Assembly: GCA_964406895.1 (NCBI GenBank)
Contig: CAYOTK010000005.1
Coordinates: 7,484-71,483, forward strand
Direction: 5' to 3'
DNA: 64,000 nucleotides
From: an uncultured Candidatus Saccharibacteria bacterium
GTDB lineage: Bacteria; Patescibacteriota; Minisyncoccia; Phycocordibacterales; PALSA-1337
In this document: positions 1 through 64,000 of the stretch, piece by piece
How positions within the stretch are numbered: position 1 is the first letter of the stretch
How the letters are laid out: every line of letters starts with the position of its first letter
The notes under the pieces: model-generated
What the model was told of the DNA's origin: nothing
The model's database searches: none
Seen by the model: the letters and a program-made list of their open reading frames with translations, nothing else
Position numbers and translations under genes: made by a program

Positions 1-632
1 TAAAGAGTTTACATGTATCTCTACCCATACTTACTCGCATTGTTATATTTTTTTCGGAAAATATCATTTCGTATGGTTTGTATTATTTTTTGTCTTTGAT
101 TTTTGTCTTGATATTGTTTATTTATTTTTATAAAAGGAAAAAAGTATTCCGGTATTATTTCCAATCATTCCTGATCAAAATCCCCCTTATAGGCAATTTG
201 ATATCAATGTATTTTCTTTCTGTATTCTTGAGATCTATAGGTTCGCTGACAGAAAGTGGCATATCGGTATCAGTGGCGTATGAAGACTCCAAGGAAACGT
301 TATCATTCTTGCCTTTGTATGAAAGACTTCATGCCAATACGAAACAAATTCATCGCGGTATCGGAATGAGTAAAATATTTAGTTCAATACCAAGCGTTTT
401 GATGCCAGCATATATACCGCCTCTTATAGAGGCAGGAGAAGCGTCTGGTAATCTGGGCAAATCACTTCTGAGATCGGCGCATATTATAGATAGGAGTTTA
501 GAACATTCCTTGAAAAAGCTAACTTCACTTATTGAGCCAATTATGATGGCGGGTATTGGATGTGTGGTTGGTTCGATCGCACTTTCAATAATGATGCCTA
601 TATATGACATATCGAAAGTATTACAAAAATAA
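1..632 (+). CDS. Type II secretion / type IV pilus platform protein GspF/PilC, C-terminal part; the gene starts upstream of the window
   Basis: The reading frame is open from position 3 with no upstream stop. The C-terminal T2SS-F-like region (…PLIEAGEASGNLGKSLLRSAHII…, hydrophobic tail …IMMAGIGCVVGSIALSIMMPIYD) is followed directly by pilin genes. Confidence 0.55.
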   Translation, partial: KSLHVSLPILTRIVIFFSENIISYGLYYFLSLIFVLILFIYFYKRKKVFRYYFQSFLIKIPLIGNLISMYFLSVFLRSIGSLTESGISVSVAYEDSKETLSFLPLYERLHANTKQIHRGIGMSKIFSSIPSVLMPAYIPPLIEAGEASGNLGKSLLRSAHIIDRSLEHSLKKLTSLIEPIMMAGIGCVVGSIALSIMMPIYDISKVLQK

Positions 633-2103
633 AAAGGGCATGATTATTGTTGATGTAATGTTGGCTCTTACTCTGTCTACATTGTTGATTTTTTCTATTA
701 TTCAAATAATAGATTCTTCCTCACAAGTTTTCGAGCAAGCAAAGATGAAAAATTATCTCATGAATATTGCCATGTTGAATATGTATGAATTCGATGATTT
801 GCGAGAATATGAGACCAAGAAAATTGTAATATCAGATGTGGTCATTGAAGCTAGTTCTTTGCCTTGGGGCAACACTATGCAGGAAATATTGTTCGATATT
901 TATATTGATAAAACAAATATTCATGAATATATAACAGTCGTAAGAAAATCAAATTCACCGGATAATGTCATAGATAAGATCAGTAATAATTATTGTGCCG
1001 TCAATCCAGGTCTCAGTAATATTGTTGGCGATTATCAATATATTCAGAATTTTATATCTTATAAAAATGGTTTAACTCTTCCTTCGACCCAAATATCCTC
1101 GAGTACCACTATTGTCCTTCCACTAAATCCACTTTTGCCTCCGACTGATTTCGATATACACGATAACATCGCTTTTATATCAATTGATTCCAATGTTGCC
1201 TCAGATCCAGATTTAATTGTTTCTGACATTACCAATGTTAATAGCCCGATAATAAAAAGTGTTGCAAATACTGGCCCGGGAATATCTGGTTTTGTTACCA
1301 ATAGAGAATATTTATATGCAGCCGCTGCTAGTACTGCGGCCCAATTGCATATATTGAGGATTGGTCCAGAATATTCTTTGTCTCTCATTACGAAATATCA
1401 ATTGCCGTTACCGTATGCAACCGCAACACCACCACTAGGCACTTCTATTCTTTTTGCCAATGAAAAAGTATATGTAGGGACAACAAAATGGGATGGAGGA
1501 GAATTCAATATTATTGATGTTAAAGATCCGACCCGTCCATTCTTGTTAGGCTCATATGATATAGGAAGCAAAGTCGAGAATATAATGATTGCAAACAATG
1601 TGGCTTATATTTCTAATGCAGGCCAAGAATCACTGCTCGAATTGGATATTTCAGATCCTTCTAATATTAAGAAAATAGCATCTTTTTCACCACAAGGATA
1701 TGAAAGACAAGAAGGTAAGACTTCGACTGTATTTGAGAAAAAATTATTTTTCGGAAGAACTTCAGGAGGTTTCGATATCAGTAATGAGCATGAATTATTC
1801 TTATGGAATAGTACATCTTCTATTCAAGATATCTTTTCCTCCAAATACAACTCTGTGAACTTTTCAGGCGGAATATATGGCTTTGTCCCTTCAAGATTTG
1901 ATCTATTTTCGATCACGAGAAAGGGCGGAAATGAATTAACCATATTCGATAACAATACATCTTTATCGATGCAAAAGAGTGTGTCCCTGCCAATACTGCC
2001 ACAGGCTATCACGTGTAATGATCGGTATATATATGTTTTATCACATAATACACCTGCAATATTAAGATTGAGTTTTGATAAATACAAAAATGAAAATAAG
2101 TAA
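604..2103 (+). CDS. Large prepilin-like (pseudopilin) protein with LVIVD-type beta-propeller repeats
   Basis: The N-terminus MTYRKYYKNKKG|MIIVDVMLALTLSTLLIF has a short basic leader, Gly, Asp at +5 and a hydrophobic helix, which is a prepilin peptidase substrate pattern. The interior carries repeats like NIIDVKDPTRP…ISNAGQESLLELDISDPSN (LVIVD-like). Confidence 0.5.
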   Translation: MTYRKYYKNKKGMIIVDVMLALTLSTLLIFSIIQIIDSSSQVFEQAKMKNYLMNIAMLNMYEFDDLREYETKKIVISDVVIEASSLPWGNTMQEILFDIYIDKTNIHEYITVVRKSNSPDNVIDKISNNYCAVNPGLSNIVGDYQYIQNFISYKNGLTLPSTQISSSTTIVLPLNPLLPPTDFDIHDNIAFISIDSNVASDPDLIVSDITNVNSPIIKSVANTGPGISGFVTNREYLYAAAASTAAQLHILRIGPEYSLSLITKYQLPLPYATATPPLGTSILFANEKVYVGTTKWDGGEFNIIDVKDPTRPFLLGSYDIGSKVENIMIANNVAYISNAGQESLLELDISDPSNIKKIASFSPQGYERQEGKTSTVFEKKLFFGRTSGGFDISNEHELFLWNSTSSIQDIFSSKYNSVNFSGGIYGFVPSRFDLFSITRKGGNELTIFDNNTSLSMQKSVSLPILPQAITCNDRYIYVLSHNTPAILRLSFDKYKNENK

Positions 2104-2257
2104 AACATCATCTAAAATAGGAATGTCTCTTATAGAAGTAATTATTTATGTTTGTCTGTTGTCGATTTTATTATCAACTTTTATTCAGTTTGTTTATATC
2201 CATCAAGACAGAAACTACGAGCTTTTACATGAAATCAATGATGCTTATTCAGAATAA
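2075..2257 (+). CDS. Minor type IV pilin / pseudopilin
   Basis: …SKIG|MSLIEVIIYVCLLSILLSTF has the canonical G-(F/M)-(T/S)-L-I-E class III signal with Glu at +5. The true start is possibly the internal Met near 2090. Confidence 0.5.
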   Translation: MINTKMKISKTSSKIGMSLIEVIIYVCLLSILLSTFIQFVYIHQDRNYELLHEINDAYSE

Positions 2258-2579
2258 AAATTCAGGTTTTATGGCTACCGTATCAATTATTCTGATTTCA
2301 CTCGGGGTAATCGCTTTTTCACTGTCAGTTTCGAGTGGGGCAATATTATACGCTGATTTCATGAATAAAAAAGAAATGCGTATACAAGCCGGTTTCAATC
2401 TTGAAGCTTGTAAAGAGATTGCCCTCCAACAATTCAAACGTAATTATATATTTCTCAAACATATTGATATTTCCGAATTGGGTTGTGTTGCGGACTTGTT
2501 TCCAAATGGTTTGTATAAAACAATAAAACTCAATGCGGCCTTCGGGGGCACGCGGGTGGCGACGAGCACAGTTTTTTAA
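2229..2579 (+). CDS. Pilin-like small membrane protein (non-canonical prepilin signal)
   Basis: The internal Met start gives MKSMMLIQNKNSGFMATVSIILISLGVIAFSL, with a Gly followed by a hydrophobic helix but no Glu at +5. It lies between two pilin genes. The 2148 start would overlap the previous gene. Confidence 0.35.
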   Translation: MKSMMLIQNKNSGFMATVSIILISLGVIAFSLSVSSGAILYADFMNKKEMRIQAGFNLEACKEIALQQFKRNYIFLKHIDISELGCVADLFPNGLYKTIKLNAAFGGTRVATSTVF

Positions 2580-2660
2580 TTTAAGAAATCTTTAGGAAAA
2601 ATTTAATAAATCTTTAACACTGTTTTGATAATCTTCATTATTATTAGTAACAATAAAAAT

Positions 2661-3143
2661 ATGAAGAATAAACAAAGAAAGATTCGTAGTAAGGGGTTTA
2701 CGCTTATAGAAGTTCTTGTGGTTATTGGCATAATAGCGATCTTGGCAACTGTTGTGCTCGTTGCGGTAAATCCAAGTCGCCAATTCAAATTAGCCAGAGA
2801 TTCTCAGAGAACAAGCAATGTAAATGCGATCCTGAATGCTGTGCACCAGAATATGGCTGAGCACAAAGGAACTTTAGTTTGTAACGGTAGTGTCAAAGAT
2901 ATTCCATCAAGCTTCACTCTCATCAGAGATTCGAAGGATAGTGCGAATTGGGCAGGAGATATAGCTTCTTGTATTATTCCTGATTATATTTCTTCATTAC
3001 CATTTGACCCGAATAAAACCGGTGCAAATTATAAGGATAATGCTGAATATAATACTGGCTATGAAATAGCACGCGATATTAATGGCCGAATAACAGCAAG
3101 TTCTACCGGAGAGTTGACTCCAACTATTTCTGTTACGAGATAA
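2661..3143 (+). CDS. Type IV pilin (major pilin candidate)
   Basis: MKNKQRKIRSKG|FTLIEVLVVIGIIAILATVVLVAV is a textbook type IV prepilin leader with N-terminal helix. The start was chosen at the internal Met of ORF 2625. Confidence 0.75.
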   Translation: MKNKQRKIRSKGFTLIEVLVVIGIIAILATVVLVAVNPSRQFKLARDSQRTSNVNAILNAVHQNMAEHKGTLVCNGSVKDIPSSFTLIRDSKDSANWAGDIASCIIPDYISSLPFDPNKTGANYKDNAEYNTGYEIARDINGRITASSTGELTPTISVTR

Positions 3144-3172
3144 AGAGAGAGTAATATGGTAAAATTGTATGC

Positions 3173-4141
3173 ATGCTCTTCTCGCATAGAAATGCAATCA
3201 TTATTACAAGTGTAGTCGTTTCTTTCTTAGCAACGATCGTTGTGGTGCATTTGAAGAGAGTCAATGAAATTCCTTCAAATAATTTCGTCACTTTCAGGTA
3301 TGAGCCGTCTGTTTTGAATCCTGATCCTGAATTCTTCAATTCAAAATCTCAAGAAGAGAAACAATCTAGTGATCTCAAAATTGTAGAGAACAAAAAAAAT
3401 AAATCACAGAATGTTGATTCTGATAACGTGACGGCAAGAGCCTATTTGGTGGGAGATATACAATCAGGAAAGATTTTGCTAGGTAAGAATGTTGATATGG
3501 TTTTGCCCGTTGCTTCTATGTCCAAGCTTGTAACAGCTTTTGTGGCTACCGATGAATTGAATCTAGACAAAGTTATCGAAATTACTCCTGAGATGACCAA
3601 AGTGCCTCCCGATAGCAGTAATATAAAAGCAGGTGAGAAATATACCGTCAAAGAATTACTTTATCCTATGTTGCTTAACTCATCTAACATAGCAGCGGAG
3701 GCACTTGCTTCATCTTCTGACAGAGCTCATTTCATGGATCAAATGAAAAGTTATGCCTGGGAAATAGGTATGCCTTCTAGTTTCTTTAGTGATCCTTCAG
3801 GGGTTAGTGCAGAGAATACAGCTTCAGCAAAAGATCTGTTTGCATTATCTGTTTATCTTTACAAATTTAGACCTGATATATTGGCACTGACGCGCAATCC
3901 TTCTATGCTTTCTGCAGCAGTTGCTGACAGACAAACACATAATTTTTCTAGTACGCATCCTTTCGTTAGAGATGAGCGTTTCATTGGAGGCAAGACGGGT
4001 AGAACACCTCAGGCAGGGGATACTATGCTTACAATATTAAATATTGATAATAAACCAATATCATTCATCGTTCTTGGTTCAAAATATGATAATAGAGCCA
4101 ATGACACACGTTTGCTTATCGAGAAAATCAGCAAGAAATAA
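3173..4141 (+). CDS. D-alanyl-D-alanine carboxypeptidase (peptidase S11, PBP5-like), membrane anchored
   Basis: It has an N-terminal TM helix. SMSKLVTAF is the SxxK motif, SSNIAAE the SxN motif and GGKTGRT the KTG motif, in the correct order and spacing. Confidence 0.7.
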   Translation: MLFSHRNAIIITSVVVSFLATIVVVHLKRVNEIPSNNFVTFRYEPSVLNPDPEFFNSKSQEEKQSSDLKIVENKKNKSQNVDSDNVTARAYLVGDIQSGKILLGKNVDMVLPVASMSKLVTAFVATDELNLDKVIEITPEMTKVPPDSSNIKAGEKYTVKELLYPMLLNSSNIAAEALASSSDRAHFMDQMKSYAWEIGMPSSFFSDPSGVSAENTASAKDLFALSVYLYKFRPDILALTRNPSMLSAAVADRQTHNFSSTHPFVRDERFIGGKTGRTPQAGDTMLTILNIDNKPISFIVLGSKYDNRANDTRLLIEKISKK

Positions 4142-4903
4142 CTATTCAAGATCTACCAACCATTTCTTGATAAGTTCTGAGGTTTCTTCAGGACCTTTGA
4201 CTGATACACAGTCAACACCTGTGGCTTTGGCGGGGTAATCGTTTCCTCCATAGAATAAAGCGTCCCCGACGAAAACCATATCATCTGCATTAATTTTCAG
4301 ATAGTCTTCTAATCTCCTTATGCCATATCCTTTATTGACTCCTTTTCTTGTTATATCGACAGAAGTACTTCCACCGACTCTCACATCAAATTCAGGTATT
4401 TTTTGTTTTATTAGTTCTGCTATTTGTTCTCTTTTTTTCCTATCAGGATCCCAAGAAAGTTTTATTTGTACGGGGGCATTTTGTCCCAAAGCCGAAAAAG
4501 TTATTTGAGAGCCTCTGTCTTCGATTATTGGTCCGTATACTTTTTCTGGGTTTTGATAATTGGTTTGTTTCAAAACTTGATTGAGTGATGAAATTATTTT
4601 TTCTTTTTCTTCCTTGCTCAAAACTTCTGAATATTCTTCATGCCAGTCTCCTTTCCATGTATATAGTTTTGTGCCAGAAGTGGGGAGGAGCAATAGATTG
4701 CTTCCGAATTCATTTATGTTAGAAAGTTTGGCTAAGAATTGACTTTGGAATTGCGGGTATCCACCGCCAGAAATTACTGCCACTTTGATTTTTTTCATTA
4801 AGCCAGTAAGTAAAGAAGCCATTTCTTGTTCTAGCGGTGATTTGCTCACAGTGAGAGTGCCATCAAGATCGAACATTGCGATTTTTTTATCTTTGATATT
4901 CAT
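4142..4903 (-). CDS. HAD-IIB hydrolase, eukaryotic-type phosphomannomutase-like
   Basis: It has the N-terminal FDLDGTLT HAD motif I and the C-terminal VGDALFYGGNDYP motif (GD…GGND[HY]E of PMM). Its length (~250 aa) matches PMM. Confidence 0.5.
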   Translation of the reverse strand: MNIKDKKIAMFDLDGTLTVSKSPLEQEMASLLTGLMKKIKVAVISGGGYPQFQSQFLAKLSNINEFGSNLLLLPTSGTKLYTWKGDWHEEYSEVLSKEEKEKIISSLNQVLKQTNYQNPEKVYGPIIEDRGSQITFSALGQNAPVQIKLSWDPDRKKREQIAELIKQKIPEFDVRVGGSTSVDITRKGVNKGYGIRRLEDYLKINADDMVFVGDALFYGGNDYPAKATGVDCVSVKGPEETSELIKKWLVDLE

Positions 4904-4904
4904 A

Positions 4905-6806
4905 CTATGATTCTAACATTTCAAGCAGTATTTCCATATCGACATACGCAACGCCGACATGTTTATCTGCAGCTCCATAATATATGTATAATTTTCCATT
5001 TCTGACTATATTCCCACAAGGAAATACAACATTTGAGACTATGCCTTGCATCTCATAGGATTCTTGTGGTTCTAATATCGGTACTGCTGTACGTGCTCTC
5101 ACGATTGTCGGATCTTCCAAATCGAGCAAAACTGCACCTACTCGATATATAGCACTCCATGATACTCCGTGATAAAGCATGAGCCAACCCTTCGGGGTTT
5201 TGATTGGAGGACAAGATATGCCGACCTTGAGTCCGTCCCACATACCACGTCTCGGTTCTATAATCTCAATACACTGATCAATTTTTTCTTTGGAAAAATC
5301 TAGAGAATCAACGAAATCAGCACAGACGACTTCGTGAACTCTGTGGAATACCATGTATCGATTCTTTACAGGCTCGGGCAATATTGTGGCATCTTTGTTC
5401 GGAATGTTTGGAGGAGTTATGGCTTCGGGCTTACTCCACGCGCTCCATTTTTTGTTTATAAAATCACTCTTGGATATTGAACTTATGGCTACTCTAGGAG
5501 TAACTCCGTCATAACCTGTATAACTCATATATAGTTTATCGTTTATTTCTACAATTCTTGGATCTTCGCAACCGTATCCAGGACTATTATCAGTTTTTGA
5601 TTCGAATTTTTCTCTAGGGAAATAAATCGGTTTGTCAGGTCTTTCGTCTATCTTCAATCCGTCAAAAGATGAAGCGTATCCTATTGTAGATTGATTTGAT
5701 ACTGTTGCTGCTCTATATAGTAGATGAACTTTACCATCAATATCTATAGCGGCGGGATTGAGCGTCCCTCCTTGTTCCCACAAAAGCCCAGGTCTTGGTG
5801 ATATTATCGGGTTTCCTGGATATCTTTTGATAGCCTTTTTATATTCTCCGGTTATTGTTTTCATGAATTGTTTGAGCGGTATAGTTGCAAAAGCAGTGTG
5901 AGTATCAGCAGCACCGTAATAAATTTCCAATTTATCATTTCTTATGAGTGCCCCAGAAGGGAATATGGTATGGGACACTTGTCCTGTACGATCATAATAT
6001 GTTTCAGGAATAAGAAACGGGCCATCTGTTTTGCCTATGACTTTCCTAGGATCATTTAGATCTAGCAATAGTGCTTCTATGCCAAAGACATGATCGTCTC
6101 TGCCGTATCTTTGTATGTGAGCATAAATAACAAGCCAGCCATGATCTGTCTTCAATGGTACAGAACCAAGCTCAACGTGATCTTCTGCATATCTTCTTAT
6201 TTTAAGTTTATTATTATCGGATTTTTTCAACCATTCGTGCCAGAAAGATTCTGACCATAACTGTTCAATGTTGTCGCATTCTACGTAACATATATCAGAA
6301 GGTTTTCGGTCTGGATTTATGGTGACGAGTGCTGAAACCTTGCCATTTATTCTTTCTGGAAATATGGCCATAGCTTTTGCGTTGAATGGAGTGACCGGGT
6401 GTTTGGCTTCTATTGTTTTAAGATCATTACTTATTGCTACGGCAACTTTTATATTTTCTGCAGAGAATGGATACCCACTTAGTCCTGTATAAAAGATGTA
6501 GAATTTTCCCTCGAATTTTGTTACTCGAGGATCTTCACAACCGAACTTGTCGAAATCTGAATCATTGATGACCAGCTGTCTGTGTTTGTCATAATATATT
6601 CCATCCGAAGAATGAGCAACTGCTATTGTTGATGTCTGAATATGTGGCTCCTTCAGAATTTCATTGTCAGACATTGCTCGATAGATCAGATAGGTTTGAT
6701 TGTCGTGAATGACAGGGGAAGCGTTGAAAGCAGCAGCAGCTTCCCAAGAATGATCCAGGTCTGGTGATAATATTGGATTATGTTTTGATCGCGTGACTGT
6801 GAACAT
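4905..6806 (-). CDS. Protein with two tandem GH130-like domains (mannoside phosphorylase / DUF377 fold)
   Basis: The motif GCEDPR…Y…YTG…YYGAAD occurs twice (FGCEDPRVTKFEGKFYIFYTG…YYGAADTH and GYGCEDPRIVEINDKLYMSYTG…YYGAADKH). Confidence 0.65.
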   Translation of the reverse strand: MFTVTRSKHNPILSPDLDHSWEAAAAFNASPVIHDNQTYLIYRAMSDNEILKEPHIQTSTIAVAHSSDGIYYDKHRQLVINDSDFDKFGCEDPRVTKFEGKFYIFYTGLSGYPFSAENIKVAVAISNDLKTIEAKHPVTPFNAKAMAIFPERINGKVSALVTINPDRKPSDICYVECDNIEQLWSESFWHEWLKKSDNNKLKIRRYAEDHVELGSVPLKTDHGWLVIYAHIQRYGRDDHVFGIEALLLDLNDPRKVIGKTDGPFLIPETYYDRTGQVSHTIFPSGALIRNDKLEIYYGAADTHTAFATIPLKQFMKTITGEYKKAIKRYPGNPIISPRPGLLWEQGGTLNPAAIDIDGKVHLLYRAATVSNQSTIGYASSFDGLKIDERPDKPIYFPREKFESKTDNSPGYGCEDPRIVEINDKLYMSYTGYDGVTPRVAISSISKSDFINKKWSAWSKPEAITPPNIPNKDATILPEPVKNRYMVFHRVHEVVCADFVDSLDFSKEKIDQCIEIIEPRRGMWDGLKVGISCPPIKTPKGWLMLYHGVSWSAIYRVGAVLLDLEDPTIVRARTAVPILEPQESYEMQGIVSNVVFPCGNIVRNGKLYIYYGAADKHVGVAYVDMEILLEMLES

Positions 6807-6810
6807 TGTT

Positions 6811-7911
6811 TTATTCTACCTTGCCGTTCTTCATTAACCAGTCCAATAATGGTTGCAATTTTGTTTCTGCTACACAAACATGTTTATCTCCACCGCCGTA
6901 ATATACGTATAATTTGTCATCTCTTACTATTGCACCTGATGCATATACAACACCAGGCTTGCCATCATTTTCATATGGCATTTCAGGAGAAAGTATTGGT
7001 TTCGGTGCTCGATACAGAATCTTTTTAGGATCATTAAGATCGAGAATCATTGCGCCTATTTTGTACTTGTTTGGATCATTTTTATCCATCGCATGATAAA
7101 GAAGTAACCAACCTGCGCTCGTTTTTATTGGTGGAGGGCCCGCACCTCTTACCCAATTATCCCAGAACTCTTGTCTACCTCCTTTGGGCGGTTTACTCTT
7201 GATTTTTTCTTTATTGTAGAAATTGTCCAAGCTATCTAAATAATCGATTAAAATATTTGGTGATATTCCATGAAGTATTGCAAACTTACCATTTATTTTT
7301 TCAGGGAATAAAACCCAATTTTTATGAGTCTCACCCTCAGGTGATATAACAACAGGCTTTTTCCAATTCCACTTTTTCTTCTTGAAATCTTCTTCGCTTA
7401 TAGAAGTTACTGCCATTTTTATAGAACCCCAACCCTCGAAAGCGACATATGTCATGTAAATACGATCTTCTATCTGAACAGCTCTTGGATCTTCGCATCC
7501 GCCCCAACCACCACCAGAAGTGTAATATGAAGGATTGTATATTCTTGGTTCTTTAGGATCATTTTGCGGAGGACGAGGTGGTTGAAAAACTGGATATAGA
7601 GAGCGTTTGAAATTGATGCCGTCTTTACTTTCTGCGTGTCCGACGCTCGAAAGACCACCGCCACCAATCGCTCTATATAGCAAATGAACATTACCTTCTT
7701 TATCTTGGAGTGCACCAGGATTGAATGTGCCAACATTTTCCCAATCATGATGGGCACGTGGTGACATAACAGGATTGTTCGGATGTCTGTTCAGGCCAAA
7801 ATTAATTTTTGATTTACTATTATCAAGAGTCTTTTTGATGAGAAGAACGGCAATCACAATTATGAGTGCGAGAGATATAAGTATTAGTGCTGATATAATA
7901 TTGTCTTGCAT
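6811..7911 (-). CDS. GH130-like domain protein with N-terminal membrane anchor
   Basis: It has an N-terminal TM segment (ALILISLALIIVIAVLLI), then GCEDPRAVQIEDRIYMTYVAFEG … YYGGGDKH. Confidence 0.6.
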   Translation of the reverse strand: MQDNIISALILISLALIIVIAVLLIKKTLDNSKSKINFGLNRHPNNPVMSPRAHHDWENVGTFNPGALQDKEGNVHLLYRAIGGGGLSSVGHAESKDGINFKRSLYPVFQPPRPPQNDPKEPRIYNPSYYTSGGGWGGCEDPRAVQIEDRIYMTYVAFEGWGSIKMAVTSISEEDFKKKKWNWKKPVVISPEGETHKNWVLFPEKINGKFAILHGISPNILIDYLDSLDNFYNKEKIKSKPPKGGRQEFWDNWVRGAGPPPIKTSAGWLLLYHAMDKNDPNKYKIGAMILDLNDPKKILYRAPKPILSPEMPYENDGKPGVVYASGAIVRDDKLYVYYGGGDKHVCVAETKLQPLLDWLMKNGKVE

Positions 7912-7912
7912 T

Positions 7913-8266
7913 TTATTTATTGCGATTGTATTTGTCTTCGTATCTTACTATGTCATTTTCATCGAATTGCCCGAATGAAATTTCGAGAAGTATTAGATCA
8001 GAATTTGTTGCAGATATTCTGTGTTTGGTTTCTTTTGGAACGAAGTATTCTTTACCTGCGGTGGCAGAATCTTTGTTTTCTCCGATTTCGATCAAACCTT
8101 CTCCTGAAATTATATGCCAGAATTCTTCTCGGTTTTGATGTGATTGTAAACTCAAAGACTCTCCCGTTTTGACGGTTATTATTTTGACTGTTGATGGGGT
8201 GTTGTGTGTGAACTCCAAAAACTCTCCCCATGGACGGTGCTCTAAATATGGTTTGATGGGCAACAT
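7913..8266 (-). CDS. Cupin-domain protein (mannose-6-phosphate isomerase type II-like cupin_2)
   Basis: It is a small (117 aa) protein with the cupin motif region HQNREEFWHIISGEGLIEIGE. Confidence 0.45.
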   Translation of the reverse strand: MLPIKPYLEHRPWGEFLEFTHNTPSTVKIITVKTGESLSLQSHQNREEFWHIISGEGLIEIGENKDSATAGKEYFVPKETKHRISATNSDLILLEISFGQFDENDIVRYEDKYNRNK

Positions 8267-8331
8267 TTTGTAATTACCTATATTTTACCTTTTATTTTGC
8301 TTTTGTTTTTGGCAAATCTGTGTATAACTTA

Positions 8332-8340
8332 TGATATAAT
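8332..8340 (+). promoter_or_regulatory. Possible extended -10 promoter element (TGaTATAAT) upstream of the GtrA-family gene
   Basis: TGATATAAT lies 13 nt upstream of the ATG at 8354. A TTGGCA upstream sits 20 nt away, so it is not counted as a -35. Confidence 0.25.
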
Positions 8341-8353
8341 TGTAGTTACAAAA

Positions 8354-8788
8354 ATGAGCAAAATCAAAGTTTTTTTGATGCATTTCGAAAATAAATACAG
8401 TGCTTTGTATAAGGTTTTTCGCTATGTAGTTGCTGGTGGTACAGCAGCTATTGTTAATATTGGTTATTTATTCCTTTTTACTGACGTTTTTGGTGTTTGG
8501 TACATTATTTCCTCGGTGTTTGCCTATGTTATAGCTTTTTTGGTTAGTTTTACATTGCAAAAATACTGGACATTCAGGGATTATTCGACAGATCGCATGG
8601 CTAAACAGGGTACTATTTATTTTATTATTGGTTTTATCAATCTCGCCCTGAATACATTACTCATATATTTGTTTACAGATATTATTGGTCTGTATTATAT
8701 TGTTTCTCAGATAATATCTGGATTACTCATTGCTTGTATTAGTTTCTTTGTTTATAAGAATATAATTTTTTCTAAAACTCCAAAATGA
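8354..8788 (+). CDS. GtrA-family polysaccharide biosynthesis membrane protein
   Basis: FRYVVAGGTAAIVNIGYLFLFTDVFGVWYIISSVFAYVIAFLVSFTLQKYWTF is the GtrA family signature. The protein has four TM helices. Confidence 0.65.
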   Translation: MSKIKVFLMHFENKYSALYKVFRYVVAGGTAAIVNIGYLFLFTDVFGVWYIISSVFAYVIAFLVSFTLQKYWTFRDYSTDRMAKQGTIYFIIGFINLALNTLLIYLFTDIIGLYYIVSQIISGLLIACISFFVYKNIIFSKTPK

Positions 8789-9822
8789 AATTATTGATCT
8801 TAACTCAAAAGGTAAATAGAGATGATCCTATCCTTGGGTTTTTCTGTAGATGGATAACTGAATTTTCGAAACATTTTGAGAGTATAAAAGTTATTGCGCT
8901 AGAGGTTGAGAGTAATACTCCGAGCACCTTGCCAAATAACGTCAATGTATTTTCGCTAGGTAAAGACAAGAAGATTCACACCGGCCTCGGAAAAATCAAT
9001 TATATTCTGAGATTTTACAAATATATTTGGAGTTTGAGAGATGAGTATGATGCGGTTTTTGTGCATATGAATCAGGAATATATTTTGCTCGGCTATATTC
9101 TCTGGAAGATTTTAAAAAAGAAAATCTATATGTGGAGAAACCACTATTCCGGAAATTATCTAACAAGATTATCCGTTATGTTTTGTAACAAAGTTTTTTG
9201 TACCTCGAAATATTCATATACTGCTCAATTCAAAAAAACTGTACTTATGCCAGTTGGTATCGATACTGATTTTTTTGTGGCAAATCCGAATATCCGAAGG
9301 AAAGAGAAATCTATACTGTCATTAGGGAGAATTTCAAGTTCAAAAAATATTGATTTATTTGTTGATGCGTTGTTGGAACTATACAAAGAAGGAATCGATT
9401 TTTATTCATGCATATATGGTGATGCTTTACCGAAGGAATATAAATACAAGATAAGTTTAATTGAGAAAGTTTCCACTTCAGGTTGTAAGAATATTGAATT
9501 CCACGACGGTATTCCGAATTACAAAACACCCGAAATTTATTCAGCTTTCGATATTTTTATTAATTTGAGTCCGAGTGGAATGTATGATAAAACCATGTTT
9601 GAGGCTGCTGCTTGTGGTTGTCAGATCGTTGCTCTCAATCAAGACCTTATATTAGAGTTCGGTCCGGAGTATGTCGTGGAAAAACCAGAATTTCAAACAG
9701 TGGTAAACAAGTTAAAAATATTTTTGTCGGAAGGACGACCCCAAAAAAATCTGAGAGAAATTACGATTCAGAATCAAAGTTTAAGTCTCTTGGCAAAAAG
9801 ATTGAAAGAAGAAATGAAATAA
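8785..9822 (+). CDS. Glycosyltransferase family 1 (GT4-like)
   Basis: It has the GT-B C-terminal domain pattern (…FINLSPSGMYDKTMFEAAACGCQIVA…). Its start overlaps the previous gene (operon). Confidence 0.55.
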   Translation: MKLLILTQKVNRDDPILGFFCRWITEFSKHFESIKVIALEVESNTPSTLPNNVNVFSLGKDKKIHTGLGKINYILRFYKYIWSLRDEYDAVFVHMNQEYILLGYILWKILKKKIYMWRNHYSGNYLTRLSVMFCNKVFCTSKYSYTAQFKKTVLMPVGIDTDFFVANPNIRRKEKSILSLGRISSSKNIDLFVDALLELYKEGIDFYSCIYGDALPKEYKYKISLIEKVSTSGCKNIEFHDGIPNYKTPEIYSAFDIFINLSPSGMYDKTMFEAAACGCQIVALNQDLILEFGPEYVVEKPEFQTVVNKLKIFLSEGRPQKNLREITIQNQSLSLLAKRLKEEMK

Positions 9823-9823
9823 C

Positions 9824-10867
9824 ATGAAAGTATTGTATTTGTTTAGTAATTACAGAAAAGATCATGTAGATAAGTTTCAAAAGGGACTAATAAGTGACAA
9901 TGCTTTTTTTGGTTTATTCAGACTAAAAAATTTCAATATTGAAACATCTTATTTTGAAATAGAGGATTTTTTACCAAAACGTTTGTGCTCTTTTTTAAGA
10001 AAATATGTCAGTGTTTACGTTATCAACTTATTTGCCTTTGCAAAAATAATTCGTACGGATTTTGTTATTCATGTTAATTCTTTTGTTACGCAAATGGTTT
10101 TTGTATTCCTGCCTTTTGTTAGTCCTAAATGGGTAATATATGATTATAGTTTAACCGGACTTTTGAAAAACAGTCGAAGTTATAAGCAGAAAATTTTGAA
10201 ATGGATAGTTTCGAAAAGTTCTGGAATAATAACTCTCTGTGAAGAAGAAAAAAGAAGACTTGAAAATATTTTTCCTCATTTGATAGGGAAGATTAAGTTT
10301 ATTCGTTACGGTGTAGATACCAAATTTTTTGAACCCCTAAAAGTGGAAGAAGAAGATTATGTCCTTTCGATAGGGCATGATATGGGGCGAGATTATCAGA
10401 CGTTATTTGAAGCAATGAAGGGTCTGAATACAAAATTGATAATAACAGATCAAAAAAGAGCAAAGAAAATGTCTGTAATTCCTGCTTTTGTTCAGGTGAA
10501 GAATTTTTCTGAACAAGAACTTAGAACGGCTTATGCAAGGGCCAAAGTTATAGTTATTCCACTCAACACATCTGGAGGTTTCAATGATGCTATGGGTTGT
10601 TCTACGCTCGTGGAGGCTTTCTCTATGGGCAAGCCTGTTATAATTACGAGAACTTTTACGACTGAATCTTATGTTGAAAATGGTGTAAATGCTTTGCTTG
10701 TAGGACAAGGAAATGTTTCTGAATTAAGAAGCAAGCTTGTATATTTATTGAATAATGACGAGATCAGGCGTAAATTAGGTACAGAGGCAAGGAGGTATGC
10801 GATAGAAAAATGTGAATCAAATCTGATAGCAAGAGATATGGCGCAGTTCTTCAAAAAAATGATATAG
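9824..10867 (+). CDS. Glycosyltransferase family 1 (GT4-like)
   Basis: …STLVEAFSMGKPVIITR…ENGVNALLV is a GT1/GT4 C-terminal motif. Confidence 0.55.
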   Translation: MKVLYLFSNYRKDHVDKFQKGLISDNAFFGLFRLKNFNIETSYFEIEDFLPKRLCSFLRKYVSVYVINLFAFAKIIRTDFVIHVNSFVTQMVFVFLPFVSPKWVIYDYSLTGLLKNSRSYKQKILKWIVSKSSGIITLCEEEKRRLENIFPHLIGKIKFIRYGVDTKFFEPLKVEEEDYVLSIGHDMGRDYQTLFEAMKGLNTKLIITDQKRAKKMSVIPAFVQVKNFSEQELRTAYARAKVIVIPLNTSGGFNDAMGCSTLVEAFSMGKPVIITRTFTTESYVENGVNALLVGQGNVSELRSKLVYLLNNDEIRRKLGTEARRYAIEKCESNLIARDMAQFFKKMI

Positions 10868-10878
10868 TTGAAACTATC

Positions 10879-11520
10879 ATGATTCAGTCATTGTTAAGAA
10901 TTGAAGAAACAAAAGCCTTGTCTCGACTTGAATTAAACGGGAAGATATTGGATTTGGGTGGTGAGAAAAATGCCTATTATCATAGAATAATACAGGGTAA
11001 ACATAATTTTTTTGTAGTAAATTTGGACATGAAGACTAAACCAGATCTTTTCTATGACCTAGAGAAAAATTTGCCTTTTAAGGAGGGTGAATATGAACAT
11101 GTTATTATCATGAATGTCTTGGAGCATGTTTATAATTTCAAGAAATTAATCGATGAATCATATAGAATTGTAGAAATAGGGGGGACAATTGTTGTTGTGG
11201 TCCCTTTCTTATTTCCATTTCACGCTTCACCTCGAGATTTTTTTCGCTATACTGAAACTTCTTTAAAACAAATATTAATAGATTCTGGATTCAAGGATAT
11301 AAATGTGAAGGCTCTTGGGTCGGGTATTTTCTCTATTTCTTTATTGTGTTTTGATAGATTGATGCCTTATCCGTTGCGTTTTATTAATTATTATGTGACT
11401 AGACACATCGTTTATTTTTTTGATTTTATTTTCGATAAAGCCGCTTATTTCATGCGGAAGAAATACAAAAAAACTGACTACGCTCTGGGTTATTTTGTTA
11501 CTGCAAAAAAAGTTTTATGA
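10879..11520 (+). CDS. Class I SAM-dependent methyltransferase
   Basis: ILDLGGEKNAYY is motif I and VIIMNVLEHV is the post-I motif. The fold is type 11/12-like. Confidence 0.5.
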   Translation: MIQSLLRIEETKALSRLELNGKILDLGGEKNAYYHRIIQGKHNFFVVNLDMKTKPDLFYDLEKNLPFKEGEYEHVIIMNVLEHVYNFKKLIDESYRIVEIGGTIVVVVPFLFPFHASPRDFFRYTETSLKQILIDSGFKDINVKALGSGIFSISLLCFDRLMPYPLRFINYYVTRHIVYFFDFIFDKAAYFMRKKYKKTDYALGYFVTAKKVL

Positions 11521-12362
11521 ATATCAAAAATATAGTAAAAAAAATTACACCCGCACCTATATGGAATTTTTTGCGTCACTACAAAGCTATAATTTTTGAT
11601 CGACTATCAAATTTTGGTCATAGTGTTTGCAGTATCAAATATTGTGGATTTGATTTGTTTTATTTGCCAGGAGATCTCTTGGTAAAAAAAATCAGAAACA
11701 ATAAAATTTTCGAACAAAAAATGTGCGACAAAATTGAAAAGGAACTTCACAGTTCAAATTCGAATACATTTATGGATATCGGATCAAATATTGGCCTCAT
11801 AAGTCTCTATGTTAGTTCCAAAATAAAAAATATTAGTATATATGCTTTTGAGCCAGGACCAAATCAAAGTAAAATGTTTGAGAAAACTATTTTAAAAAAT
11901 AATTTAAATTCAATTTCTCTCTATAAAATTGCACTAGGAAATGAAGACAAATCAGTAACATTTGTGAGTCATTATTCTCCTGATTCTTCGGGTGACGGTT
12001 TGGTGGATACAGGGAGGGCTGGTCAACCTATTCCTGTATCTGTTCCCATGATGAGATTGGATACTTGGTGGAAAAAAAATAATGAACCTCAGATTGACGT
12101 AATGAAAATTGATACCGAAGGTTCAGAGCTTCTTATCTTGCAAGGCGCTATGGTCATGATACAAAGTACAAAACCTATTATTTATATAGAAATTGAACCG
12201 AAAAATATCAAAGTTTATCCATATACCAGAGATGATTTGTTTCTTTGGTTTCAGTACAATAATTATTCTTTATACACTTTAGACAATGAATTATGTACCC
12301 ACACAAACTTTGCATCCTTTATTGGGAAATATGATACATATATTGCACGTCCAAAACTATGA
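11517..12362 (+). CDS. FkbM-family methyltransferase
   Basis: FMDIGSNIGLISLYV … IYAFEPGP … VMKIDTEGSELLIL is the FkbM-family pattern. Confidence 0.55.
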   Translation: MNIKNIVKKITPAPIWNFLRHYKAIIFDRLSNFGHSVCSIKYCGFDLFYLPGDLLVKKIRNNKIFEQKMCDKIEKELHSSNSNTFMDIGSNIGLISLYVSSKIKNISIYAFEPGPNQSKMFEKTILKNNLNSISLYKIALGNEDKSVTFVSHYSPDSSGDGLVDTGRAGQPIPVSVPMMRLDTWWKKNNEPQIDVMKIDTEGSELLILQGAMVMIQSTKPIIYIEIEPKNIKVYPYTRDDLFLWFQYNNYSLYTLDNELCTHTNFASFIGKYDTYIARPKL

Positions 12363-13459
12363 AATTAATACAAATAACAGCCAAGAAATTTCCTGCTAAT
12401 ACCGCGGATCATATTTTTTTAAAGAAATCTGTTTACGCTTTTTCTAAACTACTGAATAAAGATTATCAATTTATATGTTTGAATTGTTATGACAATTCAT
12501 TTGAAAACATAAATTATATAAATATTGGGTCAACTTGGACTAGGGGAATTACATTTTATTTGTTCCTTTGGGTTCCGTATTTTATATTCAAAAACAAAAT
12601 ATATAATCAAGAGATTTGGTTTTATAGTAATGATTTATATATTTTATCTATTTTGATTTTTTGGAAGAAATTGTTTTCCATGAAATTTTGTATTGCTTCA
12701 GAGTGGCATATGCTTATCTCTAATTACTTAGATGGATATGTATCTAGGAATAGTGATAAGCTGATCACAACTACAAAACACTTGAAAAATATATTAATAA
12801 AAAGTTTTAATATAGAAAGTTCTAAAGTGCAAGAAATATATGGTGGTGTAGAAATCGATCCTTTTCAAAACCTCCGTAATACAAATATTTCAGGTATGCA
12901 AGATAAGACGTTGATCAAATTGGGTTACATCGGATATTACAAGACAATGGGTATGGAGAAAGGTCTGTCTACAATCATTGAGAGTCTTAAATATCTAGAC
13001 AAAAAAATTCATGCATATCTCGTGGGGGGTCGTAAAGATGAGATAGAGGGATATAAAATTTTGGCAGGAAAGATTGGGGTTCTTGATCGTGTCGAATTTA
13101 TTCCCACCGTAGAACAAAGCGAAATTCCAAAATATTTTGAAAATATGGATATCGTAATAATTCCATATCCAAACAAGAAACATTTTAGAGATTATGGATT
13201 ACCAATGAAGATTTATGAATATATGGCCAGTAAAAAAATAATTGTTTATTCGAAATTGCCTGTCATTGATGAATTACTTCACGACTGCGCAGTATCTTTT
13301 GAACCCGATAATTCACAAGATTTGGCAAATAAGATTGCTCAAATAATAAATAATAGGGAAAATTTTGATGTGCTTGTTGATAGGGCTTACGCCAAGGTTT
13401 TGAATTATTCGTGGGATAAAAGATCCGAGAATATCGTTAGATTTTTAGGAAAGATTTGA
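12359..13459 (+). CDS. Glycosyltransferase family 1 (GT4-like)
   Basis: It has GT-B C-terminal features (…IPYPNKKHFRDYGLPMKIYEYMASKKIIVYSKLP…). Confidence 0.5.
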   Translation: MKLIQITAKKFPANTADHIFLKKSVYAFSKLLNKDYQFICLNCYDNSFENINYINIGSTWTRGITFYLFLWVPYFIFKNKIYNQEIWFYSNDLYILSILIFWKKLFSMKFCIASEWHMLISNYLDGYVSRNSDKLITTTKHLKNILIKSFNIESSKVQEIYGGVEIDPFQNLRNTNISGMQDKTLIKLGYIGYYKTMGMEKGLSTIIESLKYLDKKIHAYLVGGRKDEIEGYKILAGKIGVLDRVEFIPTVEQSEIPKYFENMDIVIIPYPNKKHFRDYGLPMKIYEYMASKKIIVYSKLPVIDELLHDCAVSFEPDNSQDLANKIAQIINNRENFDVLVDRAYAKVLNYSWDKRSENIVRFLGKI

Positions 13460-15194
13460 TGAATATTTTTGCAATATCTATATAAGATTTTTTGCTATAC
13501 TCACTAAATATTTTTGATTTGCGGAATATTTGTGCCGAGATTTTAATTCTATTTGCATTTAAGCCGCATATGTTATACCAGCGCATATATAATATTTTTT
13601 TAAGACTTTTTGAAGAATATATTTTGCATGAATCATTTTTTTTCATTATGATTTCTAGCCAGTTCTTATGTTCAACGAGAAATTGCTCTATGGCGATTTC
13701 AGAAGGACAAATTATTGAATTGTGAACAAACATGTCGGATTCTTGTGGTTGTAGACCCAATTTTTCCAATTGTCGCTTTCTTATTTCGTTTACGGTGCTT
13801 TTTTTGTTTGCTTTGTTTTGAATCATTAGATTCGATTCATGTAATCTGTAATACAACAAAACACGTCTTATATTCGTTATTTTTCCCAACTCTGATATTC
13901 TCGTCCAGAGGTCGTAATCTTCTTCGATATATTGGCTTCTATAAAAAAGGTTGTTTTCGATCAAGAATGATTTTCTTATTATTACTGTTGGATGTGCTAT
14001 GCTCGTATTGAATAACAATTGCGCCTTTATATCTTCGGGATTACTAAGCAATTTGCTTTTATATGATTTGCTGTGACCAATGGTTTTGTAAAATGTTCCT
14101 GATATTGATATGTCCTTGTTTTTTTCCATGAATTCATATTGTTTCTCGAATCTTTGTGGTAATGAAATATCATCAGAATCCATTCTTGCTATATAATCGC
14201 CCTGGGATAATAATATGCCTTGATTTAGAGATTCTGCTATGCCTTTTTTTGTTTCATTTAGGATATATTTGATTCTTGGATCATCGTATGAGTTGATAAT
14301 ATTTTTACATTCGTCTGAGTCACTTTTGTCTTCGATTATGATGAATTCAAAATTTTTGAAGGTCTGATCGAGTATGCTGTCGATAGCTTGTTTTAAGTAT
14401 TTGCCATTTTTATACACAGGCATAATAACACTGATTTTCGGATCATTTATTATCTTTTTCCATGATTTGGGTATTAGATCTTTTTCGTCACGCTGATCGA
14501 CGAACCAATTCATGGGGGAAATAACAATTTTGTTTGGGTTTGGATTGAGCCATGCCGCCCACCAACTATAAGTACTGTTTGCAATGATATTATGTTTACA
14601 TTGCGACATTAGATAGTGCTCTTCAGTATCAGAAAATCCTTTACCAGAGACATACTCGAAATTGTCATGAATGTGGGGTTGAATATTTTCTTTTACCCAA
14701 TTTACGTCATCAGTGAATATAAATATTTTTATTTGTTTACTTTCGAGTTTTCTTTTTATTGTGTTTATTGATTCTATATAATAACTAGGCGACAAATTAT
14801 CATAAATTATTTTATGTTTTGTGGTTGTATAATCTGTTCTTCGTACATGAATTGAAACCGAAAGGGAAGACTTGATATCTTTATAAATGGGATATTTGTC
14901 CCAGTCTGTTTTTTTTGGAGACAATTCTCTGCGTATTTTATCTGATATTTGATCGAAATATTTCTCGCTTTGCCAGTACCCTTCCGAAATATTTTTTTCA
15001 TTGGAAATATGGTCTTTGACTATTTTAGCTTCGATATTGTATTGATCCAATAAGAATTTTCGATCGCTATTTTCTTTATTGTAATAACTTATGTCAAGAA
15101 ATAATGACTCCTTTCTTTCAAGACTAAAATATCGACCATATGCATATTGGAACATTTGATTTCCAAGACCGCCTTGAATTTTGATTTTACTCAT
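13437..15194 (-). CDS. Bifunctional glycosyltransferase: N-terminal GT11 (alpha-1,2-fucosyltransferase-like) fused to a C-terminal GT2 domain
   Basis: The N-terminus MSKIKIQGGLGNQMFQYAYGRYFS matches the GT11/FutC family start motif (GGLGNQMFQYA). The C-terminal half has ISVIMPVYKNGKYLKQAIDSILDQTF…FEFIIIEDKSDSD, a GT2 DxD-type domain. Confidence 0.6.
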   Translation of the reverse strand: MSKIKIQGGLGNQMFQYAYGRYFSLERKESLFLDISYYNKENSDRKFLLDQYNIEAKIVKDHISNEKNISEGYWQSEKYFDQISDKIRRELSPKKTDWDKYPIYKDIKSSLSVSIHVRRTDYTTTKHKIIYDNLSPSYYIESINTIKRKLESKQIKIFIFTDDVNWVKENIQPHIHDNFEYVSGKGFSDTEEHYLMSQCKHNIIANSTYSWWAAWLNPNPNKIVISPMNWFVDQRDEKDLIPKSWKKIINDPKISVIMPVYKNGKYLKQAIDSILDQTFKNFEFIIIEDKSDSDECKNIINSYDDPRIKYILNETKKGIAESLNQGILLSQGDYIARMDSDDISLPQRFEKQYEFMEKNKDISISGTFYKTIGHSKSYKSKLLSNPEDIKAQLLFNTSIAHPTVIIRKSFLIENNLFYRSQYIEEDYDLWTRISELGKITNIRRVLLYYRLHESNLMIQNKANKKSTVNEIRKRQLEKLGLQPQESDMFVHNSIICPSEIAIEQFLVEHKNWLEIIMKKNDSCKIYSSKSLKKILYMRWYNICGLNANRIKISAQIFRKSKIFSEYSKKSYIDIAKIFIKSFLKI

Positions 15195-15701
15195 TTATCT
15201 TTTTCTTATGAATTTTGCGGGAGTTCCGGCATATATACTATATTCAGGAACATCTGATGTTACGACACTATTTGCGCCGATTACTGAACCATTACCAATC
15301 TTTACTCCGTCTGTAATAGTACAATTTGCACCAATCCATACATCATTTCCTATATGTATTGGTCCTTTAGAAATATCTGTAGCAAATCTCATGGGTTTTT
15401 CTTTTTGATTTAGATTGTGGTTACCTGAAGCAATCATGCAGTGAGGGGCAATCATAACATTATCTCCAATATGTACTCCGCTGCCACCATATATGACCGT
15501 GAATGGGTTTATTTGAGTGTTTTTTCCAATAATAACTGGATTTCTATACGTTCTGATTATTACATATTCTTGGATTTCCGCTTTTTCTTTTATTGTTATT
15601 AGTTTCTTAACTTCCAAAATGGCTGTTTTATCAACAGTATAGGGCTTTTGGGGGAACCAAAAAAATAAGTATTTTTTAATTATGTTTTTAATTCTGTTCA
15701 T
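15195..15701 (-). CDS. Hexapeptide-repeat (LbH) sugar O-acetyltransferase
   Basis: It has repeated [LIV]-G-x-x-x-x-I hexapeptides (IGDNVMIAPHCMIASGNH…IGNDVWIGANCTITDGVKIGNGSVIGANSVV). Confidence 0.6.
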   Translation of the reverse strand: MNRIKNIIKKYLFFWFPQKPYTVDKTAILEVKKLITIKEKAEIQEYVIIRTYRNPVIIGKNTQINPFTVIYGGSGVHIGDNVMIAPHCMIASGNHNLNQKEKPMRFATDISKGPIHIGNDVWIGANCTITDGVKIGNGSVIGANSVVTSDVPEYSIYAGTPAKFIRKR

Positions 15702-16494
15702 TGATCAAATCAAGTAATCCTTGTTCCAAACTTATTTTTGGATGCCAGCCTTTCGGTTTGCCTTTTATTGTTACGAAATTTCTATCTACACCTTTTTGGT
15801 TACCGGGAACGACTTTTGCTTTTGTGTGTTTTGCAATTATATGTGCCAACTCTAACATTGATGTCCATTCGAAGTTTGTAAGATCGTATATTTTGCCTGT
15901 CATATTATTCTCGAAAAGATGATGTAATGCTTCGGAGACATCTCTTACATGTGTGAATTGTCTTCTTTCATTTCCAGAAGTCATCATTTTGATTTTACCG
16001 GTTGTTTTGGCTTGGTGAATAAAATCTGCCACCACATGGCTCTTCTCGTCTATTTTTTCTGATGCGCCATATATATTCCAAAGTCTTACACATATACCTT
16101 GTAGCTCTAGCGTCCATAATTCTCCAGTTCTTTTGAGAGCACCATATATAGTATCTGTTTCATCGGCTAATTGACTTGATACGAATACAAATGGTTTTTT
16201 GTGTTTTTGTATTTGTGTCATTACGTTTCTGAGTAAGTCAATGTTCCAATTGAGTTGCAGTAGTTGAGTCTCTTTTTTATAAAGATACTTTGCTCCACCG
16301 ACTTCCCAAGCGAGGAAATAGACTCTGTCATACTTGTTAAGTTTTAGATCCGCGAAGCGGGCATCTTCTTTCTTGCCTCTTTTGATATCGAAATGGGTAA
16401 CCTCTTCACCTTTTTCTTTCAAAAATTTACAGAGTGGTTTGCCCAAGAATCCTTCCGAACCGATTACAAGATTTTTTATTTTTTTATTATTCAT
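15688..16494 (-). CDS. NAD-dependent epimerase/dehydratase family (short SDR-type nucleotide-sugar enzyme)
   Basis: The N-terminus has the Rossmann motif NLVIGSEGFLGKPL. It is ~268 aa and lies in the glycan locus. Confidence 0.5.
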   Translation of the reverse strand: MNNKKIKNLVIGSEGFLGKPLCKFLKEKGEEVTHFDIKRGKKEDARFADLKLNKYDRVYFLAWEVGGAKYLYKKETQLLQLNWNIDLLRNVMTQIQKHKKPFVFVSSQLADETDTIYGALKRTGELWTLELQGICVRLWNIYGASEKIDEKSHVVADFIHQAKTTGKIKMMTSGNERRQFTHVRDVSEALHHLFENNMTGKIYDLTNFEWTSMLELAHIIAKHTKAKVVPGNQKGVDRNFVTIKGKPKGWHPKISLEQGLLDLINEQN

Positions 16495-17575
16495 TTTGTT
16501 TGCTTAGGTTGAGAGCTTTAATAATTGGTAAACAGAAATTCTCGGGAAGAAATTTCTTGTATTTTTCACTTTTCATGAATCGTTCTGCAGCCTGTAGGTA
16601 TTCATCATATCTCTTTTCATCTACACTTATCAAGTAATCAGCCAGTTCTTTGTCTGAGTTGAATTTCCGTCTGTCAACAAAGGTGTCAGTGTCTATATAG
16701 TCTTCGATATTACATGCTCCCCAATATATAGGAACAGCTCTTGCATGAAATGAGGTGAATATTTTATCGCAAACATATCCGTGTGCGTCAGATGTGTTTT
16801 CGTAGCATAAATTGAATTTATATCGTGATAGAATATCAAATTTATTATCTGCAAATCCTCTGTATGTTTTGTATTTCTTTACTAGGAAAGGGAATAGCTT
16901 TTGCATTCTAGTGGCAGGTTTATTCCACCTTGCTCCATAAAAATCAAAATCATTCGGGTAATATTTATCAAAATAGTCATAAGCTTTTCTTCTTGCAGTA
17001 TAAAGTTCGTATTTATAGTTTGAATATTTGTTAATTGACGCGCTTACAAGTAATTTCTTTTCATTAAATGGGATCGGTTTTTCTAACATCTTGTTACCTT
17101 CCATGGGAACGTAGAATTGTGTGAATCTTTTATCACCAAGAAGACTATCATCCCATGTCACCATTTTATCGAATTTTGACCACGTCTCTTCCGTATAATT
17201 ATCTTTTAATACCGTCTTTGGTTCCCACACTATGAGCAATAGTTTGTCTCTAAGTCCTGCTTTTATTGCTTCAGAATAGAGATCTCTTGTAACATTGATT
17301 GGATTGATTTTCATGCCAAATAATTTGCGTAAGGAGTTTTCTATTCTTTTTGAAATAGAAAGTGGTTTGTATAGACTGTCTGCGTTGTGGAATATTATTC
17401 CTGCGCAATTTTCCAAAGAATGATTATCTGCTGTAGAAAATTCATACCCTAAATCCTCGATGTTTTTCTTGAGATAATGCCAACCAGCAGAAAGATTATT
17501 TCGATCCATTACATTGAATATCTGATTGTTCATGAAAGCTCGACTTGAAAACTGAATTAGAACTTTCTTTTTCAT
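16487..17575 (-). CDS. GT10-family glycosyltransferase (alpha-1,3/4-fucosyltransferase-like)
   Basis: YKFNLCYENTSDAHGYVCDKIF matches the GT10 C-terminal motif (F-x-L-x-FENS…YVTEK). Confidence 0.5.
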   Translation of the reverse strand: MKKKVLIQFSSRAFMNNQIFNVMDRNNLSAGWHYLKKNIEDLGYEFSTADNHSLENCAGIIFHNADSLYKPLSISKRIENSLRKLFGMKINPINVTRDLYSEAIKAGLRDKLLLIVWEPKTVLKDNYTEETWSKFDKMVTWDDSLLGDKRFTQFYVPMEGNKMLEKPIPFNEKKLLVSASINKYSNYKYELYTARRKAYDYFDKYYPNDFDFYGARWNKPATRMQKLFPFLVKKYKTYRGFADNKFDILSRYKFNLCYENTSDAHGYVCDKIFTSFHARAVPIYWGACNIEDYIDTDTFVDRRKFNSDKELADYLISVDEKRYDEYLQAAERFMKSEKYKKFLPENFCLPIIKALNLSKQNE

Positions 17576-17579
17576 ATTG

Positions 17580-18842
17580 TTATGAAATTTGTATTGTTTG
17601 ATAATTCGGTATGATACCCATTACGCCCGTAGTATTGTCACTAAATATCCGTGTTTTTGGATTATTCTCGTCAATAATTTTGAAACTAATATTGCTGACC
17701 TTGTCTATTATATTAATTCCAGGATTATCTATGAGTATGTCCATGTCATAGTTTCCCACGTTAAATGTAAAAGCTGGAATTGAAATGCTGGTTTTATAGT
17801 GGCCTTTTTTGAAGTTTTTTAGCGTCCCAGAATAATCACTTTCATAAGTGTGAAGTATTTCATTTCCATTGCTTGAGAACATGAAACAAAGGGTCGCTTT
17901 GTTTATGTCGTTTATTACTTCAAAATCAATATCGATTTTGAAGTCTTTATATATCGGTATATCAGTAGTTGATTCATTGTGACATAATATTTGTGCTTGC
18001 TTTATGTATGCGTCTTTTTTGTTATTGTTTTCAAATTTTATCAGGGGATTTGAGTTTTTATTTTCTAGATAGAATTCAACGACCTTATCTGTTTCTCCAT
18101 ACATTACAATTTGACCTTTTTCGAGGAGAATGGTTTTTTTGCACAATTTCTGGATTGCATTCATGTTGTGACTAACGAAGATTATTGTTCTTCCTTCTTG
18201 TTTTGTTACTTCCTGCATTTTTCCTATACATTTTTTCTGGAATTCCACGTCTCCAACAGCAAGAACTTCATCAACAATCAAAATGTCTGGTTCCATATGT
18301 GCTGCCACAGAGAAAGCAAGTCTTACATACATTCCAGATGAATAATATTTTACAGGTGTATCCAAGAATTGACTTATTCCTGCAAACTCTACAATTTCAT
18401 CGAATTTTTTTATTATCTGATTTTTATGCATACCAAGAATGGCGCCGTTCAGGAAGATATTTTCTCTTCCGGTTAATTCGGGATGAAATCCCGTGCCTAC
18501 TTCGAGCAAACTTCCCACTACACCATTAAGAACAACTTCTCCTGTTGTTGGCGGAGTGATTTGAGATAGGATTTTGAGAAGAGTAGATTTGCCTGCGCCG
18601 TTTTTACCGATTACACCTATTACTTCGCCACGTTTTATTTCTAGATTAATATTTTTGAGGGCCCAATATTCTTCGGTTTTATTCATGCCTGTAATATCTC
18701 TAGTTTTGTTTATTACGAAACGAAAGGGGTTTCTCAATACAGATGAAAAAACATCTCTAAGAGCTATGTAGCCACCTTTTTGGTGGGTAATATGATATTT
18801 TTTGCCTATATTTTTTATGCTTATGATTGGGTCGTTTTGCAT
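17580..18842 (-). CDS. Polysaccharide ABC exporter ATP-binding protein (Wzt/TagH-like) with extended C-terminal domain
   Basis: Walker A is GKNGAGKSTLLKIL, the ABC signature is YSSGMYVRLAFSVAA and Walker B is ILIVDEVLAVGD. About 170 extra C-terminal residues follow the NBD. Confidence 0.7.
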   Translation of the reverse strand: MQNDPIISIKNIGKKYHITHQKGGYIALRDVFSSVLRNPFRFVINKTRDITGMNKTEEYWALKNINLEIKRGEVIGVIGKNGAGKSTLLKILSQITPPTTGEVVLNGVVGSLLEVGTGFHPELTGRENIFLNGAILGMHKNQIIKKFDEIVEFAGISQFLDTPVKYYSSGMYVRLAFSVAAHMEPDILIVDEVLAVGDVEFQKKCIGKMQEVTKQEGRTIIFVSHNMNAIQKLCKKTILLEKGQIVMYGETDKVVEFYLENKNSNPLIKFENNNKKDAYIKQAQILCHNESTTDIPIYKDFKIDIDFEVINDINKATLCFMFSSNGNEILHTYESDYSGTLKNFKKGHYKTSISIPAFTFNVGNYDMDILIDNPGINIIDKVSNISFKIIDENNPKTRIFSDNTTGVMGIIPNYQTIQIS

Positions 18843-18851
18843 GATGATATA

Positions 18852-19883
18852 TTACATTCTTTTTGCCTTTTTGAATATGACCTCTTTCTGAACCACAAAA
18901 TTGACAATATACAATATTGTTTCTGAAATTATTTTAGAAATATTTACAGGTATGCCCATTTTCCTACTAAGGATATATATTAATCCTGAAGACAATGCAC
19001 CAGAGATAATAACCAAGGTTATGTATTTAACGAATGTGCCTTTTTTCTCGCTATCAACGAATACTTTCTTGCTTACTAGACTGTAATTCACAAAAAGTGA
19101 AACACATCTTGAAGCATATGTTGATATTAGAATATTATTAATTAGTGGATACACTAATATGAAGACTAGAAAATCAACCAAGGCTGATAATAATGAAGAA
19201 ATTGTATATCTGAAAATGACAAAATATATTTTGAGAGAGTCCAGTAGAGGATTGAAATGAGAGGAAGAATTATTGTCCTTATATATTGTTTCGATCGAAA
19301 TCTCTTTTATTTTGATATTATTCTTAGAACATTTGAGTAACATTTCTGTTTCGAATTCATAGCCATTATATGGTATGTCTAGAAAATGTTTTAGATGCGA
19401 TACTTGGAAACCTCTCAATCCTGATTGTGTGTCTGATATTTTGACTTTATATATATACCTGAATATGTTTCTGGTTAAGATATTTCCGATTTTGCTCCTG
19501 AATGGAACTTCTTTACCGAAAGTTCTAGAACCTAGAAAAAGAGAATTCTCATCTTCTTTCATATATTCAATGATTTTTTTAACGTCGTTTTCATGATGTT
19601 GACCATCAGCATCGGCGGTTATAATTTTGTTCACGTCAGGGAAATTGCTGAGGGCATATTTGAATCCTGTTTTTAGGGCTGCGCCCTTGCCTTTATTTAC
19701 TTCATGATTGACTACAAACACATTCTGAAATCTTCTTACGTGGTCAAACATTTTGTCGAAGTCATGACCACTACCATCATTGATTATAAGAACTGCTTCA
19801 TTAGAGATTTGTCTCAAACGAGACATGAATGTGATCATGTCTTCGCTTGGTTTGTATGCAGGAATAAGTATTAAAGATTTCAT
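18852..19883 (-). CDS. GT2 glycosyltransferase fused to a C-terminal GtrA-like membrane domain (polyprenol-phosphate sugar synthase / Ppm1-DPM1-like)
   Basis: The N-terminal GT2 fold has LILIPAYKPSEDMI…ADADGQHH (DxD). The C-terminus has ~4 TM helices. Confidence 0.55.
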   Translation of the reverse strand: MKSLILIPAYKPSEDMITFMSRLRQISNEAVLIINDGSGHDFDKMFDHVRRFQNVFVVNHEVNKGKGAALKTGFKYALSNFPDVNKIITADADGQHHENDVKKIIEYMKEDENSLFLGSRTFGKEVPFRSKIGNILTRNIFRYIYKVKISDTQSGLRGFQVSHLKHFLDIPYNGYEFETEMLLKCSKNNIKIKEISIETIYKDNNSSSHFNPLLDSLKIYFVIFRYTISSLLSALVDFLVFILVYPLINNILISTYASRCVSLFVNYSLVSKKVFVDSEKKGTFVKYITLVIISGALSSGLIYILSRKMGIPVNISKIISETILYIVNFVVQKEVIFKKAKRM

Positions 19884-21745
19884 TTGTTTTTCTCAATAAC
19901 TTTCACAAGAATAAATCCATCGATATCAAATATTTTTACATATTTTCCAGCTTTTATCTTGTCTTTAATATCGTTTATAATTATATCTTTACTGTAATTT
20001 GTGGCCAGAATGTATCCGATATTGTTAGTCTTCGAAACAACATCAAAATATTTTTCAAAATTATCTTTTGTTGTTGCGTGTTCTGGATTGAGTTCATATA
20101 GCCTGTCTTTGGTGTCTGGCAAGAAATGGAGTAGGGCAAAATTGCTATATATTTTTTTATCGTCGTTATTGTCTGCAAAATATGAACTTATATTAGTGCT
20201 TAATTCTTTGTTGGATATAGTCTTTTTTTCTATATTGTATTTATTGAGTATTTTGCTATTCAAAAAAGGTCCCGAAATAAAAATCAAAAGAGCTATTAGG
20301 AGAAATAGTGGCCACAATTTCATTCTATCGATAAATGTCGCAGTTTTTTCAGAATTGATTATTGCGTGTATTGCAAATGATAAAGATATGCCTAGTAGCA
20401 CTACTCCGAAAGTTAAATTCCTGGAATCATAGCTTAAGAAAAGACTCCAGTATAAAGTGATAATAATAGCTGGAAGGGCAAACAAAAGCCCTGACAACCT
20501 TTTTTTGAATAACAAATAGATCGTTGATATGAAATACAAGATGATGATAAGGTAAGATTTTTTTATTGTATATATGAGAGCGTTGAATATAATAACTGCA
20601 TTAGAATTACCGCCGGCATGAATCAGAGCGTTAATGGTGGGGAGAACAGATGTTTCTTCGCCAAGATATATGGTGAATTCTTTGTATATATAGTATGGTC
20701 CAACTAATATTAGAATAAGAGAAATATATATGAATGTATATTTTAGGATTTTAGTTTTTATTGATTCGGATCTATGCAGATATACTAATATTGCTAATGG
20801 ATATATAAGAGCAATAAATATTCCTGTTTGTTTGGTGAGCAGTGCTGCAATGACTGATAGTGCTCCAGCTAATATTGTGATTTTTTCTTGGTTTCCTGAA
20901 AGTTTTTCTGTAAATAGTCGATACAAGAAGATAAGAGGTACAAGAGAAAAGAAACTTACTGCCGTATCGGCATAACCTTCAGTTGCCATTATTTCATAGC
21001 CGTTCATCAGTCTCAGTAATATGAATATTGTAAAAACTGAGAGAATAAATGCTGAATTTCTCGTTTTTATTCCCATTGAAAAAAGCATTGTGGCCATGAA
21101 TAATGGAAAGAGTGGCATAATCGCTTTTGCCAAGAATTCGCCGCTTTGCCCTAGCAGAACATAGAAGACCGACCAATTCATCGGTAATAATTGAGGATAT
21201 TCCCACGTGTCTGTTGGTAAAGTGTTTGACGCCCATTGTGTGGCCCAACGATTCCAAGAAAATATTGCGTCCGATAGATTGAATAATGTTCCTACATTCG
21301 AAATTAATAAATACAATAAATACGTGATTGTAAGAATAGATAGTAATACTACTAACGATTGATACGTCCTGCTTTTTTCTTCAAATAAATAATTTTTTAT
21401 TTGGTTAAATTTGAATTTCAAACGCATCTGTAGATAATCAACTACAGAAAACATATTCATGTTGAATATTTTATATATCGTATTTTTTTCAATATAAAAC
21501 AGTAACAATAATTCAATTGAAATAATTATTAATAGAACGTTTTGCGTATATGTGTGAAATAGGGTAAGAGGAAAAATTATTAGACTGTTGAATATCATAC
21601 TGAAGATGAAAGAAAAAATTAATCTCTCATCCAATTTGTGCCCAATTATTTTTATTAAGAAATGTGATATGAGCCAACCAGGAAGCAATGTGACCTGAAC
21701 AAGACCAAGAATGGCAAATATAGAAAATAATAAATTGTGTTGCAT
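19880..21745 (-). CDS. Polytopic GT-C-type glycosyltransferase (PMT/ArnT-like, GT39/GT83-like)
   Basis: It is a 621-aa integral membrane protein with more than 10 TM helices and an extracytoplasmic C-terminal domain. It is start-overlapped with the Ppm-like gene. Assignment is by architecture, not by motif. Confidence 0.4.
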   Translation of the reverse strand: MQHNLLFSIFAILGLVQVTLLPGWLISHFLIKIIGHKLDERLIFSFIFSMIFNSLIIFPLTLFHTYTQNVLLIIISIELLLLFYIEKNTIYKIFNMNMFSVVDYLQMRLKFKFNQIKNYLFEEKSRTYQSLVVLLSILTITYLLYLLISNVGTLFNLSDAIFSWNRWATQWASNTLPTDTWEYPQLLPMNWSVFYVLLGQSGEFLAKAIMPLFPLFMATMLFSMGIKTRNSAFILSVFTIFILLRLMNGYEIMATEGYADTAVSFFSLVPLIFLYRLFTEKLSGNQEKITILAGALSVIAALLTKQTGIFIALIYPLAILVYLHRSESIKTKILKYTFIYISLILILVGPYYIYKEFTIYLGEETSVLPTINALIHAGGNSNAVIIFNALIYTIKKSYLIIILYFISTIYLLFKKRLSGLLFALPAIIITLYWSLFLSYDSRNLTFGVVLLGISLSFAIHAIINSEKTATFIDRMKLWPLFLLIALLIFISGPFLNSKILNKYNIEKKTISNKELSTNISSYFADNNDDKKIYSNFALLHFLPDTKDRLYELNPEHATTKDNFEKYFDVVSKTNNIGYILATNYSKDIIINDIKDKIKAGKYVKIFDIDGFILVKVIEKNK

Positions 21746-21752
21746 GTTTTTA

Positions 21753-22574
21753 CTAAACTATATCAGCAAAATATCTTTCTACTTTCTTGAATAGATATAT
21801 ACCAATAAGCATTAGTACAAAACATGAGACAAATGAAATGCCGATAAGATTCCAATTTATTGCTGTAGTGCCGAGCAGAGCAGCGCGTGCGCTTTGTATT
21901 GCTCCCGTCATCGGATTCAAGGCGAGAATCCAAGAATACTTGTGTGCAATGCTTGCTGGATATATAACTGGAGTGACGAAAAGTAGCATTTGAATGAAGA
22001 ATGGTAATACGTACCTGACGTCACGGTATTTGACGTTTATGGCAGAAAGTATCAATCCTAGACCAACAGATGCCATGAATGAAATAGCGATTACAAGAGG
22101 AATAACTAATAGACTCTCGATTTTCGGTGTGAAGCCATAATATATCATCATTACAACCAGTATTGATGCTGAGATAATAAAATCTACAAGCTTTGTGGTA
22201 ACTGAAGATAATGGCAATATGAGCCTAGGGAAATATACTTTTGTGATGATAGATTGGTTGGTGATAAGACAATTACTAATATCAACTAATGCCGTAGAGA
22301 AAAATTGCCAGAATAATAAGCCAGCATAAACAAATATAGGATATGGAACATTATCAGATGGTACATGTATTAGATTGCTGAAGAATATAGTGAACACAAA
22401 CATTGTTATGAAGGGTTGAAATATAGCCCACAAGACACCGATTAATGTTTGTTTGTATCGCACCTTAAGATCTCTCCAGGTGAAGAAATACAATAATTCT
22501 TTGAACTGCCATAATTCTTTCAGGTCTGAAAAATGAAATATCTTTTTGGGCCTGATAACTATTGTTTGATTTGA
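21753..22574 (-). CDS. ABC-2 type polysaccharide exporter permease (Wzm-like)
   Basis: It has ~6 TM helices and the ABC-2 pattern. The internal Met (MSNQTIVIRPKK) was chosen so it does not overlap the upstream methyltransferase. Confidence 0.6.
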   Translation of the reverse strand, partial: SNQTIVIRPKKIFHFSDLKELWQFKELLYFFTWRDLKVRYKQTLIGVLWAIFQPFITMFVFTIFFSNLIHVPSDNVPYPIFVYAGLLFWQFFSTALVDISNCLITNQSIITKVYFPRLILPLSSVTTKLVDFIISASILVVMMIYYGFTPKIESLLVIPLVIAISFMASVGLGLILSAINVKYRDVRYVLPFFIQMLLFVTPVIYPASIAHKYSWILALNPMTGAIQSARAALLGTTAINWNLIGISFVSCFVLMLIGIYLFKKVERYFADIV

Positions 22575-22587
22575 CATAAAATCTATA

Positions 22588-23229
22588 CTAACACGGTTTT
22601 GAACAGATAAAAACAAGGTCAAAAGAGAACATTCCTGGCATGAATTTGTCAAAATACGCGAATCTTCCGAGCGGCTCTATTGTCACTTCTTTGAAATATT
22701 TGTGAAGGACTTGTTTGAGCTCTTTGTGGCTGAAGTGGTTTATGTGTGTTGGGTCATGAAGGGGAGTTTTGTCTTTTTTTCCTAAGAATAATCTTATGCG
22801 ATTTATCAAGCTAAAAGCATTTGGTACAGATCCTATAAGCATTCCTTCTTTATTAAGTACAGATTTTATTTTTTGAATGACTTTTTCAGGATAATATATG
22901 TGTTCTAGTGTCTCAGCAATTACTACGACATCATACTTATTTTGAGAAATCTGCTCCCACTCGCCATTTATATCGAAGTGTAAAGGTTTTATACCTCTCT
23001 TGCTTGCTTTATCAAGTGCGATGGTATCTATGTCGGCACCAGTTACATCGTTATTTTTTACGAAGAATGATGTGAGAGCGCCGTCTCTACATCCAAGATC
23101 AAGTATTTTTTTACCAGTTCCAATATTCTTGGCAAATAATCTACCTCTGTCTTCCTTCAATATGCTGAAACCTTCTCCTCTACAATTGTTATTATGAAAT
23201 TCGTATATGTTTTGTCCTGATTTATTCAT
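22588..23229 (-). CDS. Class I SAM-dependent methyltransferase
   Basis: ILDLGCRDGALTSFF is motif I and VVVIAETLEHIYYP follows it. Confidence 0.5.
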   Translation of the reverse strand: MNKSGQNIYEFHNNNCRGEGFSILKEDRGRLFAKNIGTGKKILDLGCRDGALTSFFVKNNDVTGADIDTIALDKASKRGIKPLHFDINGEWEQISQNKYDVVVIAETLEHIYYPEKVIQKIKSVLNKEGMLIGSVPNAFSLINRIRLFLGKKDKTPLHDPTHINHFSHKELKQVLHKYFKEVTIEPLGRFAYFDKFMPGMFSFDLVFICSKPC

Positions 23230-23333
23230 GCCACAATATTATCATATAATTAACTTTGAGTTTATGTTTGTGTATACCCCCTTGGATTTTGTATATACAT
23301 AATATATACTGAAAAATCATAATTAATAAAAAC

Positions 23334-25568
23334 ATGAATTTAAAAACAATAGTTCGTAGTATTTCAATAAGTGCAATATTCCTCATCCCATTCTTCGCAA
23401 TCTTGGCTCCAAGTGGGGCAGCTCACCCAATATTTCCGTCGAACCTTATAAACGACTTATTCTTTCCATTTATCACAGGGAAAGCCTTTTATTTCAGGAT
23501 TTTGACTGAAATTGCTTTTGCTGGATGGATTATTTTGGCCTTTTTGGATCCAAAATACAGACCTAAATGCACACCTGTATCCATAACCATTACTATTTTT
23601 GCCTTTGTTGTTTTGTTATCAGACCTATTGGGCGTCAATCCTATAAGAAGCATGTGGTCAAACTTCGAACGTATGGAAGGTTGGGTTACCATCATACACC
23701 TATGGGCTTTGTTTATGGCAATGGTCAACGTATTTGGCACAGGAGAATCTGGTCGAAGGATGTGGCAACGATATATGAATACACATCTAGTTGTCGCTGG
23801 TATCGTAGCTATTTACGCTTTTGTACAGCTTTTGGGTGGCGCTCAAATTCACCAAGGTTCTCGTATCGACGCTTCTCTCGGAAACGCGGCTTACCTAGCT
23901 GTCTACATGCTTTTCCAGACTTTCATTTCAGCTTATATGTTCTTTGTAGCAAAAAACAAGAAAATATCAGGATCAGAAATACTGGTTTGGGTTTACGGCA
24001 TATCGTTCTTTGTGTTTGGTTATTTGCTTGTTGAAACAGCAACAAGAGGTACTATACTTGGTCTTATTGGTGGAGTTTTGCTCGCCCTCGCCCTTTATGC
24101 AATATTCGGTGGGAAGAAGAAAGAAGACAAAAAGTGGCGTTGGATTTCATTAGGAATTATTGTGTTTATCATGGTTGTAGGCATTTTATTCTGGGTCAAT
24201 AGAGATGCAAAATTCATACAGAATCACGAAGCACTTCGTCGTATGGCATCGATATCAATTTCCGAGAATAAAACTCAAGCTCGTGCATATATCTGGCCAG
24301 CAGCTGTGAAGGGGGCAATGGAAAGACCGCTATTTGGTTGGGGCCAAGATAATTTCAATTATATTTTCAACTCCAACTACAACCCAAAGATGTGGGCTCA
24401 AGAGCAATGGTTCGATAGGGCGCACAGCGTATTTCTCGATTGGTTGGTTTCTTCGGGTCTAGTTGGCATAATCGTATATTTGGCATTGTATGTAATGGCC
24501 ATTATTGTTATTTGGAAATCGACGTTTTCTGTTGCAGAAAAAAGCACTCTCACGGGTTTGATTGTGGGCTATGCAATACACAATATATTCGTGTTCGACA
24601 ACCTCGCTAGTTACATTTTATTCTTTAGTTTCCTCGGCTTTGTTTCTTCGAATTATCAGAATGGCAAAGATACGAATACAAAAGGTCTACGAGAATTCAA
24701 AAATGAAACCGTTGAATATGTTGTGGCTCCGCTTGTTCTCGTGCTTCTTATAGTCACTATATATATGGTCAATGTGAGAGTTATTCAGGCCAACACTACT
24801 CTTATCAAGGCTCTTGTTACATGTCAGTCGGGTAAAACAGATTCTACTCCGGTCTTCGAGAAGGCATTGAGTTATGATATGTATGTAGCAAATCAAGAAA
24901 TACGTGAACAACTCATAACATGTGCACAAAATACCATACTTTCGAATGCTACTTCTGGTCCTATGAAACAGTCTATATTCTTGCTTACTGATGCTCAGAT
25001 TCAGAAACAAATCGAAGCTACTCCGAAAGATGCGAGAATATACAACTTGGCAGGTAATCTTATGAATTCAATCCAGAATGGCGAAAAGGCTCTAGAATAT
25101 CTGAAAATTGCAAATGAACTATTCCCGAATAAGCCTGCTATTTTGATCAGTTTGGCGGAGGCTTATTTGAGGACCAATAACAAAGATAAGGCAATCGAAA
25201 CTATCAAGGCCGCTTATGAACTGTCGACGGACAATTACAATGCGAGAGATGCTTATGCGCGTGCTCTGGTAATTATGGGTAGAGAAAAGGAAGCAATAGA
25301 TAGATTCAAGGCCAATCCAGAAATATTCGATACACAAGGCTTTGCTCAGTTGTATGTTTCGCTTAAACAATACGACAAAGCAATTGATATTGCGAAGAAA
25401 CTCATAAATAGCGATCCTAAGAAAATAGAATACAAGGTCATGCTTGCCGATATACAAAATGCCGCTGGGTATAAATGGGAAGCTGTGCAGACACTAAAAG
25501 GCATAGCTAATGATTTCCCTGAATACAAGACTCAAGTAGATCAAGCGATCAAACAGATTCAGAAATAG
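23334..25568 (+). CDS. Wzy_C (O-antigen ligase-like) polytopic membrane protein with C-terminal TPR repeats, putative O-oligosaccharyltransferase/ligase
   Basis: It has ~12 TM helices and the Wzy_C-like loop …GWGQDNFNYIF…AHSVFLDWLVSSGLVG. The C-terminal 250 aa carry TPR-like repeats (…EALKYLKIANELFPNKPAILISLAEAYLRTNNKDKAIE…). Confidence 0.55.
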   Translation: MNLKTIVRSISISAIFLIPFFAILAPSGAAHPIFPSNLINDLFFPFITGKAFYFRILTEIAFAGWIILAFLDPKYRPKCTPVSITITIFAFVVLLSDLLGVNPIRSMWSNFERMEGWVTIIHLWALFMAMVNVFGTGESGRRMWQRYMNTHLVVAGIVAIYAFVQLLGGAQIHQGSRIDASLGNAAYLAVYMLFQTFISAYMFFVAKNKKISGSEILVWVYGISFFVFGYLLVETATRGTILGLIGGVLLALALYAIFGGKKKEDKKWRWISLGIIVFIMVVGILFWVNRDAKFIQNHEALRRMASISISENKTQARAYIWPAAVKGAMERPLFGWGQDNFNYIFNSNYNPKMWAQEQWFDRAHSVFLDWLVSSGLVGIIVYLALYVMAIIVIWKSTFSVAEKSTLTGLIVGYAIHNIFVFDNLASYILFFSFLGFVSSNYQNGKDTNTKGLREFKNETVEYVVAPLVLVLLIVTIYMVNVRVIQANTTLIKALVTCQSGKTDSTPVFEKALSYDMYVANQEIREQLITCAQNTILSNATSGPMKQSIFLLTDAQIQKQIEATPKDARIYNLAGNLMNSIQNGEKALEYLKIANELFPNKPAILISLAEAYLRTNNKDKAIETIKAAYELSTDNYNARDAYARALVIMGREKEAIDRFKANPEIFDTQGFAQLYVSLKQYDKAIDIAKKLINSDPKKIEYKVMLADIQNAAGYKWEAVQTLKGIANDFPEYKTQVDQAIKQIQK

Positions 25569-25810
25569 TTTTGAAAGAATTCTTGTGCCAAATGATGGTG
25601 AGCGGGTGTGAGCTCCAAATAAAATGTCTAGTTTTATGAGTACAGCCGCCCACCGTCATTTGGAGCAATCCAAGATTTATTATAACACACATTATATAAC
25701 GCAAAAGGCCGCCGAGGGCGGTCCTTTGCGAGACATTATATTGGAGAGTGCCCACTTGGGTACTCATGGCGCAACTATAGCATATAAGGCTATAATATGC
25801 AAGTATAAGT

Positions 25811-26836
25811 GTGCATAAAATGCAAATACAAGAAAATGTAAATTTGGCTCAATATACAACTTTCAAAATCGGCGGACCGGCCAAGTTTTTTTGTGCTGTT
25901 AAAAATAAAAAAGATATTATCGATGCAGTTGATTTTGCCAAGAATAAAAATTTGAAAATAATGCCTTTGGGTGGAGGTTCCAATATATTGGTTTCTGACA
26001 ATGGTTTTGATGGTTTGATTGTTAAGAATGAAATTATGGGTATTGATATAAAAGAAGAAAAGGATATTGTCATAATTTCTGCCGGAGCTGGAGAGCTTTG
26101 GGATGATCTCGTTTTGTTTGCTGTCAAAAGGAATTTGAGTGGTTTGGAAAATCTTTCTGCTATTCCCGGAACAGTTGGGGCAGCGCCCGTACAAAACATT
26201 GGTGCATATGGTGCTGAGGTTGGTCAAACAGTTCACAAGGTTTTCGCTTATGATTGTGATAAAAGTGAATTTGTAGAACTAAACAATCGACAGTGCAACT
26301 TCGGTTATAGAAACAGTGTTTTTAAATACAATAAACATCGATATATTATCGTTATGGTTCAATTTACGTTGAAATGTAATGCTAAAACCAATATTTCTTA
26401 CAAAGATTTAAAACACTATTTCGTCGATAGGACTGATTCACCAAGTTGTATGGAGGTTCGTAATGCTGTTATTCATATTCGTGAGAATAAATTGCCAGAT
26501 TGGAAGAAGTGGGGTACTGCGGGTTCATTTTTCAAAAACCCAATTATAAGTAAAGAAAAATTCCAAGAACTCAAAAAACAATATCCAGATTTACCAGGTT
26601 TCGAAGAGTCTAGTGGATATGTGAAAGTTTCGCTTGGTTGGATATTAGATAAGATTTGTAATGCAAAGGGCTTGAAATATGAGAGAGCTAGCACTTATGA
26701 CAAGCAGGCACTTGTTATTGTCTCAGAAATGGGTGCAAAAGCCGATGAGGTTGTGGGTCTTTCTTTGAAGCTAATAAATCAAGTCAAAGAAAAGACAGGA
26801 ATTATAATTGAATCAGAGGTTGAGTGGGTGGCTTAA
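25811..26836 (+). CDS. murB: UDP-N-acetylenolpyruvoylglucosamine reductase
   Basis: It has the FAD-binding N-terminus LAQYTTFKIGGPAKFF, the PLGGGSNIL motif and the MurB C-terminal domain. Confidence 0.75.
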   Translation: MHKMQIQENVNLAQYTTFKIGGPAKFFCAVKNKKDIIDAVDFAKNKNLKIMPLGGGSNILVSDNGFDGLIVKNEIMGIDIKEEKDIVIISAGAGELWDDLVLFAVKRNLSGLENLSAIPGTVGAAPVQNIGAYGAEVGQTVHKVFAYDCDKSEFVELNNRQCNFGYRNSVFKYNKHRYIIVMVQFTLKCNAKTNISYKDLKHYFVDRTDSPSCMEVRNAVIHIRENKLPDWKKWGTAGSFFKNPIISKEKFQELKKQYPDLPGFEESSGYVKVSLGWILDKICNAKGLKYERASTYDKQALVIVSEMGAKADEVVGLSLKLINQVKEKTGIIIESEVEWVA

Positions 26837-26869
26837 ATTATCTCTATAATATGCTATAGTAGGTCTTAT

Positions 26870-29506
26870 ATGTCATTTTGGGACAAAATAAGAGGCGTTT
26901 CGCCAACGAAAAATATCAAACAATTCGAGCCAAATGTTCAATTGGTCAATTCTTTCGAAGTATCAATCAAAAAACTTTCAGATGAAGAGCTGAAGAACAA
27001 AACTCTTGAATTTCGAAAAAAGCTTGGATTTCAAGATAAACAAGAATTCAGTGTAGATTTGACTGTTGAGGAAAAAATAAAGCAACACGAAAAAGAACAG
27101 AAGATTCTGAAGGAGATTTTACCGGAAGCTTTTGCGGTCGTTAGAGAAGCGGCAAGAAGGACATTGGGACAAAGGCATTTCGATGTGCAATTGATCGGAG
27201 GCATGATACTGAATTCAGGCGCTATTGCTGAAATGAGAACAGGAGAAGGTAAGACTCTCGTCGCAACTTTGCCTGCTTATCTCAACGCTCTATCTGGAAA
27301 AGGCGTTCACGTTGTAACCGTAAATGATTATCTTTCTCGTCGTGATGCGGTTTGGATGGGTCAAATATATAATGCTCTAGGTTTGTCTGTTTCCGTCATA
27401 AATCATGAATCAAGTTTCTTGTATGATCCAACTCACAAAGAGTCCAAAGATACAAATACTGATGACAAATTAGACAAAGAACGAGATGAAACGGGCGCCT
27501 TCAAGGTTGTCCATGAATTCCTACGACCATGCACTAGAACAGAAGCTTATGCGGCAGATATTACTTATGGTACAAACAACGAATTTGGTTTCGATTATTT
27601 GCGAGATAATCTCGAATACAGCAGGGATCGTTTGAGACAAAGACCATTCAATTTTGCCATAGTAGACGAAATAGACTCAATACTTATTGATGAAGCCAGG
27701 ACACCACTTATTATTTCTGCACCAACTAGAGATGCAGAAAACATATATAGACAATTCGCCAGCCTTGTATCTAGTTTTGTCGAAAACGAAGATTATACAG
27801 TCGAGGAAAAACACAAAGCAATACAACTCACAGAATCCGGTATTAATAAAGCAGAAAAATATCTCGGTGTAGATAATATTTATACCGATAAAGGAGTAAA
27901 ATATGTCCATCATCTCGAAACAGCAGTAAGAGCGAAAGCCATATTCCATAAAGATAAAGAATATGTTGTTAGAGATGGAGAAGTTATGATCGTTGATGAA
28001 TTCACTGGTAGATTGCAACCCGGTAGACGTTGGTCAGAAGGTTTGCACCAAGCAATAGAAGCCAAAGAAGGTGTCAAAATTCAACAAGAATCACGAACAT
28101 ATGCATCTATCACCTTTCAGAATTTCTTCAGGATGTATCCGAAATTATCCGGTATGACGGGTACAGCAGCTACATCATCTGAGGAGTTTTTCAAGGTTTA
28201 TGGTTTGGAAGTTTATACGGTACCAACGAATGTTAAAGCAGTAAGAATTGACCAGAATGATCAAATATTCAGAACAGAAATAGGTAAATTCAAAGCCATA
28301 TCAAGGAAAGTAAAAGAAGTCCATGCAAAAGGTCAGCCAGTTCTTATCGGTACAGTTTCTATAGAGAAGAACCAATTACTATCAGAATTCTTGCGCGCAG
28401 AAGGAGTACCACATACACTTTTGAATGCAAAGCCAGAATTTGCCGAAAAAGAAGGCGAGATAGTAGCTCAGGCGGGCAAGAAGGGTGCGGTCACTATAGC
28501 TACAAACATGGCAGGAAGAGGTGTTGATATCAAACTCGGTGGTAATCCAAACACAAAAGATAGTTATGATGAGATCAAGAGTCTCGGTGGTTTATTTGTT
28601 TTGGGAACAGAAAGACACGAAGCAAGACGAATAGACAACCAGTTAAGAGGTCGTTCGGGTCGTCAGGGTGATCCTGGAGAAACACAGTTTTTTGTTTCTT
28701 TGGAAGATTCACTTATGAGAGTTTTTGCTTCCGATACCATAAAATCTATGATGGGTCGTCTCAATTTGCCAGAAGATCAAGCAATTGAACATAAAATCAT
28801 TTCCAAAGCTTTAGAAACAGCCCAAGAAAAAATAGAGGGTTTCAATTTCGATTCTCGTAAACATATTCTAGAATTTGACGACGTTATAAATAATCAGCGT
28901 CGATCAGTATACGATAGGAGAAGGAAACTGCTTCTTGGCTCGATTGATGATATAGAAAATGAGCTTTTCGATATGCTAGGACTCGGTAATTTACAATTGT
29001 CAGAAAAAGTTATTGTATCTGAAGATGCGGGAAACGATAATGTACAAGATATTCTCGCGAAGAAAATGAAAGAATTTGGTCGTGAATCATTCATGTCAGC
29101 CATGAGAATAGTTCTTCTACAGACTATTGATATGTACTGGGTAGAACATTTGGAAGTTATGGATTATACACGCTCAAGCGTCAATTTGAGAGCTTATGGT
29201 CAGAGAGATCCTTTGGTTGAATATAAGAAAGAAGGTTTGAGATTATTCAAGGAAATGAATGCTGCTATAAGAGGTCAGATCGAGAGATTGTTGCCAAATG
29301 TTGTGCCTACGGTAGATGGTATTCCTGTTGATCAAACCAAAAATAATGATACAAGTGAGCTCCAAGAAATTCATGAAAATGCAGTTACTATTGGTAAGGG
29401 TAGTGACAATAATTCAGGTACAATAAAAAAAGAAGAAACTGTCGGCAGGAATGATCCTTGTCCTTGTGGTAGTGGTAAAAAGTACAAGAAATGCCACGGG
29501 AAGTAA
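26870..29506 (+). CDS. secA: Preprotein translocase ATPase SecA
   Basis: LIGGMILNSGAIAEMRTGEGKTLVATLPAYLNALSGKGVHVVTVNDYLSRRDA is the DEAD-motor Walker A region. The C-terminal zinc finger is CPCGSGKKYKKCHG. Confidence 0.9.
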   Translation: MSFWDKIRGVSPTKNIKQFEPNVQLVNSFEVSIKKLSDEELKNKTLEFRKKLGFQDKQEFSVDLTVEEKIKQHEKEQKILKEILPEAFAVVREAARRTLGQRHFDVQLIGGMILNSGAIAEMRTGEGKTLVATLPAYLNALSGKGVHVVTVNDYLSRRDAVWMGQIYNALGLSVSVINHESSFLYDPTHKESKDTNTDDKLDKERDETGAFKVVHEFLRPCTRTEAYAADITYGTNNEFGFDYLRDNLEYSRDRLRQRPFNFAIVDEIDSILIDEARTPLIISAPTRDAENIYRQFASLVSSFVENEDYTVEEKHKAIQLTESGINKAEKYLGVDNIYTDKGVKYVHHLETAVRAKAIFHKDKEYVVRDGEVMIVDEFTGRLQPGRRWSEGLHQAIEAKEGVKIQQESRTYASITFQNFFRMYPKLSGMTGTAATSSEEFFKVYGLEVYTVPTNVKAVRIDQNDQIFRTEIGKFKAISRKVKEVHAKGQPVLIGTVSIEKNQLLSEFLRAEGVPHTLLNAKPEFAEKEGEIVAQAGKKGAVTIATNMAGRGVDIKLGGNPNTKDSYDEIKSLGGLFVLGTERHEARRIDNQLRGRSGRQGDPGETQFFVSLEDSLMRVFASDTIKSMMGRLNLPEDQAIEHKIISKALETAQEKIEGFNFDSRKHILEFDDVINNQRRSVYDRRRKLLLGSIDDIENELFDMLGLGNLQLSEKVIVSEDAGNDNVQDILAKKMKEFGRESFMSAMRIVLLQTIDMYWVEHLEVMDYTRSSVNLRAYGQRDPLVEYKKEGLRLFKEMNAAIRGQIERLLPNVVPTVDGIPVDQTKNNDTSELQEIHENAVTIGKGSDNNSGTIKKEETVGRNDPCPCGSGKKYKKCHGK

Positions 29507-29509
29507 TTT

Positions 29510-29998
29510 ATGAAAAAGTTTATATTTAAACCGAAACCAGGGCAGACTGATTTTACAAATGTGCGCTGGGCACCTGTTATCAATTGTGTTTTAAAATACA
29601 AAGATAGGATTCTAGTAGTACAAAGAAGTGAAAAACTCAATTTTTATCCAGGTTATTGGAATGGAATATCGGGGTTTTTAGATGATCAAAGAGATTTGAT
29701 AGAGAAGGTTTCAGATGAATTGAATGAAGAGTTGGGAATACCGAAAACCAAGATCAAAAAAATTAGATTAGGAGAAATTTTCGATCAGAATGAACCAAAA
29801 TACAAGAAAACATGGATTGTCCATCCTGTATTAGTAAATGTTTCAACCGATAAAGTCACAATAGATTGGGAAGCAAAGAACTATAGATGGCTTACATTAA
29901 GAGAAATTCGAAAATTGAAACTTCTTCCTGGTTTCGATAAGGTAATAAAACACCTGTCATCAATGATGAATAATAAAGGTAAACGTGATTGCAAATAG
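29510..29998 (+). CDS. NUDIX hydrolase
   Basis: The Nudix box-like segment is GISGFLDDQRDLIEKVSDELNEELGI (GX5EX7REUXEEXGU pattern). Confidence 0.55.
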   Translation: MKKFIFKPKPGQTDFTNVRWAPVINCVLKYKDRILVVQRSEKLNFYPGYWNGISGFLDDQRDLIEKVSDELNEELGIPKTKIKKIRLGEIFDQNEPKYKKTWIVHPVLVNVSTDKVTIDWEAKNYRWLTLREIRKLKLLPGFDKVIKHLSSMMNNKGKRDCK

Positions 29999-30020
29999 AA
30001 AAGTGTGTTAAAATAATTAC

Positions 30021-31085
30021 ATGAATTCAAAAATCTCACAATATTTTTTGATTAGCTTAATAATAGTTGTGGTGGTGTTGGCAGTCTTTATATTCCTGCC
30101 ATTTATGACGCCGATAGTTCTCGCTGCGGCTTTATCAGTCATATTCAAACCAATACACAGATGGATACAAAGAGTATTTTTCCCGAAAAACGAAAGAAGT
30201 AGCTTCGCGGCACTCATATCGGTCATACTCATCGTCGTTATCGTTCTTATTCCACTATTACTAATAGCGGGCAGTATATATTCTGAAGTTCAGAACATGT
30301 ATTCATATTTGGCTGATGAATCAGGCAGATCACAGTTTATTTCTATGCTTAACAATGTTTCTGAAGCTGGATCCAAGATTTTCCTCAACATGTACACGCC
30401 TCAGTCATTTGACTCTTTCAACATTACAAAGATTATTACTAAGGGTCTAGAATGGGTATTCTCAAACATAGATGTTGTATTTGGAGGGGCGTCTAAGATA
30501 GCGTTGCATGTATTCATCATGTTCTTGGCATTGTTTTATTTCTTGAGAGATGGAAGAGAACTTCGTAGGCAGATCATTTCTATAAGTCCTCTTATGGATG
30601 AGCAAGATGATAGAGTTTTGAAGAAACTCGAAATTGCTGTGTATTCTATATTCGCTGGAAGTTTGGCGGTGGCTATCATTCAAGGTATTTTGACCGGAAT
30701 AGGTTTCTACATATTTGGAGTGCCTAGTCCAACTCTGTGGGGAGCAACGGCTTCTATATCTGCTCTTATACCCGGTGTGGGCACGTCACTCGTCTTGGGT
30801 CCGGGAATACTTTATTTGTTTTTGATCGGATCAAAGTCACAAGCTATAGGTTTGCTTGTGTGGAGCATATTTGCAGTAGGTCTTATAGATAATTTCTTGC
30901 AACCCTCACTCGTAAATAGGGGAGTTAAAATACATCCATTCATAATATTGGTCTCTGTTTTGGGAGGTTTGAGTTTTTTTGGTATAGTAGGATTCGTTCT
31001 TGGCCCAATAATTCTAGCCTTTCTCTTTGCTTTGCTCGAAATATACAAGTCTGGACAAAAACCCACAATAAGTCATAATATCTAG
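30021..31085 (+). CDS. AI-2E family transporter (PerM/UPF0118) membrane protein
   Basis: It has ~8 TM helices with the …FLRDGRELRRQIISISPL… loop typical of the family. Confidence 0.55.
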   Translation: MNSKISQYFLISLIIVVVVLAVFIFLPFMTPIVLAAALSVIFKPIHRWIQRVFFPKNERSSFAALISVILIVVIVLIPLLLIAGSIYSEVQNMYSYLADESGRSQFISMLNNVSEAGSKIFLNMYTPQSFDSFNITKIITKGLEWVFSNIDVVFGGASKIALHVFIMFLALFYFLRDGRELRRQIISISPLMDEQDDRVLKKLEIAVYSIFAGSLAVAIIQGILTGIGFYIFGVPSPTLWGATASISALIPGVGTSLVLGPGILYLFLIGSKSQAIGLLVWSIFAVGLIDNFLQPSLVNRGVKIHPFIILVSVLGGLSFFGIVGFVLGPIILAFLFALLEIYKSGQKPTISHNI

Positions 31086-31088
31086 CCT

Positions 31089-32066
31089 ATGGCTTTTATA
31101 GACGAAATACAATTTCATGCCCGCGCAGGAAACGGTGGTGATGGCGTTGTGCGATGGAGACATGAGAAAAATAAAGAATATTCTGGCGCTGCAGGCGGTA
31201 ATGGTGGTCCTGGTGGTGATGTTTATGTGCGCGCAGTCAACGATATAAGTATTTTGACCAAATACAAAACAACGAAGTCTTTCGAGGCCAGGAATGGTTT
31301 CGCGGGTAGTAATTGGAGTAGGCAGGGCAGGTCAGGTGAAGATTGTTATATTGATTTGCCCGTCGGTTCAGTTATAAGAAATGTTGAAAGCGGTTTTAGT
31401 GTAGAACTTATGCAGGCAGGTCAAGTCGAGAAGATATTGCACGGAGGAAGAGGCGGGCTTGGCAATGAACATTTCAAGGCTTCGACAAATATAAGACCAG
31501 AACAATCAACAGATGGCAGAGAAGGTGAATCAGGAGATTTTGTAGTGGAATTAAATCTTATTGCTGACGCTGGTTTTATCGGGCTTCCAAATGCTGGCAA
31601 ATCTAGTCTGCTTAATGCTCTTACCAATTCCAATGCAAAAGTAGGCAGTTATGCCTTCACGACCCTGGATCCGAACCTTGGAGTGCTTCATGGTTATGTT
31701 TTGGCCGATATACCTGGAATCATTGAGGGCGCCTCAGAGGGCAAGGGCCTGGGCTTTAAATTCTTGAAACACGTGAAGAGAACATCACTTCTAATACATC
31801 TCGTATCAGTTGAGAATGATGATGTTGTGGAGACTTACAATTCTATAAGAGCAGAACTCGAAAAATACGGCGAAGGACTAAGAGATAAGCCGGAAATAAT
31901 AGTATTAACTAAAATTGATCTTATAGACAAGAAGAAACAAAAAGAACTTCAATCTACGATGAAAAAAGCCGGATTGAAAGCTCTTTTGGTTTCAGTTTTG
32001 GATGATGAAAGCGTCAAAAAATTGAGCACAGAAATTGTCAAAAAAATAGAGAAATTGCGAAAATAA
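31089..32066 (+). CDS. obg: GTPase Obg/CgtA
   Basis: It has the N-terminal glycine-rich Obg fold (AGNGGDGVVRWRHEK…GGNGGPGGDVYV). The G domain has GLPNAGKSSLLNAL and DIPGIIEGA. Confidence 0.85.
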   Translation: MAFIDEIQFHARAGNGGDGVVRWRHEKNKEYSGAAGGNGGPGGDVYVRAVNDISILTKYKTTKSFEARNGFAGSNWSRQGRSGEDCYIDLPVGSVIRNVESGFSVELMQAGQVEKILHGGRGGLGNEHFKASTNIRPEQSTDGREGESGDFVVELNLIADAGFIGLPNAGKSSLLNALTNSNAKVGSYAFTTLDPNLGVLHGYVLADIPGIIEGASEGKGLGFKFLKHVKRTSLLIHLVSVENDDVVETYNSIRAELEKYGEGLRDKPEIIVLTKIDLIDKKKQKELQSTMKKAGLKALLVSVLDDESVKKLSTEIVKKIEKLRK

Positions 32067-32070
32067 AATA

Positions 32071-33570
32071 TTATTTGAGCTTTTCCAAGAATAGTTTGCT
32101 CAATATACCTGGGTTTGCTGAGCCTTTGGTTGCTTTCATGGCTTGTCCTATGAGGAATTGGAGAGATGCTGTCTTGCCAGCTTTGAATTCGGTTATGGCT
32201 TTTGGATTTTTCGAAATTATATCATCTATGATTGGAGCGAGATCACCCTCATTGCTTTTTTGTATTAAGTCCTTTTCTTTTGCTATTGTTGATGGCGAAT
32301 TTTGTTTGTTTCCAGCCTTAGTGTTGAACATATCCAACAATATTTCTTTGGCTCCTCTCGATGATATTTCGTTTGCCGATATCATATCGATTAGTTCGGC
32401 AAAGTATTCAGGAATTATATAACCCCTACTTTTTTCGGTGATTATTTTTTCATATGAATCAGATTTTGATGAACCTTGGTCAGTCATACTGTTAAGTAGA
32501 GAAATATAATCACTTAAGAAATAATTTGTGACTAGACGAATTTTGTTTTTGTCCTTCGGGAAATGTGCTGTGATTTTTTCATAATAGTCTGCAAGAGCAG
32601 GGGAGTCCACGAAAATAGCCACCTCTTTTTCATTCAAGGAATAATCTTGAGTGAAACGATTTCTTTTTTGCCAAGGAAGTTCTGGCAGTGAGTTTGATAT
32701 TGATTGCTTAGAAAATTCTTTAATCTCCGAAATTTTTAGTTTCGGAATATCAGGCTCAGGGAAATATCTGTAGTCATGTGAACTTTCTTTGCTTCTCTGT
32801 GAATATGTTTCATTTTTCTTATCGTCCCAACCACGAGTTTCTTGCACGACCTTCTCGCTATTTTCTATTAGAGATATTTGTCTTTCTATCTCATACTCTA
32901 TCGCGCGCTCAACTGCTCTAAATGAGTTCAGATTTTTGACTTCAGTTTTCGTACCGAGAATGATTTTCTCATTAAGTGATTGCGGTTTTTTCGCTACAGA
33001 AATATTTGCTTCTACACGCATTTCGCCCTTCTCCATGTTTGCTTCTCCTGCTCCGAGATATCTAAGGAGAAGTTGCAGTTCTTTTGCGAAAGTTACGGCG
33101 CTCTTGGCATCATGAATCACGGGTTTTGTAACCAGTTCCATGAGAGGTACGCCCGAACGATTGTAGTTAACCAAACTCTTGTGATGAGTGTCGTGAGTCG
33201 ATTGAGCTGTGTCTTCTTCTAGATGTATTCTTTCAATCTCTATATTTGCTATTGAGCCACCTGAAACGAGAGGGTATTTGTACTGACTTATTTGATATCC
33301 TTTCGGAATATCAGGATAGAAATAGTTCTTTCTGTCCCATTCAGTAAAATCAGCGATTTGACCGCCTACAGCTACGCCAATTCTTATAACATTTCGTATG
33401 GCCTCATGATTTAACACAGGTAATGTGCCTGGATGACCAAGACAAATAGGGCAAATATTCTTATTAGGTCTGGATTCATCCGGATCATTTTTGCATGAGC
33501 AAAACATCTTAGAATTTGTCTTCATTTCGGCATGAATTTCTAGGCCTATTGTTGGTATATATTTGTCCAT
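32071..33570 (-). CDS. gatB: Asp-tRNA(Asn)/Glu-tRNA(Gln) amidotransferase subunit B
   Basis: The N-terminus is IGLEIHAEMKTNSKMFCSC with C-x-C zinc ligands. A GatB/YqeY C-terminal domain is present. Confidence 0.85.
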   Translation of the reverse strand: MDKYIPTIGLEIHAEMKTNSKMFCSCKNDPDESRPNKNICPICLGHPGTLPVLNHEAIRNVIRIGVAVGGQIADFTEWDRKNYFYPDIPKGYQISQYKYPLVSGGSIANIEIERIHLEEDTAQSTHDTHHKSLVNYNRSGVPLMELVTKPVIHDAKSAVTFAKELQLLLRYLGAGEANMEKGEMRVEANISVAKKPQSLNEKIILGTKTEVKNLNSFRAVERAIEYEIERQISLIENSEKVVQETRGWDDKKNETYSQRSKESSHDYRYFPEPDIPKLKISEIKEFSKQSISNSLPELPWQKRNRFTQDYSLNEKEVAIFVDSPALADYYEKITAHFPKDKNKIRLVTNYFLSDYISLLNSMTDQGSSKSDSYEKIITEKSRGYIIPEYFAELIDMISANEISSRGAKEILLDMFNTKAGNKQNSPSTIAKEKDLIQKSNEGDLAPIIDDIISKNPKAITEFKAGKTASLQFLIGQAMKATKGSANPGILSKLFLEKLK

Positions 33571-33616
33571 TTTAATATTAATTATTTATAGTTCGTCTAT
33601 CCGAGATAGTCATAAA

Positions 33617-33916
33617 TTAGGCCGTATCTCGGATGTCTCCATAGTCATCAATGTGTTTGACTTTCAATGTTTTAATTTTCTTAACCTTCTTTGGTATGTA
33701 TACTTTATCATAATTTGATCGAATTTTCCCTATAAGAAAGTCAATATCTTCGCGTTTGTATACTCGATAATTATTTAGAGGATGACGTAATGGTTTGAGC
33801 TTGCCAGACTTATCCCAATTACGCAGGGTAAGTGCAGTTACACCAAGCAAGGACGCTGCCTCCTTTATTGATATAAGTTCTTTGTGACTGTTCGACATGC
33901 AATGATTATATATCAT
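33617..33916 (-). CDS. Small HTH DNA-binding protein (MerR/excisionase-type HTH_17)
   Basis: ISIKEAASLLGVTALTLRNWDKSGKLKP…YRVYKREDIDF is an HTH_17-like motif. The gene is divergent from the giant protein gene. Confidence 0.55.
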   Translation of the reverse strand: MIYNHCMSNSHKELISIKEAASLLGVTALTLRNWDKSGKLKPLRHPLNNYRVYKREDIDFLIGKIRSNYDKVYIPKKVKKIKTLKVKHIDDYGDIRDTA

Positions 33917-34391
33917 AAAACTATTACAGAAAAGTTTTAAGTATCACAGATTAAAGAAATAGCGTCATGGTTGTCAGTTGATAGATGTGCGTGCAATGTC
34001 ACTTGAACAAAATCAGGCGGTGGGGATACAAGATAACAACGGATAATTATAAATAAGCCAAGCATTTAATTAACCAAATACATTATGAAACCTATATAAA
34101 CATTACTAGACCGTAATAAACAAATTGTCGAAAAATGTTGATTTTATAACCAATCGCTCTAAAAATTATTATATTAATCAGTATCGGTTTACTGTTGTTG
34201 GAAAGATGAAGTGTGTCAATTTTAAAATTTTTGTGAGTCATTTTTGTAAATTTTTTTGTGATTATTATCTCGGTCGAGTATTGGATGATCATAAATATTT
34301 AATAGTTTGTTGATATCATTAATATTTTTTATTTGATATTTTTTATTAGGGATTTTTTTAAATTAGCGCTTATCCACAGTTTTTTTTGCTC

Positions 34392-34403
34392 GTGACTTGA
34401 TAT
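34392..34403 (+). promoter_or_regulatory. Extended -10 element (TGATATAAT) immediately upstream of the giant gene start
   Basis: cgtgacTTGATATAATttttatgaATG. The -10 ends ~14 nt before the ATG at 34415, with no obvious SD. Confidence 0.3.
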
Positions 34404-34414
34404 AATTTTTATGA

Positions 34415-37400
34415 ATGAAAGATACATTAATCATCGACGGAAAGGAATTCATCTCGTCTCGCCGAGCTGCCGAGATGACCAAGTACACCAACGATTATGT
34501 TGGACAACTTTGTCGTCAATCCAAAGTTGTTGCCAAGAGATTTGGGAGGGTATGGTTTATTGACAGAGATTCAATATTACAGTATAAAAAGAATCAGGAT
34601 AATTTACTTGGAATTTCAAATTTTGATGTTCGAGTTGATGACGCTCCAATTCTCAAAACTGTTGAGCCTGATAATTCGTTATTAGATACTTCTCATCAAT
34701 CAAAATTATCTGATCAAAATAATAAACCCCAGATAAAGAGTCAGAGTGACATAGTTTGGGACTTCAAACATTTTGAGGATGTTTCTCAAATTAAAGATTC
34801 AAATACTAAAAAGGAATTAGAAACTGCTTTAGTCAATATTAAGGGAAGAGCAAATAGGGCCATCGAAACTTTTGGAAAGTCATTACCGACAATTTTAGTT
34901 GCCATATTGCTTTCTGCTGGATCAGTTTTTTCTGCCTATTCATTTTCGTATCCAGATCAAGTTAATGACTTTATAGAAAAAAATCGTTCGAGAACAAGTA
35001 TAATTGTTTCTCAATATTCAGCGATCAAGAATCAATTTAATGTCAATGAAGGTCAGACAGCAAACATTATTGATTCTTCAATTAGTGATGTGAAGGATTT
35101 TGGTGTGTCTGCCTACATTGGATTCAGAGATTTTATTGTTTCGATATTTGGTACTAAGATAAAAACAAATAATAATCAATTTGTTAATACTCAAATTTAC
35201 ACCACACCAAACACTCCACCCATCACTACAATCATAAATCTTTCTAAAAAATCTTCATCTCAGACATCAGGCATAACAAATCAAAGTTTCAATTATTATG
35301 ATACTGGTTCGTATAGTTATCTGAATCAAAAAATTGATTCTTTGCGAGAAGATTTTAATAAATCTCTGTGGTTTGAAAAAGAACAAAACTACAGGATAGT
35401 AGAGAGTGTAAGTAAAACATCTCTGAATAGTAGTTCAAACAATCAAACTCAAGTTACGGATTTGTCTCAATTGACTGGTACTCTCGGAATAGGTCATGGT
35501 GGAACGGGTGTAGCGTCATTGTTATCGGGATTAATATATTCTGATGGTACTTCTGCTCTGAATTCGACTACATCTCCTTTGGTTGGTTCCATTTTTGCAT
35601 CAAGTACAATTGCTAATAATATATTCTTGGGTAATGTGGGCGTTGGCACAACTTCTCCTCTTTCTAAGCTTGATGTGTACGGAGATCTAATACTTTCTGG
35701 ATTGTCTCGTTATGTTAATTTTGGTGATGTTTCTGGTTCAAGTGGTTATGGTATTAGAGATAATGGAGGCATAATAGAATTTAAGAATACTGGCGGAACA
35801 TGGCTTGGTATTGGTTCTGGTGGAGGCGGTGGTTCTGATGGAAATTGGTCATATTTCAATGGTTCTGGAATAAGACTCGCCACAAGTTCCAATACTGTTT
35901 TGGTTGGCGCCAACTCTACGACTACATCGAGCAAGCTAGAAGTTATAGGTTCTGGATATTATTCTGGTAATTTAGGAATTGGCACAACTTCTCCTTGGAG
36001 AACATTATCTGTAAAAGGAAATTCTGATCTTGGTAATAATGCTCTGGCTGGCTCATTTACCGCCACATCAACAACCGCTTCTGTATTTCCTTATGCATCA
36101 TCTACTGCTGTAACAGTCTCTGGTAATCTTTATTTGAATTCTTATAACGGACCACTTCAGGCCAATAATGGTATTGTGTCTGCTACTACATCTATAGGGG
36201 TTGTTTACGGTGGAACGGGAGTCTCTACATTTGGTCAGGGTTGGATTTATTCTTCCGGTGGAACAACTGCTCTTGCGGCTTCAACGTCACCAACAGTGAA
36301 TTATTTGGTTTCTACTTCAACTACAGCAACTTCCACATTTGCTGGACCTATTTCTATAATTGGTTCTTCGGGACTAAATGTTCTTACTAATGGTCATGTC
36401 GGTATCGGCACATCAACGCCTGTCGGAAGTTTGTATGTTCCTGATCTGGTAACTCAAGCAATAGCATTTCCTTCGGGAGCAAATATTACATATCAGAGCG
36501 GATACAATGCTTATACAAACTTTAGTTCAGGCATAGGTATTGCTTCAGTGCCTTTTGCTACAGTAAACATTGATACTCCAAACAAGGTTGCATTATCTAA
36601 TATTTCGACGATTCAGTCCGGAGAATTAAACGTAAGATCAGGTGGCACTTTCGGTACAAAGACTGATTATACAACGGGAACTTTGCCAAGCGGAATATAT
36701 GTATCAGATATAAATAATGATGGAAAGAAAGATGTAATAACTGGTAACAATGGTAGTGACAACATATCTGTATTTCCTGGTAATGGAGATGGAACTCTTG
36801 GTTCTCGCACAAATTATTCTACTGGCACCGGATCTGGTCCGGCATTTGTGACAGCGGCTGATCTGAATGGTGACGGTTTCAATGATATTGTCGCAGCAGA
36901 TAATGCGTCAACAACAATGTCGGTCTTTATTAATAAAAAAGACGGAACATTTTTGGCGCACGTTGATTATATTTCAGGAACAACTCCTGGTGGAATAACA
37001 ATAAATGATTTCAATGGTGATGGAAAATCAGATATAGCTGTTTCAAATTATGGATCGAATACAATATCAGTTTTCATAAATAATGGCGACGGAACTTTTG
37101 CAAGTAAGGTGAATTATACAGTGGGTTCAGCGCCTACATATATAACTAGTGCAGATGTAAATGGCGATGGAAAGATCGATATTATATCTCCGAATTTCTC
37201 TTCCAATACTGTTTCTGTGCTCATGAATAATGGCAATGGCACATTTGCTACAAAGGTTGATTATGTAACAGCTGCCGGCCCGCAAACATCTGATGTCGGA
37301 GATGTAAATGGTGATGGAAAACCAGATATTGTAGTAGGAAATTACACTGGAAATAGCGCCTCTGTATTTCTAAACAACGGTAACGGTACTTTTGCTGCTA

Positions 37401-40400
37401 AGGTTGATTACACATTAGGTATTAACCCCGTTGATCTTCATCTCGCAGATTTTTCTGGTGATGGTAAACCTGACATTGCCGTTGTGAATTATACTGATAG
37501 TACTGTTTCTGTACTCATAAATAATGGCGACGGAACTTTTGCAAGTAAGGTGGATTATTCTACGAATACAGGACCATCTGCTGTTGCGATTGGAGATCTA
37601 AATAGAGATGGTGCCCCTGATATTGTTGTCGCTGACACGGACATAAACAAGGTTTCAGTTTTGTTAAATCAAACAAGTTCACTCTTGTATGCTCAAGCAA
37701 GTACAAATCGTGTTGCGATTGGTACTTCTACACCATACTCCAAATTCTCTGTATGGGGTACAGGAACCGGAACAAATAGATTGTTTGATCTTGTAAATTC
37801 TGCTTCAACAACGATTGCTTCATTCCTTGAAAATGGCACAGGTTATCTCCTTGGAAATATCGGAGTTGGTACTACATCTCCATATTCCAAATTAGCAATT
37901 ACAAATTCTTCTGCATCACAACCAGCTTTGAGTATTTATGGTTTCAATTCACAAACATCTCCTTTGATGCTTGTGGCTTCGACTACGGGTTCAGCTACAT
38001 CAACAGCATTTATTATTGATAATAATGGCAAGGTTGGTGTTGGCACATCATCACCTTATGTTCAATTGAGTGTGGCTGGTATTGGAGCATTCGATAGCTT
38101 GAATATAAACAGTAATGCTACTTCAACTTTTGTAGGAGGTATTCAGGCTAAGGCTCTAAACATAATAAGCACAACAGCAAGTTCAACGTTTGGAAATGGA
38201 ATAAGTTTGAGTAATGGTTGTTATGCAATAAATGGAACTTGTATTGGTGCTGGAACAATTGATGGTGCTGGGCTTGCAAACAAGTTAGCATTTTGGTCTG
38301 GAGCTTCTACAATCTCTTATAACAACAATCTTTCTTGGTTGAATTCTAGTAGTAGATTTGGAATCGGAACAAGTACACCGAATTGGGATTTGCAAGTCGC
38401 TTCGTCGAGTGGGGCTACAATAGCACTTACAGATACTTCTGCTTCAGCAAATACAAAACATTGGACGCTATCTTCTTTGGGTGGTAATTTCTATCTCTCT
38501 ACAAGCTCTGATTCTCTCAGTGCAAGTTCTAATTATATGTGGTTCGATACCAATAATTATGGTACATATTTGGGCAAGGATGCGGGTCGATTTAATTCAA
38601 TTGTTCCTGATTACGCTCAATACAATACTTTTGTTGGTTATGCTTCTGGACACGGCCCAAGCAGTTGGATTTCTGATAATAATACCGGTGTCGGTGCCTT
38701 GTCTCTGTACTCAGCTACAACTGGATATGACAATACTGCAATTGGTTATATGGCTTTGTATAACAATGTCGATGGTGATCAAAATATTGTGATTGGTAGT
38801 AATACTGGCACGAACATAGTAAATGGAAGTAGAAACATTATTATTGGTAGTAATATTGATGCCCCGTCTGATAATGGTTCTCTTTTGAATATAGGTAATA
38901 TTATTTATGGTAACAATATAGACGGATCATTAAGTACAATTTCTTCAGGTAATATTGGTATTGGTACAACTTCACCTGGAGCAAGATTCTCGATTAGTGG
39001 TGCTTCTGGAGGTTCGGTGCCGTTATTTGCAATTTCTTCTTCAACTGCTGGTTTTGCAACTTCAACATCTTTGATTGTGGATGCAAACGGCAAAGTCGGC
39101 ATTGGCACAACCACTCCATATACTCAGCTATCAGTAGCGGGAAATATTGCAGCAACAGGTCTAACATTGTCAGGAATAACTGGCTCAACACAATGTTTGA
39201 GAGTTAACGCTTCAGGAATTGTTTCTGGAACAGGTGCAGATTGTGGCACTTCTTCTGGTGCATCGTATGATTGGTTACAACAAACAAATACATTTGGTGT
39301 TAATTCTCTAACCCCAACTACAACAATACCAATATGGATCAAATCAACCGCCACATCAACATTTGCGGGTGGCATAGAATCATGGGACAAGATCGGCGCT
39401 CCATACTTCAATGCAACATCATCAACGGCTACCTCTACGTTTAATGGAGGTTTGATCGCTGCAAACGTAGGCAATTCATACGGTTTGTATGCTTTGTCTA
39501 GTACTGGTTATGTCGGTATTGGTACCAACTCACCATTTTATCCATTGTCAGTCATAACAAATGCCGACAACCTTGGTTTGCAGATAAGAAGAAATTCAGG
39601 TTCGACCAATACAACCAATGAAATTGGTTTCAGAGTGGCAAGTACAGAAGGATCAAATCTTGCAGGAATTAGATCTACTAGAGTTGATGCTGGCGCAGGT
39701 CATAGTCTTTCTTTCTTCACAAACCCTTCTGGCAATACACCAACAATAAGAATGACTCTTGCAAGTACTGGTGAAGTGGGTGTGGGTTCAACTACTCCTT
39801 GGGCCAGATTGTCTGTTAATGGTTCAAATGGCGGAACTACACCTTTGTTTGTGGTTGCATCTTCAACATCTGCCTATGCAACATCAACAGTGTTTATGAT
39901 TGATCAAAATGGTCAGGTTGGTATAGGTTCTAGTTCACCTATGTCTGTTTTCGGTATAGTTTCTCCTTACAAAGCTAATGTATCATTTGGAAATGGAACT
40001 GTTACAGGATATACCGGTATCGATAATGTTGATTCTGCTATAGATCTTGGAACATATTCCGCTCATCCTGTAAGGCTTGAAACAAGTGGTGTTGAAAGAT
40101 TGAGAGTATTATCGACAGGAAATATTGGTGTGGGTACAACATCTCCTTGGACTAATTTTGCTATTTCGGGATCAGCAGCACAATCTACTCCAATATTCGC
40201 CATCTCTACATCAACTGCTGGTTTTGCAACTTCCACCGCTTTCATTATCGACTCAAACGGCAAAGTTGGTATTGGCACAACCACTCCATATACTCAGCTA
40301 TCAGTAGCAGGAAATATTGCAGCAACAGGTCTAACATTGTCAGGAATTACAGGATCAACTCAATGTTTGAGAGTTGATGCCTCCGGAATTGTTTCTGGAA

Positions 40401-42589
40401 CAGGCGCAGATTGTGGCACTTCTTCTGGTGCGGCATACGATTGGCTACAACAATCAAACACATTTTCTGTTAATTCTCTAACCCCAACTACAACAATACC
40501 AATATGGATCAAATCAACCGCCACATCAACATTTGCGGGTGGTATTGAGTCGTGGGACAAGATTGGAGCGCCGTATTTCAATGCTACGTCCTCGACGGCA
40601 ACTTCTACATTTAATGGAGGGTTGAGGGTTGGAACAGGCGTTAATGGTTTATTTGCGTTCCAGAATGGATTTGTTTCTGTTGGAACAAGTTCTACTAACG
40701 CTGTATTTTCTATTCATTCTAATACAAGCAGTCAAGCGCCTCTATTTATGATTGCTTCTTCAACAAACGGCGCCGCAACGACGACCGCCTTCTTTGTTGC
40801 TGCAAATGGTACGATTGGTGTCGGAACTGCTCCAGTAGCTGGCTTTCAAATGAATATTACAGGAGCTTCAAGAGCAGGACAGGTTTTCGCTACAAGTCAG
40901 ATGAGTTCTCCAAACTATCTTTTAACTAATCCAGGCACTGTAAATAGTTATGCCTCTATGAATGGCGGCATATATTCTACAACCAATGGCGGTATTTATC
41001 CTTTCAACAATACGATGAACCTTATTATTTCCCCTCAGACTGGTGGTGGCACACCGAGGGATATAGTATTTGCCGTTGGTTCGACAACTGTTTCTACGGT
41101 GGTTATACGAGGTTCATCATATAACGTGGGTATTGGTACGACATCTCCATATGCCAAACTTTCAGTTATTGGTTCTACTGCCGCCACAACTACATTCGCT
41201 GTCTATGGTTTCAATTCTCAAACAGCACCGCTTGTGTTGGTTGCTTCGACAACAGGATCAGCTACATCTACAGCATTTATTATCGATAATAATGGTCAGG
41301 CAGGTATCGGCACAAGTACACCATGGAGAACACTGTCTTTGACTGGCACAGCAGCAATGCCAGGACTTACAGTGGCAGGCGCTTCCGGCTCAGCTGTCTG
41401 TCTTGCTGCTGGCGGTGAATTGCAAGTCAATTCCGGAGCGCAAACATGTACAGTTTCTTCAGCCAAATTTAAGCATGATATAGAGTCACAGATATCCGGT
41501 CTAGATACAATAAGAGCCTTGAGACCGGTATCATTTAAATACAACAATGATTCTTCAGGATCTGAGAGATTGGGTTTGATAGCAGAAGAAGTAAACAAAG
41601 TAGATCCAAGATTGATATTTACGGGTAACGATAACGAACCACGAGGTGTACGTTATGAAGATTTGACTTCAGTTCTTACAAGAGCTGTTCAGGAACTAGA
41701 TACAAAGGTTGATGATAATGCTTCCACAACTCTTGATTTCATGAAGTCTTCGAAGTTAAGTGTAGATTCTTCTTTGAATAAATTTACAGAGTATGACAAT
41801 CAATTTACAGATATAACTAAACAAATATCAGAGATGAATATTAGGATTTCAGATATTGCTTCTAGCACCTCAACAATTGCAAGCACAACGATAGATGCAA
41901 TATCTCATGATCAATCATTCATAGAAGTTATAGCAAATAAGGTCAAAGAATATATCGCTTCAGCTGGTGAATGGGTTGTATCTAAGATTTCTTCGGTCCT
42001 CGCTGTATTCGATAGGGTAGAAACCAAGACCGCAGCAGTAAGCAATGGTATAGAAATGACAGATAGTTCAACCAAAGAAGTTTGGTGTGTGAGAATACAG
42101 AATGGCGATTGGAATAAATTGCGTGGTAAATGCGGTGATGTAACCAGTGAAATTAAACCAGAAGTAACACCAGTACTAAATAATATAAATATAATAAACA
42201 CTGAGACAGCAACAACTACAATTGTTACAAATCCAGATAATGCTTCTACAACACCTGTTTCATCTTCAACAAGTACAGACGAGACGACAAATCAAGTAAA
42301 TCAGATTAATACCAACGAATCCACAACAACACAAAATACCACACCTACAACCCAAAAAGATGAAAGTGCCTCATCAAACAAGACTGAGAATCAAGCTCCT
42401 GTAACAACCCCGCAACCAGTTGAAAATGTTACAACAGCAAAAACAGAAACAGTTACGACACCAGATCCATCTACAGCAAGTTCTGGAACTGTTTCTGGTG
42501 GTAGTAATACCGAGACGGTGAATAGTTCAGGTAGTACGTCCTCTTTGAGTGGTAGTGTTTCGTCTGATTCGGGATCAGTAAATCCATAA
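34415..42589 (+). CDS. Giant (2724 aa) surface fibre protein with six regions (N to C): an HTH-like cytoplasmic N-terminus, a single TM helix, an FG-GAP/VCBS beta-propeller, long GIGTTSP-type fibre repeats, a peptidase S74 intramolecular-chaperone domain and a Ser/Thr-rich tail
   Basis: It is one uninterrupted ORF. The TM helix is LPTILVAILLSAGSVFSAYSF (~34880-34945). Eight or more repeats of D-[IV]-N-x-DG-x-x-D-[IV]…N-x-[IV]-S-V-[FL]-x-N-x-G-[DN]-G-T-F lie at ~36640-37680. SSAKFKHDIESQISGLDTIRALRPVSFKYNNDSSGSERLGLIAEEV lies at ~41455-41710. Confidence 0.8.
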   Translation: MKDTLIIDGKEFISSRRAAEMTKYTNDYVGQLCRQSKVVAKRFGRVWFIDRDSILQYKKNQDNLLGISNFDVRVDDAPILKTVEPDNSLLDTSHQSKLSDQNNKPQIKSQSDIVWDFKHFEDVSQIKDSNTKKELETALVNIKGRANRAIETFGKSLPTILVAILLSAGSVFSAYSFSYPDQVNDFIEKNRSRTSIIVSQYSAIKNQFNVNEGQTANIIDSSISDVKDFGVSAYIGFRDFIVSIFGTKIKTNNNQFVNTQIYTTPNTPPITTIINLSKKSSSQTSGITNQSFNYYDTGSYSYLNQKIDSLREDFNKSLWFEKEQNYRIVESVSKTSLNSSSNNQTQVTDLSQLTGTLGIGHGGTGVASLLSGLIYSDGTSALNSTTSPLVGSIFASSTIANNIFLGNVGVGTTSPLSKLDVYGDLILSGLSRYVNFGDVSGSSGYGIRDNGGIIEFKNTGGTWLGIGSGGGGGSDGNWSYFNGSGIRLATSSNTVLVGANSTTTSSKLEVIGSGYYSGNLGIGTTSPWRTLSVKGNSDLGNNALAGSFTATSTTASVFPYASSTAVTVSGNLYLNSYNGPLQANNGIVSATTSIGVVYGGTGVSTFGQGWIYSSGGTTALAASTSPTVNYLVSTSTTATSTFAGPISIIGSSGLNVLTNGHVGIGTSTPVGSLYVPDLVTQAIAFPSGANITYQSGYNAYTNFSSGIGIASVPFATVNIDTPNKVALSNISTIQSGELNVRSGGTFGTKTDYTTGTLPSGIYVSDINNDGKKDVITGNNGSDNISVFPGNGDGTLGSRTNYSTGTGSGPAFVTAADLNGDGFNDIVAADNASTTMSVFINKKDGTFLAHVDYISGTTPGGITINDFNGDGKSDIAVSNYGSNTISVFINNGDGTFASKVNYTVGSAPTYITSADVNGDGKIDIISPNFSSNTVSVLMNNGNGTFATKVDYVTAAGPQTSDVGDVNGDGKPDIVVGNYTGNSASVFLNNGNGTFAAKVDYTLGINPVDLHLADFSGDGKPDIAVVNYTDSTVSVLINNGDGTFASKVDYSTNTGPSAVAIGDLNRDGAPDIVVADTDINKVSVLLNQTSSLLYAQASTNRVAIGTSTPYSKFSVWGTGTGTNRLFDLVNSASTTIASFLENGTGYLLGNIGVGTTSPYSKLAITNSSASQPALSIYGFNSQTSPLMLVASTTGSATSTAFIIDNNGKVGVGTSSPYVQLSVAGIGAFDSLNINSNATSTFVGGIQAKALNIISTTASSTFGNGISLSNGCYAINGTCIGAGTIDGAGLANKLAFWSGASTISYNNNLSWLNSSSRFGIGTSTPNWDLQVASSSGATIALTDTSASANTKHWTLSSLGGNFYLSTSSDSLSASSNYMWFDTNNYGTYLGKDAGRFNSIVPDYAQYNTFVGYASGHGPSSWISDNNTGVGALSLYSATTGYDNTAIGYMALYNNVDGDQNIVIGSNTGTNIVNGSRNIIIGSNIDAPSDNGSLLNIGNIIYGNNIDGSLSTISSGNIGIGTTSPGARFSISGASGGSVPLFAISSSTAGFATSTSLIVDANGKVGIGTTTPYTQLSVAGNIAATGLTLSGITGSTQCLRVNASGIVSGTGADCGTSSGASYDWLQQTNTFGVNSLTPTTTIPIWIKSTATSTFAGGIESWDKIGAPYFNATSSTATSTFNGGLIAANVGNSYGLYALSSTGYVGIGTNSPFYPLSVITNADNLGLQIRRNSGSTNTTNEIGFRVASTEGSNLAGIRSTRVDAGAGHSLSFFTNPSGNTPTIRMTLASTGEVGVGSTTPWARLSVNGSNGGTTPLFVVASSTSAYATSTVFMIDQNGQVGIGSSSPMSVFGIVSPYKANVSFGNGTVTGYTGIDNVDSAIDLGTYSAHPVRLETSGVERLRVLSTGNIGVGTTSPWTNFAISGSAAQSTPIFAISTSTAGFATSTAFIIDSNGKVGIGTTTPYTQLSVAGNIAATGLTLSGITGSTQCLRVDASGIVSGTGADCGTSSGAAYDWLQQSNTFSVNSLTPTTTIPIWIKSTATSTFAGGIESWDKIGAPYFNATSSTATSTFNGGLRVGTGVNGLFAFQNGFVSVGTSSTNAVFSIHSNTSSQAPLFMIASSTNGAATTTAFFVAANGTIGVGTAPVAGFQMNITGASRAGQVFATSQMSSPNYLLTNPGTVNSYASMNGGIYSTTNGGIYPFNNTMNLIISPQTGGGTPRDIVFAVGSTTVSTVVIRGSSYNVGIGTTSPYAKLSVIGSTAATTTFAVYGFNSQTAPLVLVASTTGSATSTAFIIDNNGQAGIGTSTPWRTLSLTGTAAMPGLTVAGASGSAVCLAAGGELQVNSGAQTCTVSSAKFKHDIESQISGLDTIRALRPVSFKYNNDSSGSERLGLIAEEVNKVDPRLIFTGNDNEPRGVRYEDLTSVLTRAVQELDTKVDDNASTTLDFMKSSKLSVDSSLNKFTEYDNQFTDITKQISEMNIRISDIASSTSTIASTTIDAISHDQSFIEVIANKVKEYIASAGEWVVSKISSVLAVFDRVETKTAAVSNGIEMTDSSTKEVWCVRIQNGDWNKLRGKCGDVTSEIKPEVTPVLNNINIINTETATTTIVTNPDNASTTPVSSSTSTDETTNQVNQINTNESTTTQNTTPTTQKDESASSNKTENQAPVTTPQPVENVTTAKTETVTTPDPSTASSGTVSGGSNTETVNSSGSTSSLSGSVSSDSGSVNP
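39041..39454. repeat. Internal 414-bp coding repeat, copy 1 (~95% identical to 40211-40624)
   Basis: It contains long identical runs, e.g. caaccactccatatactcagctatcagtagc and tctctaaccccaactacaacaataccaatatggatcaaatcaaccgccacatcaacatttgcgggtgg. Confidence 0.8.
40211..40624. repeat. Internal 414-bp coding repeat, copy 2
   Basis: Same as copy 1, offset 1170 bp and in frame. Confidence 0.8.
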
Positions 42590-42629
42590 TTAGCATGATG
42601 AATTATCAATTTAATTGTAATGAAAGCAT

Positions 42630-45600
42630 ATGAAAAAGATACAGAATAAAAATTTTGCGATGGTTGTAGGAATTGCTGTTTTGTTATTTGCTTTTATTAC
42701 AATTAGTTTTTGGGGAGTGATTGTTTCTCCTCAGTATTATCCAAATACTGCACAAGTTGTTTCGAATCCGACAACACTTACACCAGAAGAAATACAGAAA
42801 CAATTAAGTGATCTAGAAAATCAGATAAATCAAACGAATCAAGAATTGAATAGTACCACTCAAGAGGTAAGTTCTCTCGAGTCCAATCAAAAACTGACCA
42901 ATCAACCAGACGGCACCAATATTATTCACATAACAACTTATGGATCAGATTCTGGTGATGGGAGTTCTGCGTCGCCGATGGCTTCTATTGATAAAGCCAT
43001 TGCAAAATTAGATTCCGCAGGTATTCATGACGGAAGAATTATTGTTCATAATGGCACATACGTTCTCAAGAATTCTATAGAAATAAAACCCGCATCAGAT
43101 AATTCTAGGACCTTAACAATAGAAGCTGGTCAGGGTGAGGCTCCAGTACTTGACGGTTCGCAGGTTATTACAGCTCAGCCTTTGAGTGGTCAGGCAGGAA
43201 TTTATCTTATTTCGATTTCATATTCTGGCACGAATATGCCACAAATCTGGCATCAAAATCAAAGAATTAGATATGTGCCGGTTCAGAGTTTCGATGTCTT
43301 GAAAAGTACTGATTATGGCGCTTATCCGTATTCAGCGAATACAATCGCTATTCACCCAAAAGGCGGTGTTCTGTCAGATGGTTCTGATTTGAGAGGATCG
43401 GTTTTGGATTACGGTTTTATCATTACAAGAAGTAATGTTAAAGTCGACAAGATATCTTTTACTGGTTTTGCGAAAACTAGTTATTCTGCAGGAATTGTTG
43501 TCGGAGCAAATAACTATAGTCCCGCAGTAGATAATATTAATTTGTTAAATGTAATTGTCAGTAATTCTTATTCTGGAATATCGACTCTGAAAGGTACTAG
43601 TGTTAGAAAAGTAAATATAAATAATTGTGACATAAGAGATGTTGCCACAGGAATTAATGCGCACGGAGGAGATGTATCTATCACGTATTGTAAAATAATA
43701 AATGATGCCAGAGCCTCAAATCTATTTGCTTTCAAGCAGGTTGATGTTTATATGGGTGAGGCAGGAATAAACGTTCGAGATAGTTACAGTACGGCGGGGT
43801 GTGAATATAAATATAATGTTATTAAAGGTTTCAAATATGGCATAGCTTTACAGGCCACTGAAAATCAAACTAATGGTGGTGGATATGCAAAATATAGTAT
43901 AGAACATAATACGATTGTGCTTGCTCCGGACGACGTTATAAGTACCGGAAGTTCTATGGGAATTCAATTTTCAAGATATGTCGGAACATCTTGTGCAAAT
44001 TGTGGTCCTGATAAAGCTCAATTCAGATACAACATTGTTGATGGATTCACATATCCATGGAATGTAAACAAGAGTGGATCTGCATCTCAAACTCAAGCAA
44101 ACATCGATCAAAATGTTTTTTGGAATAGTTCCGCGAACAAATCAACCTATGAAAAAGATTTCAAAGATATTCCTTCTGACAAGGGCTCAGGAACAAATAT
44201 AGTTGGGGATCCAATGTTTGTTAATAAAAATTCTCAAGATTTCCGTGTCTTTTCTGGCGGTTCAGCCTTGAGCATCGTCGCATCCGCTGTGCCAGCAGGA
44301 GCGTTATCATCAGTGCCTGGTGGAGGAAATATAGAGCCGAATTTTAGTTTGGACATCCCGGTTATCGCTAATGTTCAAAATAAAGTTGGTAACTCATATG
44401 AAGTAATTGGTTCAACATTCAAGTTCAACATAACCGCATATGATCCAACTTCTGTAAAAAACACGAAAATTTCAATATCGTCTCCCAGCACAGAGACTGT
44501 AAATATTACTCATTCGTATGTCAATCAAGAAACAATTACATTACCAGACAGCTTGGTAACTTATACAATTACGATAGTTATAGATAATGGTACAAAGACT
44601 TCATCTCCTCAAACAATCACAGTTACAAAGAAATCCTCGACAGTATCTTATTCCGATAATTATGTGAGAACATCAAAATATGGTTTTGTGGTTTTTGCCA
44701 AAAATAGTCAAGATGCAGATCAATACATTTCTTATAGAAAAAAAGGTGACACCAATTGGACAAAGGGTTTTGATGATAGCCAATATTCTGGAGCTATATA
44801 TAGTGATGCAAGAAATTCTGGTTTGCAACCACTTATAGTTACAGGCGTTGAGCCAAATACAGACTATGAATACATGATTACAACCAAACAAGGAAATGAA
44901 TCGTCTTCTGTTTATACCGTCAACACTTCAGGAGAACCAAAGACTTATTATGTTTCCACGAATGGTGAAGATTCATTTGATCGTGGTCTTGGTGCATCGA
45001 ATGCTTTCAAGACTTTACAATATGCTGTAGATTTATCGTTACCTGGAGATACAATAAATATTTTAGCTGGAGTATATTCTGGCACAACAATAATGGTTCA
45101 TAGTGGAACTGTGAGCAATCATATTAGAATAACTGGTAATCCTGCAGGCGGAACAATTCTTGGTGGACAAAATACAGCCTTGTCAGCACTTTCTCTAGAA
45201 AAAGTTTCTTATGTGGACATTTCGAATTTGTCTATACAAGGAGTAGCCACTGCAGGAATTTCCTGTAATAAATGTTCAAATGTAAGTATTACAAATTCAT
45301 TCTTTGCCAATCAATATATAGGCTCGAGTCTAAACAAGACTGATGTGGCAATAATTCTGAGAGATAGTTCTGATATTGATATAAATCATAATGTTATCAG
45401 GAATTGGTGGTGGGGAGTTCAGGTTACAAATTCTCCAAGAACAAAAATAGTAAATAACACAATAGTTTCTACGGTTGATGGTTGTATCATTCTTGGTACA
45501 GGTTCTGTTGATTCGGAAATTTCATATAACAGTTTGAATTTCCCTATAAATACAACAATGATTGTATATGCATCACCACAAGATCGTTCAAGAATTAAAA

Positions 45601-48600
45601 TTGATTATAACAATTTGGCCTCGAATATAATGTCGACTTATAGGGGTGACCCTGATACGAATACTGATTATAAGAGCAATTATTCATATTTTAAGAGTTC
45701 ACGAGAATTAAGTTGGTATTATGATTCAGCGCAAAATGGCAAAGTATATACCTCTTTCTCGAAATGGAAGAATGATACGGGCTGGGATACCAATAGTATA
45801 GTTGCTGATCCGATGTGGGTAGATCCATTGAAAGATGATTTTCATGTTAAGACCGGAAGTCCAAACTTGCTTTCAAATGGAAAATATATCGGCGCAATGG
45901 GTCCGGGAAATAATACTCCCGAAATAATTATTGAAAATAATTCCGATACAATATATGTTTCAAATTCAGGTTCAGATACTTCAGGAGATGGTAGTTCGGA
46001 TAAACCATACAAAACTATTCAAAAGGCATTAGATAATGCCGAAGCGGGAAAGACAGTATTCATAAAGGCGGGAACATATGATGGCAGAAGATTAATTTTT
46101 AAGAATTCTGGTGTTTCAGGAAAACCAATTGTTATAGAAGGGGAGAAATCATCATCGGGAGAGAGATTGGTTACTTTGGATGGTGGAGAATCTATGACTG
46201 GTTGGGAAAATGCGCCAGAAATAGGTGATGGTGTATATAAGGTTGCAAATAAAGTTTCTCCTGTAAGTAATCTTATAAATAACTTACCATATTCTGTTGT
46301 GGTTGACGGGAAATATGCTGATCCTTTGAGAAGTAATAGTTATATGGACATAAGTACAGAATGGAAGAAATACATGAATATGGATATAAATGCCGAGGTT
46401 ACTACAGACAATCCCGAGCACGCTCAGTCTAATCAAGCCTTACTTGGAAAGGTTAGGTTTTGGGATGTAACCAAAGCGATATTCTATGCCACAAAAGATT
46501 ACACATATATAAGGCTTGCAGACAAATCAAATCCAAATAATCACACTATTAGGGGCTCGTTCTATATTCCTGGATATTGGTCTTATGATACTTTCGTTAT
46601 TCAAGACAAAAGCTACATAACAATTCGAGATATAAACTTTAGAACTTATACAAACGGTATTAGTATGAGAGGTGCGGGTTCACATCATATAAATATTACA
46701 AATAACAATATTCAGGCCTCAAAAATCGCTATCGAAATTCAGTCGGGGGCACATGATATTGATGTCTCAAATAATGAAATACCTTTTGCTCATTTCGGAA
46801 CTTCATTCGGAGCATGGATTGGCTCAGAATATACAACAGGTAATTTGAGATATTCATTGGATTTGAAACAAGCTATATATCAGTGGTATCACCATTGGAT
46901 ATTCAACGGTACAGGATTCACAGGTATCAGTGCTTCGGCTGACGCGGGTGATAATATCGATATTTATAATAACAAGCTATCACAGGGATTCATTGCTATT
47001 GATGTAACAACAATCAATCGACGAATAAATAATGTTGAGGTTTACGGTAATACAATATCTGGTTTTTCAAGTGGAGCAATTTACGCAAGAGGTGCGATAA
47101 TAAATCTACAGATTCATAACAACGTTATGAGCGATGTGAATTATGCCGTAAGAAACCATGAACTCAATATATCAGACCCAAGAAAGGTTTATATATACAA
47201 CAATTGGGTCATAAATCCTGAACATGTTGGTATGGGAATATTCTTCCATTATTTCTCAGGTCATCCAATTCCAGCAAATCCTCCCGAAATATATATTTAT
47301 CATAACAATCTTATTGGTGGCAGGAATGGATTCAATTTTGATGCATATGTAGGTGAATATAATGGCGCTAAGGGTGTGTATGTGCTCAATAATATAGTTT
47401 CGAGTGGTGATTATGACTTGTCGGGTGCCAATACTCCAGAAAAAGATTTCTTCGGGATTTTTGATTATAACTGGTTTGATAATATGCCTGAAGTATATAC
47501 AAAACGAAATTGGTTTGGTGCAAATAATTTGAAAAAATCTAATGGCGAATCTAAGATTATGACTGGAAATACACCCACAACATTTAGATTGCCGTCCAAT
47601 ATCAAGGCATATCAAGCAGGAATTGATCTTTCGAAAACTCAAAATATAAATGGCAAGACAATTGGTCCATTACCAGGAATGTCTGGTTGTTCGAATTCAA
47701 AACCAGACATGGGAGTTATTGGTTCCTGTAATGGCGGTGGCGTGATAATTATTCCTGTAAATAATATCTCTGCATATGATGGTAGATATACTATAAAGAA
47801 AGGAGAAGTTTTGAACGGTTCAATGTCTATCAATAGAGCAATTAATTCGGGAATAAAATTCTTGATAACAACGCAATCGTTCAGAGGTATTGTTGCTGTT
47901 AGAGATAATGGAACATTCACATATACACCAGAATCAAACTTTGTAGGAACTGATTATTTTAACTTTAAAGTTAATGATGGTGTTTCTGATTCTAATATCG
48001 CAACAATAAGAATTACTGTCGAGAATAATGACAATACGAACACGGGTGGAGGCGGAGGTAACACTGGTGGTAATGGAACATCCGGTGGTAACACAACAGG
48101 TGGAGGAAATAATAATGGAAATAATAGCAATTCAAATAATAATAAAATTGTGGTGCCGAAGACTGGAGATGATGTCAAAAACAAGGTTACTGAAGTCGTT
48201 AAGACTGTTGTGCCGGTCAAGACTCCTATAGCACCAAAGAATGTTGTATATCAAAATGAAAATCGCAAAACAGAGACTGTAGTTAATTCAACTGCAAAAA
48301 TTAAATCGACTCTTTCAATCGGTTCCAAGGGGGAAGAAGTAAAGGTTTTGCAGAGAGTACTTTCAAGAGAAAATCTATTGCCAGCAACTTTGAATACAGG
48401 TTATTATGGCACGCTCACGGAAGTTGCTGTGCAGAGATTGCAAAAGAAATACAATATTGTTACTACCGGTTCACCAAATACAACAGGCTTCGGTGTTGTG
48501 GGTAAAAAAACTCAGGATTTGGTAAATAAATTGAATTCCAAAATACCTACTCCGAGTTCAACTAGTGAACCACTTCTATTGCCTACAGGTGGATCTTCAT

Positions 48601-48875
48601 CAAGCAACACCACATCTTCTTCAGGTTCTGTGACAAGTAATTTGAAATTTGGTTCTAGGGGTGAAGAAGTAAAGATTCTCCAACAAGCTCTGGTGAAAGA
48701 GAAGTTGTTAGCACCAAATCTTACAACAGGATATTACGGAACTCTCACTCAGTCTGCAGTGCAGAAATTGCAGACAAAGTACAATGTTATTTCTTCAGGC
48801 AATCCTCAAACCACCGGATATGGCTCAGTAGGGCCAAAAACAAAAGATATAATAAACACAATATTGAAGAAGTGA
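42630..48875 (+). CDS. Giant (2081 aa) secreted/cell-wall-bound parallel beta-helix protein with two C-terminal peptidoglycan-binding (PG_binding_1) domains
   Basis: It has an N-terminal TM/signal segment and a coiled coil. Many beta-helix repeats are present (e.g. DKPYKTIQKALDNAEAGKTVFIKAGTY, NxxI…N). A Gly/Asn low-complexity linker lies at ~48040-48150. The PG-binding motif occurs twice: LSIGSKGEEVKVLQRVLSRENLL…GYYGTLTEVAVQRLQKKYNI and LKFGSRGEEVKILQQALVKEKLL…GYYGTLTQSAVQKLQTKYNV. Confidence 0.75.
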   Translation: MKKIQNKNFAMVVGIAVLLFAFITISFWGVIVSPQYYPNTAQVVSNPTTLTPEEIQKQLSDLENQINQTNQELNSTTQEVSSLESNQKLTNQPDGTNIIHITTYGSDSGDGSSASPMASIDKAIAKLDSAGIHDGRIIVHNGTYVLKNSIEIKPASDNSRTLTIEAGQGEAPVLDGSQVITAQPLSGQAGIYLISISYSGTNMPQIWHQNQRIRYVPVQSFDVLKSTDYGAYPYSANTIAIHPKGGVLSDGSDLRGSVLDYGFIITRSNVKVDKISFTGFAKTSYSAGIVVGANNYSPAVDNINLLNVIVSNSYSGISTLKGTSVRKVNINNCDIRDVATGINAHGGDVSITYCKIINDARASNLFAFKQVDVYMGEAGINVRDSYSTAGCEYKYNVIKGFKYGIALQATENQTNGGGYAKYSIEHNTIVLAPDDVISTGSSMGIQFSRYVGTSCANCGPDKAQFRYNIVDGFTYPWNVNKSGSASQTQANIDQNVFWNSSANKSTYEKDFKDIPSDKGSGTNIVGDPMFVNKNSQDFRVFSGGSALSIVASAVPAGALSSVPGGGNIEPNFSLDIPVIANVQNKVGNSYEVIGSTFKFNITAYDPTSVKNTKISISSPSTETVNITHSYVNQETITLPDSLVTYTITIVIDNGTKTSSPQTITVTKKSSTVSYSDNYVRTSKYGFVVFAKNSQDADQYISYRKKGDTNWTKGFDDSQYSGAIYSDARNSGLQPLIVTGVEPNTDYEYMITTKQGNESSSVYTVNTSGEPKTYYVSTNGEDSFDRGLGASNAFKTLQYAVDLSLPGDTINILAGVYSGTTIMVHSGTVSNHIRITGNPAGGTILGGQNTALSALSLEKVSYVDISNLSIQGVATAGISCNKCSNVSITNSFFANQYIGSSLNKTDVAIILRDSSDIDINHNVIRNWWWGVQVTNSPRTKIVNNTIVSTVDGCIILGTGSVDSEISYNSLNFPINTTMIVYASPQDRSRIKIDYNNLASNIMSTYRGDPDTNTDYKSNYSYFKSSRELSWYYDSAQNGKVYTSFSKWKNDTGWDTNSIVADPMWVDPLKDDFHVKTGSPNLLSNGKYIGAMGPGNNTPEIIIENNSDTIYVSNSGSDTSGDGSSDKPYKTIQKALDNAEAGKTVFIKAGTYDGRRLIFKNSGVSGKPIVIEGEKSSSGERLVTLDGGESMTGWENAPEIGDGVYKVANKVSPVSNLINNLPYSVVVDGKYADPLRSNSYMDISTEWKKYMNMDINAEVTTDNPEHAQSNQALLGKVRFWDVTKAIFYATKDYTYIRLADKSNPNNHTIRGSFYIPGYWSYDTFVIQDKSYITIRDINFRTYTNGISMRGAGSHHINITNNNIQASKIAIEIQSGAHDIDVSNNEIPFAHFGTSFGAWIGSEYTTGNLRYSLDLKQAIYQWYHHWIFNGTGFTGISASADAGDNIDIYNNKLSQGFIAIDVTTINRRINNVEVYGNTISGFSSGAIYARGAIINLQIHNNVMSDVNYAVRNHELNISDPRKVYIYNNWVINPEHVGMGIFFHYFSGHPIPANPPEIYIYHNNLIGGRNGFNFDAYVGEYNGAKGVYVLNNIVSSGDYDLSGANTPEKDFFGIFDYNWFDNMPEVYTKRNWFGANNLKKSNGESKIMTGNTPTTFRLPSNIKAYQAGIDLSKTQNINGKTIGPLPGMSGCSNSKPDMGVIGSCNGGGVIIIPVNNISAYDGRYTIKKGEVLNGSMSINRAINSGIKFLITTQSFRGIVAVRDNGTFTYTPESNFVGTDYFNFKVNDGVSDSNIATIRITVENNDNTNTGGGGGNTGGNGTSGGNTTGGGNNNGNNSNSNNNKIVVPKTGDDVKNKVTEVVKTVVPVKTPIAPKNVVYQNENRKTETVVNSTAKIKSTLSIGSKGEEVKVLQRVLSRENLLPATLNTGYYGTLTEVAVQRLQKKYNIVTTGSPNTTGFGVVGKKTQDLVNKLNSKIPTPSSTSEPLLLPTGGSSSSNTTSSSGSVTSNLKFGSRGEEVKILQQALVKEKLLAPNLTTGYYGTLTQSAVQKLQTKYNVISSGNPQTTGYGSVGPKTKDIINTILKK

Positions 48876-49059
48876 TATAGATTGAATTTGATTGATTTTA
48901 TTATCATAATGTGTTAGTATATGGGCGTGTAAGATTCTCGTCCTTACGCGTTAGCAATAATGTACGAGAGGTGCCGCTAGCGCGAATCACTAAGGTTAGA
49001 GTCATAGATTTCAATCTCATGCTCGGGTCTTGTGGAACGTAGTGTGCGGATAAAAGAAA

Positions 49060-49311
49060 ATGTCAAAAAGACTTTTCGTAGGCAGTCTTGCCTGGGGTAC
49101 AACAGATGCAAGCTTGAAGAAACACTTCGAGCAAGCAGGACAGGTTGTATCTGCAACGGTCATCATGGACAAAATGTCCGGAAGATCTAAGGGTTTCGGT
49201 TTCGTTGAAATGTCAACAGAAGCTGAAGCACAAGCAGCCGTTGATAAGCTCAATGGTTCTGAATTAGATGGTCGCAAGATCGTCGTTTCAGAGGCTCGTC
49301 CAAAGCAATAA
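49060..49311 (+). CDS. RRM-domain RNA-binding protein (bacterial Rbp type)
   Basis: RNP2 is LFVGSL and RNP1 is KGFGFVEM. The protein is 83 aa. Confidence 0.8.
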   Translation: MSKRLFVGSLAWGTTDASLKKHFEQAGQVVSATVIMDKMSGRSKGFGFVEMSTEAEAQAAVDKLNGSELDGRKIVVSEARPKQ

Positions 49312-49337
49312 TTAACGGTTTTACCGTTGGTTAATAC

Positions 49338-49368
49338 AAAAAACGACTTCGCAAGAGGTCGTTTTTTG
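49338..49368 (+). terminator. Rho-independent terminator downstream of the RRM gene
   Basis: AACGAC-ttcgcaagag-GTCGTT stem followed by TTTTTT. Confidence 0.6.
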
Positions 49369-49400
49369 TAATTGTTTGGGATTTGAGATAAAATAATATC

Positions 49401-50300
49401 ATGACCCCCCAAACCCCCGAAACACCACAAACCCCACCATCCACTCAACCCAGAGAAGGTACTCCAGAACCTACAGTCACAAACATGGCACAATCTCAAT
49501 CTCCTGAAAAACCACAAAAAACACAAGAAGAACTAAGAGAAATATGGCAACAAAGAATACAAGATATACGTAAACGAGGGGAAGAAATGCTAGATGAATA
49601 TGAGAAAAAAGTAAAAGAAGGAGAATTCAAAGATAAACCAGGTGAAGAACCAGGAAGTGGTAATAAAAGAGATATAGAAGCACAAGCAGAAATCACTCAA
49701 GTAATTGAAAGAGGAGAAAGAATGAAGAATAAGCTAGATAGTAATGAAGAACTGCCTCAGGAATCACCAGATATATTACCATATCTCGGAAAACAATATG
49801 ATTTGGAATTATCTCTAGGTATGTTCGGCACCCCAGAACACGGATTCAAGGGTATATACATTAATCCAAGAGATCAAGACTACGAAACACTCAAGAAGGA
49901 CACTGACCCAAAAAAGTTTGGTGAATATACTCTAAACCCAGACATGCAAAACGTAGACTTCAAAAACATACCAGAAAACAAGATACACATAATCGACCTA
50001 CCACAATTCGCAGGAAAACCACGAGCTGAAGTTATTGAACACATCCTTAAAATGTACCCCAACCTCAAACTTCCAGGACTGGAATACTGGGAATGGTTAG
50101 GAAAAAACCCAACCAAAATCCCAAAAAAAATACAAGACACAACACTATGGTTCTACTTCCCAGGTTCCCTCGTTCGTAATTCCGGTGGCGATTGGTATGT
50201 TCCTTGTGCCTACTGGCGTGGTTCAAGTTGGAATCGTAGTGCGCATTGGCTTAGCGGTTCTTGGGATGCTGATTACCGTTTCGTCCTCCTCGAGATTTGA
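49401..50300 (+). CDS. Hypothetical protein with Pro/Thr/Gln-rich low-complexity N-terminus
   Basis: It is an ORF of 299 aa. The N-terminus is MTPQTPETPQTPPSTQPREGTPEPT…, followed by a charged coiled region and a Trp-rich C-terminus. No recognisable family. Confidence 0.4.
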   Translation: MTPQTPETPQTPPSTQPREGTPEPTVTNMAQSQSPEKPQKTQEELREIWQQRIQDIRKRGEEMLDEYEKKVKEGEFKDKPGEEPGSGNKRDIEAQAEITQVIERGERMKNKLDSNEELPQESPDILPYLGKQYDLELSLGMFGTPEHGFKGIYINPRDQDYETLKKDTDPKKFGEYTLNPDMQNVDFKNIPENKIHIIDLPQFAGKPRAEVIEHILKMYPNLKLPGLEYWEWLGKNPTKIPKKIQDTTLWFYFPGSLVRNSGGDWYVPCAYWRGSSWNRSAHWLSGSWDADYRFVLLEI

Positions 50301-50394
50301 TTCTTGCCCAGCCCGAAGGGCTGGTGATGTCTTCCTGCCTTTTTGATTCTTGAATTCTTGAACTTTGATCTGCGATTTGGTTTTTTTATTTGAA

Positions 50395-50436
50395 GGTCGA
50401 ACCTCCATGAGGACCGACCCTGATTTTGTTTTTTTA
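50395..50436 (+). terminator. Rho-independent terminator (nested GC stem + T-tract)
   Basis: GGTCG-aa-CCTC-cat-GAGG-ac-CGACC followed by ctgaTTTTgTTTTTTT. Confidence 0.5.
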
Positions 50437-50456
50437 TGTAATCGCGTTTTGAGTCT

Positions 50457-50583
50457 TGCACCCCATCACACTGCTGTATTTTGGATACATGGAAATTTTC
50501 TGCAGAAAATTCCCTAATCCTCAGCATTTTTCTGCTGAAAAATGCTTGCGGTGTGTCCAAAATACAAGAATGTGATGGGGTGC
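50457..50583. repeat. 127-bp inverted-repeat element (31-bp imperfect terminal inverted repeats enclosing two palindromic hairpins)
   Basis: tgcaccccatcacactgctgtattttggatac … gtgtccaaaatacaagaatgtgatggggtgca. The internal 18-bp perfect palindrome is aattttctgcagaaaatt, and the near-palindrome is catttttctgctgaaaaatg. Confidence 0.6.
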
Positions 50584-50668
50584 ATAAGACATCATGTAAT
50601 TAATCACAAAATTGTCTTGTTATAAAAAACGATTTCTCAATAACAAAATAATCTGCTAAAATTACTTC

Positions 50669-51364
50669 ATGAAAAAAATAAATCAAAATCACTATTTCTC
50701 GAAATCCGATATTCACGGAGTGGACATTGAGTCACATTTACAAGAGATCAATTCCGAATTCAAAGCAGGTTTCGAATTTGTCAAAAAATTTCCAAAATCC
50801 GTTTCTATATTCGGCTCATCTAGAGCAAAACCAGGTACGTCCAATTATCAATTGGCAGAAAAGCTCGCAGAAAGAATAGTATCTGAACTCAACTATGCTG
50901 TCGTTACAGGTGGTGGCCCAGGTATTATGGAAGCAGCTAACAAGGGCGCAAAACTCGCTCATGGTCATTCAGTCGGCATGAATGTTAGTTTGCCACACGA
51001 GAGAAAGCCAAATGATTTCCTAACAGACGAAATACACTTCACATATTTCTTCGCGAGGAAGACCATGCTTACATTCGCTGCTGAAGCATACATATTCATG
51101 CCAGGAGGTTTCGGAACCTTCGATGAATTATTTAGCATTCTTACACTTATTCAAACAGGCAAAATACCACGCGTGCCAGTTATTTTGTTCGGCTCTTCAT
51201 TCTGGGACCATTTGAGAACTTTCATAAATGAACAAATGATAGCAAAAGAAAATGCAGTTGATCCTGATTGTCTCGAATTTATAGAAATTACAGATTCAGA
51301 AGAAAGAGTCATAGAAATTATTCGTAAGGCTCCCGTGTCAGAATGGTGGCGTAGTATCAACTAA
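50669..51364 (+). CDS. LOG-family protein (TIGR00730 Rossmann-fold nucleotide-binding / cytokinin riboside 5'-monophosphate phosphoribohydrolase-like)
   Basis: VTGGGPGIMEAANKGA and PGGFGTFDEL are LOG family motifs. Confidence 0.65.
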   Translation: MKKINQNHYFSKSDIHGVDIESHLQEINSEFKAGFEFVKKFPKSVSIFGSSRAKPGTSNYQLAEKLAERIVSELNYAVVTGGGPGIMEAANKGAKLAHGHSVGMNVSLPHERKPNDFLTDEIHFTYFFARKTMLTFAAEAYIFMPGGFGTFDELFSILTLIQTGKIPRVPVILFGSSFWDHLRTFINEQMIAKENAVDPDCLEFIEITDSEERVIEIIRKAPVSEWWRSIN

Positions 51365-52590
51365 TCTTTCCTGACGGTAGTTATAAACACAATCCAGCTT
51401 ATAAGCATCATAACTCCCGCTATATAGATAGGCGCTATTGCAGATATTGTCGCGGCTAGCACACCTGCAATGATCGGTGGAGAAGCTTGGGCTAAGGCTT
51501 GCACACTACTGTTGATGCCAAGAATTTCACCTTGAATATCATTATCAGCTCTCTGACTAGCCAAGCTCGGTATAGCAGCCATACTTATGCCATTTGTAAG
51601 AGCAAATAATGCGCCGACAATGAGTAGGCCGATCAAACTTTGTGTAATACAGAATACGAATATAACTATCGATCCTGCAATGAGATAGAATTTGAGCAGA
51701 GTATGTTCATCGAATTTTTTTGTTAAGAATCTAAGTACAAATACTTGAGTGATGACTACCCAAATACCGACATAGCCGATGAAATAACCAACATTGACTT
51801 GATTGAATGAAAATCTATTTATGAGAAAAACAGAGAAGAAAGTGGCGAATAATGCAAGGCTCGCTTGGAAGAAGAAGTTGGTGGCAAATATTGATCGCAA
51901 TTTCTTCATGCCATATGCCTGAATGATATGCTCAATTGCTTTGTGCCATGAGATAGTGAGCTTGTTGTGATTGACTCTTGTTTCTCTCAAATATTTGAAA
52001 ACCAAAAATGCATTTGCAAAAGACAAAATAGCCGCGAACCAAAATGGAGTAGATGCGGTGAACCAAGGAATCAAACTGTTGTCTGATAGTAGGCCGCCTA
52101 TGACTGGACCAATTATGAAGCCGACACCATATGCAGCACCGATCAAGCCGAATTGTTTCGCGCGATCTTTCGGCGGAGTTATGTCGGCGATTGCGGCTTG
52201 AGCGACAGATAGGTTGCCACCAGATATTCCGCCGATTATTCTCGATACGAATAATAGAGTTAGACTTTTCGAGAAGACACCCAATGCAAATATGACAAAT
52301 GAAAGACCTGTGCCAAAAAGTGATGCAGTTATTATTTTCCTACGACCATAGAAATCAGAATATTCACCAAGAATTGGTGTCGAGAAAAATTGAATAATAG
52401 GGAAAGTGGCGATGAGTAATCCTAGTATCAAATAACTGTATTGTATTGGGACTTGGGCTGGTAGTAGATAAAATTGTGAATCAGGATTGGCTAGAAGTTG
52501 AGGCACTATAGGTACTAATATGCCGTTACTGACAAGGTCAAGAAATATGGCCATAAGAACTACGGTCAATTCTCGACTTGGTTTTTTCAT
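51361..52590 (-). CDS. MFS transporter (drug:H+ antiporter-like)
   Basis: It has 12 TM helices and the MFS motif GxLaD-like G…DRxGRR (EYSDFYGRRKII). The start was trimmed to the internal Met (MKKPSRELTVV) because the longer ORF reads through tRNA-Leu. Confidence 0.6.
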   Translation of the reverse strand: MKKPSRELTVVLMAIFLDLVSNGILVPIVPQLLANPDSQFYLLPAQVPIQYSYLILGLLIATFPIIQFFSTPILGEYSDFYGRRKIITASLFGTGLSFVIFALGVFSKSLTLLFVSRIIGGISGGNLSVAQAAIADITPPKDRAKQFGLIGAAYGVGFIIGPVIGGLLSDNSLIPWFTASTPFWFAAILSFANAFLVFKYLRETRVNHNKLTISWHKAIEHIIQAYGMKKLRSIFATNFFFQASLALFATFFSVFLINRFSFNQVNVGYFIGYVGIWVVITQVFVLRFLTKKFDEHTLLKFYLIAGSIVIFVFCITQSLIGLLIVGALFALTNGISMAAIPSLASQRADNDIQGEILGINSSVQALAQASPPIIAGVLAATISAIAPIYIAGVMMLISWIVFITTVRKD

Positions 52591-52612
52591 AGGGGATATT
52601 ATAGCAGATTTT

Positions 52613-52699
52613 TGGTGCCCGGGGTGGGAATCGAACCCACATGACCTTGCGGTCGACAAATTTTAAGTCTGTTGCGTATACCAATTTCGCCACCCGGGC
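52613..52699 (-). tRNA. tRNA-Leu (anticodon TAA), type II with long variable arm, CCA encoded
   Basis: Reverse complement: GCCCGGG-TG-GCG-AAATTGGTATA-CGC-A-ACAGA-CTTAAAA-TTTGT-CGACCGCAAGGTCATG-TGGGTTCGATTCCCAC-CCCGGGC-A-CCA. Confidence 0.8.
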
Positions 52700-52758
52700 C
52701 CTCTAGTTCTTGCTTCACTAAATGACCAATAACCAATAACCAAAAACTATTGGGGGGA

Positions 52759-52830
52759 GGCCACGGCGAGAATCGAACTCGCGCATAGCAGTTTTGCAGA
52801 CTGCTGACTTACCACTTGTCTACGTGGCCA
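52759..52830 (-). tRNA. tRNA-Cys (anticodon GCA)
   Basis: Reverse complement: GGCCACG-TA-GACA-AGTGGTAA-GTC-A-GCAGT-CTGCAAA-ACTGC-TATG-CGCGA-GTTCGATT-CTCGC-CGTGGCC-T. The discriminator is U and CCA is not encoded. Confidence 0.75.
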
Positions 52831-52840
52831 CAAAAGTATT

Positions 52841-53167
52841 CTATACTTTCTCGGCAATCTCGTCTATACGTTGACGATTTTTCTCTCCTATATCAATTTT
52901 GACATCGAAGAATGGAACGAAGGCAATCCTAGAATTATCCATTACATATTGTCTGAAATCTCCCAATCTCCTATGAATGAATTCTACGGCGCTTTGTTCT
53001 TTATCAACCGGCAGAACAGAAATCAATATTGTAGCTTTTTTTGCGCGACTATTGAGGTCAATATCTGTAATAGTAATCAGGGAAGTTCTATTCGATTCTC
53101 TGGAGAAGAAATCAGCTGCAAGTTCTCTCAGAATTTCTTTCTTTTTGTTTTCTTTGAGTTCAGACAT
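52841..53167 (-). CDS. rbfA: Ribosome-binding factor A
   Basis: It is ~108 aa, lies directly downstream of infB and has an RbfA-like KH fold sequence (…RTSLITITDIDLNSRAKKATILISV…). Confidence 0.6.
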   Translation of the reverse strand: MSELKENKKKEILRELAADFFSRESNRTSLITITDIDLNSRAKKATILISVLPVDKEQSAVEFIHRRLGDFRQYVMDNSRIAFVPFFDVKIDIGEKNRQRIDEIAEKV

Positions 53168-53168
53168 A

Positions 53169-54746
53169 TTAGTTTGTTTTTTCTACGGTTTTGACACATT
53201 CTATGCGATCACCGACTGCAATTTCAATTTTTGCTTCAACAAGTAAGCCGAATTCATGACCCTCCGCAACTTCGCGAGTTTTGACTTTCTTCTCTTGAAG
53301 CTCGCGTATTTTGCCTCGTCCTATCTCACTTTCTCTGCGCATGATTCTGACATCATTTCCGCTTTCTATTGTACCCATCTCGACTTTTCCACCGATGACT
53401 TGCCTATCTTTTTCCTTTGAGAATAATGCCAATATTTTGGCACGTCCTGTAACTTCTTCAATGTAGACTTTTGGTACTCGGGATAATAATGTTTCTTGTA
53501 CGAATTCTGTTAGATTATAAATGATATTGAAGGACTTAACGATAAGTGGTTGAGAAGATCTTTCTATGATTGCTCCTGTTTTCTTATCTGGTTTTGAATT
53601 GAAACCGATGACAATTATATCTTTATCACCTTGAGCGATCTTTATATCGTTTTCATTGATGTCGCCTATACCTTCTGATACTATTTTTATTTTAACTTTC
53701 TCATTATGTATTTTCTCCAATTCATGTCTTATACCATCGAGACTGCCAATAGCGTCTGCCTTGATAATGATTGGTAATATTATTGGTCCATTTTGTTCTG
53801 CGTTGTCTGAGGAAACTTGTGCTGGGTGTTTGGCCACAGAAATTTCTGCTTGCTTTTGGTTGGCATTTATTTCGGCTCTTCTTTTGTCCAAATATTCATT
53901 GTATTTCTCCTCTGCTTCTTTTTTGTTTTTTACTACCGAGAATACTGATCCACATATTGGCACTTTATTCCAGCCTAGAATAGATACAGGCATAGAAGCT
54001 TGTGCAGATAAAATTTTCTCACCTTTGAAATTTTCTATGAATCTAATAGGTGCATAAGCATTGCCTGTAGAAACATAATCACCAATATTGAGTAGACCGT
54101 CTTTGATAAGAAGTGTTGCAGATATGCCTTTTTTGGAATCTCTGTTTGCTTCGATGACAAGACCAGAAGCTGGCAAGGATTTGTTTGTTTTGAGTTCTGT
54201 GATTTCTGATAGTAATATAACCATGTCCAATAATTCCGTTATGCCTTGTCCTGATATTGCTGATATGGACACGCACGGTATATCACCACCCCAACCTTCG
54301 ACGTAGATTTCATTCTCGCCTAGACTTTGTTTTGTCTTATCAATATTTGCATTTGTCTTGTCTATTTTTGTAATCGCTACAATATAGGGGATTTTTTGTT
54401 CGAGAATATTTTTCAAGGCTTCAACAGTTTGGGGTTTGACTCCGTCTTCCGCAGAAACAACGAGAATTGCTACGTCTGCCGCTTGTGTGCCTCTTTCTCG
54501 AATAGAACAGAATGCTTCGTGTCCGGGAGTGTCAATAAATGTTATTAGATTTTTGCTACCTTCTGGACTCAAATGTTCTGCTTCGTATGCCCCCATGTGT
54601 TGAGTGATACCTCCTGCTTCGCCCTCAACAACATTGGCTTTTCTGATGTAATCAAGAAGGGTAGATTTGCCATGATCAATATGCCCCATAATAACAACTA
54701 TAGGGGAACGCTTAACATCGCCTGTTTTGGGCTTTTCTGTGGGCAT
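53169..54746 (-). CDS. infB: Translation initiation factor IF-2 (short form lacking N-terminal extension)
   Basis: The G domain has VIMGHIDHGKSTLLD, DTPGHEAF and ITKIDK, followed by IF-2 beta-barrel and C-terminal domains. Confidence 0.85.
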   Translation of the reverse strand: MPTEKPKTGDVKRSPIVVIMGHIDHGKSTLLDYIRKANVVEGEAGGITQHMGAYEAEHLSPEGSKNLITFIDTPGHEAFCSIRERGTQAADVAILVVSAEDGVKPQTVEALKNILEQKIPYIVAITKIDKTNANIDKTKQSLGENEIYVEGWGGDIPCVSISAISGQGITELLDMVILLSEITELKTNKSLPASGLVIEANRDSKKGISATLLIKDGLLNIGDYVSTGNAYAPIRFIENFKGEKILSAQASMPVSILGWNKVPICGSVFSVVKNKKEAEEKYNEYLDKRRAEINANQKQAEISVAKHPAQVSSDNAEQNGPIILPIIIKADAIGSLDGIRHELEKIHNEKVKIKIVSEGIGDINENDIKIAQGDKDIIVIGFNSKPDKKTGAIIERSSQPLIVKSFNIIYNLTEFVQETLLSRVPKVYIEEVTGRAKILALFSKEKDRQVIGGKVEMGTIESGNDVRIMRRESEIGRGKIRELQEKKVKTREVAEGHEFGLLVEAKIEIAVGDRIECVKTVEKTN

Positions 54747-54811
54747 GATGTATTACAATACCACAATTTTGAATTTTTTCAAACTTACGATATAGATATG
54801 TTTTGTCGGGA

Positions 54812-55291
54812 CTATAGTAACTTCTTTGCTTTCTCTAAGGCTTCTTTTTCTTCGCCGGATAATTCATGTTCAGAATCATGTTTGGTGATTGGTTTTGAGA
54901 AGACACTCACATAATCTCTCGAATATAAACTAGAAATGATGACGCCATTACCTTCTTGGTTCAAAAAAGCGGTTGCGAAACTTTGATTACCTCCGCCACC
55001 TGTACCTTTGAATGGATTGAATCTTACAGTATGTACAGACTGAACGCTTTTTCTCAGTCTTTTTTCTACATCGGATAAATATGTTTCTAGTTCGCTTTTG
55101 AATTTCTGCAATTCATTCAGGTCTTTAGAAACTATTTTCAGAGAATCTGAAATATTTTGTGCATTTACATTGACTAGGAAACGACGTAGGCGAAAATGCA
55201 TTATAAGTACGAGTACGAGAAGTATTATGGTTGCGATTGAGAGGATGATGAAGCCAAGCAATATAGGGTTTGAAGAAATATTATTTATCAT
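54812..55291 (-). CDS. Small membrane protein, DUF4446-like
   Basis: It has an N-terminal TM helix, a coiled segment and the conserved-looking RFNPFKGTGGGGNQSFATAFLNQEGNGVIISSLYSRDYVSVFSKPI. The family assignment is from memory and tentative. Confidence 0.4.
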   Translation of the reverse strand: MINNISSNPILLGFIILSIATIILLVLVLIMHFRLRRFLVNVNAQNISDSLKIVSKDLNELQKFKSELETYLSDVEKRLRKSVQSVHTVRFNPFKGTGGGGNQSFATAFLNQEGNGVIISSLYSRDYVSVFSKPITKHDSEHELSGEEKEALEKAKKLL

Positions 55292-55321
55292 GAGTGTATT
55301 ATAACATAGTAGTGTTGAGTG

Positions 55322-55350
55322 GAGGTCGGACCTCTAAAAGGTCCGACCTC
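55322..55350. repeat. GC-rich palindromic hairpin repeat, copy A (GAGGTCGGACC-tctaaaag-GGTCCGACCTC)
   Basis: It is a perfect 11-bp stem. The same unit recurs at 55639-55667, with an extra half-unit at ~55673-55683. Confidence 0.7.
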
Positions 55351-55603
55351 GTATTGCATTCTATTAATAATAGGTGTATTTTATTCGCGTATGCACATTC
55401 CAGTTACTGCTGTGGTCTTCTTCTTCCTTGGGGCCGGAGTACAGTACCGGATCGTGCCGCCAACAGGTCCGTTGCGGCGTGGGCCGAGGCAGAGGAATTG
55501 GGAACGCAACAAAAAACGCCTTGGGATCAAGGGCACGCCTGCAAGGCCCTATACTCCCGGCACCCATCGGGGCGCATGACATTCTCGCGCCACGTTTCTT
55601 CAC

Positions 55604-55637
55604 CCGCTGTTGGTCTCACGGTCGACGGCGGTTTTTT
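55604..55637 (+). terminator. Possible rho-independent terminator closing a GC-rich plus-strand transcript
   Basis: CCGCTG…(16 nt)…CGGCGG followed by TTTTTT. The loop is long, so the structure is uncertain. Confidence 0.3.
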
Positions 55638-55638
55638 C

Positions 55639-55690
55639 GAGGTCGGACCTCTTAGAGGTCCGACCTCCAAAAGGTCCGACCTCGAACTCG
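55639..55690. repeat. GC-rich palindromic hairpin repeat, copy B plus extra half-copy
   Basis: GAGGTCGGACC-tcttaga-GGTCCGACCTC-caaaa-GGTCCGACCTC-gaactcgag. Confidence 0.7.
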
Positions 55691-55744
55691 AGAAAAGTGT
55701 GTTATGATAAAAATATGAAAATTTGGCCACAAAAGAGAATATAT

Positions 55745-56950
55745 ATGGATTATGCTTCATTAACACCCATTGATCCTTGGGTTGTTTCGGAGATGAAGAA
55801 ATTTTCAGGCAGAGAATATGCAAATGCTTCTTCTATATATAAGGAGGGTGTAGCTTCAAAGAAGACTATTGAAAATGCTCGAATCACTATAGGGGATTTT
55901 ATCGGTGCGCATAGTGATGAGATATTCTTTACTTCAGGGGGCACAGAGTCAAACAATATTGCAATACTCGGTGCAGTTGAATCTTTACTGAAGGACGGTG
56001 TGCAATATTCAGAAATGCATATAGTTGTGAGCTCAATCGAACATTCTTCAGTCATTGAGACAGCAAAATATCTCAAATCAAGAGGCGTACATGTGGATTT
56101 TATACCGGTAGACAAGTGTGGTGTTGTTGATTTGGATATATTGAAGAAAAGTTTGAAAGTTAATACTGTTCTGGTTTCTATAATGGCTGTAAACAATGAA
56201 ATAGGCACAGTTGAGCCAATAAGAGAAATTGCGAAAATTGTTAGGGATTATAGGAAATCTTTGCATGAGGATCTTCTCGAAGAAAATATAAACAGGGCAG
56301 CTGATTCTTGGAGAAATAAAATTTTACCTGAATTGGCCAATCACTATCCTCTTTTCCATACTGATGCTAGTCAGGCAGGATTATTCCAAGAATTAAAAGT
56401 CGAAAAGATGGGTGTGCAACTTATGACTCTGGACGCAGGCAAAGTGTATGGTCCACGCGGTACTGGCATATTATTCAAAAAGAGAAATACGCCGATTTCT
56501 CCTATTATTTTCGGTGGAGGACAAGAAAAAGGTTTGCGTTCAGGAACAGAGAATGTTCCTGCGATTATGGGATTTGCAAAAGCTGTTGAATTGGCAAGAA
56601 ATGAAAGGGAATCAGAAACACAAAGACTTCAAGAATTAAAAAATTACTTCATAGATACTTTTAAAACATTGCGGCCTGAAATTATAATTCACGGCGAAGG
56701 CACGGTAGTTTCGCCTCATATAGTGAATATACAAATACCGAAAATAGACAATGAATTCTTCGTATTACAGCTGGATGCGAAGGGTATTTCTTGTTCTACC
56801 AAGAGTTCATGCCTACGCGACGCTGATGAATCATACGTGCTCAAAGCTATTGGTGCTGACACGCACACCTCGATTAGATTGTCCTTTGGACGGTGGTCGC
56901 GCAAGGCCCATATACGCAAGCTTATTCGAGTCATATTGCAATTATTGTAA
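55745..56950 (+). CDS. Cysteine desulfurase (class V aminotransferase, NifS/IscS-like)
   Basis: FTSGGTESNNIAILG … HTDASQAGL, a PLP-lysine region …LDAGKVYGPRGTGILF and a C-terminal Cys region (SSCLRD). The start was chosen at MDYASLTPIDP, because the longer ORF 55610 reads through the repeat region. Confidence 0.7.
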   Translation: MDYASLTPIDPWVVSEMKKFSGREYANASSIYKEGVASKKTIENARITIGDFIGAHSDEIFFTSGGTESNNIAILGAVESLLKDGVQYSEMHIVVSSIEHSSVIETAKYLKSRGVHVDFIPVDKCGVVDLDILKKSLKVNTVLVSIMAVNNEIGTVEPIREIAKIVRDYRKSLHEDLLEENINRAADSWRNKILPELANHYPLFHTDASQAGLFQELKVEKMGVQLMTLDAGKVYGPRGTGILFKKRNTPISPIIFGGGQEKGLRSGTENVPAIMGFAKAVELARNERESETQRLQELKNYFIDTFKTLRPEIIIHGEGTVVSPHIVNIQIPKIDNEFFVLQLDAKGISCSTKSSCLRDADESYVLKAIGADTHTSIRLSFGRWSRKAHIRKLIRVILQLL

Positions 56951-56971
56951 ACCTTTGCTAGTATCTCACCT

Positions 56972-57328
56972 ATGTTAATGATTCGCTTACAACGCACAGG
57001 ACGCAAACACGAACCAACTTTTCGTGTTGTTTTGACTGATTCCAAGAATGGTCCAAAAAGTGGCAAATACATAGAGAATTTGGGCTGGTATGATTCTAGG
57101 ACAAAGAATAAGATTGAGCAGATAGACATAGAGGCAATCAAGACACATATGAAGAATGGCGCCAAACTCTCTCTCACACTTCACAATTTCCTCGTAAATA
57201 ACAAAGTCATTTCTGGTAAGAAGCTCAACGCTCTTCCTAAGAAAAGCCCCATCAAATCCGAAACACCAGCCGAAGCTGCACCTGCACCAGTTGCAACTCC
57301 AACTCCCGCGGAGGCGCCTGCAGCTTAG
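56972..57328 (+). CDS. rpsP: 30S ribosomal protein S16 with Ala/Pro-rich C-terminal extension
   Basis: The N-terminus MLMIRLQRTGRKHEPTFRVVLTDSKNGPKSGKYIENLGWYD is the bS16 signature. The tail is ETPAEAAPAPVATPTPAEAPAA. Confidence 0.8.
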   Translation: MLMIRLQRTGRKHEPTFRVVLTDSKNGPKSGKYIENLGWYDSRTKNKIEQIDIEAIKTHMKNGAKLSLTLHNFLVNNKVISGKKLNALPKKSPIKSETPAEAAPAPVATPTPAEAPAA

Positions 57329-57432
57329 TTACCGATATATATAGTCTTGATGGCTCACTTCGATGAGTTTTTTGTTTGTTTATTTAAATATAGAAATTTG
57401 TTTTTACCCTTAGCTTGTAGTAATATTGAGCC

Positions 57433-58068
57433 ATGATAATAACTTATTTAGGTGCAGAATTCGTGAAGATTCAATTTGGCGACATTACTCTCGCTCTCAA
57501 TCCAGTATCCAAGGATTCTGATTTGAAGACATCCAAGTTTGGTGCTGACGTTGTACTTTCTAGTATCAATCATTCTCATATGAACGGCATAGAGACGGTT
57601 TCATTCGGGGACAAGAAACCATTTAGTATTACAGGACCGGGAGAATATGAGGTTAGAGGTGTATTCATAAGAGGCATGTTGTCCGAATCCGGTTACGATG
57701 GTGAGAAGAGGATCAATACCATATACACTATCAATCTTGAAGGCATGAATATATGTTATTTGGGAGCTGTGAATACACCAATCTTGCCCAAAGAAAGCGA
57801 TGAGGCCATAGAAGAAGTTGATATACTTTTTGTGCCGATAGGCGGAGATGGAGTTTTGGATCCAGCTTCTGCTTACAAACTAGCCGTCTCTATTGGCCCT
57901 AAGATTATTATACCTATTCATTATGGAGAGATCGGCTCAAAAGACGCTCTCAAACAATTTTTGAAAGAGGCAGGTGAGAATCCAACACCAGTACCAAAAT
58001 TAACTCTGAAGAAAAAAGACCTAGAAGGCAAAGATGCAGATGTCGTGGTTCTAGAAGTTGAGAAATAA
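57433..58068 (+). CDS. MBL-fold metal-dependent hydrolase (UPF0173-like)
   Basis: It is ~211 aa and has the beta-lactamase-fold pattern with HxHxDH-like SINHSHMNG and later His/Asp residues (PIHYGE). Similarity is at family level only. Confidence 0.45.
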   Translation: MIITYLGAEFVKIQFGDITLALNPVSKDSDLKTSKFGADVVLSSINHSHMNGIETVSFGDKKPFSITGPGEYEVRGVFIRGMLSESGYDGEKRINTIYTINLEGMNICYLGAVNTPILPKESDEAIEEVDILFVPIGGDGVLDPASAYKLAVSIGPKIIIPIHYGEIGSKDALKQFLKEAGENPTPVPKLTLKKKDLEGKDADVVVLEVEK

Positions 58069-58164
58069 CTATGTATAAGAACATATTTTAAGCTCGACGG
58101 AGTGACTGTTTTTTGCTATACTTAAGCCATAATAATCCATTAAAGGTTAATTTTTATTATCAAA

Positions 58165-60642
58165 ATGACAAAGAAAACAGACAAAAGTAGAGATGAAGAA
58201 TCAGTGCCAGAGAGAATCGGTAATGGTATTGTTCCTCGAAGTCTCACCAGTGAAATGCGTGAGTCTTATCTCAACTACGCGATGTCTGTTATTACTTCGA
58301 GAGCCTTGCCAGATGTTCGTGATGGTCTCAAACCTGTTCACAGACGCATACTCTACACGATGCACGAACTCGGCCTCAGTCCTAACGGCAAAACCAGAAA
58401 GTCTGCCAAGATTGTTGGAGACGTTACAGGTAATTATCATCCTCATGGAACAACTGCGGTTTATGAATCTCTAGTCAATCTTATCCAGCCTTTTAGAATG
58501 CGATATCCTCTGGCCATTGGTCAGGGTAACTTCGGTTCTTTGGATGGTGATGGTGCCGCTGCTGATAGATATACTGAGGCCAAAATGTCTAGAATATCTA
58601 GCGAATTGTTGAAAGACATAGACAAGGATACTGTTGATTGGCGACCGAACTACGAAGGCACAAGGAATGAGCCGACAGTATTGCCATCGATGGTTCCAAA
58701 CTTACTACTCAATGGAACTTTGGGTATTGCAGTTGGTATGGCTACAAACATTGCTCCTCACAATTTGCGAGAAGTTGTAGATGCCACCACTCACCTTATA
58801 GACAATTCTGACGCTACTACAGAAGACTTGCTTCAGCATATCAAGGGTCCAGATTTTCCTACTTATGGAGTTATGTATGGCGAGAAAGACATCCATCATA
58901 CATATGCAACAGGCCGTGGAAGTATTGTTGTTAGAGGTGAAGCAGAAATAGTCGAAGACAAGAAAGGTCAATATCAGATCGTTATCACTTCTATTCCATA
59001 TCGCGTGAACAAAGCAGAACTCATAATGCGTATTGCAGATTTGGTCCGAGAAAAGACCATAGAGGGTGTGAGAGCTTTGAGAGATGAGTCTGACAAGGAT
59101 GTTCGTATAGTTATAGAACTGAAACAAGGCTCATATCCAGAGAAAACACTCAATCTTCTTTACAAACATACTCAACTAGAAGATTCATTCCACGTAAACA
59201 ATGTTGCTTTGGTTGATGGTGTTCCACAAACACTGTCTTTGAAGACAATGTTGCAGGAATTCATCGCACATAGAATACAGGTTATAAGACGCAAGACAAA
59301 ATTCGAACTTGATAGAGCTGAGGAAAGAGAGCATATTTTGTTGGGCTTGAAGAAAGCGCTCGACCACATAGATGCGATCATTACTCTTATTCGCGCGTCC
59401 AAGGATGCAACTGAGGCACATGCCAACCTTATCAAGAAATTCAAATTCACAGACAAACAAGCTACAGCAATTCTCGAAATGAAACTTCAAAGATTGGCTG
59501 GTTTGGAGCGTAAGAAAGTTCTCGATGAATTGGCAGAAGTACAAGCACTCATAGAAGAATTGAAAAGTATTTTGGGAAGTGAGAAGAAAGTCAGAACAAT
59601 CATCAAGACCGAACTAACAAATATCAAAGAAAAATACGGCGATGATCGCAGAACTCGTATTGTCAAACATGGCGTCAAAGAATTCAACCCTGAAGATCTC
59701 ATAGCCGACGAAGAATCAGTCTTGGTTCTCACTAAGGGTGGTTATATCAAGCGCACCAATCCTGACGAGTACCGCAAGCAGAAAAGAGGTGGAGTTGGGG
59801 TTGTAGATCTAGATACCAAAGAAGAAGATTTCATTACGCATCTTGTTTATGCTTCGACACACAATGATATTCTATTCTTTACTGACAAAGGCAAGGCTTA
59901 TCAAATCAAAATGTACGATATTCCTGAAGGCAAAAGAGCAACAAGAGGCAAGTCAGTTATGAATTTCCTATCTCTTGCAGAAGGTGAAAGAGTAACTTCT
60001 ATTTTGCCGATGCCAAAGAACAAGAAAGAAGCAGAAGGTTTGTCGATAATGATGGTTACCAAGAATGGTACCGGCAAGAAATCTTCCGCAAAACACTTCC
60101 ACGATGTTAGAAGATCAGGCCTTATAGCCATAACATTGGATTCAGGTGATGAGCTCATCTCCGTATCATTTGTTTCCAAGAATGATGATGTAATGATTGC
60201 TACAAAAGAAGGCCAGTCGATCAGATTCAAAGAAAGTGATGTGAGAGAAATGGGCAGGAATGCTGCGGGTGTTCGTGTTATCAAACTCGAGAAGAATGAC
60301 GCAGTTATTTCCGCAGATATTGTTTCGAAAGATTCCAAGAATCCAGCCCTGTTTGTTATAGGATCAAATGGTTACGGTAAGAAAACAGATCTTTCTGAAT
60401 ACAAGACTCAGAAGCGTGGAGGATCTGGTATATTGACCATGAAAGTTACTTCAAAGACTGGTTCTCTTATGGGCGCAAAAGTAGTTACAGAAAATGAAGA
60501 AGAGATTGTGGCAATGTCGAAGAAAAGCCAAGTCATAAGAACTGATTTGAAAGAAATACCGACTCTCGGCCGCTCAACTCAAGGCGTTAGGATTATGAAA
60601 CTTCGTGATGGAGATTCGTTGGCTAGTATGATTTGCTTATAG
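58165..60642 (+). CDS. gyrA: DNA gyrase subunit A
   Basis: [27 protein letters not shown], the active-site region [11 protein letters not shown] (Tyr), a C-terminal beta-pinwheel and the GyrA-box-like QKRGGVG. Confidence 0.85.
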
Positions 60643-60687
60643 GCTATTCACTTCCCTCTGTGTATAAAAATACGCTAGAATATAGCT

Positions 60688-61206
60688 ATGTTTTCTAATC
60701 CAGCCTCAAATATCGCCAAGCTCGGAATCATTCATGGAATGAAATTAATAGACATAGGTACTGGCTCGGGTTTCTATGCTATAGAATCAGCAAAATTAGT
60801 AGGCCCATCAGGGCGCGTATATGCTGTTGATGTTCAAAGAGAAATTCTTGATCGAATACGCGCCAATGGTATATCACAAAAACTCAATAACATTGAGGTG
60901 GTTTGGGGTAATGCAGAAAAGATCGGCGGCACCAAAATCAGAGAAAATATCGCTGATAGAATAATTGTATCAAATGTATTATTTCAAGTAGCCAAGCCAG
61001 ATGATTTCTGCTTAGAGATAAAGAGACTAACAAAAACAGGCGGCAAAGTTTTGGTTGTAGATTGGAGTGATATTAGTCCTATCGGTCCCAAGAATGTTGT
61101 AAGTGCCGAAAAGGCTCGTCTTTTATTCGAGAAGCATGGTTTCAAACTGGATCAAAGTTTCGATGCGGGAGATCATCATTATGGTTTAATTTTCATAAAA
61201 ACATAA
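60688..61206 (+). CDS. Class I SAM-dependent methyltransferase
   Basis: LIDIGTGSGFYAIESAKLVGPSGRVYAVDV is motif I plus the acidic post-I residue. Confidence 0.55.
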   Translation: MFSNPASNIAKLGIIHGMKLIDIGTGSGFYAIESAKLVGPSGRVYAVDVQREILDRIRANGISQKLNNIEVVWGNAEKIGGTKIRENIADRIIVSNVLFQVAKPDDFCLEIKRLTKTGGKVLVVDWSDISPIGPKNVVSAEKARLLFEKHGFKLDQSFDAGDHHYGLIFIKT

Positions 61207-61210
61207 TACT

Positions 61211-62503
61211 ATGTCCAAATTTCAAATGATCGTTATAGGAATATTTGTGGTTTGCATAATTGCAGGTGTTGCTGCTTTTGCAATGTTCAAGGGCAGTAGT
61301 TCTTCTACGGCTTTGCCACAGATCACTATTTGGGGAACATTCCCGAAGGACGTCTTCGATCAATACGTATCCAAGATCAATAATACTTTGCCTCAAAGTA
61401 TTTCTATTGATTATGTTCAAAAATCAACTGATCAATTTTCCAAAGATTTCATAGCCACTCTTGCTAGGGGTTCTGGACCTGATGCCATACTTATTCCTTC
61501 AGACATGATTTTGCCTCATATGGATAAGATTGTTCCTATACCATATGGTGCTTTGCCACAGAGAGATTTCATGGATACATATATCGAAGAATCCTACATG
61601 TATTTGGGTCAACAGGGTTTGTACGCACTACCTTTTACGGTTGATCCTCTAATCATGTATTGGAACAGAGACATGTTCAATTCCGCTGGCATAGCGACGA
61701 GCCCAAAATATTGGGATGAATTTATCAATATCAATAAAAAGTTAGTTACTAAAGATCAAAAAGGCAATATTCGCAAAACTGGTTTGGCTATGGGGGAGTT
61801 CGTCAACATCACTAATGCCCGAGAATTATTAGGCACGCTTATTATGCAATTGGGTAATCCTGTAACATATACCAATAACGAGGGTGTTACACGTAGTTCG
61901 CTCAAGATGTCTTTCAATCCCAATCCTTCAAAAGCTGTACAATTCTATACTCAGTTTGCGGACGCTTCACAGCAATTATATTCTTGGAATAGAGGTATGC
62001 CAGAATCAAAATCATATTTCCTATCAGGATTACTCGGTACATATTTCGGTTTTGCATCAGAGATCAATGATATTAGAGCCAAGAATCCCAATCTGAATTT
62101 CGATGCCGCCACGATACCACAGGTAAGGACCGGAGGCAAAAAAGCTACATTTGGAAGGATGTACGGACTTTCTATTGTTCGAGCTTCCAAGAATGCAAAT
62201 GCAACTTTCCAGATACTTTCTGTTATTACTTCTGCATCTGCATTGAAAATGCTGTCCAATACTCTGTATTTGCCTTCAGTTAGAAGAGATGTCATATCTG
62301 TGGGCTCGAGTGACCCATACATCTCTGTGTTCAATGAGCAGGCTTTGATAGCCAAATCTTGGCTTGATATTGATCCTTCAAGTTCATTCAACATATTCAG
62401 AAATATGGTAGAATCTGTTACAAGTGGTAGCAAGAATATAAACGAAGCTTTGGATGATGCTGGTGATCAATATGATAATATTTTACGAATAAGCAATGAA
62501 TAA
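61211..62503 (+). CDS. Extracellular solute-binding protein (ABC transporter substrate-binding, family 1, sugar-type) with N-terminal membrane anchor
   Basis: It has an N-terminal TM (IVIGIFVVCIIAGVAAFAMF) and the SBP_bac_1-like pattern (…LPFTVDPLIMYWNRDMFNSAGI…). Confidence 0.5.
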   Translation: MSKFQMIVIGIFVVCIIAGVAAFAMFKGSSSSTALPQITIWGTFPKDVFDQYVSKINNTLPQSISIDYVQKSTDQFSKDFIATLARGSGPDAILIPSDMILPHMDKIVPIPYGALPQRDFMDTYIEESYMYLGQQGLYALPFTVDPLIMYWNRDMFNSAGIATSPKYWDEFININKKLVTKDQKGNIRKTGLAMGEFVNITNARELLGTLIMQLGNPVTYTNNEGVTRSSLKMSFNPNPSKAVQFYTQFADASQQLYSWNRGMPESKSYFLSGLLGTYFGFASEINDIRAKNPNLNFDAATIPQVRTGGKKATFGRMYGLSIVRASKNANATFQILSVITSASALKMLSNTLYLPSVRRDVISVGSSDPYISVFNEQALIAKSWLDIDPSSSFNIFRNMVESVTSGSKNINEALDDAGDQYDNILRISNE

Positions 62504-62957
62504 ATTACTTTTAATTTTCTTTCTCGCGTTTAGTTTCGCAAATGTATATATAGCGAATGCTGCGACCACTCCCAATCCAAATTTTACGAACATCAACAAT
62601 CCAGAATTCAGATTAGTTATATGTGATGGTCCTAGATATCCAGATCCTTTGCCAGTAGGCATGAATCCACCACCGGCAAATTACGTTCCATGTGATTTCA
62701 ACGGTCTTATGTTGCAAGCCAATCACATAATAACGTTATTACTTATTGCTGGAGTATTTGTAGCTATAGCTGGTCTTGCATATTCTGGGTATTTGTTTTT
62801 GACAGGCAAGGAGCAAGATCGTACTCGCGCTAAGGAAATATTACCAAAAATTGCAAAAGGGTTTATAATGATGATATCCGCATGGTTTATTGTGCATCAG
62901 TTGCTAATCTGGCTTACTGATAATGGCAATGGTTTTTCTAGGTTAATAGGAGGATAA
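62496..62957 (+). CDS. Small membrane protein, VirB2/TrbC-like (T4SS-type pilin) architecture
   Basis: It has a signal peptide (LAFSFANVYIANA), then two hydrophobic helices separated by a short charged loop (…LFLTGKEQDRTRAKEILPKIAKGFIMM…). Confidence 0.4.
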   Translation: MNKLLLIFFLAFSFANVYIANAATTPNPNFTNINNPEFRLVICDGPRYPDPLPVGMNPPPANYVPCDFNGLMLQANHIITLLLIAGVFVAIAGLAYSGYLFLTGKEQDRTRAKEILPKIAKGFIMMISAWFIVHQLLIWLTDNGNGFSRLIGG

Positions 62958-62961
62958 AATT

Positions 62962-63450
62962 ATGACTAAGCAAACAAAAAAAATTGTTGTACCAATAGTG
63001 GCATTATTACTCATCTGCTCATTTTTTTCATTTTCTATAGCTTTGGCTGATACTGCCAATACAGGACCTTCAGGTGATACAGGAGCAAATTTGCCCGCAC
63101 CTACGCCTACAGCTACTAAGGCAGAGATAATACCTCTCGCTAATCCTCTATCTAGTAAGTTTAATACCGTCGGTGGATTGATAAACTCTCTCATGGAGAT
63201 TTTCAGTTATGTCGCTGTTATTATTGCTGTTTTGGCTTTGATATGGGTTGGCTTCCAATTCATCATGGCGCAGGGTAATTCTGATCGCATAAGTGAGCTC
63301 AAAACTTGGTTTTACTATATTATTATCGGTACTGCTATTATTCTGGCCTCGAGACTTATCGTGTCTGTCGTTATCAATACCTTAGAATCAGCAGGTACAG
63401 TCAGTCCTGATGTTATACAAAAATTAAGACAACCACTTAATAATCAATAA
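62962..63450 (+). CDS. Small membrane protein, VirB2/TrbC-like paralog
   Basis: It has a signal peptide, helix-loop(QGNSDRISELK)-helix, and the same layout as the neighbour. Confidence 0.4.
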   Translation: MTKQTKKIVVPIVALLLICSFFSFSIALADTANTGPSGDTGANLPAPTPTATKAEIIPLANPLSSKFNTVGGLINSLMEIFSYVAVIIAVLALIWVGFQFIMAQGNSDRISELKTWFYYIIIGTAIILASRLIVSVVINTLESAGTVSPDVIQKLRQPLNNQ

Positions 63451-63459
63451 AAATATTTT

Positions 63460-63912
63460 ATGATCAAAAGAATATCAATCGCTTCATTATTAACAATCTT
63501 GGTACCTGCTATCACATTTGCGGCTGGTAAGGACTTGGCATATTTGATTGCTGTTTTCATCAAATATCTCAATCAAGCTCTATTCGTACTTATAGGAGTT
63601 GCTGTTGTCGTCTTCATATATCACATAGTGAAATATTTCATTTTACCGAATGAAGACAGGAAGGCCGCCGGTAATTATGTTATGTACAGCGTTATTGGTT
63701 TCTTTGTTATTATTTCATTTTGGGGTTTGGTTAATATAATAAAAAATACCTTTGAATTGGACAATCAAGCACCAACCACTTGGGGCAGTTTCTCCAATCT
63801 GTTTCCTTCGGGAGGTTCGACTGGAGGTTCCAATAATAATGGTTCAAACAGCGGATCACAGACGCCGTTTTCACCAAGTGTAGTTCCAGTGACCAGTGGA
63901 GAAAACAATTAG
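63460..63912 (+). CDS. Small membrane protein, VirB2/TrbC-like paralog with Gly/Ser/Asn-rich tail
   Basis: It has a signal peptide (PAITFAAG), helix-loop(PNEDRKAAG)-helix and the tail GGSTGGSNNNGSNSGSQ. Confidence 0.4.
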   Translation: MIKRISIASLLTILVPAITFAAGKDLAYLIAVFIKYLNQALFVLIGVAVVVFIYHIVKYFILPNEDRKAAGNYVMYSVIGFFVIISFWGLVNIIKNTFELDNQAPTTWGSFSNLFPSGGSTGGSNNNGSNSGSQTPFSPSVVPVTSGENN

Positions 63913-64000
63913 TTTATTTGAACAATTCACATATTTGCTTGTTTATGGCAGGTACGATGAGTTATAATCATTAGGTAATATAATTATAAATTAATAAATA

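What the first reader, a model, noticed from the sequence alone, without database searches (positions are those of the whole stretch)
13437..17575. Two distinct fucosyltransferase-family enzymes (GT11 fused to GT2, and GT10) in one glycan locus
The 585-aa protein begins with the GT11/FutC-like signature MSKIKIQGGLGNQMFQYAYGRYF and carries a GT2 domain in its C-terminal half. The 362-aa protein carries the GT10 C-terminal motif (KFNLCYENTSDAHGYVCDKIF). Alpha-1,2 plus alpha-1,3/4 fucosyltransferases together are the enzymes that build Lewis-type fucosylated epitopes, for example in Helicobacter pylori. Finding both, plus an SDR-type nucleotide-sugar enzyme and an acetyltransferase, in a minimal genome suggests a fucosylated and methylated surface glycan, possibly a host-mimicry or attachment determinant. 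No gmd/fcl pair is evident in the window.
Basis: partly seen in the sequence, partly recalled or inferred. Interest (0 to 1): 0.6.

Follow-up and report, generated by a model that had tools for sequence, protein, structure and literature searches.

The report
Fucosyltransferase-type genes in a glycan operon
A small-genome Patescibacteria bacterium has an operon for an exported surface polysaccharide that really does include enzymes of the two fucose-adding families GT10 and GT11, but it looks like an ordinary ABC-transporter polysaccharide pathway rather than Lewis-antigen mimicry, and the genes that make the fucose donor are absent from the ~75 kb examined.

Summary
The 585-aa protein is a GT11 domain fused to a GT2 domain, and the 362-aa protein is a GT10-family enzyme. 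An extended SDR and a hexapeptide acetyltransferase lie between them. Pfam scores, PDB sequence hits, a pLDDT-96 model whose best structural matches are all GT10 fucosyltransferases, and conserved donor-site residues all agree.

The four genes are the tail of a tightly packed nine-gene operon (23229→13437, minus strand) with Wzm/Wzt ABC-exporter genes. Three GT4 genes, several methyltransferases and a Wzy_C-type ligase lie alongside. Relatives in Paceibacterota keep the same locus. In 13 of 16 Patescibacteria loci an Fcl-like gene lies within 10 kb of the GT10 gene, usually with Gmd, in the order Gmd–Fcl–Wzm–Wzt…GT10. That supports a GDP-fucose-type donor.

In this organism no gmd, fcl or manC is found in ~75 kb, so the donor route is unresolved. 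The adjacent SDR is Fcl-related but lacks Fcl's catalytic Cys. Nothing supports Lewis-type epitopes or host mimicry.

One unexplained point: the window's GT10 subclade has Asp instead of the consensus Glu in the donor motif, and it co-occurs with this SDR.

Verdict: a new member of a known kind; modest interest.

The parts
14454..15194 (-). GT11 (alpha-1,2-fucosyltransferase family) domain, residues 1-~247 of the 585-aa fusion protein
   Evidence: PF01531 E 1.4e-28. Motifs GGLGNQMFQYA, H116xR118R119xD121 and ANSTYSWWAAWL are nearly invariant in alignment A3. It is collinear with the free-standing 265-aa GT11 of relative L001.
13437..14441 (-). GT2 (GT-A) domain plus C-terminal extension, residues ~252-585 of the same protein
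   Evidence: PF00535 E 6.9e-34. The best PDB hit is the chondroitin synthase GT2 domain, E 1.8e-22. It is collinear with the separate 339-aa GT2 gene of L001 that overlaps its GT11 gene.
15195..15701 (-). Left-handed beta-helix (hexapeptide) acetyltransferase, 168 aa
   Evidence: PF00132 E 1.2e-20. Best NCBIfam hits are WbbJ, LacA and WcaF-type O-acetyltransferases, all below their cutoffs.
15688..16494 (-). Short extended SDR (268 aa), Fcl-related nucleotide-sugar reductase or epimerase of unresolved specificity
   Evidence: PF01370 E 2.5e-20. Best NCBIfam hit is Fcl at 43 bits against a cutoff of 500. The family has 732 members at 53-70% identity across several phyla. It keeps the Ser/Tyr/Lys triad and the His, but has Gln at Fcl's Cys position and lacks a ~19-residue loop. 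Structure hits are generic NDP-sugar SDRs.
16487..17575 (-). GT10-family glycosyltransferase (362 aa), Asp variant of the YVTEK donor motif
   Evidence: PF00852 E 2.9e-13. PDB sequence hits at E<=1e-6 are all GT10 fucosyltransferases. The AF2 model has pLDDT 96. The top 10 Foldseek hits are H. pylori FucT, FUT9 and mango FucT13. E118, R195, E259 and N260 are invariant and K271 nearly so.
17580..18842 (-). Wzt-type ABC ATPase (420 aa) with a ~160-aa C-terminal extension
   Evidence: PF00005 E 6.4e-22. NCBIfam TagH/Wzt models at E 2e-60 to 4e-52, below their cutoffs. 56% identical over 399 aa, C-terminal domain included, to the L004 Wzt that carries a Pfam Wzt_C hit. The extension alone gave no Pfam hit.
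18852..19883 (-). GT2 fused to a GtrA-like membrane domain (343 aa); probable polyprenyl-phosphate-sugar synthase
   Evidence: PF00535 plus PF04138. Best NCBIfam hits are PpgS and AglJ, below their cutoffs.
19880..21745 (-). 621-aa polytopic membrane protein of unassigned family, conserved at this position in L001
   Evidence: No Pfam or PDB sequence hit even at E<=10. The orthologue in L001 scores 356 bits. A role as the transferase that uses the lipid-linked sugar is inference only.
21753..22652 (-). Wzm ABC-2 permease (the real start is probably at 22577, giving 274 aa)
   Evidence: PF01061 E 1e-18. NF050109 Wzm/RfbD E 6.4e-23, below its cutoff. The gene call on the Logan contig is 274 aa.
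22588..23229 (-). SAM methyltransferase, first gene of the operon
   Evidence: PF13489 E 5.5e-19.
23334..25568 (+). Wzy_C (O-antigen-ligase-like) membrane protein with C-terminal TPR repeats, 744 aa
   Evidence: PF04932 E 2.7e-21 plus TPR families. It holds the same position in L001 and L003.
8297..13459 (+). Convergent block: GtrA-like protein, GT4, GT4, methyltransferase, FkbM methyltransferase, GT4
   Evidence: Pfam. The GT4 and FkbM genes are in the same relative position in L001.
4142..8266 (-). Possibly associated mannose-phosphate block: PMI-type cupin, two GH130 mannoside phosphorylases, phosphomannomutase-type HAD
   Evidence: PF01050, PF04041 (E 3.6e-101 and 3.7e-44) and PF03332. A link to the glycan locus is inferred from adjacency only.

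Best explanation
The four genes are the distal part of a nine-gene operon for an ABC-transporter-dependent surface polysaccharide in a Paceibacterota-like bacterium. Order on the minus strand: methyltransferase, Wzm, membrane protein, GT2-GtrA, Wzt, GT10, SDR, acetyltransferase, GT11-GT2. The proposed pathway is as follows. The glycan is built on a lipid carrier on the cytoplasmic face by three GT4 enzymes, the GT2 domain, and the two inverting GT-B enzymes GT10 and GT11. GT10 and GT11 add a GDP-activated 6-deoxyhexose, most likely L-fucose. The glycan is O-methylated and O-acetylated, exported by Wzm/Wzt, and transferred to its final acceptor by the neighbouring Wzy_C-TPR ligase. The GT11-GT2 protein is a fusion of two genes that are adjacent and separate in relatives, so the two domains probably catalyse consecutive steps. 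Shown here: family membership, conserved donor-site residues, operon structure, synteny with relatives, and Gmd/Fcl in relatives' loci. Inferred: the donor sugar, the linkages, the order of steps, the role of methylation, the acceptor, and that gmd/fcl lie elsewhere in this genome.
For: GT10 has invariant E118, R195, E259 and N260, with K271 in 44 of 48 sequences. By alignment to H. pylori FucT, N260, Y267, D270 and K271 correspond to N240, Y246, E249 and K250. In the GT10 enzyme AtFUT11, the Glu and Thr of 'ENT' contact the fucose hydroxyls, and the Arg and the Lys of 'TEK' hold the diphosphate (PMC12929593). The window protein has YENT...GYVCDK. The GT11 motifs are conserved. Genes are 0-9 nt apart or overlap. 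Synteny with L001: MurB, Wzy_C, Fcl-like, Gmd, Wzm, 619-aa membrane protein, GT2-GtrA, Wzt, GT10, SDR, then GT11, GT2, GT4, FkbM. Verified by NCBIfam: Gmd in L001 (521 bits, cutoff 415), Gmd (576) and Fcl (508, cutoff 500) in L003, and GMP/PMI, Fcl (510) and Gmd (591) in L085. Of 16 Patescibacteria GT10 loci, 13 have a strong Fcl-like ORF within 10 kb, 7 have a complete Gmd and 2 more a Gmd cut by the edge, 15 have Wzt, and 7 have GT11. The fusion is found in independent assemblies and in homologues at 94, 63 and 43-44% identity.
Against: No gmd, fcl, manC or fkp-like gene was found in the window or in the ~11 kb fetched beyond its ends. No initiating phosphoglycosyltransferase is in the window. 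The adjacent SDR is not an Fcl. The GT10 protein has Asp where 36 of 48 family members have Glu. No enzyme of this clade has been characterised, and family membership does not fix donor or linkage. The N-terminal (acceptor) domain of GT10 has no detectable sequence similarity to solved GT10 enzymes. The Wzt C-terminal domain and the 621-aa protein have no family assignment.
Confidence: 0.6

Rival explanations
1. The window's GT10 subclade no longer transfers L-fucose. Instead it uses the product of the co-inherited short SDR, which would be another GDP-6-deoxyhexose such as 6-deoxy-D-talose, D-rhamnose or a 4-epimer of fucose. GT11 may still use GDP-fucose.
For: The SDR abuts GT10 in the window, in L001 and in a Chloroflexia locus, L027 (gaps or overlaps of 8-22 nt). 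27 of the 120 best GT10 homologues have Asp instead of Glu in the TEK motif. All 9 classifiable homologues that share a contig length with a top-120 SDR homologue are Asp-type, and none of the Glu-type do. The L027 GT10 has Gln-Arg at that position. The SDR lacks Fcl's Cys and a ~19-residue loop. It also occurs alongside a full ManC-Fcl-Gmd set in L085, so it does something Fcl does not. The R. tropici OPS operon combines gmd, fcl, pmi and tld (GDP-6-deoxy-D-talose) with wzm/wzt (PMC12595478).
Against: The substituted Glu anchors the guanosine, not the sugar, in AtFUT11, and Asp is a conservative change. The residues that contact fucose (E259, T261) are kept. The Asp-type proteins form essentially one clade, so the association rests on about two independent events. 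The SDR's reaction is unknown, and fold matches are non-specific.
Confidence: 0.2
2. The GT10 and GT11 enzymes together build Lewis-type (Le-x/Le-y/H-like) epitopes, as in Helicobacter pylori, which serve as host mimicry or an attachment determinant.
For: The same two CAZy families are involved as FutA/B and FutC. The best PDB match of GT10 is H. pylori FucT. GT10 and GT11 co-occur in 7 of 16 related loci.
Against: No gene for a LacNAc-type backbone was identified. The locus is a Wzm/Wzt polysaccharide operon with three GT4 genes and four methyltransferases. The acceptor domain of GT10 shows no sequence similarity to H. pylori FucT. The protein ends at residue 362, without the heptad-repeat tail of the H. 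pylori enzymes (my recollection of those enzymes). Relatives come from groundwater, lake and soil MAGs. No paper links Patescibacteria with fucosyltransferases.
Confidence: 0.05
3. The organism cannot make the donor at all. Either the fucosyltransferase-family genes are on their way to being lost, or they depend on a nucleotide sugar or fucose obtained from a host cell.
For: No gmd/fcl/manC was found in ~75 kb, although the closest relative has Gmd and an Fcl-like gene between Wzy_C and Wzm, exactly where the window has only a methyltransferase. Three other Patescibacteria loci (L006, L007, L024) also lack them within 10 kb. A metagenome scan with the relative's Gmd returned no contig from the samples that hold this organism.
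Against: All ORFs are intact, with catalytic residues conserved. Near-identical copies occur in several independent samples. Only about 75 kb of a genome that is probably several hundred kb or more was seen. The metagenome scan kept only the best 80 of more than 600 matches, so it has little power. Uptake of nucleotide sugars by bacteria is not an established route (my knowledge).
Confidence: 0.1

Closest known systems
Helicobacter pylori alpha-1,3/4-fucosyltransferase FucT/FutA (CAZy GT10; PDB 2NZW/2NZX/2NZY)
   Same: It is the best sequence and structural match (E 8e-13 with the single sequence, 1e-18 with the profile; Foldseek E 4e-10). It shares the GT-B fold, the ENT...Y-V-x-[ED]-K donor motif, and Arg and Lys for the diphosphate.
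   Different: Only residues ~240-325 align by sequence. The acceptor domain is unrelated in sequence. The motif has Asp for Glu and one extra residue. There is no C-terminal heptad-repeat or amphipathic tail (the last point rests on my recollection of the H. pylori enzyme). The genomic context is a Wzm/Wzt operon, not a Lewis-antigen LPS pathway.
Bacterial alpha-1,2-fucosyltransferases of CAZy GT11 (such as H. pylori FutC and E. coli O-antigen WbsJ/WbgL; named from memory)
   Same: The Pfam GT11 match is well above its cutoff. The N-terminal GGLGNQMFQYA, HxRRxD and STxSWW motifs are conserved.
   Different: Here GT11 is fused to a C-terminal GT2 domain. That architecture recurs in at least 25 of the 120 best metagenomic homologues, but I know of no characterised example. 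Donor and acceptor are untested.
Rhizobium tropici CIAT 899 O-polysaccharide operon (PMC12595478)
   Same: It is an ABC-transporter-dependent pathway (wzm, and wzt with a carbohydrate-binding module). The polymer is rich in 6-deoxyhexoses from the GDP-mannose branch (gmd, fcl, pmi, tld) and is O-acetylated. Rhizobial O-antigens are also often methylated. The Rhizobiales locus L085 carries a 53%-identical homologue of the window's SDR in just such an operon.
   Different: In R. tropici the characterised fucosyltransferase, WrtF, has a GT-A fold, not GT10 or GT11. That organism is a Gram-negative with LPS. The window has no gmd/fcl/pmi-GMP genes.
Wzm/Wzt pathways with chain-terminating methyl caps read by the Wzt C-terminal domain (E. 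coli O8/O9a), and ABC-transporter-dependent S-layer glycan pathways of Gram-positives that use a Wzy_C-type transferase (both from memory)
   Same: Wzm, a Wzt with a C-terminal extension, several methyltransferases, and an adjacent Wzy_C-family protein.
   Different: The extension gives no Wzt_C Pfam hit. No terminator kinase or methyltransferase of the WbdD type was recognised. The acceptor of the ligase is unknown.

Membership tests
CAZy GT10 (alpha-1,3/4-fucosyltransferases) | Match to the GT10 catalytic-domain profile above the curated threshold | tested here: met
   PF00852: 50.3 bits against a cutoff of 23.9, E 2.9e-13. A profile built from 48 homologues hits only GT10 fucosyltransferases in the PDB, E 1e-18 to 2e-13.
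CAZy GT10 (alpha-1,3/4-fucosyltransferases) | Donor motif FxLxFEN[ST]xxxxY[VI]TEK (motif recalled from memory) | tested here: met
   The window has FNLCYENTSDAHGYVCDK. Differences are Tyr for Phe, one extra residue, and Asp for Glu. E259 and N260 are invariant; position 271 is Lys in 44 of 48 and Arg in 4; position 270 is Glu in 36 and Asp in 12.
CAZy GT10 (alpha-1,3/4-fucosyltransferases) | GT-B fold with GT10 enzymes as nearest structural neighbours | tested here: met
CAZy GT10 (alpha-1,3/4-fucosyltransferases) | Catalytic-base Glu in the N-terminal domain (FUT9 Glu137, AtFUT11 Glu158), plus Arg and Lys on the diphosphate | tested here: inconclusive
   E118 and R195 are invariant in 48 sequences. 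E118 directly follows strand 112-116 in a W-E-P context. Model coordinates could not be superposed on a solved structure, so the equivalence is inferred. The roles of these residues are from PMC12717137 and PMC12929593.
CAZy GT10 (alpha-1,3/4-fucosyltransferases) | Transfers L-fucose from GDP-beta-L-fucose in alpha-1,3/4 linkage | not testable with these tools
   This needs an enzyme assay. Indirect support: Gmd and Fcl lie in the loci of relatives.
CAZy GT11 (alpha-1,2-fucosyltransferases) | Match to the GT11 profile above the curated threshold | tested here: met
   PF01531: 100.5 bits against a cutoff of 23.9, E 1.4e-28.
CAZy GT11 (alpha-1,2-fucosyltransferases) | Conserved motifs: N-terminal GGLGNQ, HxRRxD, and [ST]xSWW (recalled from memory) | tested here: met
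   G8 G9 G11 N12 Q13; H116 R118 R119 D121; N206 S207 W211 W212. All are at least 90% conserved among 14 GT11-bearing sequences.
CAZy GT11 (alpha-1,2-fucosyltransferases) | Fold, and alpha-1,2-fucosyl transfer activity | not tested
Activity needs an assay.
GDP-L-fucose de novo pathway (Gmd + Fcl) | GDP-mannose 4,6-dehydratase present | tested here: not met
   There is no ORF with E<1e-5 to verified Gmd queries in the window, and none in the flanks fetched. It is present in relatives L001, L003 and L085. The rest of the genome could not be searched.
GDP-L-fucose de novo pathway (Gmd + Fcl) | GDP-L-fucose synthase (3,5-epimerase/4-reductase with Cys and His acid/base pair) | tested here: not met
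   The 268-aa SDR scores 43 bits against a cutoff of 500 on NF047922. It has Gln at the Cys position (SSQ versus SSC), lacks the following loop, and keeps the His. The residue roles in E. coli Fcl (Cys109, His179) are from memory.
ABC-transporter-dependent (Wzm/Wzt) polysaccharide pathway | ABC-2 permease and ATPase encoded in the glycosyltransferase operon | tested here: met
   PF01061 and PF00005. The best NCBIfam hits are the Wzm/RfbD and TagH/Wzt models, below their equivalog cutoffs.
ABC-transporter-dependent (Wzm/Wzt) polysaccharide pathway | Wzt C-terminal carbohydrate-binding domain and a chain-terminating modification | tested here: inconclusive
   A ~160-aa extension aligns with that of a Wzt carrying a Pfam Wzt_C hit, but on its own it gives no Pfam hit at E<=10. 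Methyltransferases are present, but their role is unknown.
ABC-transporter-dependent (Wzm/Wzt) polysaccharide pathway | Initiating polyprenyl-phosphate glycosyl-1-phosphate transferase | tested here: not met
   No such Pfam family was found on any large ORF of the window. It may be encoded elsewhere.
H. pylori-type Lewis-antigen system | Glycosyltransferases for a LacNAc backbone that the fucosyltransferases decorate | tested here: inconclusive
   Only generic GT4 and GT2 enzymes are present and none could be assigned. Nothing supports a LacNAc acceptor.

The most novel reading that the evidence does not exclude
The window's GT10 subclade has Asp, or in Chloroflexia Gln, in place of the guanosine-anchoring Glu. 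It is always partnered with a short Fcl-derived SDR that has lost the epimerisation Cys. On the novel reading, this subclade is a GT10 lineage that has switched donor: the pair makes and transfers a rare GDP-6-deoxyhexose rather than L-fucose. That would be the first non-fucose specificity in GT10 and would define the function of a widespread SDR family of 732 members.
Probability: 0.2. Interest if true: 0.55.

Novelty: new member of a known kind. Interest (0 to 1): 0.3.

Why it matters
Almost nothing is known experimentally about the cell-surface glycans of Patescibacteria, which live attached to other microbes. This locus, with its conserved Gmd–Fcl–Wzm–Wzt…GT10…GT11 counterpart across Paceibacterota, predicts a deoxyhexose-rich, methylated and acetylated surface polymer. 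That prediction can be tested with fucose lectins or glycomics and is a candidate factor in cell–cell contact. The practical gain here is smaller. The annotation is confirmed, the Lewis-mimicry idea is set aside, the donor route is flagged as missing locally, and one specific GT10–SDR pairing is worth a biochemical test.

Tried and rejected
1. Searching for the source genome. The GTDB-representative scan found no close genome; the best match was 59% identical. Exact-protein look-ups gave only contigs of 35.5 kb or less, lying within or just beyond the window. Two look-ups found nothing. A 79-kb NCBI contig exists but could not be fetched.

2. A metagenome scan with the relative's Gmd. No hit came from the samples that carry this organism, but only 80 of more than 600 matches were kept, so this is uninformative.

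3. Assigning the SDR by structure. Foldseek hits are spread evenly over epimerases, Fcl, reductases and decarboxylases. The best PDB sequence hit is a promiscuous GDP-sugar 4-epimerase, but only locally, at E 8.5e-9. A plasmid tblastn gave only Fcl at 26-27% identity.

4. Assigning the 621-aa membrane protein and the Wzt C-terminal extension. No Pfam or PDB hit was found even at E<=10.

6. Literature searches for fucosyltransferases or fucose in Patescibacteria/CPR found nothing relevant. The one CPR paper that mentions fucose concerns the host's cell wall.

7. My early note that the SDR had lost Fcl's His was wrong. The alignment shows the His is kept and only the Cys is replaced.

8. The NUDIX gene at 29510-29998 was considered as a Gmm-like enzyme. 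It has no NCBIfam match.

Full report
**Observation.** Pfam gives the following:
- The 585-aa protein has Glyco_transf_11 (E 1.4e-28, 100.5 bits against a gathering score of 23.9, residues 67-245) and Glycos_transf_2 (E 6.9e-34, residues 255-406).
- The 362-aa protein has Glyco_transf_10 (E 2.9e-13, 50.3 bits against 23.9).
- The 268-aa protein is an extended SDR (Epimerase, E 2.5e-20).
- The 168-aa protein is a hexapeptide acetyltransferase (E 1.2e-20).

Both quoted peptides are present.

**The GT10 protein.** By sequence it matches solved structures only over residues ~240-325. Every significant hit is a GT10 fucosyltransferase: H. pylori FucT at E 8e-13, mango FucT13, FUT9 and a plant core alpha-1,3-FucT. 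A profile built from 48 homologues raises this to E 1e-18 and still finds only GT10 enzymes. The AlphaFold model built on that alignment is very confident (pLDDT 96, pTM 0.91). Its ten best Foldseek matches in the PDB are all GT10 enzymes, with other GT-B enzymes following.

In the 48-sequence alignment E118, R195, Y258, E259, N260 and G266 are invariant, and K271 is Lys in 44 and Arg in 4. Alignment to H. pylori FucT puts N260, Y267, D270 and K271 opposite N240, Y246, E249 and K250. The AtFUT11 structure paper assigns roles within the same motif. The Glu and Thr of 'ENT' contact the fucose hydroxyls. The Asn, the Arg and the Lys of 'TEK' hold the pyrophosphate. The Glu of 'TEK' anchors the guanosine (PMC12929593). 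FUT9 uses Glu137 as base and Arg202 and Lys256 on the diphosphate (PMC12717137). The window protein keeps all of these except that the guanosine-anchoring Glu is Asp. That E118 and R195 are the base and the diphosphate Arg is an inference from invariance and position. I could not superpose coordinates.

**The GT11-GT2 protein.** The GT11 motifs as I recall them are GGLGNQMFQYA at the N-terminus, HxRRxD, and [ST]xSWW. All are present and at least 90% conserved among 14 GT11-bearing sequences. The C-terminal half is a standard GT-A/GT2 domain; its best PDB hit is the chondroitin synthase GT2 domain at E 1.8e-22. In the closest large-contig relative, L001, a 265-aa GT11 gene and a 339-aa GT2 gene are separate and overlap by 16 nt. 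The window protein is collinear with the two placed end to end. Six of 16 related Patescibacteria loci have GT11 immediately followed by a separate GT2. The fused form occurs in independent assemblies, in homologues at 94, 63 and 43-44% identity, and in at least 25 of the 120 best hits. The fusion is therefore real and recurrent. Fusion of neighbouring genes suggests consecutive steps, but this is inference.

**Context.** The four genes are the tail of a tightly packed minus-strand operon from 23229 to 13437. Its order is methyltransferase, Wzm, a 621-aa membrane protein, GT2-GtrA, Wzt, GT10, SDR, acetyltransferase, GT11-GT2, with gaps of 0-9 nt or overlaps. A plus-strand block converges on it: GtrA-like protein, two GT4 genes, two methyltransferases (one FkbM-type) and a third GT4. 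A Wzy_C (O-antigen-ligase-like) protein with TPR repeats lies upstream and is transcribed divergently.

This is the layout of an ABC-transporter-dependent polysaccharide pathway. The Wzt has a ~160-aa C-terminal extension. That extension aligns with the extension of a relative's Wzt that carries a Pfam Wzt_C hit, but on its own it gives no Pfam hit. The 621-aa membrane protein has no family assignment at all. No initiating phosphoglycosyltransferase is in the window.

**Organism.** The best homologues of all three proteins are from Paceibacterota/Parcubacteria MAGs. No GTDB representative is closer than 59% for GT10. The rest of the window fits a CPR bacterium: type IV pilus genes, two giant surface proteins, and a cluster of T4SS-pilin-like genes.

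**The donor question.** No Gmd, Fcl or ManC is encoded in the window. This rests on Pfam for all large ORFs and on phmmer with verified Gmd/Fcl queries against all ORFs of 70 aa or more. None is in the ~6.8 kb upstream or ~4.3 kb downstream that could be fetched either.

The orthologous locus of relatives does carry them:
- L001 has MurB, Wzy_C, an Fcl-like gene (288 bits, below the 500 cutoff), Gmd (521 bits, cutoff 415), then Wzm and the same gene order as the window.
- L003 has Gmd (576 bits), a Gmm-like NUDIX and Fcl (508 bits) upstream of Wzm-Wzt…GT10…two GT11 genes.
- Among 16 Patescibacteria loci fetched around GT10 homologues, 13 have a strong Fcl-like ORF within 10 kb. Seven have a complete Gmd and two more have one cut by the edge of the fetched stretch. 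Fifteen have Wzt and seven have GT11. These counts use phmmer scores against verified queries, not curated thresholds.

This linkage is the best available evidence that GT10 and GT11 enzymes of this group use a sugar from the GDP-mannose/Gmd branch, most simply GDP-L-fucose. In the window the syntenic position holds only a methyltransferase, so the pair has been lost or moved. A metagenome scan with the relative's Gmd gave no contig from the samples that contain this organism, but it kept only 80 of more than 600 matches and proves nothing. Next to the locus are a PMI-type cupin, two GH130 mannoside phosphorylases and a phosphomannomutase-type HAD. These would supply mannose phosphates, which is suggestive and no more.

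**The SDR.** It belongs to a tight, short (263-290 aa) family of 732 members at 53-70% identity, found in several phyla. Its best curated match is Fcl, but at 43 bits against a cutoff of 500. I aligned it with verified Fcl proteins. It keeps the Ser/Tyr/Lys triad and the His of 'SHV'. It has Gln where Fcl has Cys (SSQ versus SSC) and lacks about 19 residues after that point. From memory, Cys109 and His179 are the acid/base pair for the epimerisations in E. coli Fcl, so this enzyme is unlikely to be a 3,5-epimerase/reductase. It is more likely a plain 4-reductase or a 4-epimerase. Structural matches are non-specific. The best PDB sequence hit is a promiscuous archaeal GDP-sugar 4-epimerase, and only locally.

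In a Rhizobiales locus (L085) a 53%-identical homologue sits in an operon ordered GMP/PMI, Fcl (510 bits), Gmd (591 bits), Wzm, Wzt, methyltransferase, SDR. So the family acts in addition to Fcl. That operon resembles the R. tropici OPS operon, which combines gmd, fcl, pmi and tld (GDP-6-deoxy-D-talose) with wzm/wzt and builds an acetylated Glc-6dTal-Fuc polymer (PMC12595478).

**An unexplained co-variation.** Of the 120 best GT10 homologues, 91 have the consensus [ST]EK, 27 have D[KR], and 2 could not be classified. Eleven GT10 homologues share a contig length with a top-120 homologue of the SDR, and all nine of these that could be classified are the Asp type. None of the Glu type do. Among the 80 loci from GTDB genomes, only L005 (the same contig as L001) is Asp-type. 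Only L005 and L027 have the SDR directly beside GT10, and the L027 enzyme (Chloroflexia) has Gln-Arg at that position. This could mean that this GT10 lineage uses the SDR's product. However, the residue concerned binds the nucleotide rather than the sugar, the change is conservative, and the association rests on roughly two independent events. I rate this reading at about 0.2.

**Interpretation.** The Lewis-epitope or host-mimicry idea has no support. No LacNAc-type backbone enzyme can be identified. The acceptor domain of the GT10 protein is unrelated in sequence to the H. pylori enzyme. The pathway type is a Wzm/Wzt polysaccharide operon. The relatives come from groundwater, lakes and soil. 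Linkage specificities are family-level guesses. GT2-fold enzymes can themselves be fucosyltransferases (PMC12595478), so the count of 'fucosyltransferases' in the locus is open in both directions.

**Verdict.** This is a correctly observed, correctly classified pair of fucosyltransferase-family genes in a conserved Paceibacterota surface-polysaccharide locus. It is a new member of a known kind. The missing donor pathway and the GT10–SDR pairing are the two points worth following. Interest 0.3.

Noticed in passing
window 4142-8266 (-): Directly beside the glycan locus sits a block of a 117-aa PMI-type cupin, two GH130 beta-mannoside phosphorylases (366 aa and 633 aa) and a eukaryotic-type phosphomannomutase HAD. 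No mannose-1-phosphate guanylyltransferase was found in ~75 kb. The block could feed mannose phosphates into the pathway, or it could degrade or build beta-mannosides.
   Followed up: partly
window 34415-48875 (+): Two adjacent giant ORFs. One is 2724 aa with FG-GAP repeats and a Peptidase_S74 (endosialidase chaperone) domain. The other is 2081 aa with a beta-helix, cadherin/Ig-like and peptidoglycan-binding domains. They are probably surface or host-contact proteins.
   Followed up: no
window 62496-63912 (+), continuing beyond the window (L088 8347-8989): A tandem array of five small TrbC/VirB2-like 'T4SS pilin' genes follows a solute-binding protein gene.
   Followed up: no
L022, L049, L060 (DPANN archaea); L038-L083 (Chlamydiota and others): GT10 homologues of this family also occur in Woesearchaeota and Micrarchaeota MAGs. 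In L022 they sit with GT11 and GT2, and in L049 and L060 with Gmd and an Fcl-like gene. Many Chlamydiota genomes have homologues in which only residues ~109-355 match. This patchy, cross-domain distribution suggests horizontal transfer.
   Followed up: no
L013, L014, L018, L020 (ORF just upstream of GT10): In several Glu-type loci a second Fcl paralogue lies next to GT10. It scores about 200-220 bits to the Fcl queries and keeps both Cys and His. In L013, L014 and L018 this is in addition to a canonical Fcl elsewhere in the fetched stretch (with Gmd in L013 and a truncated Gmd in L014 and L018). So GT10 genes in this group are often paired with their own SDR.
   Followed up: partly
window 51361-52659 (-) and tRNA-Leu 52613-52699 (-): The longest ORF for the MFS transporter overlaps the tRNA-Leu gene by 47 nt. 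The real start is probably further downstream; the JGI gene call is 409 aa.
   Followed up: no
window 19880-21745 (-): A 621-aa polytopic membrane protein lies between Wzm and the GT2-GtrA gene and is conserved at that position in L001. It has no Pfam or PDB sequence match even at E<=10. It is a candidate new family of lipid-linked-sugar transferase.
   Followed up: partly

Follow-up and report, generated by a model that had tools for sequence, protein, structure and literature searches.

What does an ultra-small bacterium (CPR/Paceibacterota) do with an ABC-type polysaccharide exporter, a pair of membrane glycosyltransferase genes and a ligase gene placed side by side, and where do the sugars end up? 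A first-pass annotation had read positions 17580-25568 of the window (the whole 64-kb stretch of DNA that was analysed) as a protein O-glycosylation machinery. Our analysis favours, with a probability of about 55%, a different emphasis: these would be the export, side-chain-decoration and ligation genes for an O-antigen-like surface sugar polymer, that is, the late-stage part of an exchangeable glycan island, plus the conserved ligase fed by it. All six open reading frames of 17580-25568 were confirmed in place, with the domains first assigned to them (ORF and Pfam check), but the locus is much larger than that range. It covers ~21 kb, from ~4142 to 25568 including the ligase, with the island side at ~4.1-23.2 kb:

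17580..18842 (-): Wzt, ATP-binding subunit of a polysaccharide ABC exporter (ABC_tran, E 6.4e-22)
18852..19883 (-): GT2-GtrA fusion (Glycos_transf_2, E 4e-16; GtrA_DPMS_TM, E 3.8e-12)
19880..21745 (-): 621-aa polytopic protein with a predicted GT-C fold (no Pfam match; fold from an AF2 model)
21753..22652 (-): Wzm, ABC-2 permease (ABC2_membrane, E 1e-18; NCBIfam galactan Wzm/RfbD, 6.4e-23)
22588..23229 (-): SAM-dependent methyltransferase that opens the leftward operon (Methyltransf_23, E 5.5e-19)
23230..23333 (.): divergent intergenic region between glycan operon and ligase gene, 104 bp, AT-rich (from the sequence)
23334..25568 (+): Wzy_C-TPR ligase, 744 aa (Wzy_C, E 2.7e-21, and TPRs)
16487..17575 (-): GT10-like glycosyltransferase, the next gene after wzt (Glyco_transf_10 C-terminal domain, E 2.9e-13)
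8297..16494 (.): island genes for glycan assembly and modification in the cytoplasm (Pfam matches)
4142..8266 (-): mannose-related genes at the far island edge (Pfam and NCBIfam)

Pfam matches placed in the assembly region a stand-alone GtrA, three GT4 proteins, a GT11-GT2 fusion, two methyltransferases (one of the FkbM type), a hexapeptide acetyltransferase and an NAD-dependent epimerase/reductase. The mannose-related region, an uncertain member of the glycan system, holds a HAD-type phosphomannomutase and a cupin mannose-6-P isomerase domain. Its two GH130 genes match NCBIfam beta-1,2-mannobiose phosphorylase at 2.6e-123 and 5e-64, both below cutoff. Of the four methyltransferases previously counted in the locus, FkbM included, Pfam placed three there (10879-11520; the FkbM type, 11517-12362; 22588-23229), while the fourth (60688-61206) lies outside it, in an unrelated gene context. 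The product of 22588-23229, kept in lineage L005 at 82% identity, is a candidate sugar O-methyltransferase. We propose that the soluble GT4, GT11-GT2 and GT10-like transferases would assemble a polyprenol-PP glycan on the cytoplasmic face, which would then be O-methylated and acetylated; the domains are present, and the chemistry is what they suggest. Note that the lipid-PP linkage is only assumed, since Pfam found no initiating phosphoglycosyltransferase (WecA/WbaP type) in the 64-kb window.

The exporter was as first described, with its ABC_tran and ABC2_membrane matches and with A. aeolicus Wzt as the closest solved relative of Wzt (8dku, E 1.6e-69, sequence search against the PDB). Wzt also matches NCBIfam TagH and galactan Wzt. 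Wzm probably starts at an internal ATG, giving 274 aa (about 21753-22577), the length called on the identical public contig. Wzt has 420 aa, and the extension noticed beyond its NBD (about 57-260) is there, although it measures ~160 aa (residues about 261-420) and not ~170. This tail is probably a divergent Wzt carbohydrate-binding (cap-recognition) domain, to judge from weak but concordant sub-threshold signals: the L002 Wzt orthologue matches Pfam Wzt_C (E 1.3e-4) but falls short of the gathering score; a profile built from the extension gives an in-register match to the CBD of A. aeolicus Wzt (8dky/6o14, E 0.3-0.4); and the hhalign alignment is also in register, at 23% probability. For the window's own Wzt, the tail gave no match to Wzt_C in Pfam and none to a PDB chain. 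We infer from the analogy with E. coli O8/O9a and A. aeolicus (PMC9445017) that the finished, probably capped chain would be recognised by the Wzt C-terminal domain and exported via Wzm-Wzt. As occurs in these cap-dependent systems, a Wzm is combined with a Wzt carrying a C-terminal domain after the NBD, and methyltransferases lie in the locus. Unlike them, the C-domain is too diverged for the Pfam Wzt_C threshold, no WbdD-like terminator was recognised in the locus, and the host is not expected to have LPS.

The Wzy_C domain and TPR tail reported for the 744-aa protein were both found, Wzy_C scoring 76 bits against a Pfam gathering score of 31.7. To a 12-TM core of the WaaL/PglL type the protein adds a 13th TM and a ~240-aa TPR domain, which topology prediction places outside the cytoplasm. 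In Foldseek its AF2 model (pLDDT 85) matched WaaL (7tpg_B, E 3.3e-5, TM 0.64), so the fold is, as modelled, of the WaaL type. In a set of 51 homologues there is no variation at R238, R303, R317, H364, G375, G378, C497 and C530, and the motif H-S-x9-G-x-x-G is invariant too. The protein had been said to resemble PglL more than WaaL; this was not borne out, as the PglL-specific model PF15864 (PglL_A; PMC3643930) gave no match in Pfam and the PglL and WaaL classes are not separable by sequence. With known WaaL/PglL-type ligases it shares Wzy_C, the 12-TM fold of WaaL, a large loop on the outside in which Arg/Arg/His are invariant, and an implied tolerance of many donor glycans. Unlike those, it has the extra 13th TM and the outside TPR domain, lacks the PglL_A signature and belongs to CPR bacteria, with more than 2800 homologues conserved at ~50% identity across Patescibacteria.

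The ligase gene precedes murB-secA in 8 of the 9 lineages examined; the downstream backbone differs in one, at the P0062 place. Immediately upstream of the ligase, and divergent from it, are glycan genes in all nine contexts, and the divergent operon/ligase arrangement of the window is also seen in L002, L003, L005, L007, L008 and L092. Every lineage without the cassette has a different glycan locus at this position: Wzm/Wzt with a sulfotransferase (L007), Wzm/Wzt with GT17/GT11 (L092), Wzx (L008 and the P0062 place) or PMT_2/GT2 (L006). Since the ligase is conserved while the adjacent glycan genes and the export route vary, it must accept many different donors but act on an acceptor that is itself conserved. 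We propose that the Wzy_C-TPR enzyme would take the whole glycan off its lipid carrier and transfer it en bloc to this putative acceptor. Ser/Thr of surface proteins is the most likely one, at close to even odds, with the pilin at 2625-3143 and the S/T-rich tails of two giant proteins as candidates; a glycolipid or cell-wall acceptor comes next.

With such a non-protein acceptor (a membrane glycolipid anchor, a lipoglycan or LPS-like molecule, or a cell-wall component) the locus would be a secondary cell-wall or lipoglycan pathway, which we consider rather unlikely. WaaL, the only solved structural relative of the ligase, uses a glycolipid acceptor, and PF15864 went undetected; against this, a TPR domain placed outside the cytoplasm hints at a protein partner. 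Similarly, murB adjoins the ligase in 8 of 9 lineages, and polymers that monoderms export by ABC transporters usually become linked to the wall, as do GAC and rhamnose-rich cell wall polysaccharides, but wall linkage in monoderms is normally made by LCP enzymes and not by Wzy_C proteins. CPR bacteria are not known to make LPS or a lipid A-core, which also counts against it. Finally, WsfB of P. alvei, the one described precedent for Wzy_C with a C-terminal TPR, has been predicted to act as a protein O-oligosaccharyltransferase (PMC2943079), and by analogy it is plausible that the polymer ends up on proteins.

Judged by its sequence, the GT2-GtrA protein joins a polyprenol-phosphate-sugar synthase to a flippase-like 4-TM domain of the GtrA type. 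Among solved structures it is closest to P. furiosus DPMS (5mlz), ArnC and GtrB. As first noted, the stop of the 621-aa gene overlaps the GT2-GtrA start (ATGA), the GT-C gene being the upstream partner in a translational coupling. The 621-aa protein gave no Pfam, NCBIfam or PDB sequence match, and none with PF02366 (PMT) or PF13231 (PMT_2) even at E <= 10. Its AF2 model (pLDDT 76.9) found in Foldseek ArnT (5ezm/5f15) on top, then Pmt1/2, Pmt4, ALG3 and AftD; the ArnT 5ezm match had E 2e-3, prob 1.0 and TM 0.44-0.49 over about 570 columns. Since the model folds like ArnT and the PMTs, the protein is, as modelled, a GT-C-fold glycosyltransferase, in agreement with the earlier assignment, and is predicted to transfer a lipid-P-linked sugar outside the membrane. 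With ArnT (GT83) and the PMTs (GT39) it has three things in common: the fold, an acidic residue within the first large loop on the outside, and a polyprenol-P-sugar donor from an adjacent GT2. It differs in belonging to neither family by sequence model, in a ~125-aa N-terminal extension with 3 TM helices, and in a small C-terminal alpha/beta domain with no MIR domains. Its family is large (1903 representatives), spans many phyla and has no Pfam model; N53, E78, D159, A168, Y183, Q185, Y195, K305, W433, Y439, R442 and N443 are invariant in 30 members. D159 lies in a K/R-poor loop (149-203) preceded by a K/R-rich one.

The GT-C/GT2-GtrA pair is a portable cassette. Among 79 GT-C loci, 26 have a full-length GT2-GtrA neighbour, 12 GT2 only and 6 GtrA only, and the adjacency recurs outside CPR in many phyla, diderms included. 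Flanking by Wzm/Wzt was seen in Paceibacterota only, where four lineages keep the wzm/GT-C/GT2-GtrA/wzt core (34-92% identity), the pair sitting between wzm and wzt. In three of the four, including L003/L004 and L005, the gene right after wzt is GT10-like (59-87% identity in L003 and L005); in L002 the match is partial (E 1e-5), and a PF00852 gene lies two genes downstream of wzt, not adjacent. The distribution of the cassette is patchy relative to backbone divergence.

The nesting points to decoration of the exported polymer. In parallel with export, the fusion would make and flip a polyprenol-P-monosaccharide, from which the GT-C enzyme would add a side-chain sugar to the polymer outside the membrane; besides the nesting, the Gtr, GacI/GacL and WsfH/WsfD precedents suggest this acceptor. 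In the phage/Shigella GtrA-GtrB-GtrC and streptococcal GacI/GacJ/GacK/GacL systems, too, a polymer is decorated once it has been exported, by a polytopic GT-C that works with a GT2 polyprenol-P-sugar synthase and a flippase, GtrA-like or other (for GacI/GacL, bioRxiv 10.1101/180810), and for the group A carbohydrate these genes are grouped with the ABC exporter genes of the polymer (same source). Unlike in those systems, synthase and GtrA are fused here, the architecture of P. furiosus DPMS, and the GT-C comes from another family, one for which neither Pfam nor NCBIfam has a model.

Such decoration is more likely than protein mannosylation. That the pair is Ppm/PMT-like and puts single sugars directly onto Ser/Thr of secreted proteins, independently of the polymer or as its priming, is improbable, and the claim of a classic Ppm plus PMT pair for protein O-mannosylation was not supported. 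PMTs are among the structural matches of the GT-C fold, but the better and only full-length one is ArnT, with a lipid acceptor. The family profile has Pmt2 as its best PDB sequence match (E 0.033) and 1 of 30 members matches PF02366 at 5e-5, whereas the window protein matches neither PMT model; proteins that do match PMT or PMT_2 in Pfam occur separately, in other Paceibacterota. TPR additions on some family members and S/T-rich tails on neighbouring giant proteins would suit a protein acceptor, but the pair, portable across phyla, sits inside wzm-wzt in four lineages, and the NCBIfam neighbours of the synthase are PpgS (2.2e-25), which acts in arabinogalactan decoration, and AglJ (4.5e-24), both below cutoff.

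It is very unlikely that the ligase is a housekeeping gene beside an integration hotspot, with no functional tie to the island and the polymer released as capsule/EPS or attached by another enzyme: the adjacency could be positional only, the ligase being part of the conserved backbone and moving with murB-secA-obg and no particular glycan gene set, and in L003 the ligase is 32% identical against 50-67% for the cassette proteins other than GT-C, but glycan genes stand upstream of it in all contexts, an exported lipid-linked glycan needs a transferase for which the loci offer no other candidate, and a conserved ligase with a variable donor locus is the logic of WaaL/O-antigen and PglL.

Among known systems, the arrangement comes closest to S-layer glycan (slg) biosynthesis in Geobacillus stearothermophilus NRS 2004/3a and Paenibacillus alvei CCM 2051T (PMC2943079). 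There, in a monoderm-type cell, a lipid-linked glycan made with O-antigen modules is exported by Wzm/Wzt, the Wzt being predicted to bind a 2-O-methyl cap, and is served by a Wzy_C O-oligosaccharyltransferase (WsaB/WsfB, the latter with the TPR motif); in P. alvei, WsfH (polyprenol-P-glucose synthase) and WsfD attach a branching sugar that travels on a lipid carrier of its own (PMC2943079). Unlike in those pathways, neither an S-layer gene nor a WsaP/WsfP-type initiating enzyme was found in the window, the putative branching cassette combines a GT2-GtrA fusion with a Pfam-less GT-C nested in wzm/wzt, and the ligase, conserved throughout a phylum-level group, is fixed in position while the glycan genes are swapped.

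The two giant proteins with S/T-rich tails are encoded at 34415-42589 and 42630-48875.

All the open reading frames that the first-pass annotation had assigned to a putative protein O-glycosylation machinery at 17580-25568 were recovered, with Pfam assignments for all but the gene of a 621-aa protein:

17580-18842 (-), ABC_tran (Wzt)
18852-19883 (-), Glycos_transf_2 + GtrA_DPMS_TM (GT2-GtrA fusion)
19880-21745 (-), 621-aa polytopic protein with a GT-C fold, no Pfam assignment
21753-22652 (-), ABC2_membrane (Wzm)
22588-23229 (-), SAM methyltransferase
23334-25568 (+), Wzy_C + several TPR models (the ligase)

The stop of the 621-aa gene and the start of the GT2-GtrA gene overlap in an ATGA. Although these genes are real, that range covers only the right-hand third of a glycan locus extending over ~4142-25568. 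According to Pfam, the locus also contains genes for glycosyltransferases (a GT10-like one, a GT11-GT2 fusion and three GT4), for two more methyltransferases (one of FkbM type) and a hexapeptide acetyltransferase, and for an NAD-dependent epimerase/reductase, a phosphomannomutase, a cupin mannose-6-P isomerase domain, two GH130 proteins and a stand-alone GtrA. The locus had been credited with four methyltransferases; we count three, since the fourth, at 60688-61206, lies in an unrelated context. To the right follow murB, secA, a NUDIX gene, an AI-2E transporter gene, obg and gatB. The source-named homologues of the window's proteins are labelled Candidatus Paceibacterota, Parcubacteria or Patescibacteria, which supports the proposed CPR-like host.

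The ligase belongs to the Wzy_C superfamily (PF04932, 76.4 bits) and has more than 2800 homologues; the best 120 align over their full length at ~50-55% identity, and those with a named source are labelled Patescibacteria. Its membrane domain gave no PDB match at the sequence level. In a model built from 51 sequences (pLDDT 85), the membrane part matched the O-antigen ligase WaaL (7tpg_B, E 3.3e-5, TM 0.64 by Foldseek) and the tail matched OGT-like TPR superhelices. Helix layout and the positive-inside rule give 12 WaaL-like helices with a large outside loop at 289-362, followed by a K/R-bearing cytoplasmic linker (442-456) and a thirteenth helix at ~457-481. This thirteenth helix is predicted to put the TPR domain of ~240 residues on the outer face of the membrane, together with the catalytic loop. 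C497 and C530, just outside this helix, are invariant in the 51 homologues, and a disulfide bond joining them would be consistent with the extracytoplasmic location predicted for the TPR domain.

Also invariant in these 51 homologues are R238, R303, R317, H364, G375 and G378, in agreement with the ligase motif H[NSQ]x9GxxG. By position and spacing, and not by structural superposition, the invariant Arg and His residues fit the conserved Arg/Arg/His sets of both E. coli WaaL (R215/R288/H338) and PglL (R224/R298/H349) (PMC3643930). A role as Wzy polymerase was rejected, since conservation of the protein is as high beside loci of the ABC type, where no polymerase is needed.

The most informative comparison was that of the surroundings of the ligase gene among Paceibacterota lineages. 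The genes murB and secA follow the ligase in eight of the nine lineages examined, mostly together with the NUDIX, AI-2E and obg genes. Immediately upstream, and divergent from the ligase, a glycan locus is present in every lineage examined, with a variable content. In the following list, L002 to L008, L092 and P0062 are the loci compared with the window, and the cassette is the GT-C gene plus the GT2-GtrA fusion gene set between wzm and wzt, taken in this comparison together with the wzm, wzt and GT10-like genes around it.

Glycan genes upstream of the ligase gene
Window, L002, L003, L005: cassette
L007: Wzm/Wzt (Wzt_C) + sulfotransferase, APS kinase, FkbM methyltransferases
L008: Wzx flippase + GT2, GT17, GT11
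L092: Wzm/Wzt + very similar GT2, GT17, GT11; backbone like L008
L006: PMT_2, GT2, epimerases
P0062 place: Wzx, asparagine synthase homologue, GT2; downstream backbone different

Set against backbone identity, the cassette is patchily distributed. It is absent from L006, L007 and L008, whose distance from the window matches that of L002 (SecA 69-73%), and present in L003, the most distant genome (SecA 64%, ligase 32%; Wzm 67%, Wzt 58%, GT10 59%). Apart from the GT-C enzyme, the proteins of the L003 cassette share 50-67% identity with those of the window. This patchy pattern is that of an exchangeable, O-antigen-like island beside a conserved ligase, and the ligase must therefore accept many donors; its acceptor is presumably conserved.

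Two of these loci deserve separate mention. The ligase of L003 (L003:4841-7150) is only 32% identical to that of the window despite a SecA identity of 64%, which would mean either faster evolution of the ligase in this lineage or transfer of the cassette between distant lineages. L008 and L092 resemble each other in their backbone, and closely so in their GT2 (538/539 aa), GT17 and GT11 genes; the position adjoining the ligase holds Wzx in L008 (L008:8606-9988) and Wzm/Wzt in L092 (L092:7764-9892). This looks like a swap of the export route inside an otherwise similar glycan locus.

The exporter encoded in the window is of the ABC type. Wzm is an ABC-2 type permease encoded together with its ATPase (PF01061, E 1e-18), and it matched the NCBIfam galactan Wzm model at 6.4e-23, under the equivalog cutoff. 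Note that the longest Wzm reading frame uses a TTG start and overlaps the upstream methyltransferase gene (22588-23229) by 65 nt; the public gene call starts at an internal ATG (274 aa), which removes the overlap and is more likely the right start. The nucleotide-binding domain of Wzt is of the Wzt/TagH type: its nearest solved relative is Aquifex aeolicus Wzt (8dku, E 1.6e-69), followed by TagH/TarH (E 1e-54) and the mycobacterial galactan Wzt.

Beyond this domain, Wzt carries a tail of ~160 residues, which is probably a diverged cap-binding domain. The tail alone gave no match to Pfam Wzt_C (PF14524) at E <= 10, only chance-level matches against the PDB, where no chain was matched, and nothing in a homologue search. 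Three weak signals, concordant in register, nevertheless point to this assignment. The orthologous tail of L002 matched Wzt_C at E 1.3e-4 (22 bits; gathering score 30.4); positions 22-120 of a four-sequence tail profile lined up with 3-100 of the isolated carbohydrate-binding domain of A. aeolicus Wzt (8dky, 6o14; E 0.27-0.41); and hhalign gave an in-register match, at 23% probability, to a small alignment made of the A. aeolicus domain and two tails from Paceibacterota that match Pfam Wzt_C. Elsewhere among ligase-adjoining Paceibacterota Wzt proteins, Wzt_C was matched above threshold in L007 and weakly in L092. The A. aeolicus C-domain binds a 3-O-methyl-mannose/rhamnose cap (PMC9445017), and the three methyltransferases of the locus would fit the same methyl-cap logic by analogy.

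The 621-aa protein had been described as a PMT/ArnT-like GT-C enzyme. We retain the polytopic GT-C fold but not a place in GT39 (PMT) or GT83 (ArnT). Pfam, NCBIfam and PDB sequence searches gave no match. A word-indexed search found 10 relatives, and an exhaustive profile search 1903 cluster representatives (831 with E <= 1e-30), corresponding to a family of about 1900 clusters at 50% identity. The AlphaFold model made from the alignment (pLDDT 76.9) had ArnT (5ezm/5f15) as its best Foldseek match in the PDB, with probability 1.0 and TM 0.44-0.49 over ~570 columns, and then Pmt1/Pmt2, Pmt4, ALG3 and AftD. Since all these are GT-C enzymes, the fold assignment stands.

As a PMT the protein was rejected because PF02366 and PF16192 had no match at E <= 10; PF02366 matched one of 30 diverse family members (5e-5), and the family profile reached yeast Pmt2 at E 0.033. 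As an ArnT or PMT_2 protein it was also rejected, since PF13231 and the ArnT models were unmatched in Pfam and NCBIfam, so that the likeness is at the level of fold only; JGI labels fragments as 'ArnT-like'. Pfam PMT or PMT_2-matching proteins occur separately in other Paceibacterota loci.

Twelve residues are invariant in the 30 diverse members: N53, E78, D159, A168, Y183, Q185, Y195, K305, W433, Y439, R442 and N443. D159 lies within WDAxxSWNRWA and K305 within TKQxG. D159 gives the protein the conserved acidic residue of GT-C enzymes in its first large, predicted extracytoplasmic loop (149-203), which is K/R-poor and comes after a K/R-rich loop; D159 stands where the catalytic acid of such enzymes is expected, and its catalytic role is putative. 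In GTDB genomes the family is found in Chloroflexota (most matches), Bacteroidota, Syntrophomonadaceae, Desulfobacterota, Gammaproteobacteria, Dependentiae, Verrucomicrobia, Spirochaetota, Actinomycetota and others. Judged from its sequences, it is a large and widespread GT-C family missed by current domain libraries, which hold no model for it.

Its partner, the GT2-GtrA fusion (PF00535 + PF04138), has the features of a polyprenol-phosphate glycosyltransferase of the Dpm1/GtrB clade, including the anchoring helices. The nearest NCBIfam models of the GT2 domain are PpgS (2.2e-25) and AglJ (4.5e-24), both under their equivalog cutoffs; the top PDB relatives, with weak E-values, are P. furiosus DPMS (5mlz), ArnC and GtrB, and the four C-terminal helices form the GtrA/DPMS domain. 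The fusion and the adjoining, translationally coupled GT-C gene thus supply the three components of a Gtr-type system. Outside Paceibacterota, the neighbours of the GT-C gene were compared at 79 loci, 12 of them truncated at a contig end: a full-length GT2-GtrA homologue directly adjoins in 26, a GT2-only neighbour is present in 12 and a GtrA-only neighbour in six, while homologues of Wzm, Wzy_C-TPR or GT10 within 6 kb are found in none. These counts identify GT-C/GT2-GtrA as a portable two-gene cassette, which in Paceibacterota is inserted between wzm and wzt. Four lineages (GT-C 34-57% identical to that of the window) share the gene order wzm, GT-C, GT2-GtrA, wzt; a GT10-like gene comes directly after wzt in three of these lineages and, in L002, two genes beyond that position.

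The context of a cassette within an exporter operon parallels the streptococcal GacI/GacL system for the group A carbohydrate side chain (bioRxiv 10.1101/180810), the WsfH/WsfD system for glucose branching in the S-layer glycan of P. alvei (PMC2943079) and phage Gtr systems. Because of these parallels, we prefer decoration of the exported polymer to direct mannosylation of proteins as the likely role of the cassette. That the enzyme would act on an already exported glycan we infer solely from its nesting between wzm and wzt.

In the best-supported model for the mechanism and ALTERNATIVES, a lipid-linked glycan would be assembled and modified in the cytoplasm and exported by Wzm-Wzt, with probable dependence on a cap; the GT2-GtrA/GT-C cassette would then add a side chain outside the membrane, and the Wzy_C-TPR ligase would transfer the glycan en bloc. 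An S-layer glycan (slg) pathway differs in that neither an initiating phosphoglycosyltransferase (PF00953, PF02397) nor a target S-layer gene was found among the window ORFs scanned. Both may lie elsewhere in the genome, and the gap at initiation is common to all models.

For the acceptor, two possibilities were weighed. The predicted extracellular position of the TPR domain argues for a protein. So does the fact that CPR bacteria are not known to make LPS. Candidate targets are encoded nearby, namely a type IV pilin (2625-3143, N_methyl) and two giant surface proteins with Ser/Thr-rich C-tails. A precedent is WsfB, a Wzy_C protein with a C-terminal TPR that is a predicted O-OTase in an ABC-dependent methyl-cap pathway (PMC2943079). 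In favour of a lipid or wall acceptor, WaaL is the sole structural relative of the ligase, murB adjoins its gene, and the ligase is without the PglL signature: PF15864 (PglL_A) is absent among its Pfam matches at E <= 0.01. This motif separates PglL from WaaL, and PilO also lacks it (PMC3643930). Since PilO does so, its absence is compatible with a protein acceptor, and sequence does not decide between the two.

All components are of known kinds, and their logic is that of Firmicute S-layer glycan pathways combined with O-antigen/WaaL genetics. A literature search for a Wzy_C-TPR protein or a hypervariable glycan locus in Patescibacteria/CPR returned nothing relevant, and the searchable literature holds no description of a position-fixed, group-wide Paceibacterota Wzy_C-TPR ligase with a variable island, of a Gtr-like cassette inserted inside wzm-wzt, or of the GT-C family of the 621-aa protein. 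CPR/Patescibacteria live attached to other cells, and their surfaces are almost unstudied. A ligase ~50% identical across thousands of genomes, next to a variable glycan locus, offers a simple marker of 'serotype' variation and a concrete enzyme for tests in E. coli glyco-engineering strains. With a protein acceptor, this would be O-glycosylation on the scale of a phylum, beyond the well-studied Proteobacteria, Bacteroidota and Firmicutes, and of higher interest; with a lipid or wall acceptor, it would be an ordinary secondary-polymer pathway in a new host.

Taken jointly, these data allow a tentative reading, to which we give a probability of about 0.3. Surface glycosylation would be general and Paceibacterota-wide, with a single conserved, TPR-bearing Wzy_C O-oligosaccharyltransferase fixed beside murB-secA and a horizontally swapped, serotype-like island, Wzx/ABC swaps included. 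The glycans would be placed on surface proteins, for example pilins or giant adhesins, their diversity would be a main determinant of host attachment and phage specificity in these episymbionts, and the 621-aa protein would represent a new decorating GT-C family of many phyla.

The two giant proteins both have Ser/Thr-rich C-terminal stretches. That at 34415-42589 (+) (2724 aa) has FG-GAP repeats and an endosialidase-chaperone (Peptidase_S74) domain, with no obvious signal peptide; that at 42630-48875 (+) (2081 aa) has beta-helix, cadherin-like and peptidoglycan-binding domains. L006 and L007 have a giant gene at the same place, after gatB and a MerR gene. The pilin-type genes (78-3143, +) encode a T2SSF fragment (type II/IV secretion platform), a 499-aa membrane-anchored protein, a 143-aa protein and a 172-aa pilin with the N-methylation motif. 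They lie at the far left edge of the island, with only a D-Ala-D-Ala carboxypeptidase gene in between. PglL genes often adjoin pilin genes (PMC3643930), unlike the window ligase, which is ~20 kb from its pilin gene.

At the same edge of the biosynthetic locus, a GH130 pair (4905-7911, -) has beta-1,2-mannobiose phosphorylases as nearest relatives; one of the two has 633 aa with an extra N-terminal part. The pair is flanked by genes for a HAD-type phosphomannomutase and a 117-aa cupin mannose-6-P isomerase domain (4142-4903, 7913-8266), and could be catabolic or act in reverse as mannosyl-phosphate-dependent synthases. Finally, the second, stand-alone GtrA-family gene (8297-8788, +) has no GT2 synthase or GT-C partner adjoining it. 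It is the first gene of a rightward GT4/methyltransferase operon, and its product may be the flippase for another lipid-linked intermediate.

Follow-up and report, generated by a model that had tools for sequence, protein, structure and literature searches.

The locus and its genes

The window (the whole stretch of DNA that was analysed, 64 kb in length) carries secA, NUDIX, AI-2E transporter, obg and gatB genes and then the gene of a predicted giant surface fibre. The flanks of this gene contain no phage genes: murB, secA, obg and gatB lie to one side of it, IF-2 and rbfA to the other. The same neighbours recur in 44–68 of 80 loci, where gatB is at position -1 in most, followed by obg and secA, and synteny of the position extends to about 70 genomes. 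No protease gene was associated with the locus across 80 genomes. The fibre gene and the two genes beside it are as follows.

34415..42589, plus strand: open reading frame of the fibre protein, 2724 aa and a stop codon, without internal stop; same product in two other assemblies
42630..48875, plus strand: downstream co-oriented gene, 2081 aa, with N-terminal TM/signal, right-handed beta-helix, cadherin-like/Big_9 and two PG_binding_1 domains (Pfam)
33617..33916, minus strand: divergent MerR/HTH_17-type regulator gene, 99 aa (Pfam MerR 42.6 bits, HTH_17 29.4 bits)

The original prediction of a single 8.2-kb reading frame stands, since no stop interrupts it and its product is identical in three assemblies. 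In fact, the identical 2724-aa protein, with the same neighbours, was found on two JGI metagenome contigs, and a JGI contig matches the window at 99.76% identity over 24 kb with 0 differences inside the reading frame. Domains were called with Pfam profiles at curated thresholds; PHROGs and NCBIfam profiles gave nothing useful on the fibre protein. The predicted set of an HTH-like domain, one TM helix, FG-GAP, fibre repeats and S74 proved real in all its members by Pfam, the family profile and TM prediction.

Downstream, only 40 nt without a terminator-like site separate the fibre gene from the gene of the 2081-aa protein, whose TM helix spans aa 9–27, and the two are probably co-transcribed. 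A homologue of the divergent 99-aa regulator occupies the same position in 4 related loci; this regulator is outside the HTH-TM family described below.

The membrane helix, the fibre and the S74 domain

Beyond its cytoplasmic part, the protein is composed of the following features.

34880..34936, plus strand: single TM helix, aa 156–174, SLPTILVAILLSAGSVFSA (hydropathy scan, translation)
34937..36646, plus strand: juxtamembrane stalk and proximal tail-fibre-like repeats, aa 175–744, with GGTG and G-I-G-T-T-S-P motifs (motif map, translation)
36647..37684, plus strand: 7-blade FG-GAP (integrin-alpha-like) beta-propeller, aa ~745–1090, with seven Ca-binding-type loops (Pfam, repeats, loop motifs)
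37685..41404, plus strand: distal fibre, aa 1091–2330, with G-I-G-T-T-S-P / A-T-S-T-F repeats (motif map)
41456..41833, plus strand: Peptidase_S74 intramolecular chaperone / auto-cleavage domain, aa 2348–2473 (Pfam, alignment, AF2, Foldseek)
41456–41458 and 41471–41473, plus strand: catalytic Ser2348 and Lys2353 (codons checked)
41948..42139, plus strand: post-S74 module, aa ~2512–2575, a helix and a small beta unit with two conserved Cys (…GIEMTDSSTKEVWCVRIQNGDWNKLRGKC)
42200..42586, plus strand: Ser/Thr/Asn/Pro-rich low-complexity C-terminal tail, aa 2596–2724, 46% Ser+Thr (composition)

The protein has no signal peptide, and extracellular-type domains lie beyond its TM helix. The charges flanking this helix (+3 on the N-side, 0 on the C-side) fit an N-in orientation, in agreement with the cytoplasmic N-terminus and the one TM helix foreseen at first. 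No LPXTG, T1SS signal or YadA-type C-terminal anchor was detected in the protein with Pfam.

The propeller matched FG-GAP_3 in 7 stretches (8e-63) and FG-GAP (3e-23). Its seven D-x-N-x-D-G-x-x-D loops follow each other with a 49-aa period at aa 765–1069, and its DNA forms a 147-nt repeat family. It thus has seven blades and not the eight first counted, and the VCBS repeats also expected there have no Pfam match. The fibre repeats had been put at about 1300 aa; the region is larger, because 13 GIGTTSP-type motifs in the motif map extend over aa 408–2303 and flank the propeller on both sides. The distal fibre includes a Gly/Asn-rich stretch (aa ~1386–1500) in which N-x-x-I-G motifs recur, and a segmental duplication (39024–39455 and 40194–40625, 88% identity). 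In a search of a phage collection with a 981-aa query it gave remote matches only, at 26–37% identity over at most 42% of the query, to proteins of phage tail fibres and to others named “chaperone of endosialidase”. Relatives are named “tail fiber domain-containing protein” by NCBI. Among genomes the ectodomain is hypervariable, while both ends of the protein are conserved, and with such a tail-fibre-like ectodomain the proposed role of a host-attachment fibre is a reasonable reading.

Peptidase_S74 was recognized by Pfam at 36.7 bits (cut-off 22) over aa 2348–2400, covering profile positions 1–56 of 58. The segment S2348-S-A-K-F-K2353 aligns to S-D-R-R-I-K of T5 pb1 (6f45); the Ser position is conserved at 90% or more, and the homologues that were inspected retain Lys at i+5. 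The same spacing separates S578 and K583 of MYRF and the dyad of endosialidases (PMC3742443). In the AF2 model the core has pLDDT >90 and is followed by a long C-terminal helix from aa ~2414 to 2473, which is the order of the ICA fold, a small beta domain and then a long helix. Foldseek matched this model to the MyRF ICA (7dc3, E 6.5e-5, probability 1.0) and to the endoNF chaperone (3gw6, probability 0.95). Judged by profile, catalytic dyad and predicted fold, the S74 domain is genuine, as first proposed.

The domain had also been described as not C-terminal, with about 330 aa of coiled-coil and Thr/Ser-rich sequence behind it. This is in part an artefact, since the Pfam profile ends ~58 residues into the chaperone domain: the long helix of the S74 domain itself accounts for the initial ~75 of the ~324 residues beyond the Pfam match. 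What remains is a true extension that is conserved in the lineage, namely the post-S74 module and then the Ser/Thr tail. The module is conserved in 15 of 22 aligned homologues, with pLDDT of 82–89 in its beta part, and equivalent Ser/Thr-rich tails occur in homologues.

It had further been suggested that the N-terminus might be released. Cleavage by S74 cannot free the HTH, because S74 is extracellular, on the opposite side of the membrane and ~2170 residues from the TM helix. Self-release as in MYRF was accordingly rejected from the order of HTH (aa 3–62), TM helix (aa 156–174), ectodomain and S74 (aa 2348 onward), and any model with a released regulator needs a separate, so far unobserved protease.

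The cytoplasmic domain, its family and the promoter box

The cytoplasmic part and the promoter contain four features.

34370..34378, plus strand: TTATCCACA box, the same sequence as the DnaA-box consensus, with its centre at about -39 from the inferred transcription start
34401..34406, plus strand: TATAAT -10 element, 8 nt before the ATG (sequence read)
34421..34600, plus strand: winged helix-turn-helix (wHTH) of excisionase/MerR type, cytoplasmic, aa 3–62 (family profile, AlphaFold model, fold matches)
34601..34879, plus strand: low-complexity cytoplasmic linker, aa 63–155 (family linker, from the last HTH to the TM helix, median ~100 aa)

The N-terminus had been compared with the HTH_17/excisionase fold. 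Its predicted fold and its family membership agree with this, but its own HTH_17 (PF12728) score of 16.2 bits (E 0.013) is below the Pfam cut-off of 27. The profile built from its own family matched the N-terminus at 91.8 bits (E 4e-28), and homologues of the same domain family pass the HTH_17 threshold (P0023 55 bits, P0065 41.7, P0156 40.6 and L076 29.8). The AlphaFold model (pLDDT 84.5) has the HTH_17 order of strand, helix-turn-helix, beta-hairpin wing and C-terminal helix, and it matches excisionases and MerR-type domains; the structure prediction thus returned a DNA-binding-type fold, as the earlier note proposed. Every close structural neighbour is a DNA-binding domain, in several cases with a structure solved in complex with DNA, and the fold matches include the RacA structures 5i44 and 5i41. 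The net charge of aa 1–65 is +5. From the fold, the charge and the conserved promoter motif, we infer that the domain may bind DNA. No Pfam match to the OmpR/PhoB-type winged helix (Trans_reg_C) was found in the window protein. The resemblance once noted to the 99-aa MerR-type neighbour holds at the superfamily level, but not as closer kinship (hhalign probability 33%, no family-profile match).

A word-indexed search with aa 1–248 returned one relative only, and one with the domain alignment returned short fragments only, whose rows were used in structure prediction. The family emerged from an exhaustive profile search: it counts 5960 cluster representatives at E≤1e-3 and occupies 575 genomic places or more, every one of them in Patescibacteria. 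Exactly one TM helix follows the HTH in 145 of 155 proteins carrying the domain (the 150 best-listed matches and a few others). The ectodomains range from ~15 to >3300 residues and most have only ~45 aa; among genes with one HTH copy (1xHTH), 26 of 88 reach at least 1000 aa. The genes often come as a pair, the first short and of 2xHTH-TM type, the second long and of 1xHTH-TM type, and the 2xHTH partner is present in 23 of 80 loci; it is absent from the 64-kb window, which we count against the reading that we prefer below.

The window protein belongs to this family, with the profile match, the linker, the single TM helix, the gatB-obg(-secA) neighbourhood and the box. As had been suggested for checking, homologues that keep the HTH-TM fusion were found in related genomes, and several keep the whole HTH-TM-fibre-S74 layout, the order of HTH, TM helix and, farther on, S74 being seen also in L003, L015, L019 and L076. 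The architecture called unusual at the outset is therefore real, but not singular, for it recurs in several genomes of a large family. We found no description of this architecture or of the wHTH-TM family in the literature on HTH, transmembrane, S74, tail-fiber and DnaA-box subjects in Patescibacteria/CPR/Parcubacteria. As far as sequence comparison can define it, the wHTH-linker-TM family is large, undescribed, lineage-specific to Patescibacteria and new here, with thousands of cluster representatives.

The box has one perfect copy in the 64-kb window, 22 nt upstream of the -10 element. As no more than 8 nt separate this element from the ATG, the mRNA should be leaderless or nearly so. A canonical -35 is absent, and a sigma-70 consensus scan gave no -35/-10 pair at the real -10, which it missed for want of a TTGACA-like -35. 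In related loci, too, the box is followed after ~20 nt by a -10 element and, a short distance on, by the ATG. In other genomes, 57 of 133 occurrences of the box are at most 150 nt upstream of a family gene (~60-fold enrichment), always on the coding strand of the family genes, and most 2xHTH family genes are without a box. The box is written in the forms TTATCCACA or TTATCCCCA. Position 7 of the box is A or C (variants CCACA and CCCCA); we sought co-variation of this difference with that of the helix (QLCR or QLAR) and saw none. An origin of replication was rejected as the explanation of the box: there is one perfect copy, no cluster of one-mismatch copies (19 found against 24 expected) and a monotonic GC skew. 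No dnaA gene was found in the 64-kb window or in 80 related loci.

A probable self-chaperoned surface fibre and its relation to known systems

We favour the reading of a type-II-anchored, self-chaperoned trimeric surface fibre with a cytoplasmic wHTH acting at the membrane, and hold it to be probable, if with reserve. The protein would be a type-II (N-in, C-out) surface fibre of a Patescibacteria (Paceibacteria-like) cell, made of phage-tail-fibre-type modules. Three chains would pass through Sec export, and the C-terminal S74 would nucleate the folding of the trimer, which would start at the tip and proceed towards the membrane in the manner of endosialidase and T5 fibres. The trimeric S74 would then cut the chain at Ser2348, discarding 377 residues (the chaperone, the C-module and the Ser/Thr tail) and leaving a trimeric fibre of ~2350 residues on three TM helices, with the propellers as putative ligand- or host-binding heads. 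The wHTH would stay attached and work at the membrane like transmembrane transcription regulators, and it would bind DNA, with the TTATCCACA box in the promoters of its own family as the most plausible target. In a cell of very small size, expression could in this way be coupled to the state or abundance of the fibre, or the fibre base could be tied to the nucleoid.

Discarding the C-terminus would be odd in one respect, because a conserved folded module, and in L076 also an Ig-like domain, lies beyond S74. S74 could instead be a permanent trimerisation module or a conditional cleaver, with the C-terminal module and the Ser/Thr tail as the functional tip of the fibre. The post-S74 module also stands behind a different, non-S74 pre-domain (P0016, P0019 and P0156), an Ig-like surface domain follows S74 in L076 and L023, and P0008, P0009, L003, L019 and L076 have two tandem S74-like units. 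However, nearly all homologues retain the catalytic Ser together with Lys at i+5, which argues for a cleavage chemistry that has been retained, and we regard a retained tip as rather unlikely.

The role given to the wHTH may be questioned too, first because its own HTH_17 score is under the Pfam threshold. The DnaA box is universal. Its identity to the box here means that DnaA, and not the wHTH, may bind it; moreover, the missing co-variation and the lack of a box at most 2xHTH genes speak against pairing the wHTH with the box. The putative recognition helix, DY[IV]GQL[CA]R, is near-invariant across thousands of family proteins, unusual for regulators of diverse targets, so that a conserved protein partner is equally possible for this helix. 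The wHTH could then be a protein-interaction or anchoring module for a conserved cytoplasmic partner, and the box a site of DnaA or another regulator that times expression. The cytoplasmic HTH of RodZ, which binds MreB, is a precedent, and the family is fixed beside housekeeping genes. Against this, the close fold neighbours are all DNA-binding domains and the domain is basic; the box is concentrated ~60-fold at family promoters rather than spread like DnaA sites, and neither a dnaA gene nor a box cluster is nearby. On balance we find this explanation unlikely.

Very unlikely, in our view, is a contact sensor in which host binding triggers regulated proteolysis and frees the wHTH as a soluble transcription factor. 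It would make use of a DNA-binding-type fold inside and a huge ectodomain outside, of the long disordered HTH-TM linker as a possible protease substrate and of the conserved promoter box as a possible target. However, the only self-cleaving element is the distant, extracellular S74, the locus has no protease gene in 80 genomes, and most family members, with their ~45-aa ectodomain, have nothing to sense with. Furthermore, known transmembrane regulators, already recognized as widespread, act without release (PMC10269533).

Synteny and reproducibility led us to reject, as hardly credible, the idea that the gene encodes no cellular membrane protein but is a prophage remnant, a domesticated phage tail-fibre gene or an assembly chimera: S74 and repeat modules typical of phage fibres, the remote phage matches and the NCBI names would suit it, but the neighbours are core cellular genes without phage genes, the position is syntenic in ~70 genomes, the gene is identical in three assemblies, the best phage identity of 26–37% concerns parts of the protein only, and the N-terminal HTH-TM anchor is a feature of a cellular family.

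The preferred reading of a membrane-anchored fibre may be carried one step further. In episymbiotic ultra-small bacteria, this protein and its long relatives might each link host contact to gene expression within a single polypeptide, if the folding, cleavage or binding state of the trimeric fibre were passed through the TM helix to an excisionase-type wHTH that, while at the membrane, binds TTATCCACA in the promoters of its family together with the adjacent 2xHTH-TM paralogue. We think this distinctly unlikely; if true, the wHTH-TM family would be an unrecognized, lineage-wide class of transmembrane transcription regulators that took over a DnaA-box-like operator.

Patescibacteria make up a large share of bacterial diversity, and their host attachment and gene regulation are mostly obscure. 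The present analysis points to a phage-type self-chaperoned fibre used as an N-terminally anchored cellular surface organelle, and to an unnamed family, very large in size, of HTH proteins of excisionase/MerR type that are anchored in the membrane and encoded at a fixed chromosomal position. The promoter box identical to the DnaA box would tie this family to DnaA control or to self-regulation at the membrane. Each of these three leads would by itself open a way into the surface biology and regulation of organisms whose recognizable regulators are very few.

Several known systems share parts of this architecture. Phage tail spikes and fibres, such as the K1F/NF endosialidase (3gw6) and the L-shaped fibre pb1 of T5 (6f45), also have S74 with Ser-x4-Lys after a repetitive fibre, and by analogy the same logic of trimer folding and then self-cleavage may be expected here. 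In contrast to them, the window protein is core-chromosomal, a TM helix and wHTH replace the virion-attachment domain, and an FG-GAP propeller, the conserved post-S74 module and the Ser/Thr tail are added. Giant adhesins (trimeric autotransporters, RTX/FG-GAP) have in common with it a long repetitive fibre, a Ca-binding propeller and a Gly/Asn-rich N-x-x-I-G stretch, and by this likeness a role in adhesion is likely; unlike them, it is anchored by an N-terminal signal-anchor and folded via the S74 chaperone. RodZ shares with the window protein a cytoplasmic HTH, a TM helix and an extracytoplasmic domain, but its HTH is of XRE type and it has no fibre. RacA, a MerR-type wHTH protein close in structure to the N-terminal domain, links chromosomal DNA to the membrane via DivIVA, and has neither TM helix nor fibre.

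The eukaryotic membrane-bound transcription factor MYRF is the only well-studied chain that combines a DNA-binding domain (DBD), a TM helix and S74/ICA (PMC3742443, PMC3742440, PMC8326128), and its ICA (7dc3) is the best structural match of our S74 model. However, its order is DBD-ICA-TM and cleavage frees the DBD, whereas with the order HTH-TM-fibre-S74 it cannot free the HTH; moreover, its DBD is Ndt80-like, while that of the window protein is predicted to be an excisionase/MerR wHTH. ToxR, TcpP, CadC and VtrA have, as here, an N-terminal cytoplasmic winged helix, a single TM helix and an extracytoplasmic domain (PMC10269533). ToxR-type regulators often have a bitopic partner next door, as the 2xHTH-TM gene is in its 23 loci. 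They differ in having an OmpR/PhoB wHTH and a small sensor, whereas the window protein has an HTH_17 wHTH and a 2550-residue tail-fibre-like ectodomain with a predicted self-cleaving chaperone. The main text of the survey mentions neither HTH_17 nor Patescibacteria (PMC10269533). With an excisionase/MerR-type wHTH and no Trans_reg_C, the window protein is, by its predicted domains, outside ToxR/CadC sensu stricto; with a predicted cytoplasmic DBD and a TM helix in one polypeptide, its layout is ToxR-like sensu lato.

Reading frame and chromosomal setting of the giant gene

The giant gene (34415-42589, plus strand) is one open frame of 2724 codons without interruption. Two independent JGI metagenome contigs encode an identical protein amid the same neighbouring genes. 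The JGI contig L001 is 99.76% identical to the window across 24.2 kb, and none of the 59 differences falls within the giant gene (murB has 30 and the next gene, for a 2081-aa protein, has 25). Since the protein is identical on independent contigs and its gene contains no difference, a frameshift or an assembly chimera is very unlikely, and the single ORF of the original prediction is intact. The variation is sharply uneven: the 30 differences of murB lie within 1 kb (25811-26836), and the 8.2-kb giant gene has none.

The window has a G+C content of ~36%, and its genes run murB, secA, NUDIX, AI-2E transporter, obg, gatB (minus strand), a 99-aa MerR-type gene (minus strand) and the giant gene, which is followed by genes for the 2081-aa surface protein, an RRM protein, LOG, MFS, rbfA and infB. 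A prophage setting was rejected, as the surrounding genes are core chromosome. The next gene is probably co-transcribed with the giant one:

42630-48875, plus strand: second giant gene, 2081 aa, starting 40 nt downstream of the fibre gene

Its product carries a TM/signal segment at the N-terminus and two PG_binding_1 domains at the C-terminus, together with right-handed beta-helix regions and a cadherin-like/Big_9 domain. Farther on, a segment of ~1.1 kb (49315-50420) is replaced by ~80 nt in an otherwise ~99% identical JGI contig. At its very start is a strong hairpin with a 16-bp stem (49335-49370), after which comes a T-poor tail; the segment holds a 299-aa ORF (49401-50300) without family match.

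The anchored fibre and its chaperone

A hydropathy scan found a single TM helix (aa 156-174), with flanking charges of +3 on the N-side and 0 on the C-side. Because a signal peptide is absent and extracellular-type domains follow the helix, the predicted topology is N-in/C-out. Features beyond the helix include:

aa 765-1069: propeller loops, seven D-x-N-x-D-G-x-x-D at a 49-aa period
between chaperone and C-module: Ser/Thr-rich helical linker
aa ~2512-2575 (41948-42139, plus strand): C-module, a helix plus small beta unit with two conserved Cys
last 129 residues: C-terminal tail, 46% Ser+Thr

Pfam recognised FG-GAP_3 (8e-63, seven stretches) and FG-GAP (3e-23), so the FG-GAP propeller stands, with seven blades by loop count instead of the eight first proposed. 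Thirteen [VIL]G[VI]G[TS]xxP motifs, from aa 408 to 2303, flank it on both sides. In the distal fibre, a recent internal duplication (39024-39455 and 40194-40625; 432 nt, 88% identity, 1170 nt apart) shows that the fibre grows through duplication of repeat units.

Peptidase_S74 matched aa 2348-2400 with 36.7 bits against a cut-off of 22, and S2348-S-A-K-F-K2353 aligned to S-D-R-R-I-K of the phage T5 fibre chaperone (6f45). Ser2348 and Lys2353 have the same spacing as the Ser-x4-Lys catalytic dyad of endosialidases and MYRF (S578/K583 in MYRF; PMC3742443). An alignment with 21 homologues shows at least 90% conservation in the Ser column and retention of the Lys. An AlphaFold model from the homologue alignment (core pLDDT >90) has a small beta domain and then a ~60-residue helix, and Foldseek matched it to 7dc3, the MyRF ICA domain (E 6.5e-5, probability 1.0), and to 3gw6, the intramolecular chaperone of endoNF (probability 0.95). 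Judged by profile, dyad spacing and predicted fold, the S74 chaperone already suspected is genuine. The ~330 aa placed after it do comprise the C-module and the Ser/Thr tail, while the first ~75 residues past the Pfam match still belong to the chaperone, given the long helix of the model. Two tandem S74-like units, the second more divergent, lie near the C-terminus of five relatives (P0008, P0009, L003, L019 and L076).

If it behaves like its homologues in endosialidase, T5 pb1 and MYRF, the S74 domain would bring about trimerisation and afterwards cleave the chain at Ser2348 (PMC3742443, PMC8326128), shedding the C-terminal 377 residues only. As S74 is predicted to be extracellular and lies ~2170 residues from the TM helix, this cut could not free the HTH; MYRF-like release was rejected on these grounds, and with it the idea of a regulator liberated by self-processing. 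The C-terminal piece may be kept rather than discarded, for conserved folded modules lie beyond S74. The best-supported part of the proposed mechanism is the fibre itself, a signal-anchored chain that carries tail-fibre-type repeats, a Ca-binding propeller and an S74 chaperone at its C-terminal end.

The C-module follows the pattern G-I-E-M-T-D-x-x-T-G-x-x-Y-C-V-x-I-x-N-G-E-W-x-K-x-x-G-x-C, succeeded by the Ser/Thr tail, and matched no Pfam family among the proteins scanned. It also occurs at locus L029 and, behind a different, non-S74 pre-domain (…VPVALTGRVPVKVS..GPI..GD…), in the relatives P0016, P0019 and P0156 (1995 aa). Because it follows both S74 and an unrelated pre-domain, it is a unit in its own right within the fibres of this lineage.

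The N-terminal winged helix and its family

The N-terminus scored 16.2 bits against Pfam HTH_17 (E 0.013, below threshold) and matched the PHROG 'DNA binding protein' weakly (E 2e-4). Against a profile assembled from 311 domain copies in family proteins it reached 91.8 bits (E 4e-28), the sole match of that profile in the window. For aa 1-75, the AlphaFold model (pLDDT 84.5) has the order b-b-a-a-b-b-a, and each of its structural neighbours is a DNA-binding winged helix. The domain is basic (net charge +5); Y24, D27, Y28, G30, Q31, L32, R34 and W47 vary little or not at all and lie mostly on the second helix, the recognition helix in a winged-helix fold of this type. Thus the proposed HTH holds by fold and family profile, though not by the HTH_17 threshold on its own, and its likeness to the adjacent 99-aa MerR-type protein holds at superfamily level and no closer (hhalign probability 33%). 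Most likely, the cytoplasmic domain works tethered to the membrane, as transmembrane transcription regulators do (PMC10269533). By analogy it may instead be purely protein-binding, as in RodZ, or a nucleoid tether, as in RacA.

An exhaustive profile search with residues 1-70 of the giant protein and one relative matched 5960 cluster representatives at E<=1e-3, of which 3191 also passed E<=1e-10. We examined 155 domain-bearing proteins (the 150 best-listed matches and a few others): 152 have two tandem copies, 145 have exactly one TM helix ~100 residues past the last copy, and the median extracellular tail is 52 residues. Some members exceed the HTH_17 threshold (P0023 with 55 bits, and others), and those with names are called 'helix-turn-helix domain-containing protein [Patescibacteria]'.

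In a scan of one genome per species, at least 575 genomic places encode the domain. The best 80 all come from Patescibacteria MAGs (Paceibacterota/Parcubacteria, Taylor-, Kaiser-, Lloyd-, Nomurabacteria, Minisyncoccia and bins labelled 'Saccharibacteria'); one has a Gammaproteobacteria label, which is probably a mis-binning. They contain 117 domain-bearing ORFs, 27 with two copies (all short, ~280-375 aa) and 90 with one. Once the two contigs identical to the window are set aside, 26 of the remaining 88 one-copy genes reach 1000 aa or more, the longest at least 3397 aa, and 53 run off the end of the retrieved DNA. At 23 of the 80 loci a gene for a ~300-370-aa protein (two tandem wHTH, TM helix, ~45-aa tail) lies directly 5' of a one-copy gene of very variable length (L068, L025, L050, L075, L048, L018, L060, L031, L052, L065, L042, L045, L067, L032, L053, L073, L077, L022, L070 and others). 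A lone one-copy gene is present at 45, as in the window, where no two-copy gene was found.

The HTH-TM fusion is kept in related genomes, and local S74 and C-module profiles found HTH and S74 in one ORF, with or without the C-module, at L003, L015, L019, L023 and L076. Pfam gave S74 93 bits in L003; in L076 it gave HTH_17 29.8 bits and S74 74.3 bits, with an Ig-like surface domain after S74. Identity between the giant protein and L003 is 62% in the HTH, 34% in S74 plus C-module and ~25% with many gaps in the middle, a pattern of conserved ends around a rapidly evolving ectodomain.

A shared locus and promoter box

In most of the best 80 loci gatB is the immediate upstream neighbour, and beyond it are obg (44 loci), secA (21), the AI-2E transporter (17) and NUDIX, in the window's order. 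A k-mer analysis of family upstream regions yielded [TC]TATCC[AC]CA. TATCCACA precedes 30 of 53 long one-copy genes (shuffled-control maximum 10), and 57 of the motif's 133 occurrences in ~1.1 Mb lie on the coding strand within 150 nt upstream of a family gene, regions that form ~0.7% of the search space (~60-fold enrichment). The variant TTATCCCCA is common, and at several loci the box is doubled, with a spacing of 22-23 nt. Where it precedes family genes in L003-L082, the box always faces the same way and lies ~20 nt before the -10 element. In the window we found:

34370-34378, plus strand: TTATCCACA box, the sole perfect copy in 64 kb, 22 nt upstream of TATAAT
34401-34406, plus strand: TATAAT -10 element, 8 nt from the ATG of the giant gene

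The promoter scan found no canonical -35 element here. Since family -10 elements lie just 7-9 nt from the ATG, the giant gene's mRNA is probably leaderless, and the same is suggested for the family. The box is centred near -39 relative to the inferred start, a position typical for activator sites.

The family's own wHTH may bind the box, as the box is tightly confined to family promoters and the recognition helix of the wHTH is invariant. DnaA may instead be the binder, as TTATCCACA is identical to the DnaA-box consensus. A comparison of box variants with helix variants placed the box mostly beside one-copy 'QLCR' genes, the class of the giant protein. An origin at this promoter was rejected: boxes do not cluster in the window (19 sites with a single mismatch, where 24 are expected), dnaA is absent from it and from all 80 loci, and its GC skew is monotonic.

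A second recurrent element, CCGAGAT / ATCTCGG, occurs near family promoters (window ~33598-33612 and ~34265-34275; also L044, L036, L049, L037 and L027), and in some cases it forms a perfect inverted repeat, GCCATCTCGGCT..CCGAGATGGC. The MerR-type neighbour, or some other regulator, may use it as an operator.

In the searchable literature we found no description of a cytoplasmic excisionase-type wHTH joined through a TM helix to a tail-fibre-like ectodomain with S74, of the family's size and fixed genomic position, or of its common DnaA-box-like promoter element. The system is nevertheless not categorically new, because every component is already known: HTH_17-type wHTH domains, transmembrane regulators as a class, FG-GAP propellers and S74 chaperones.
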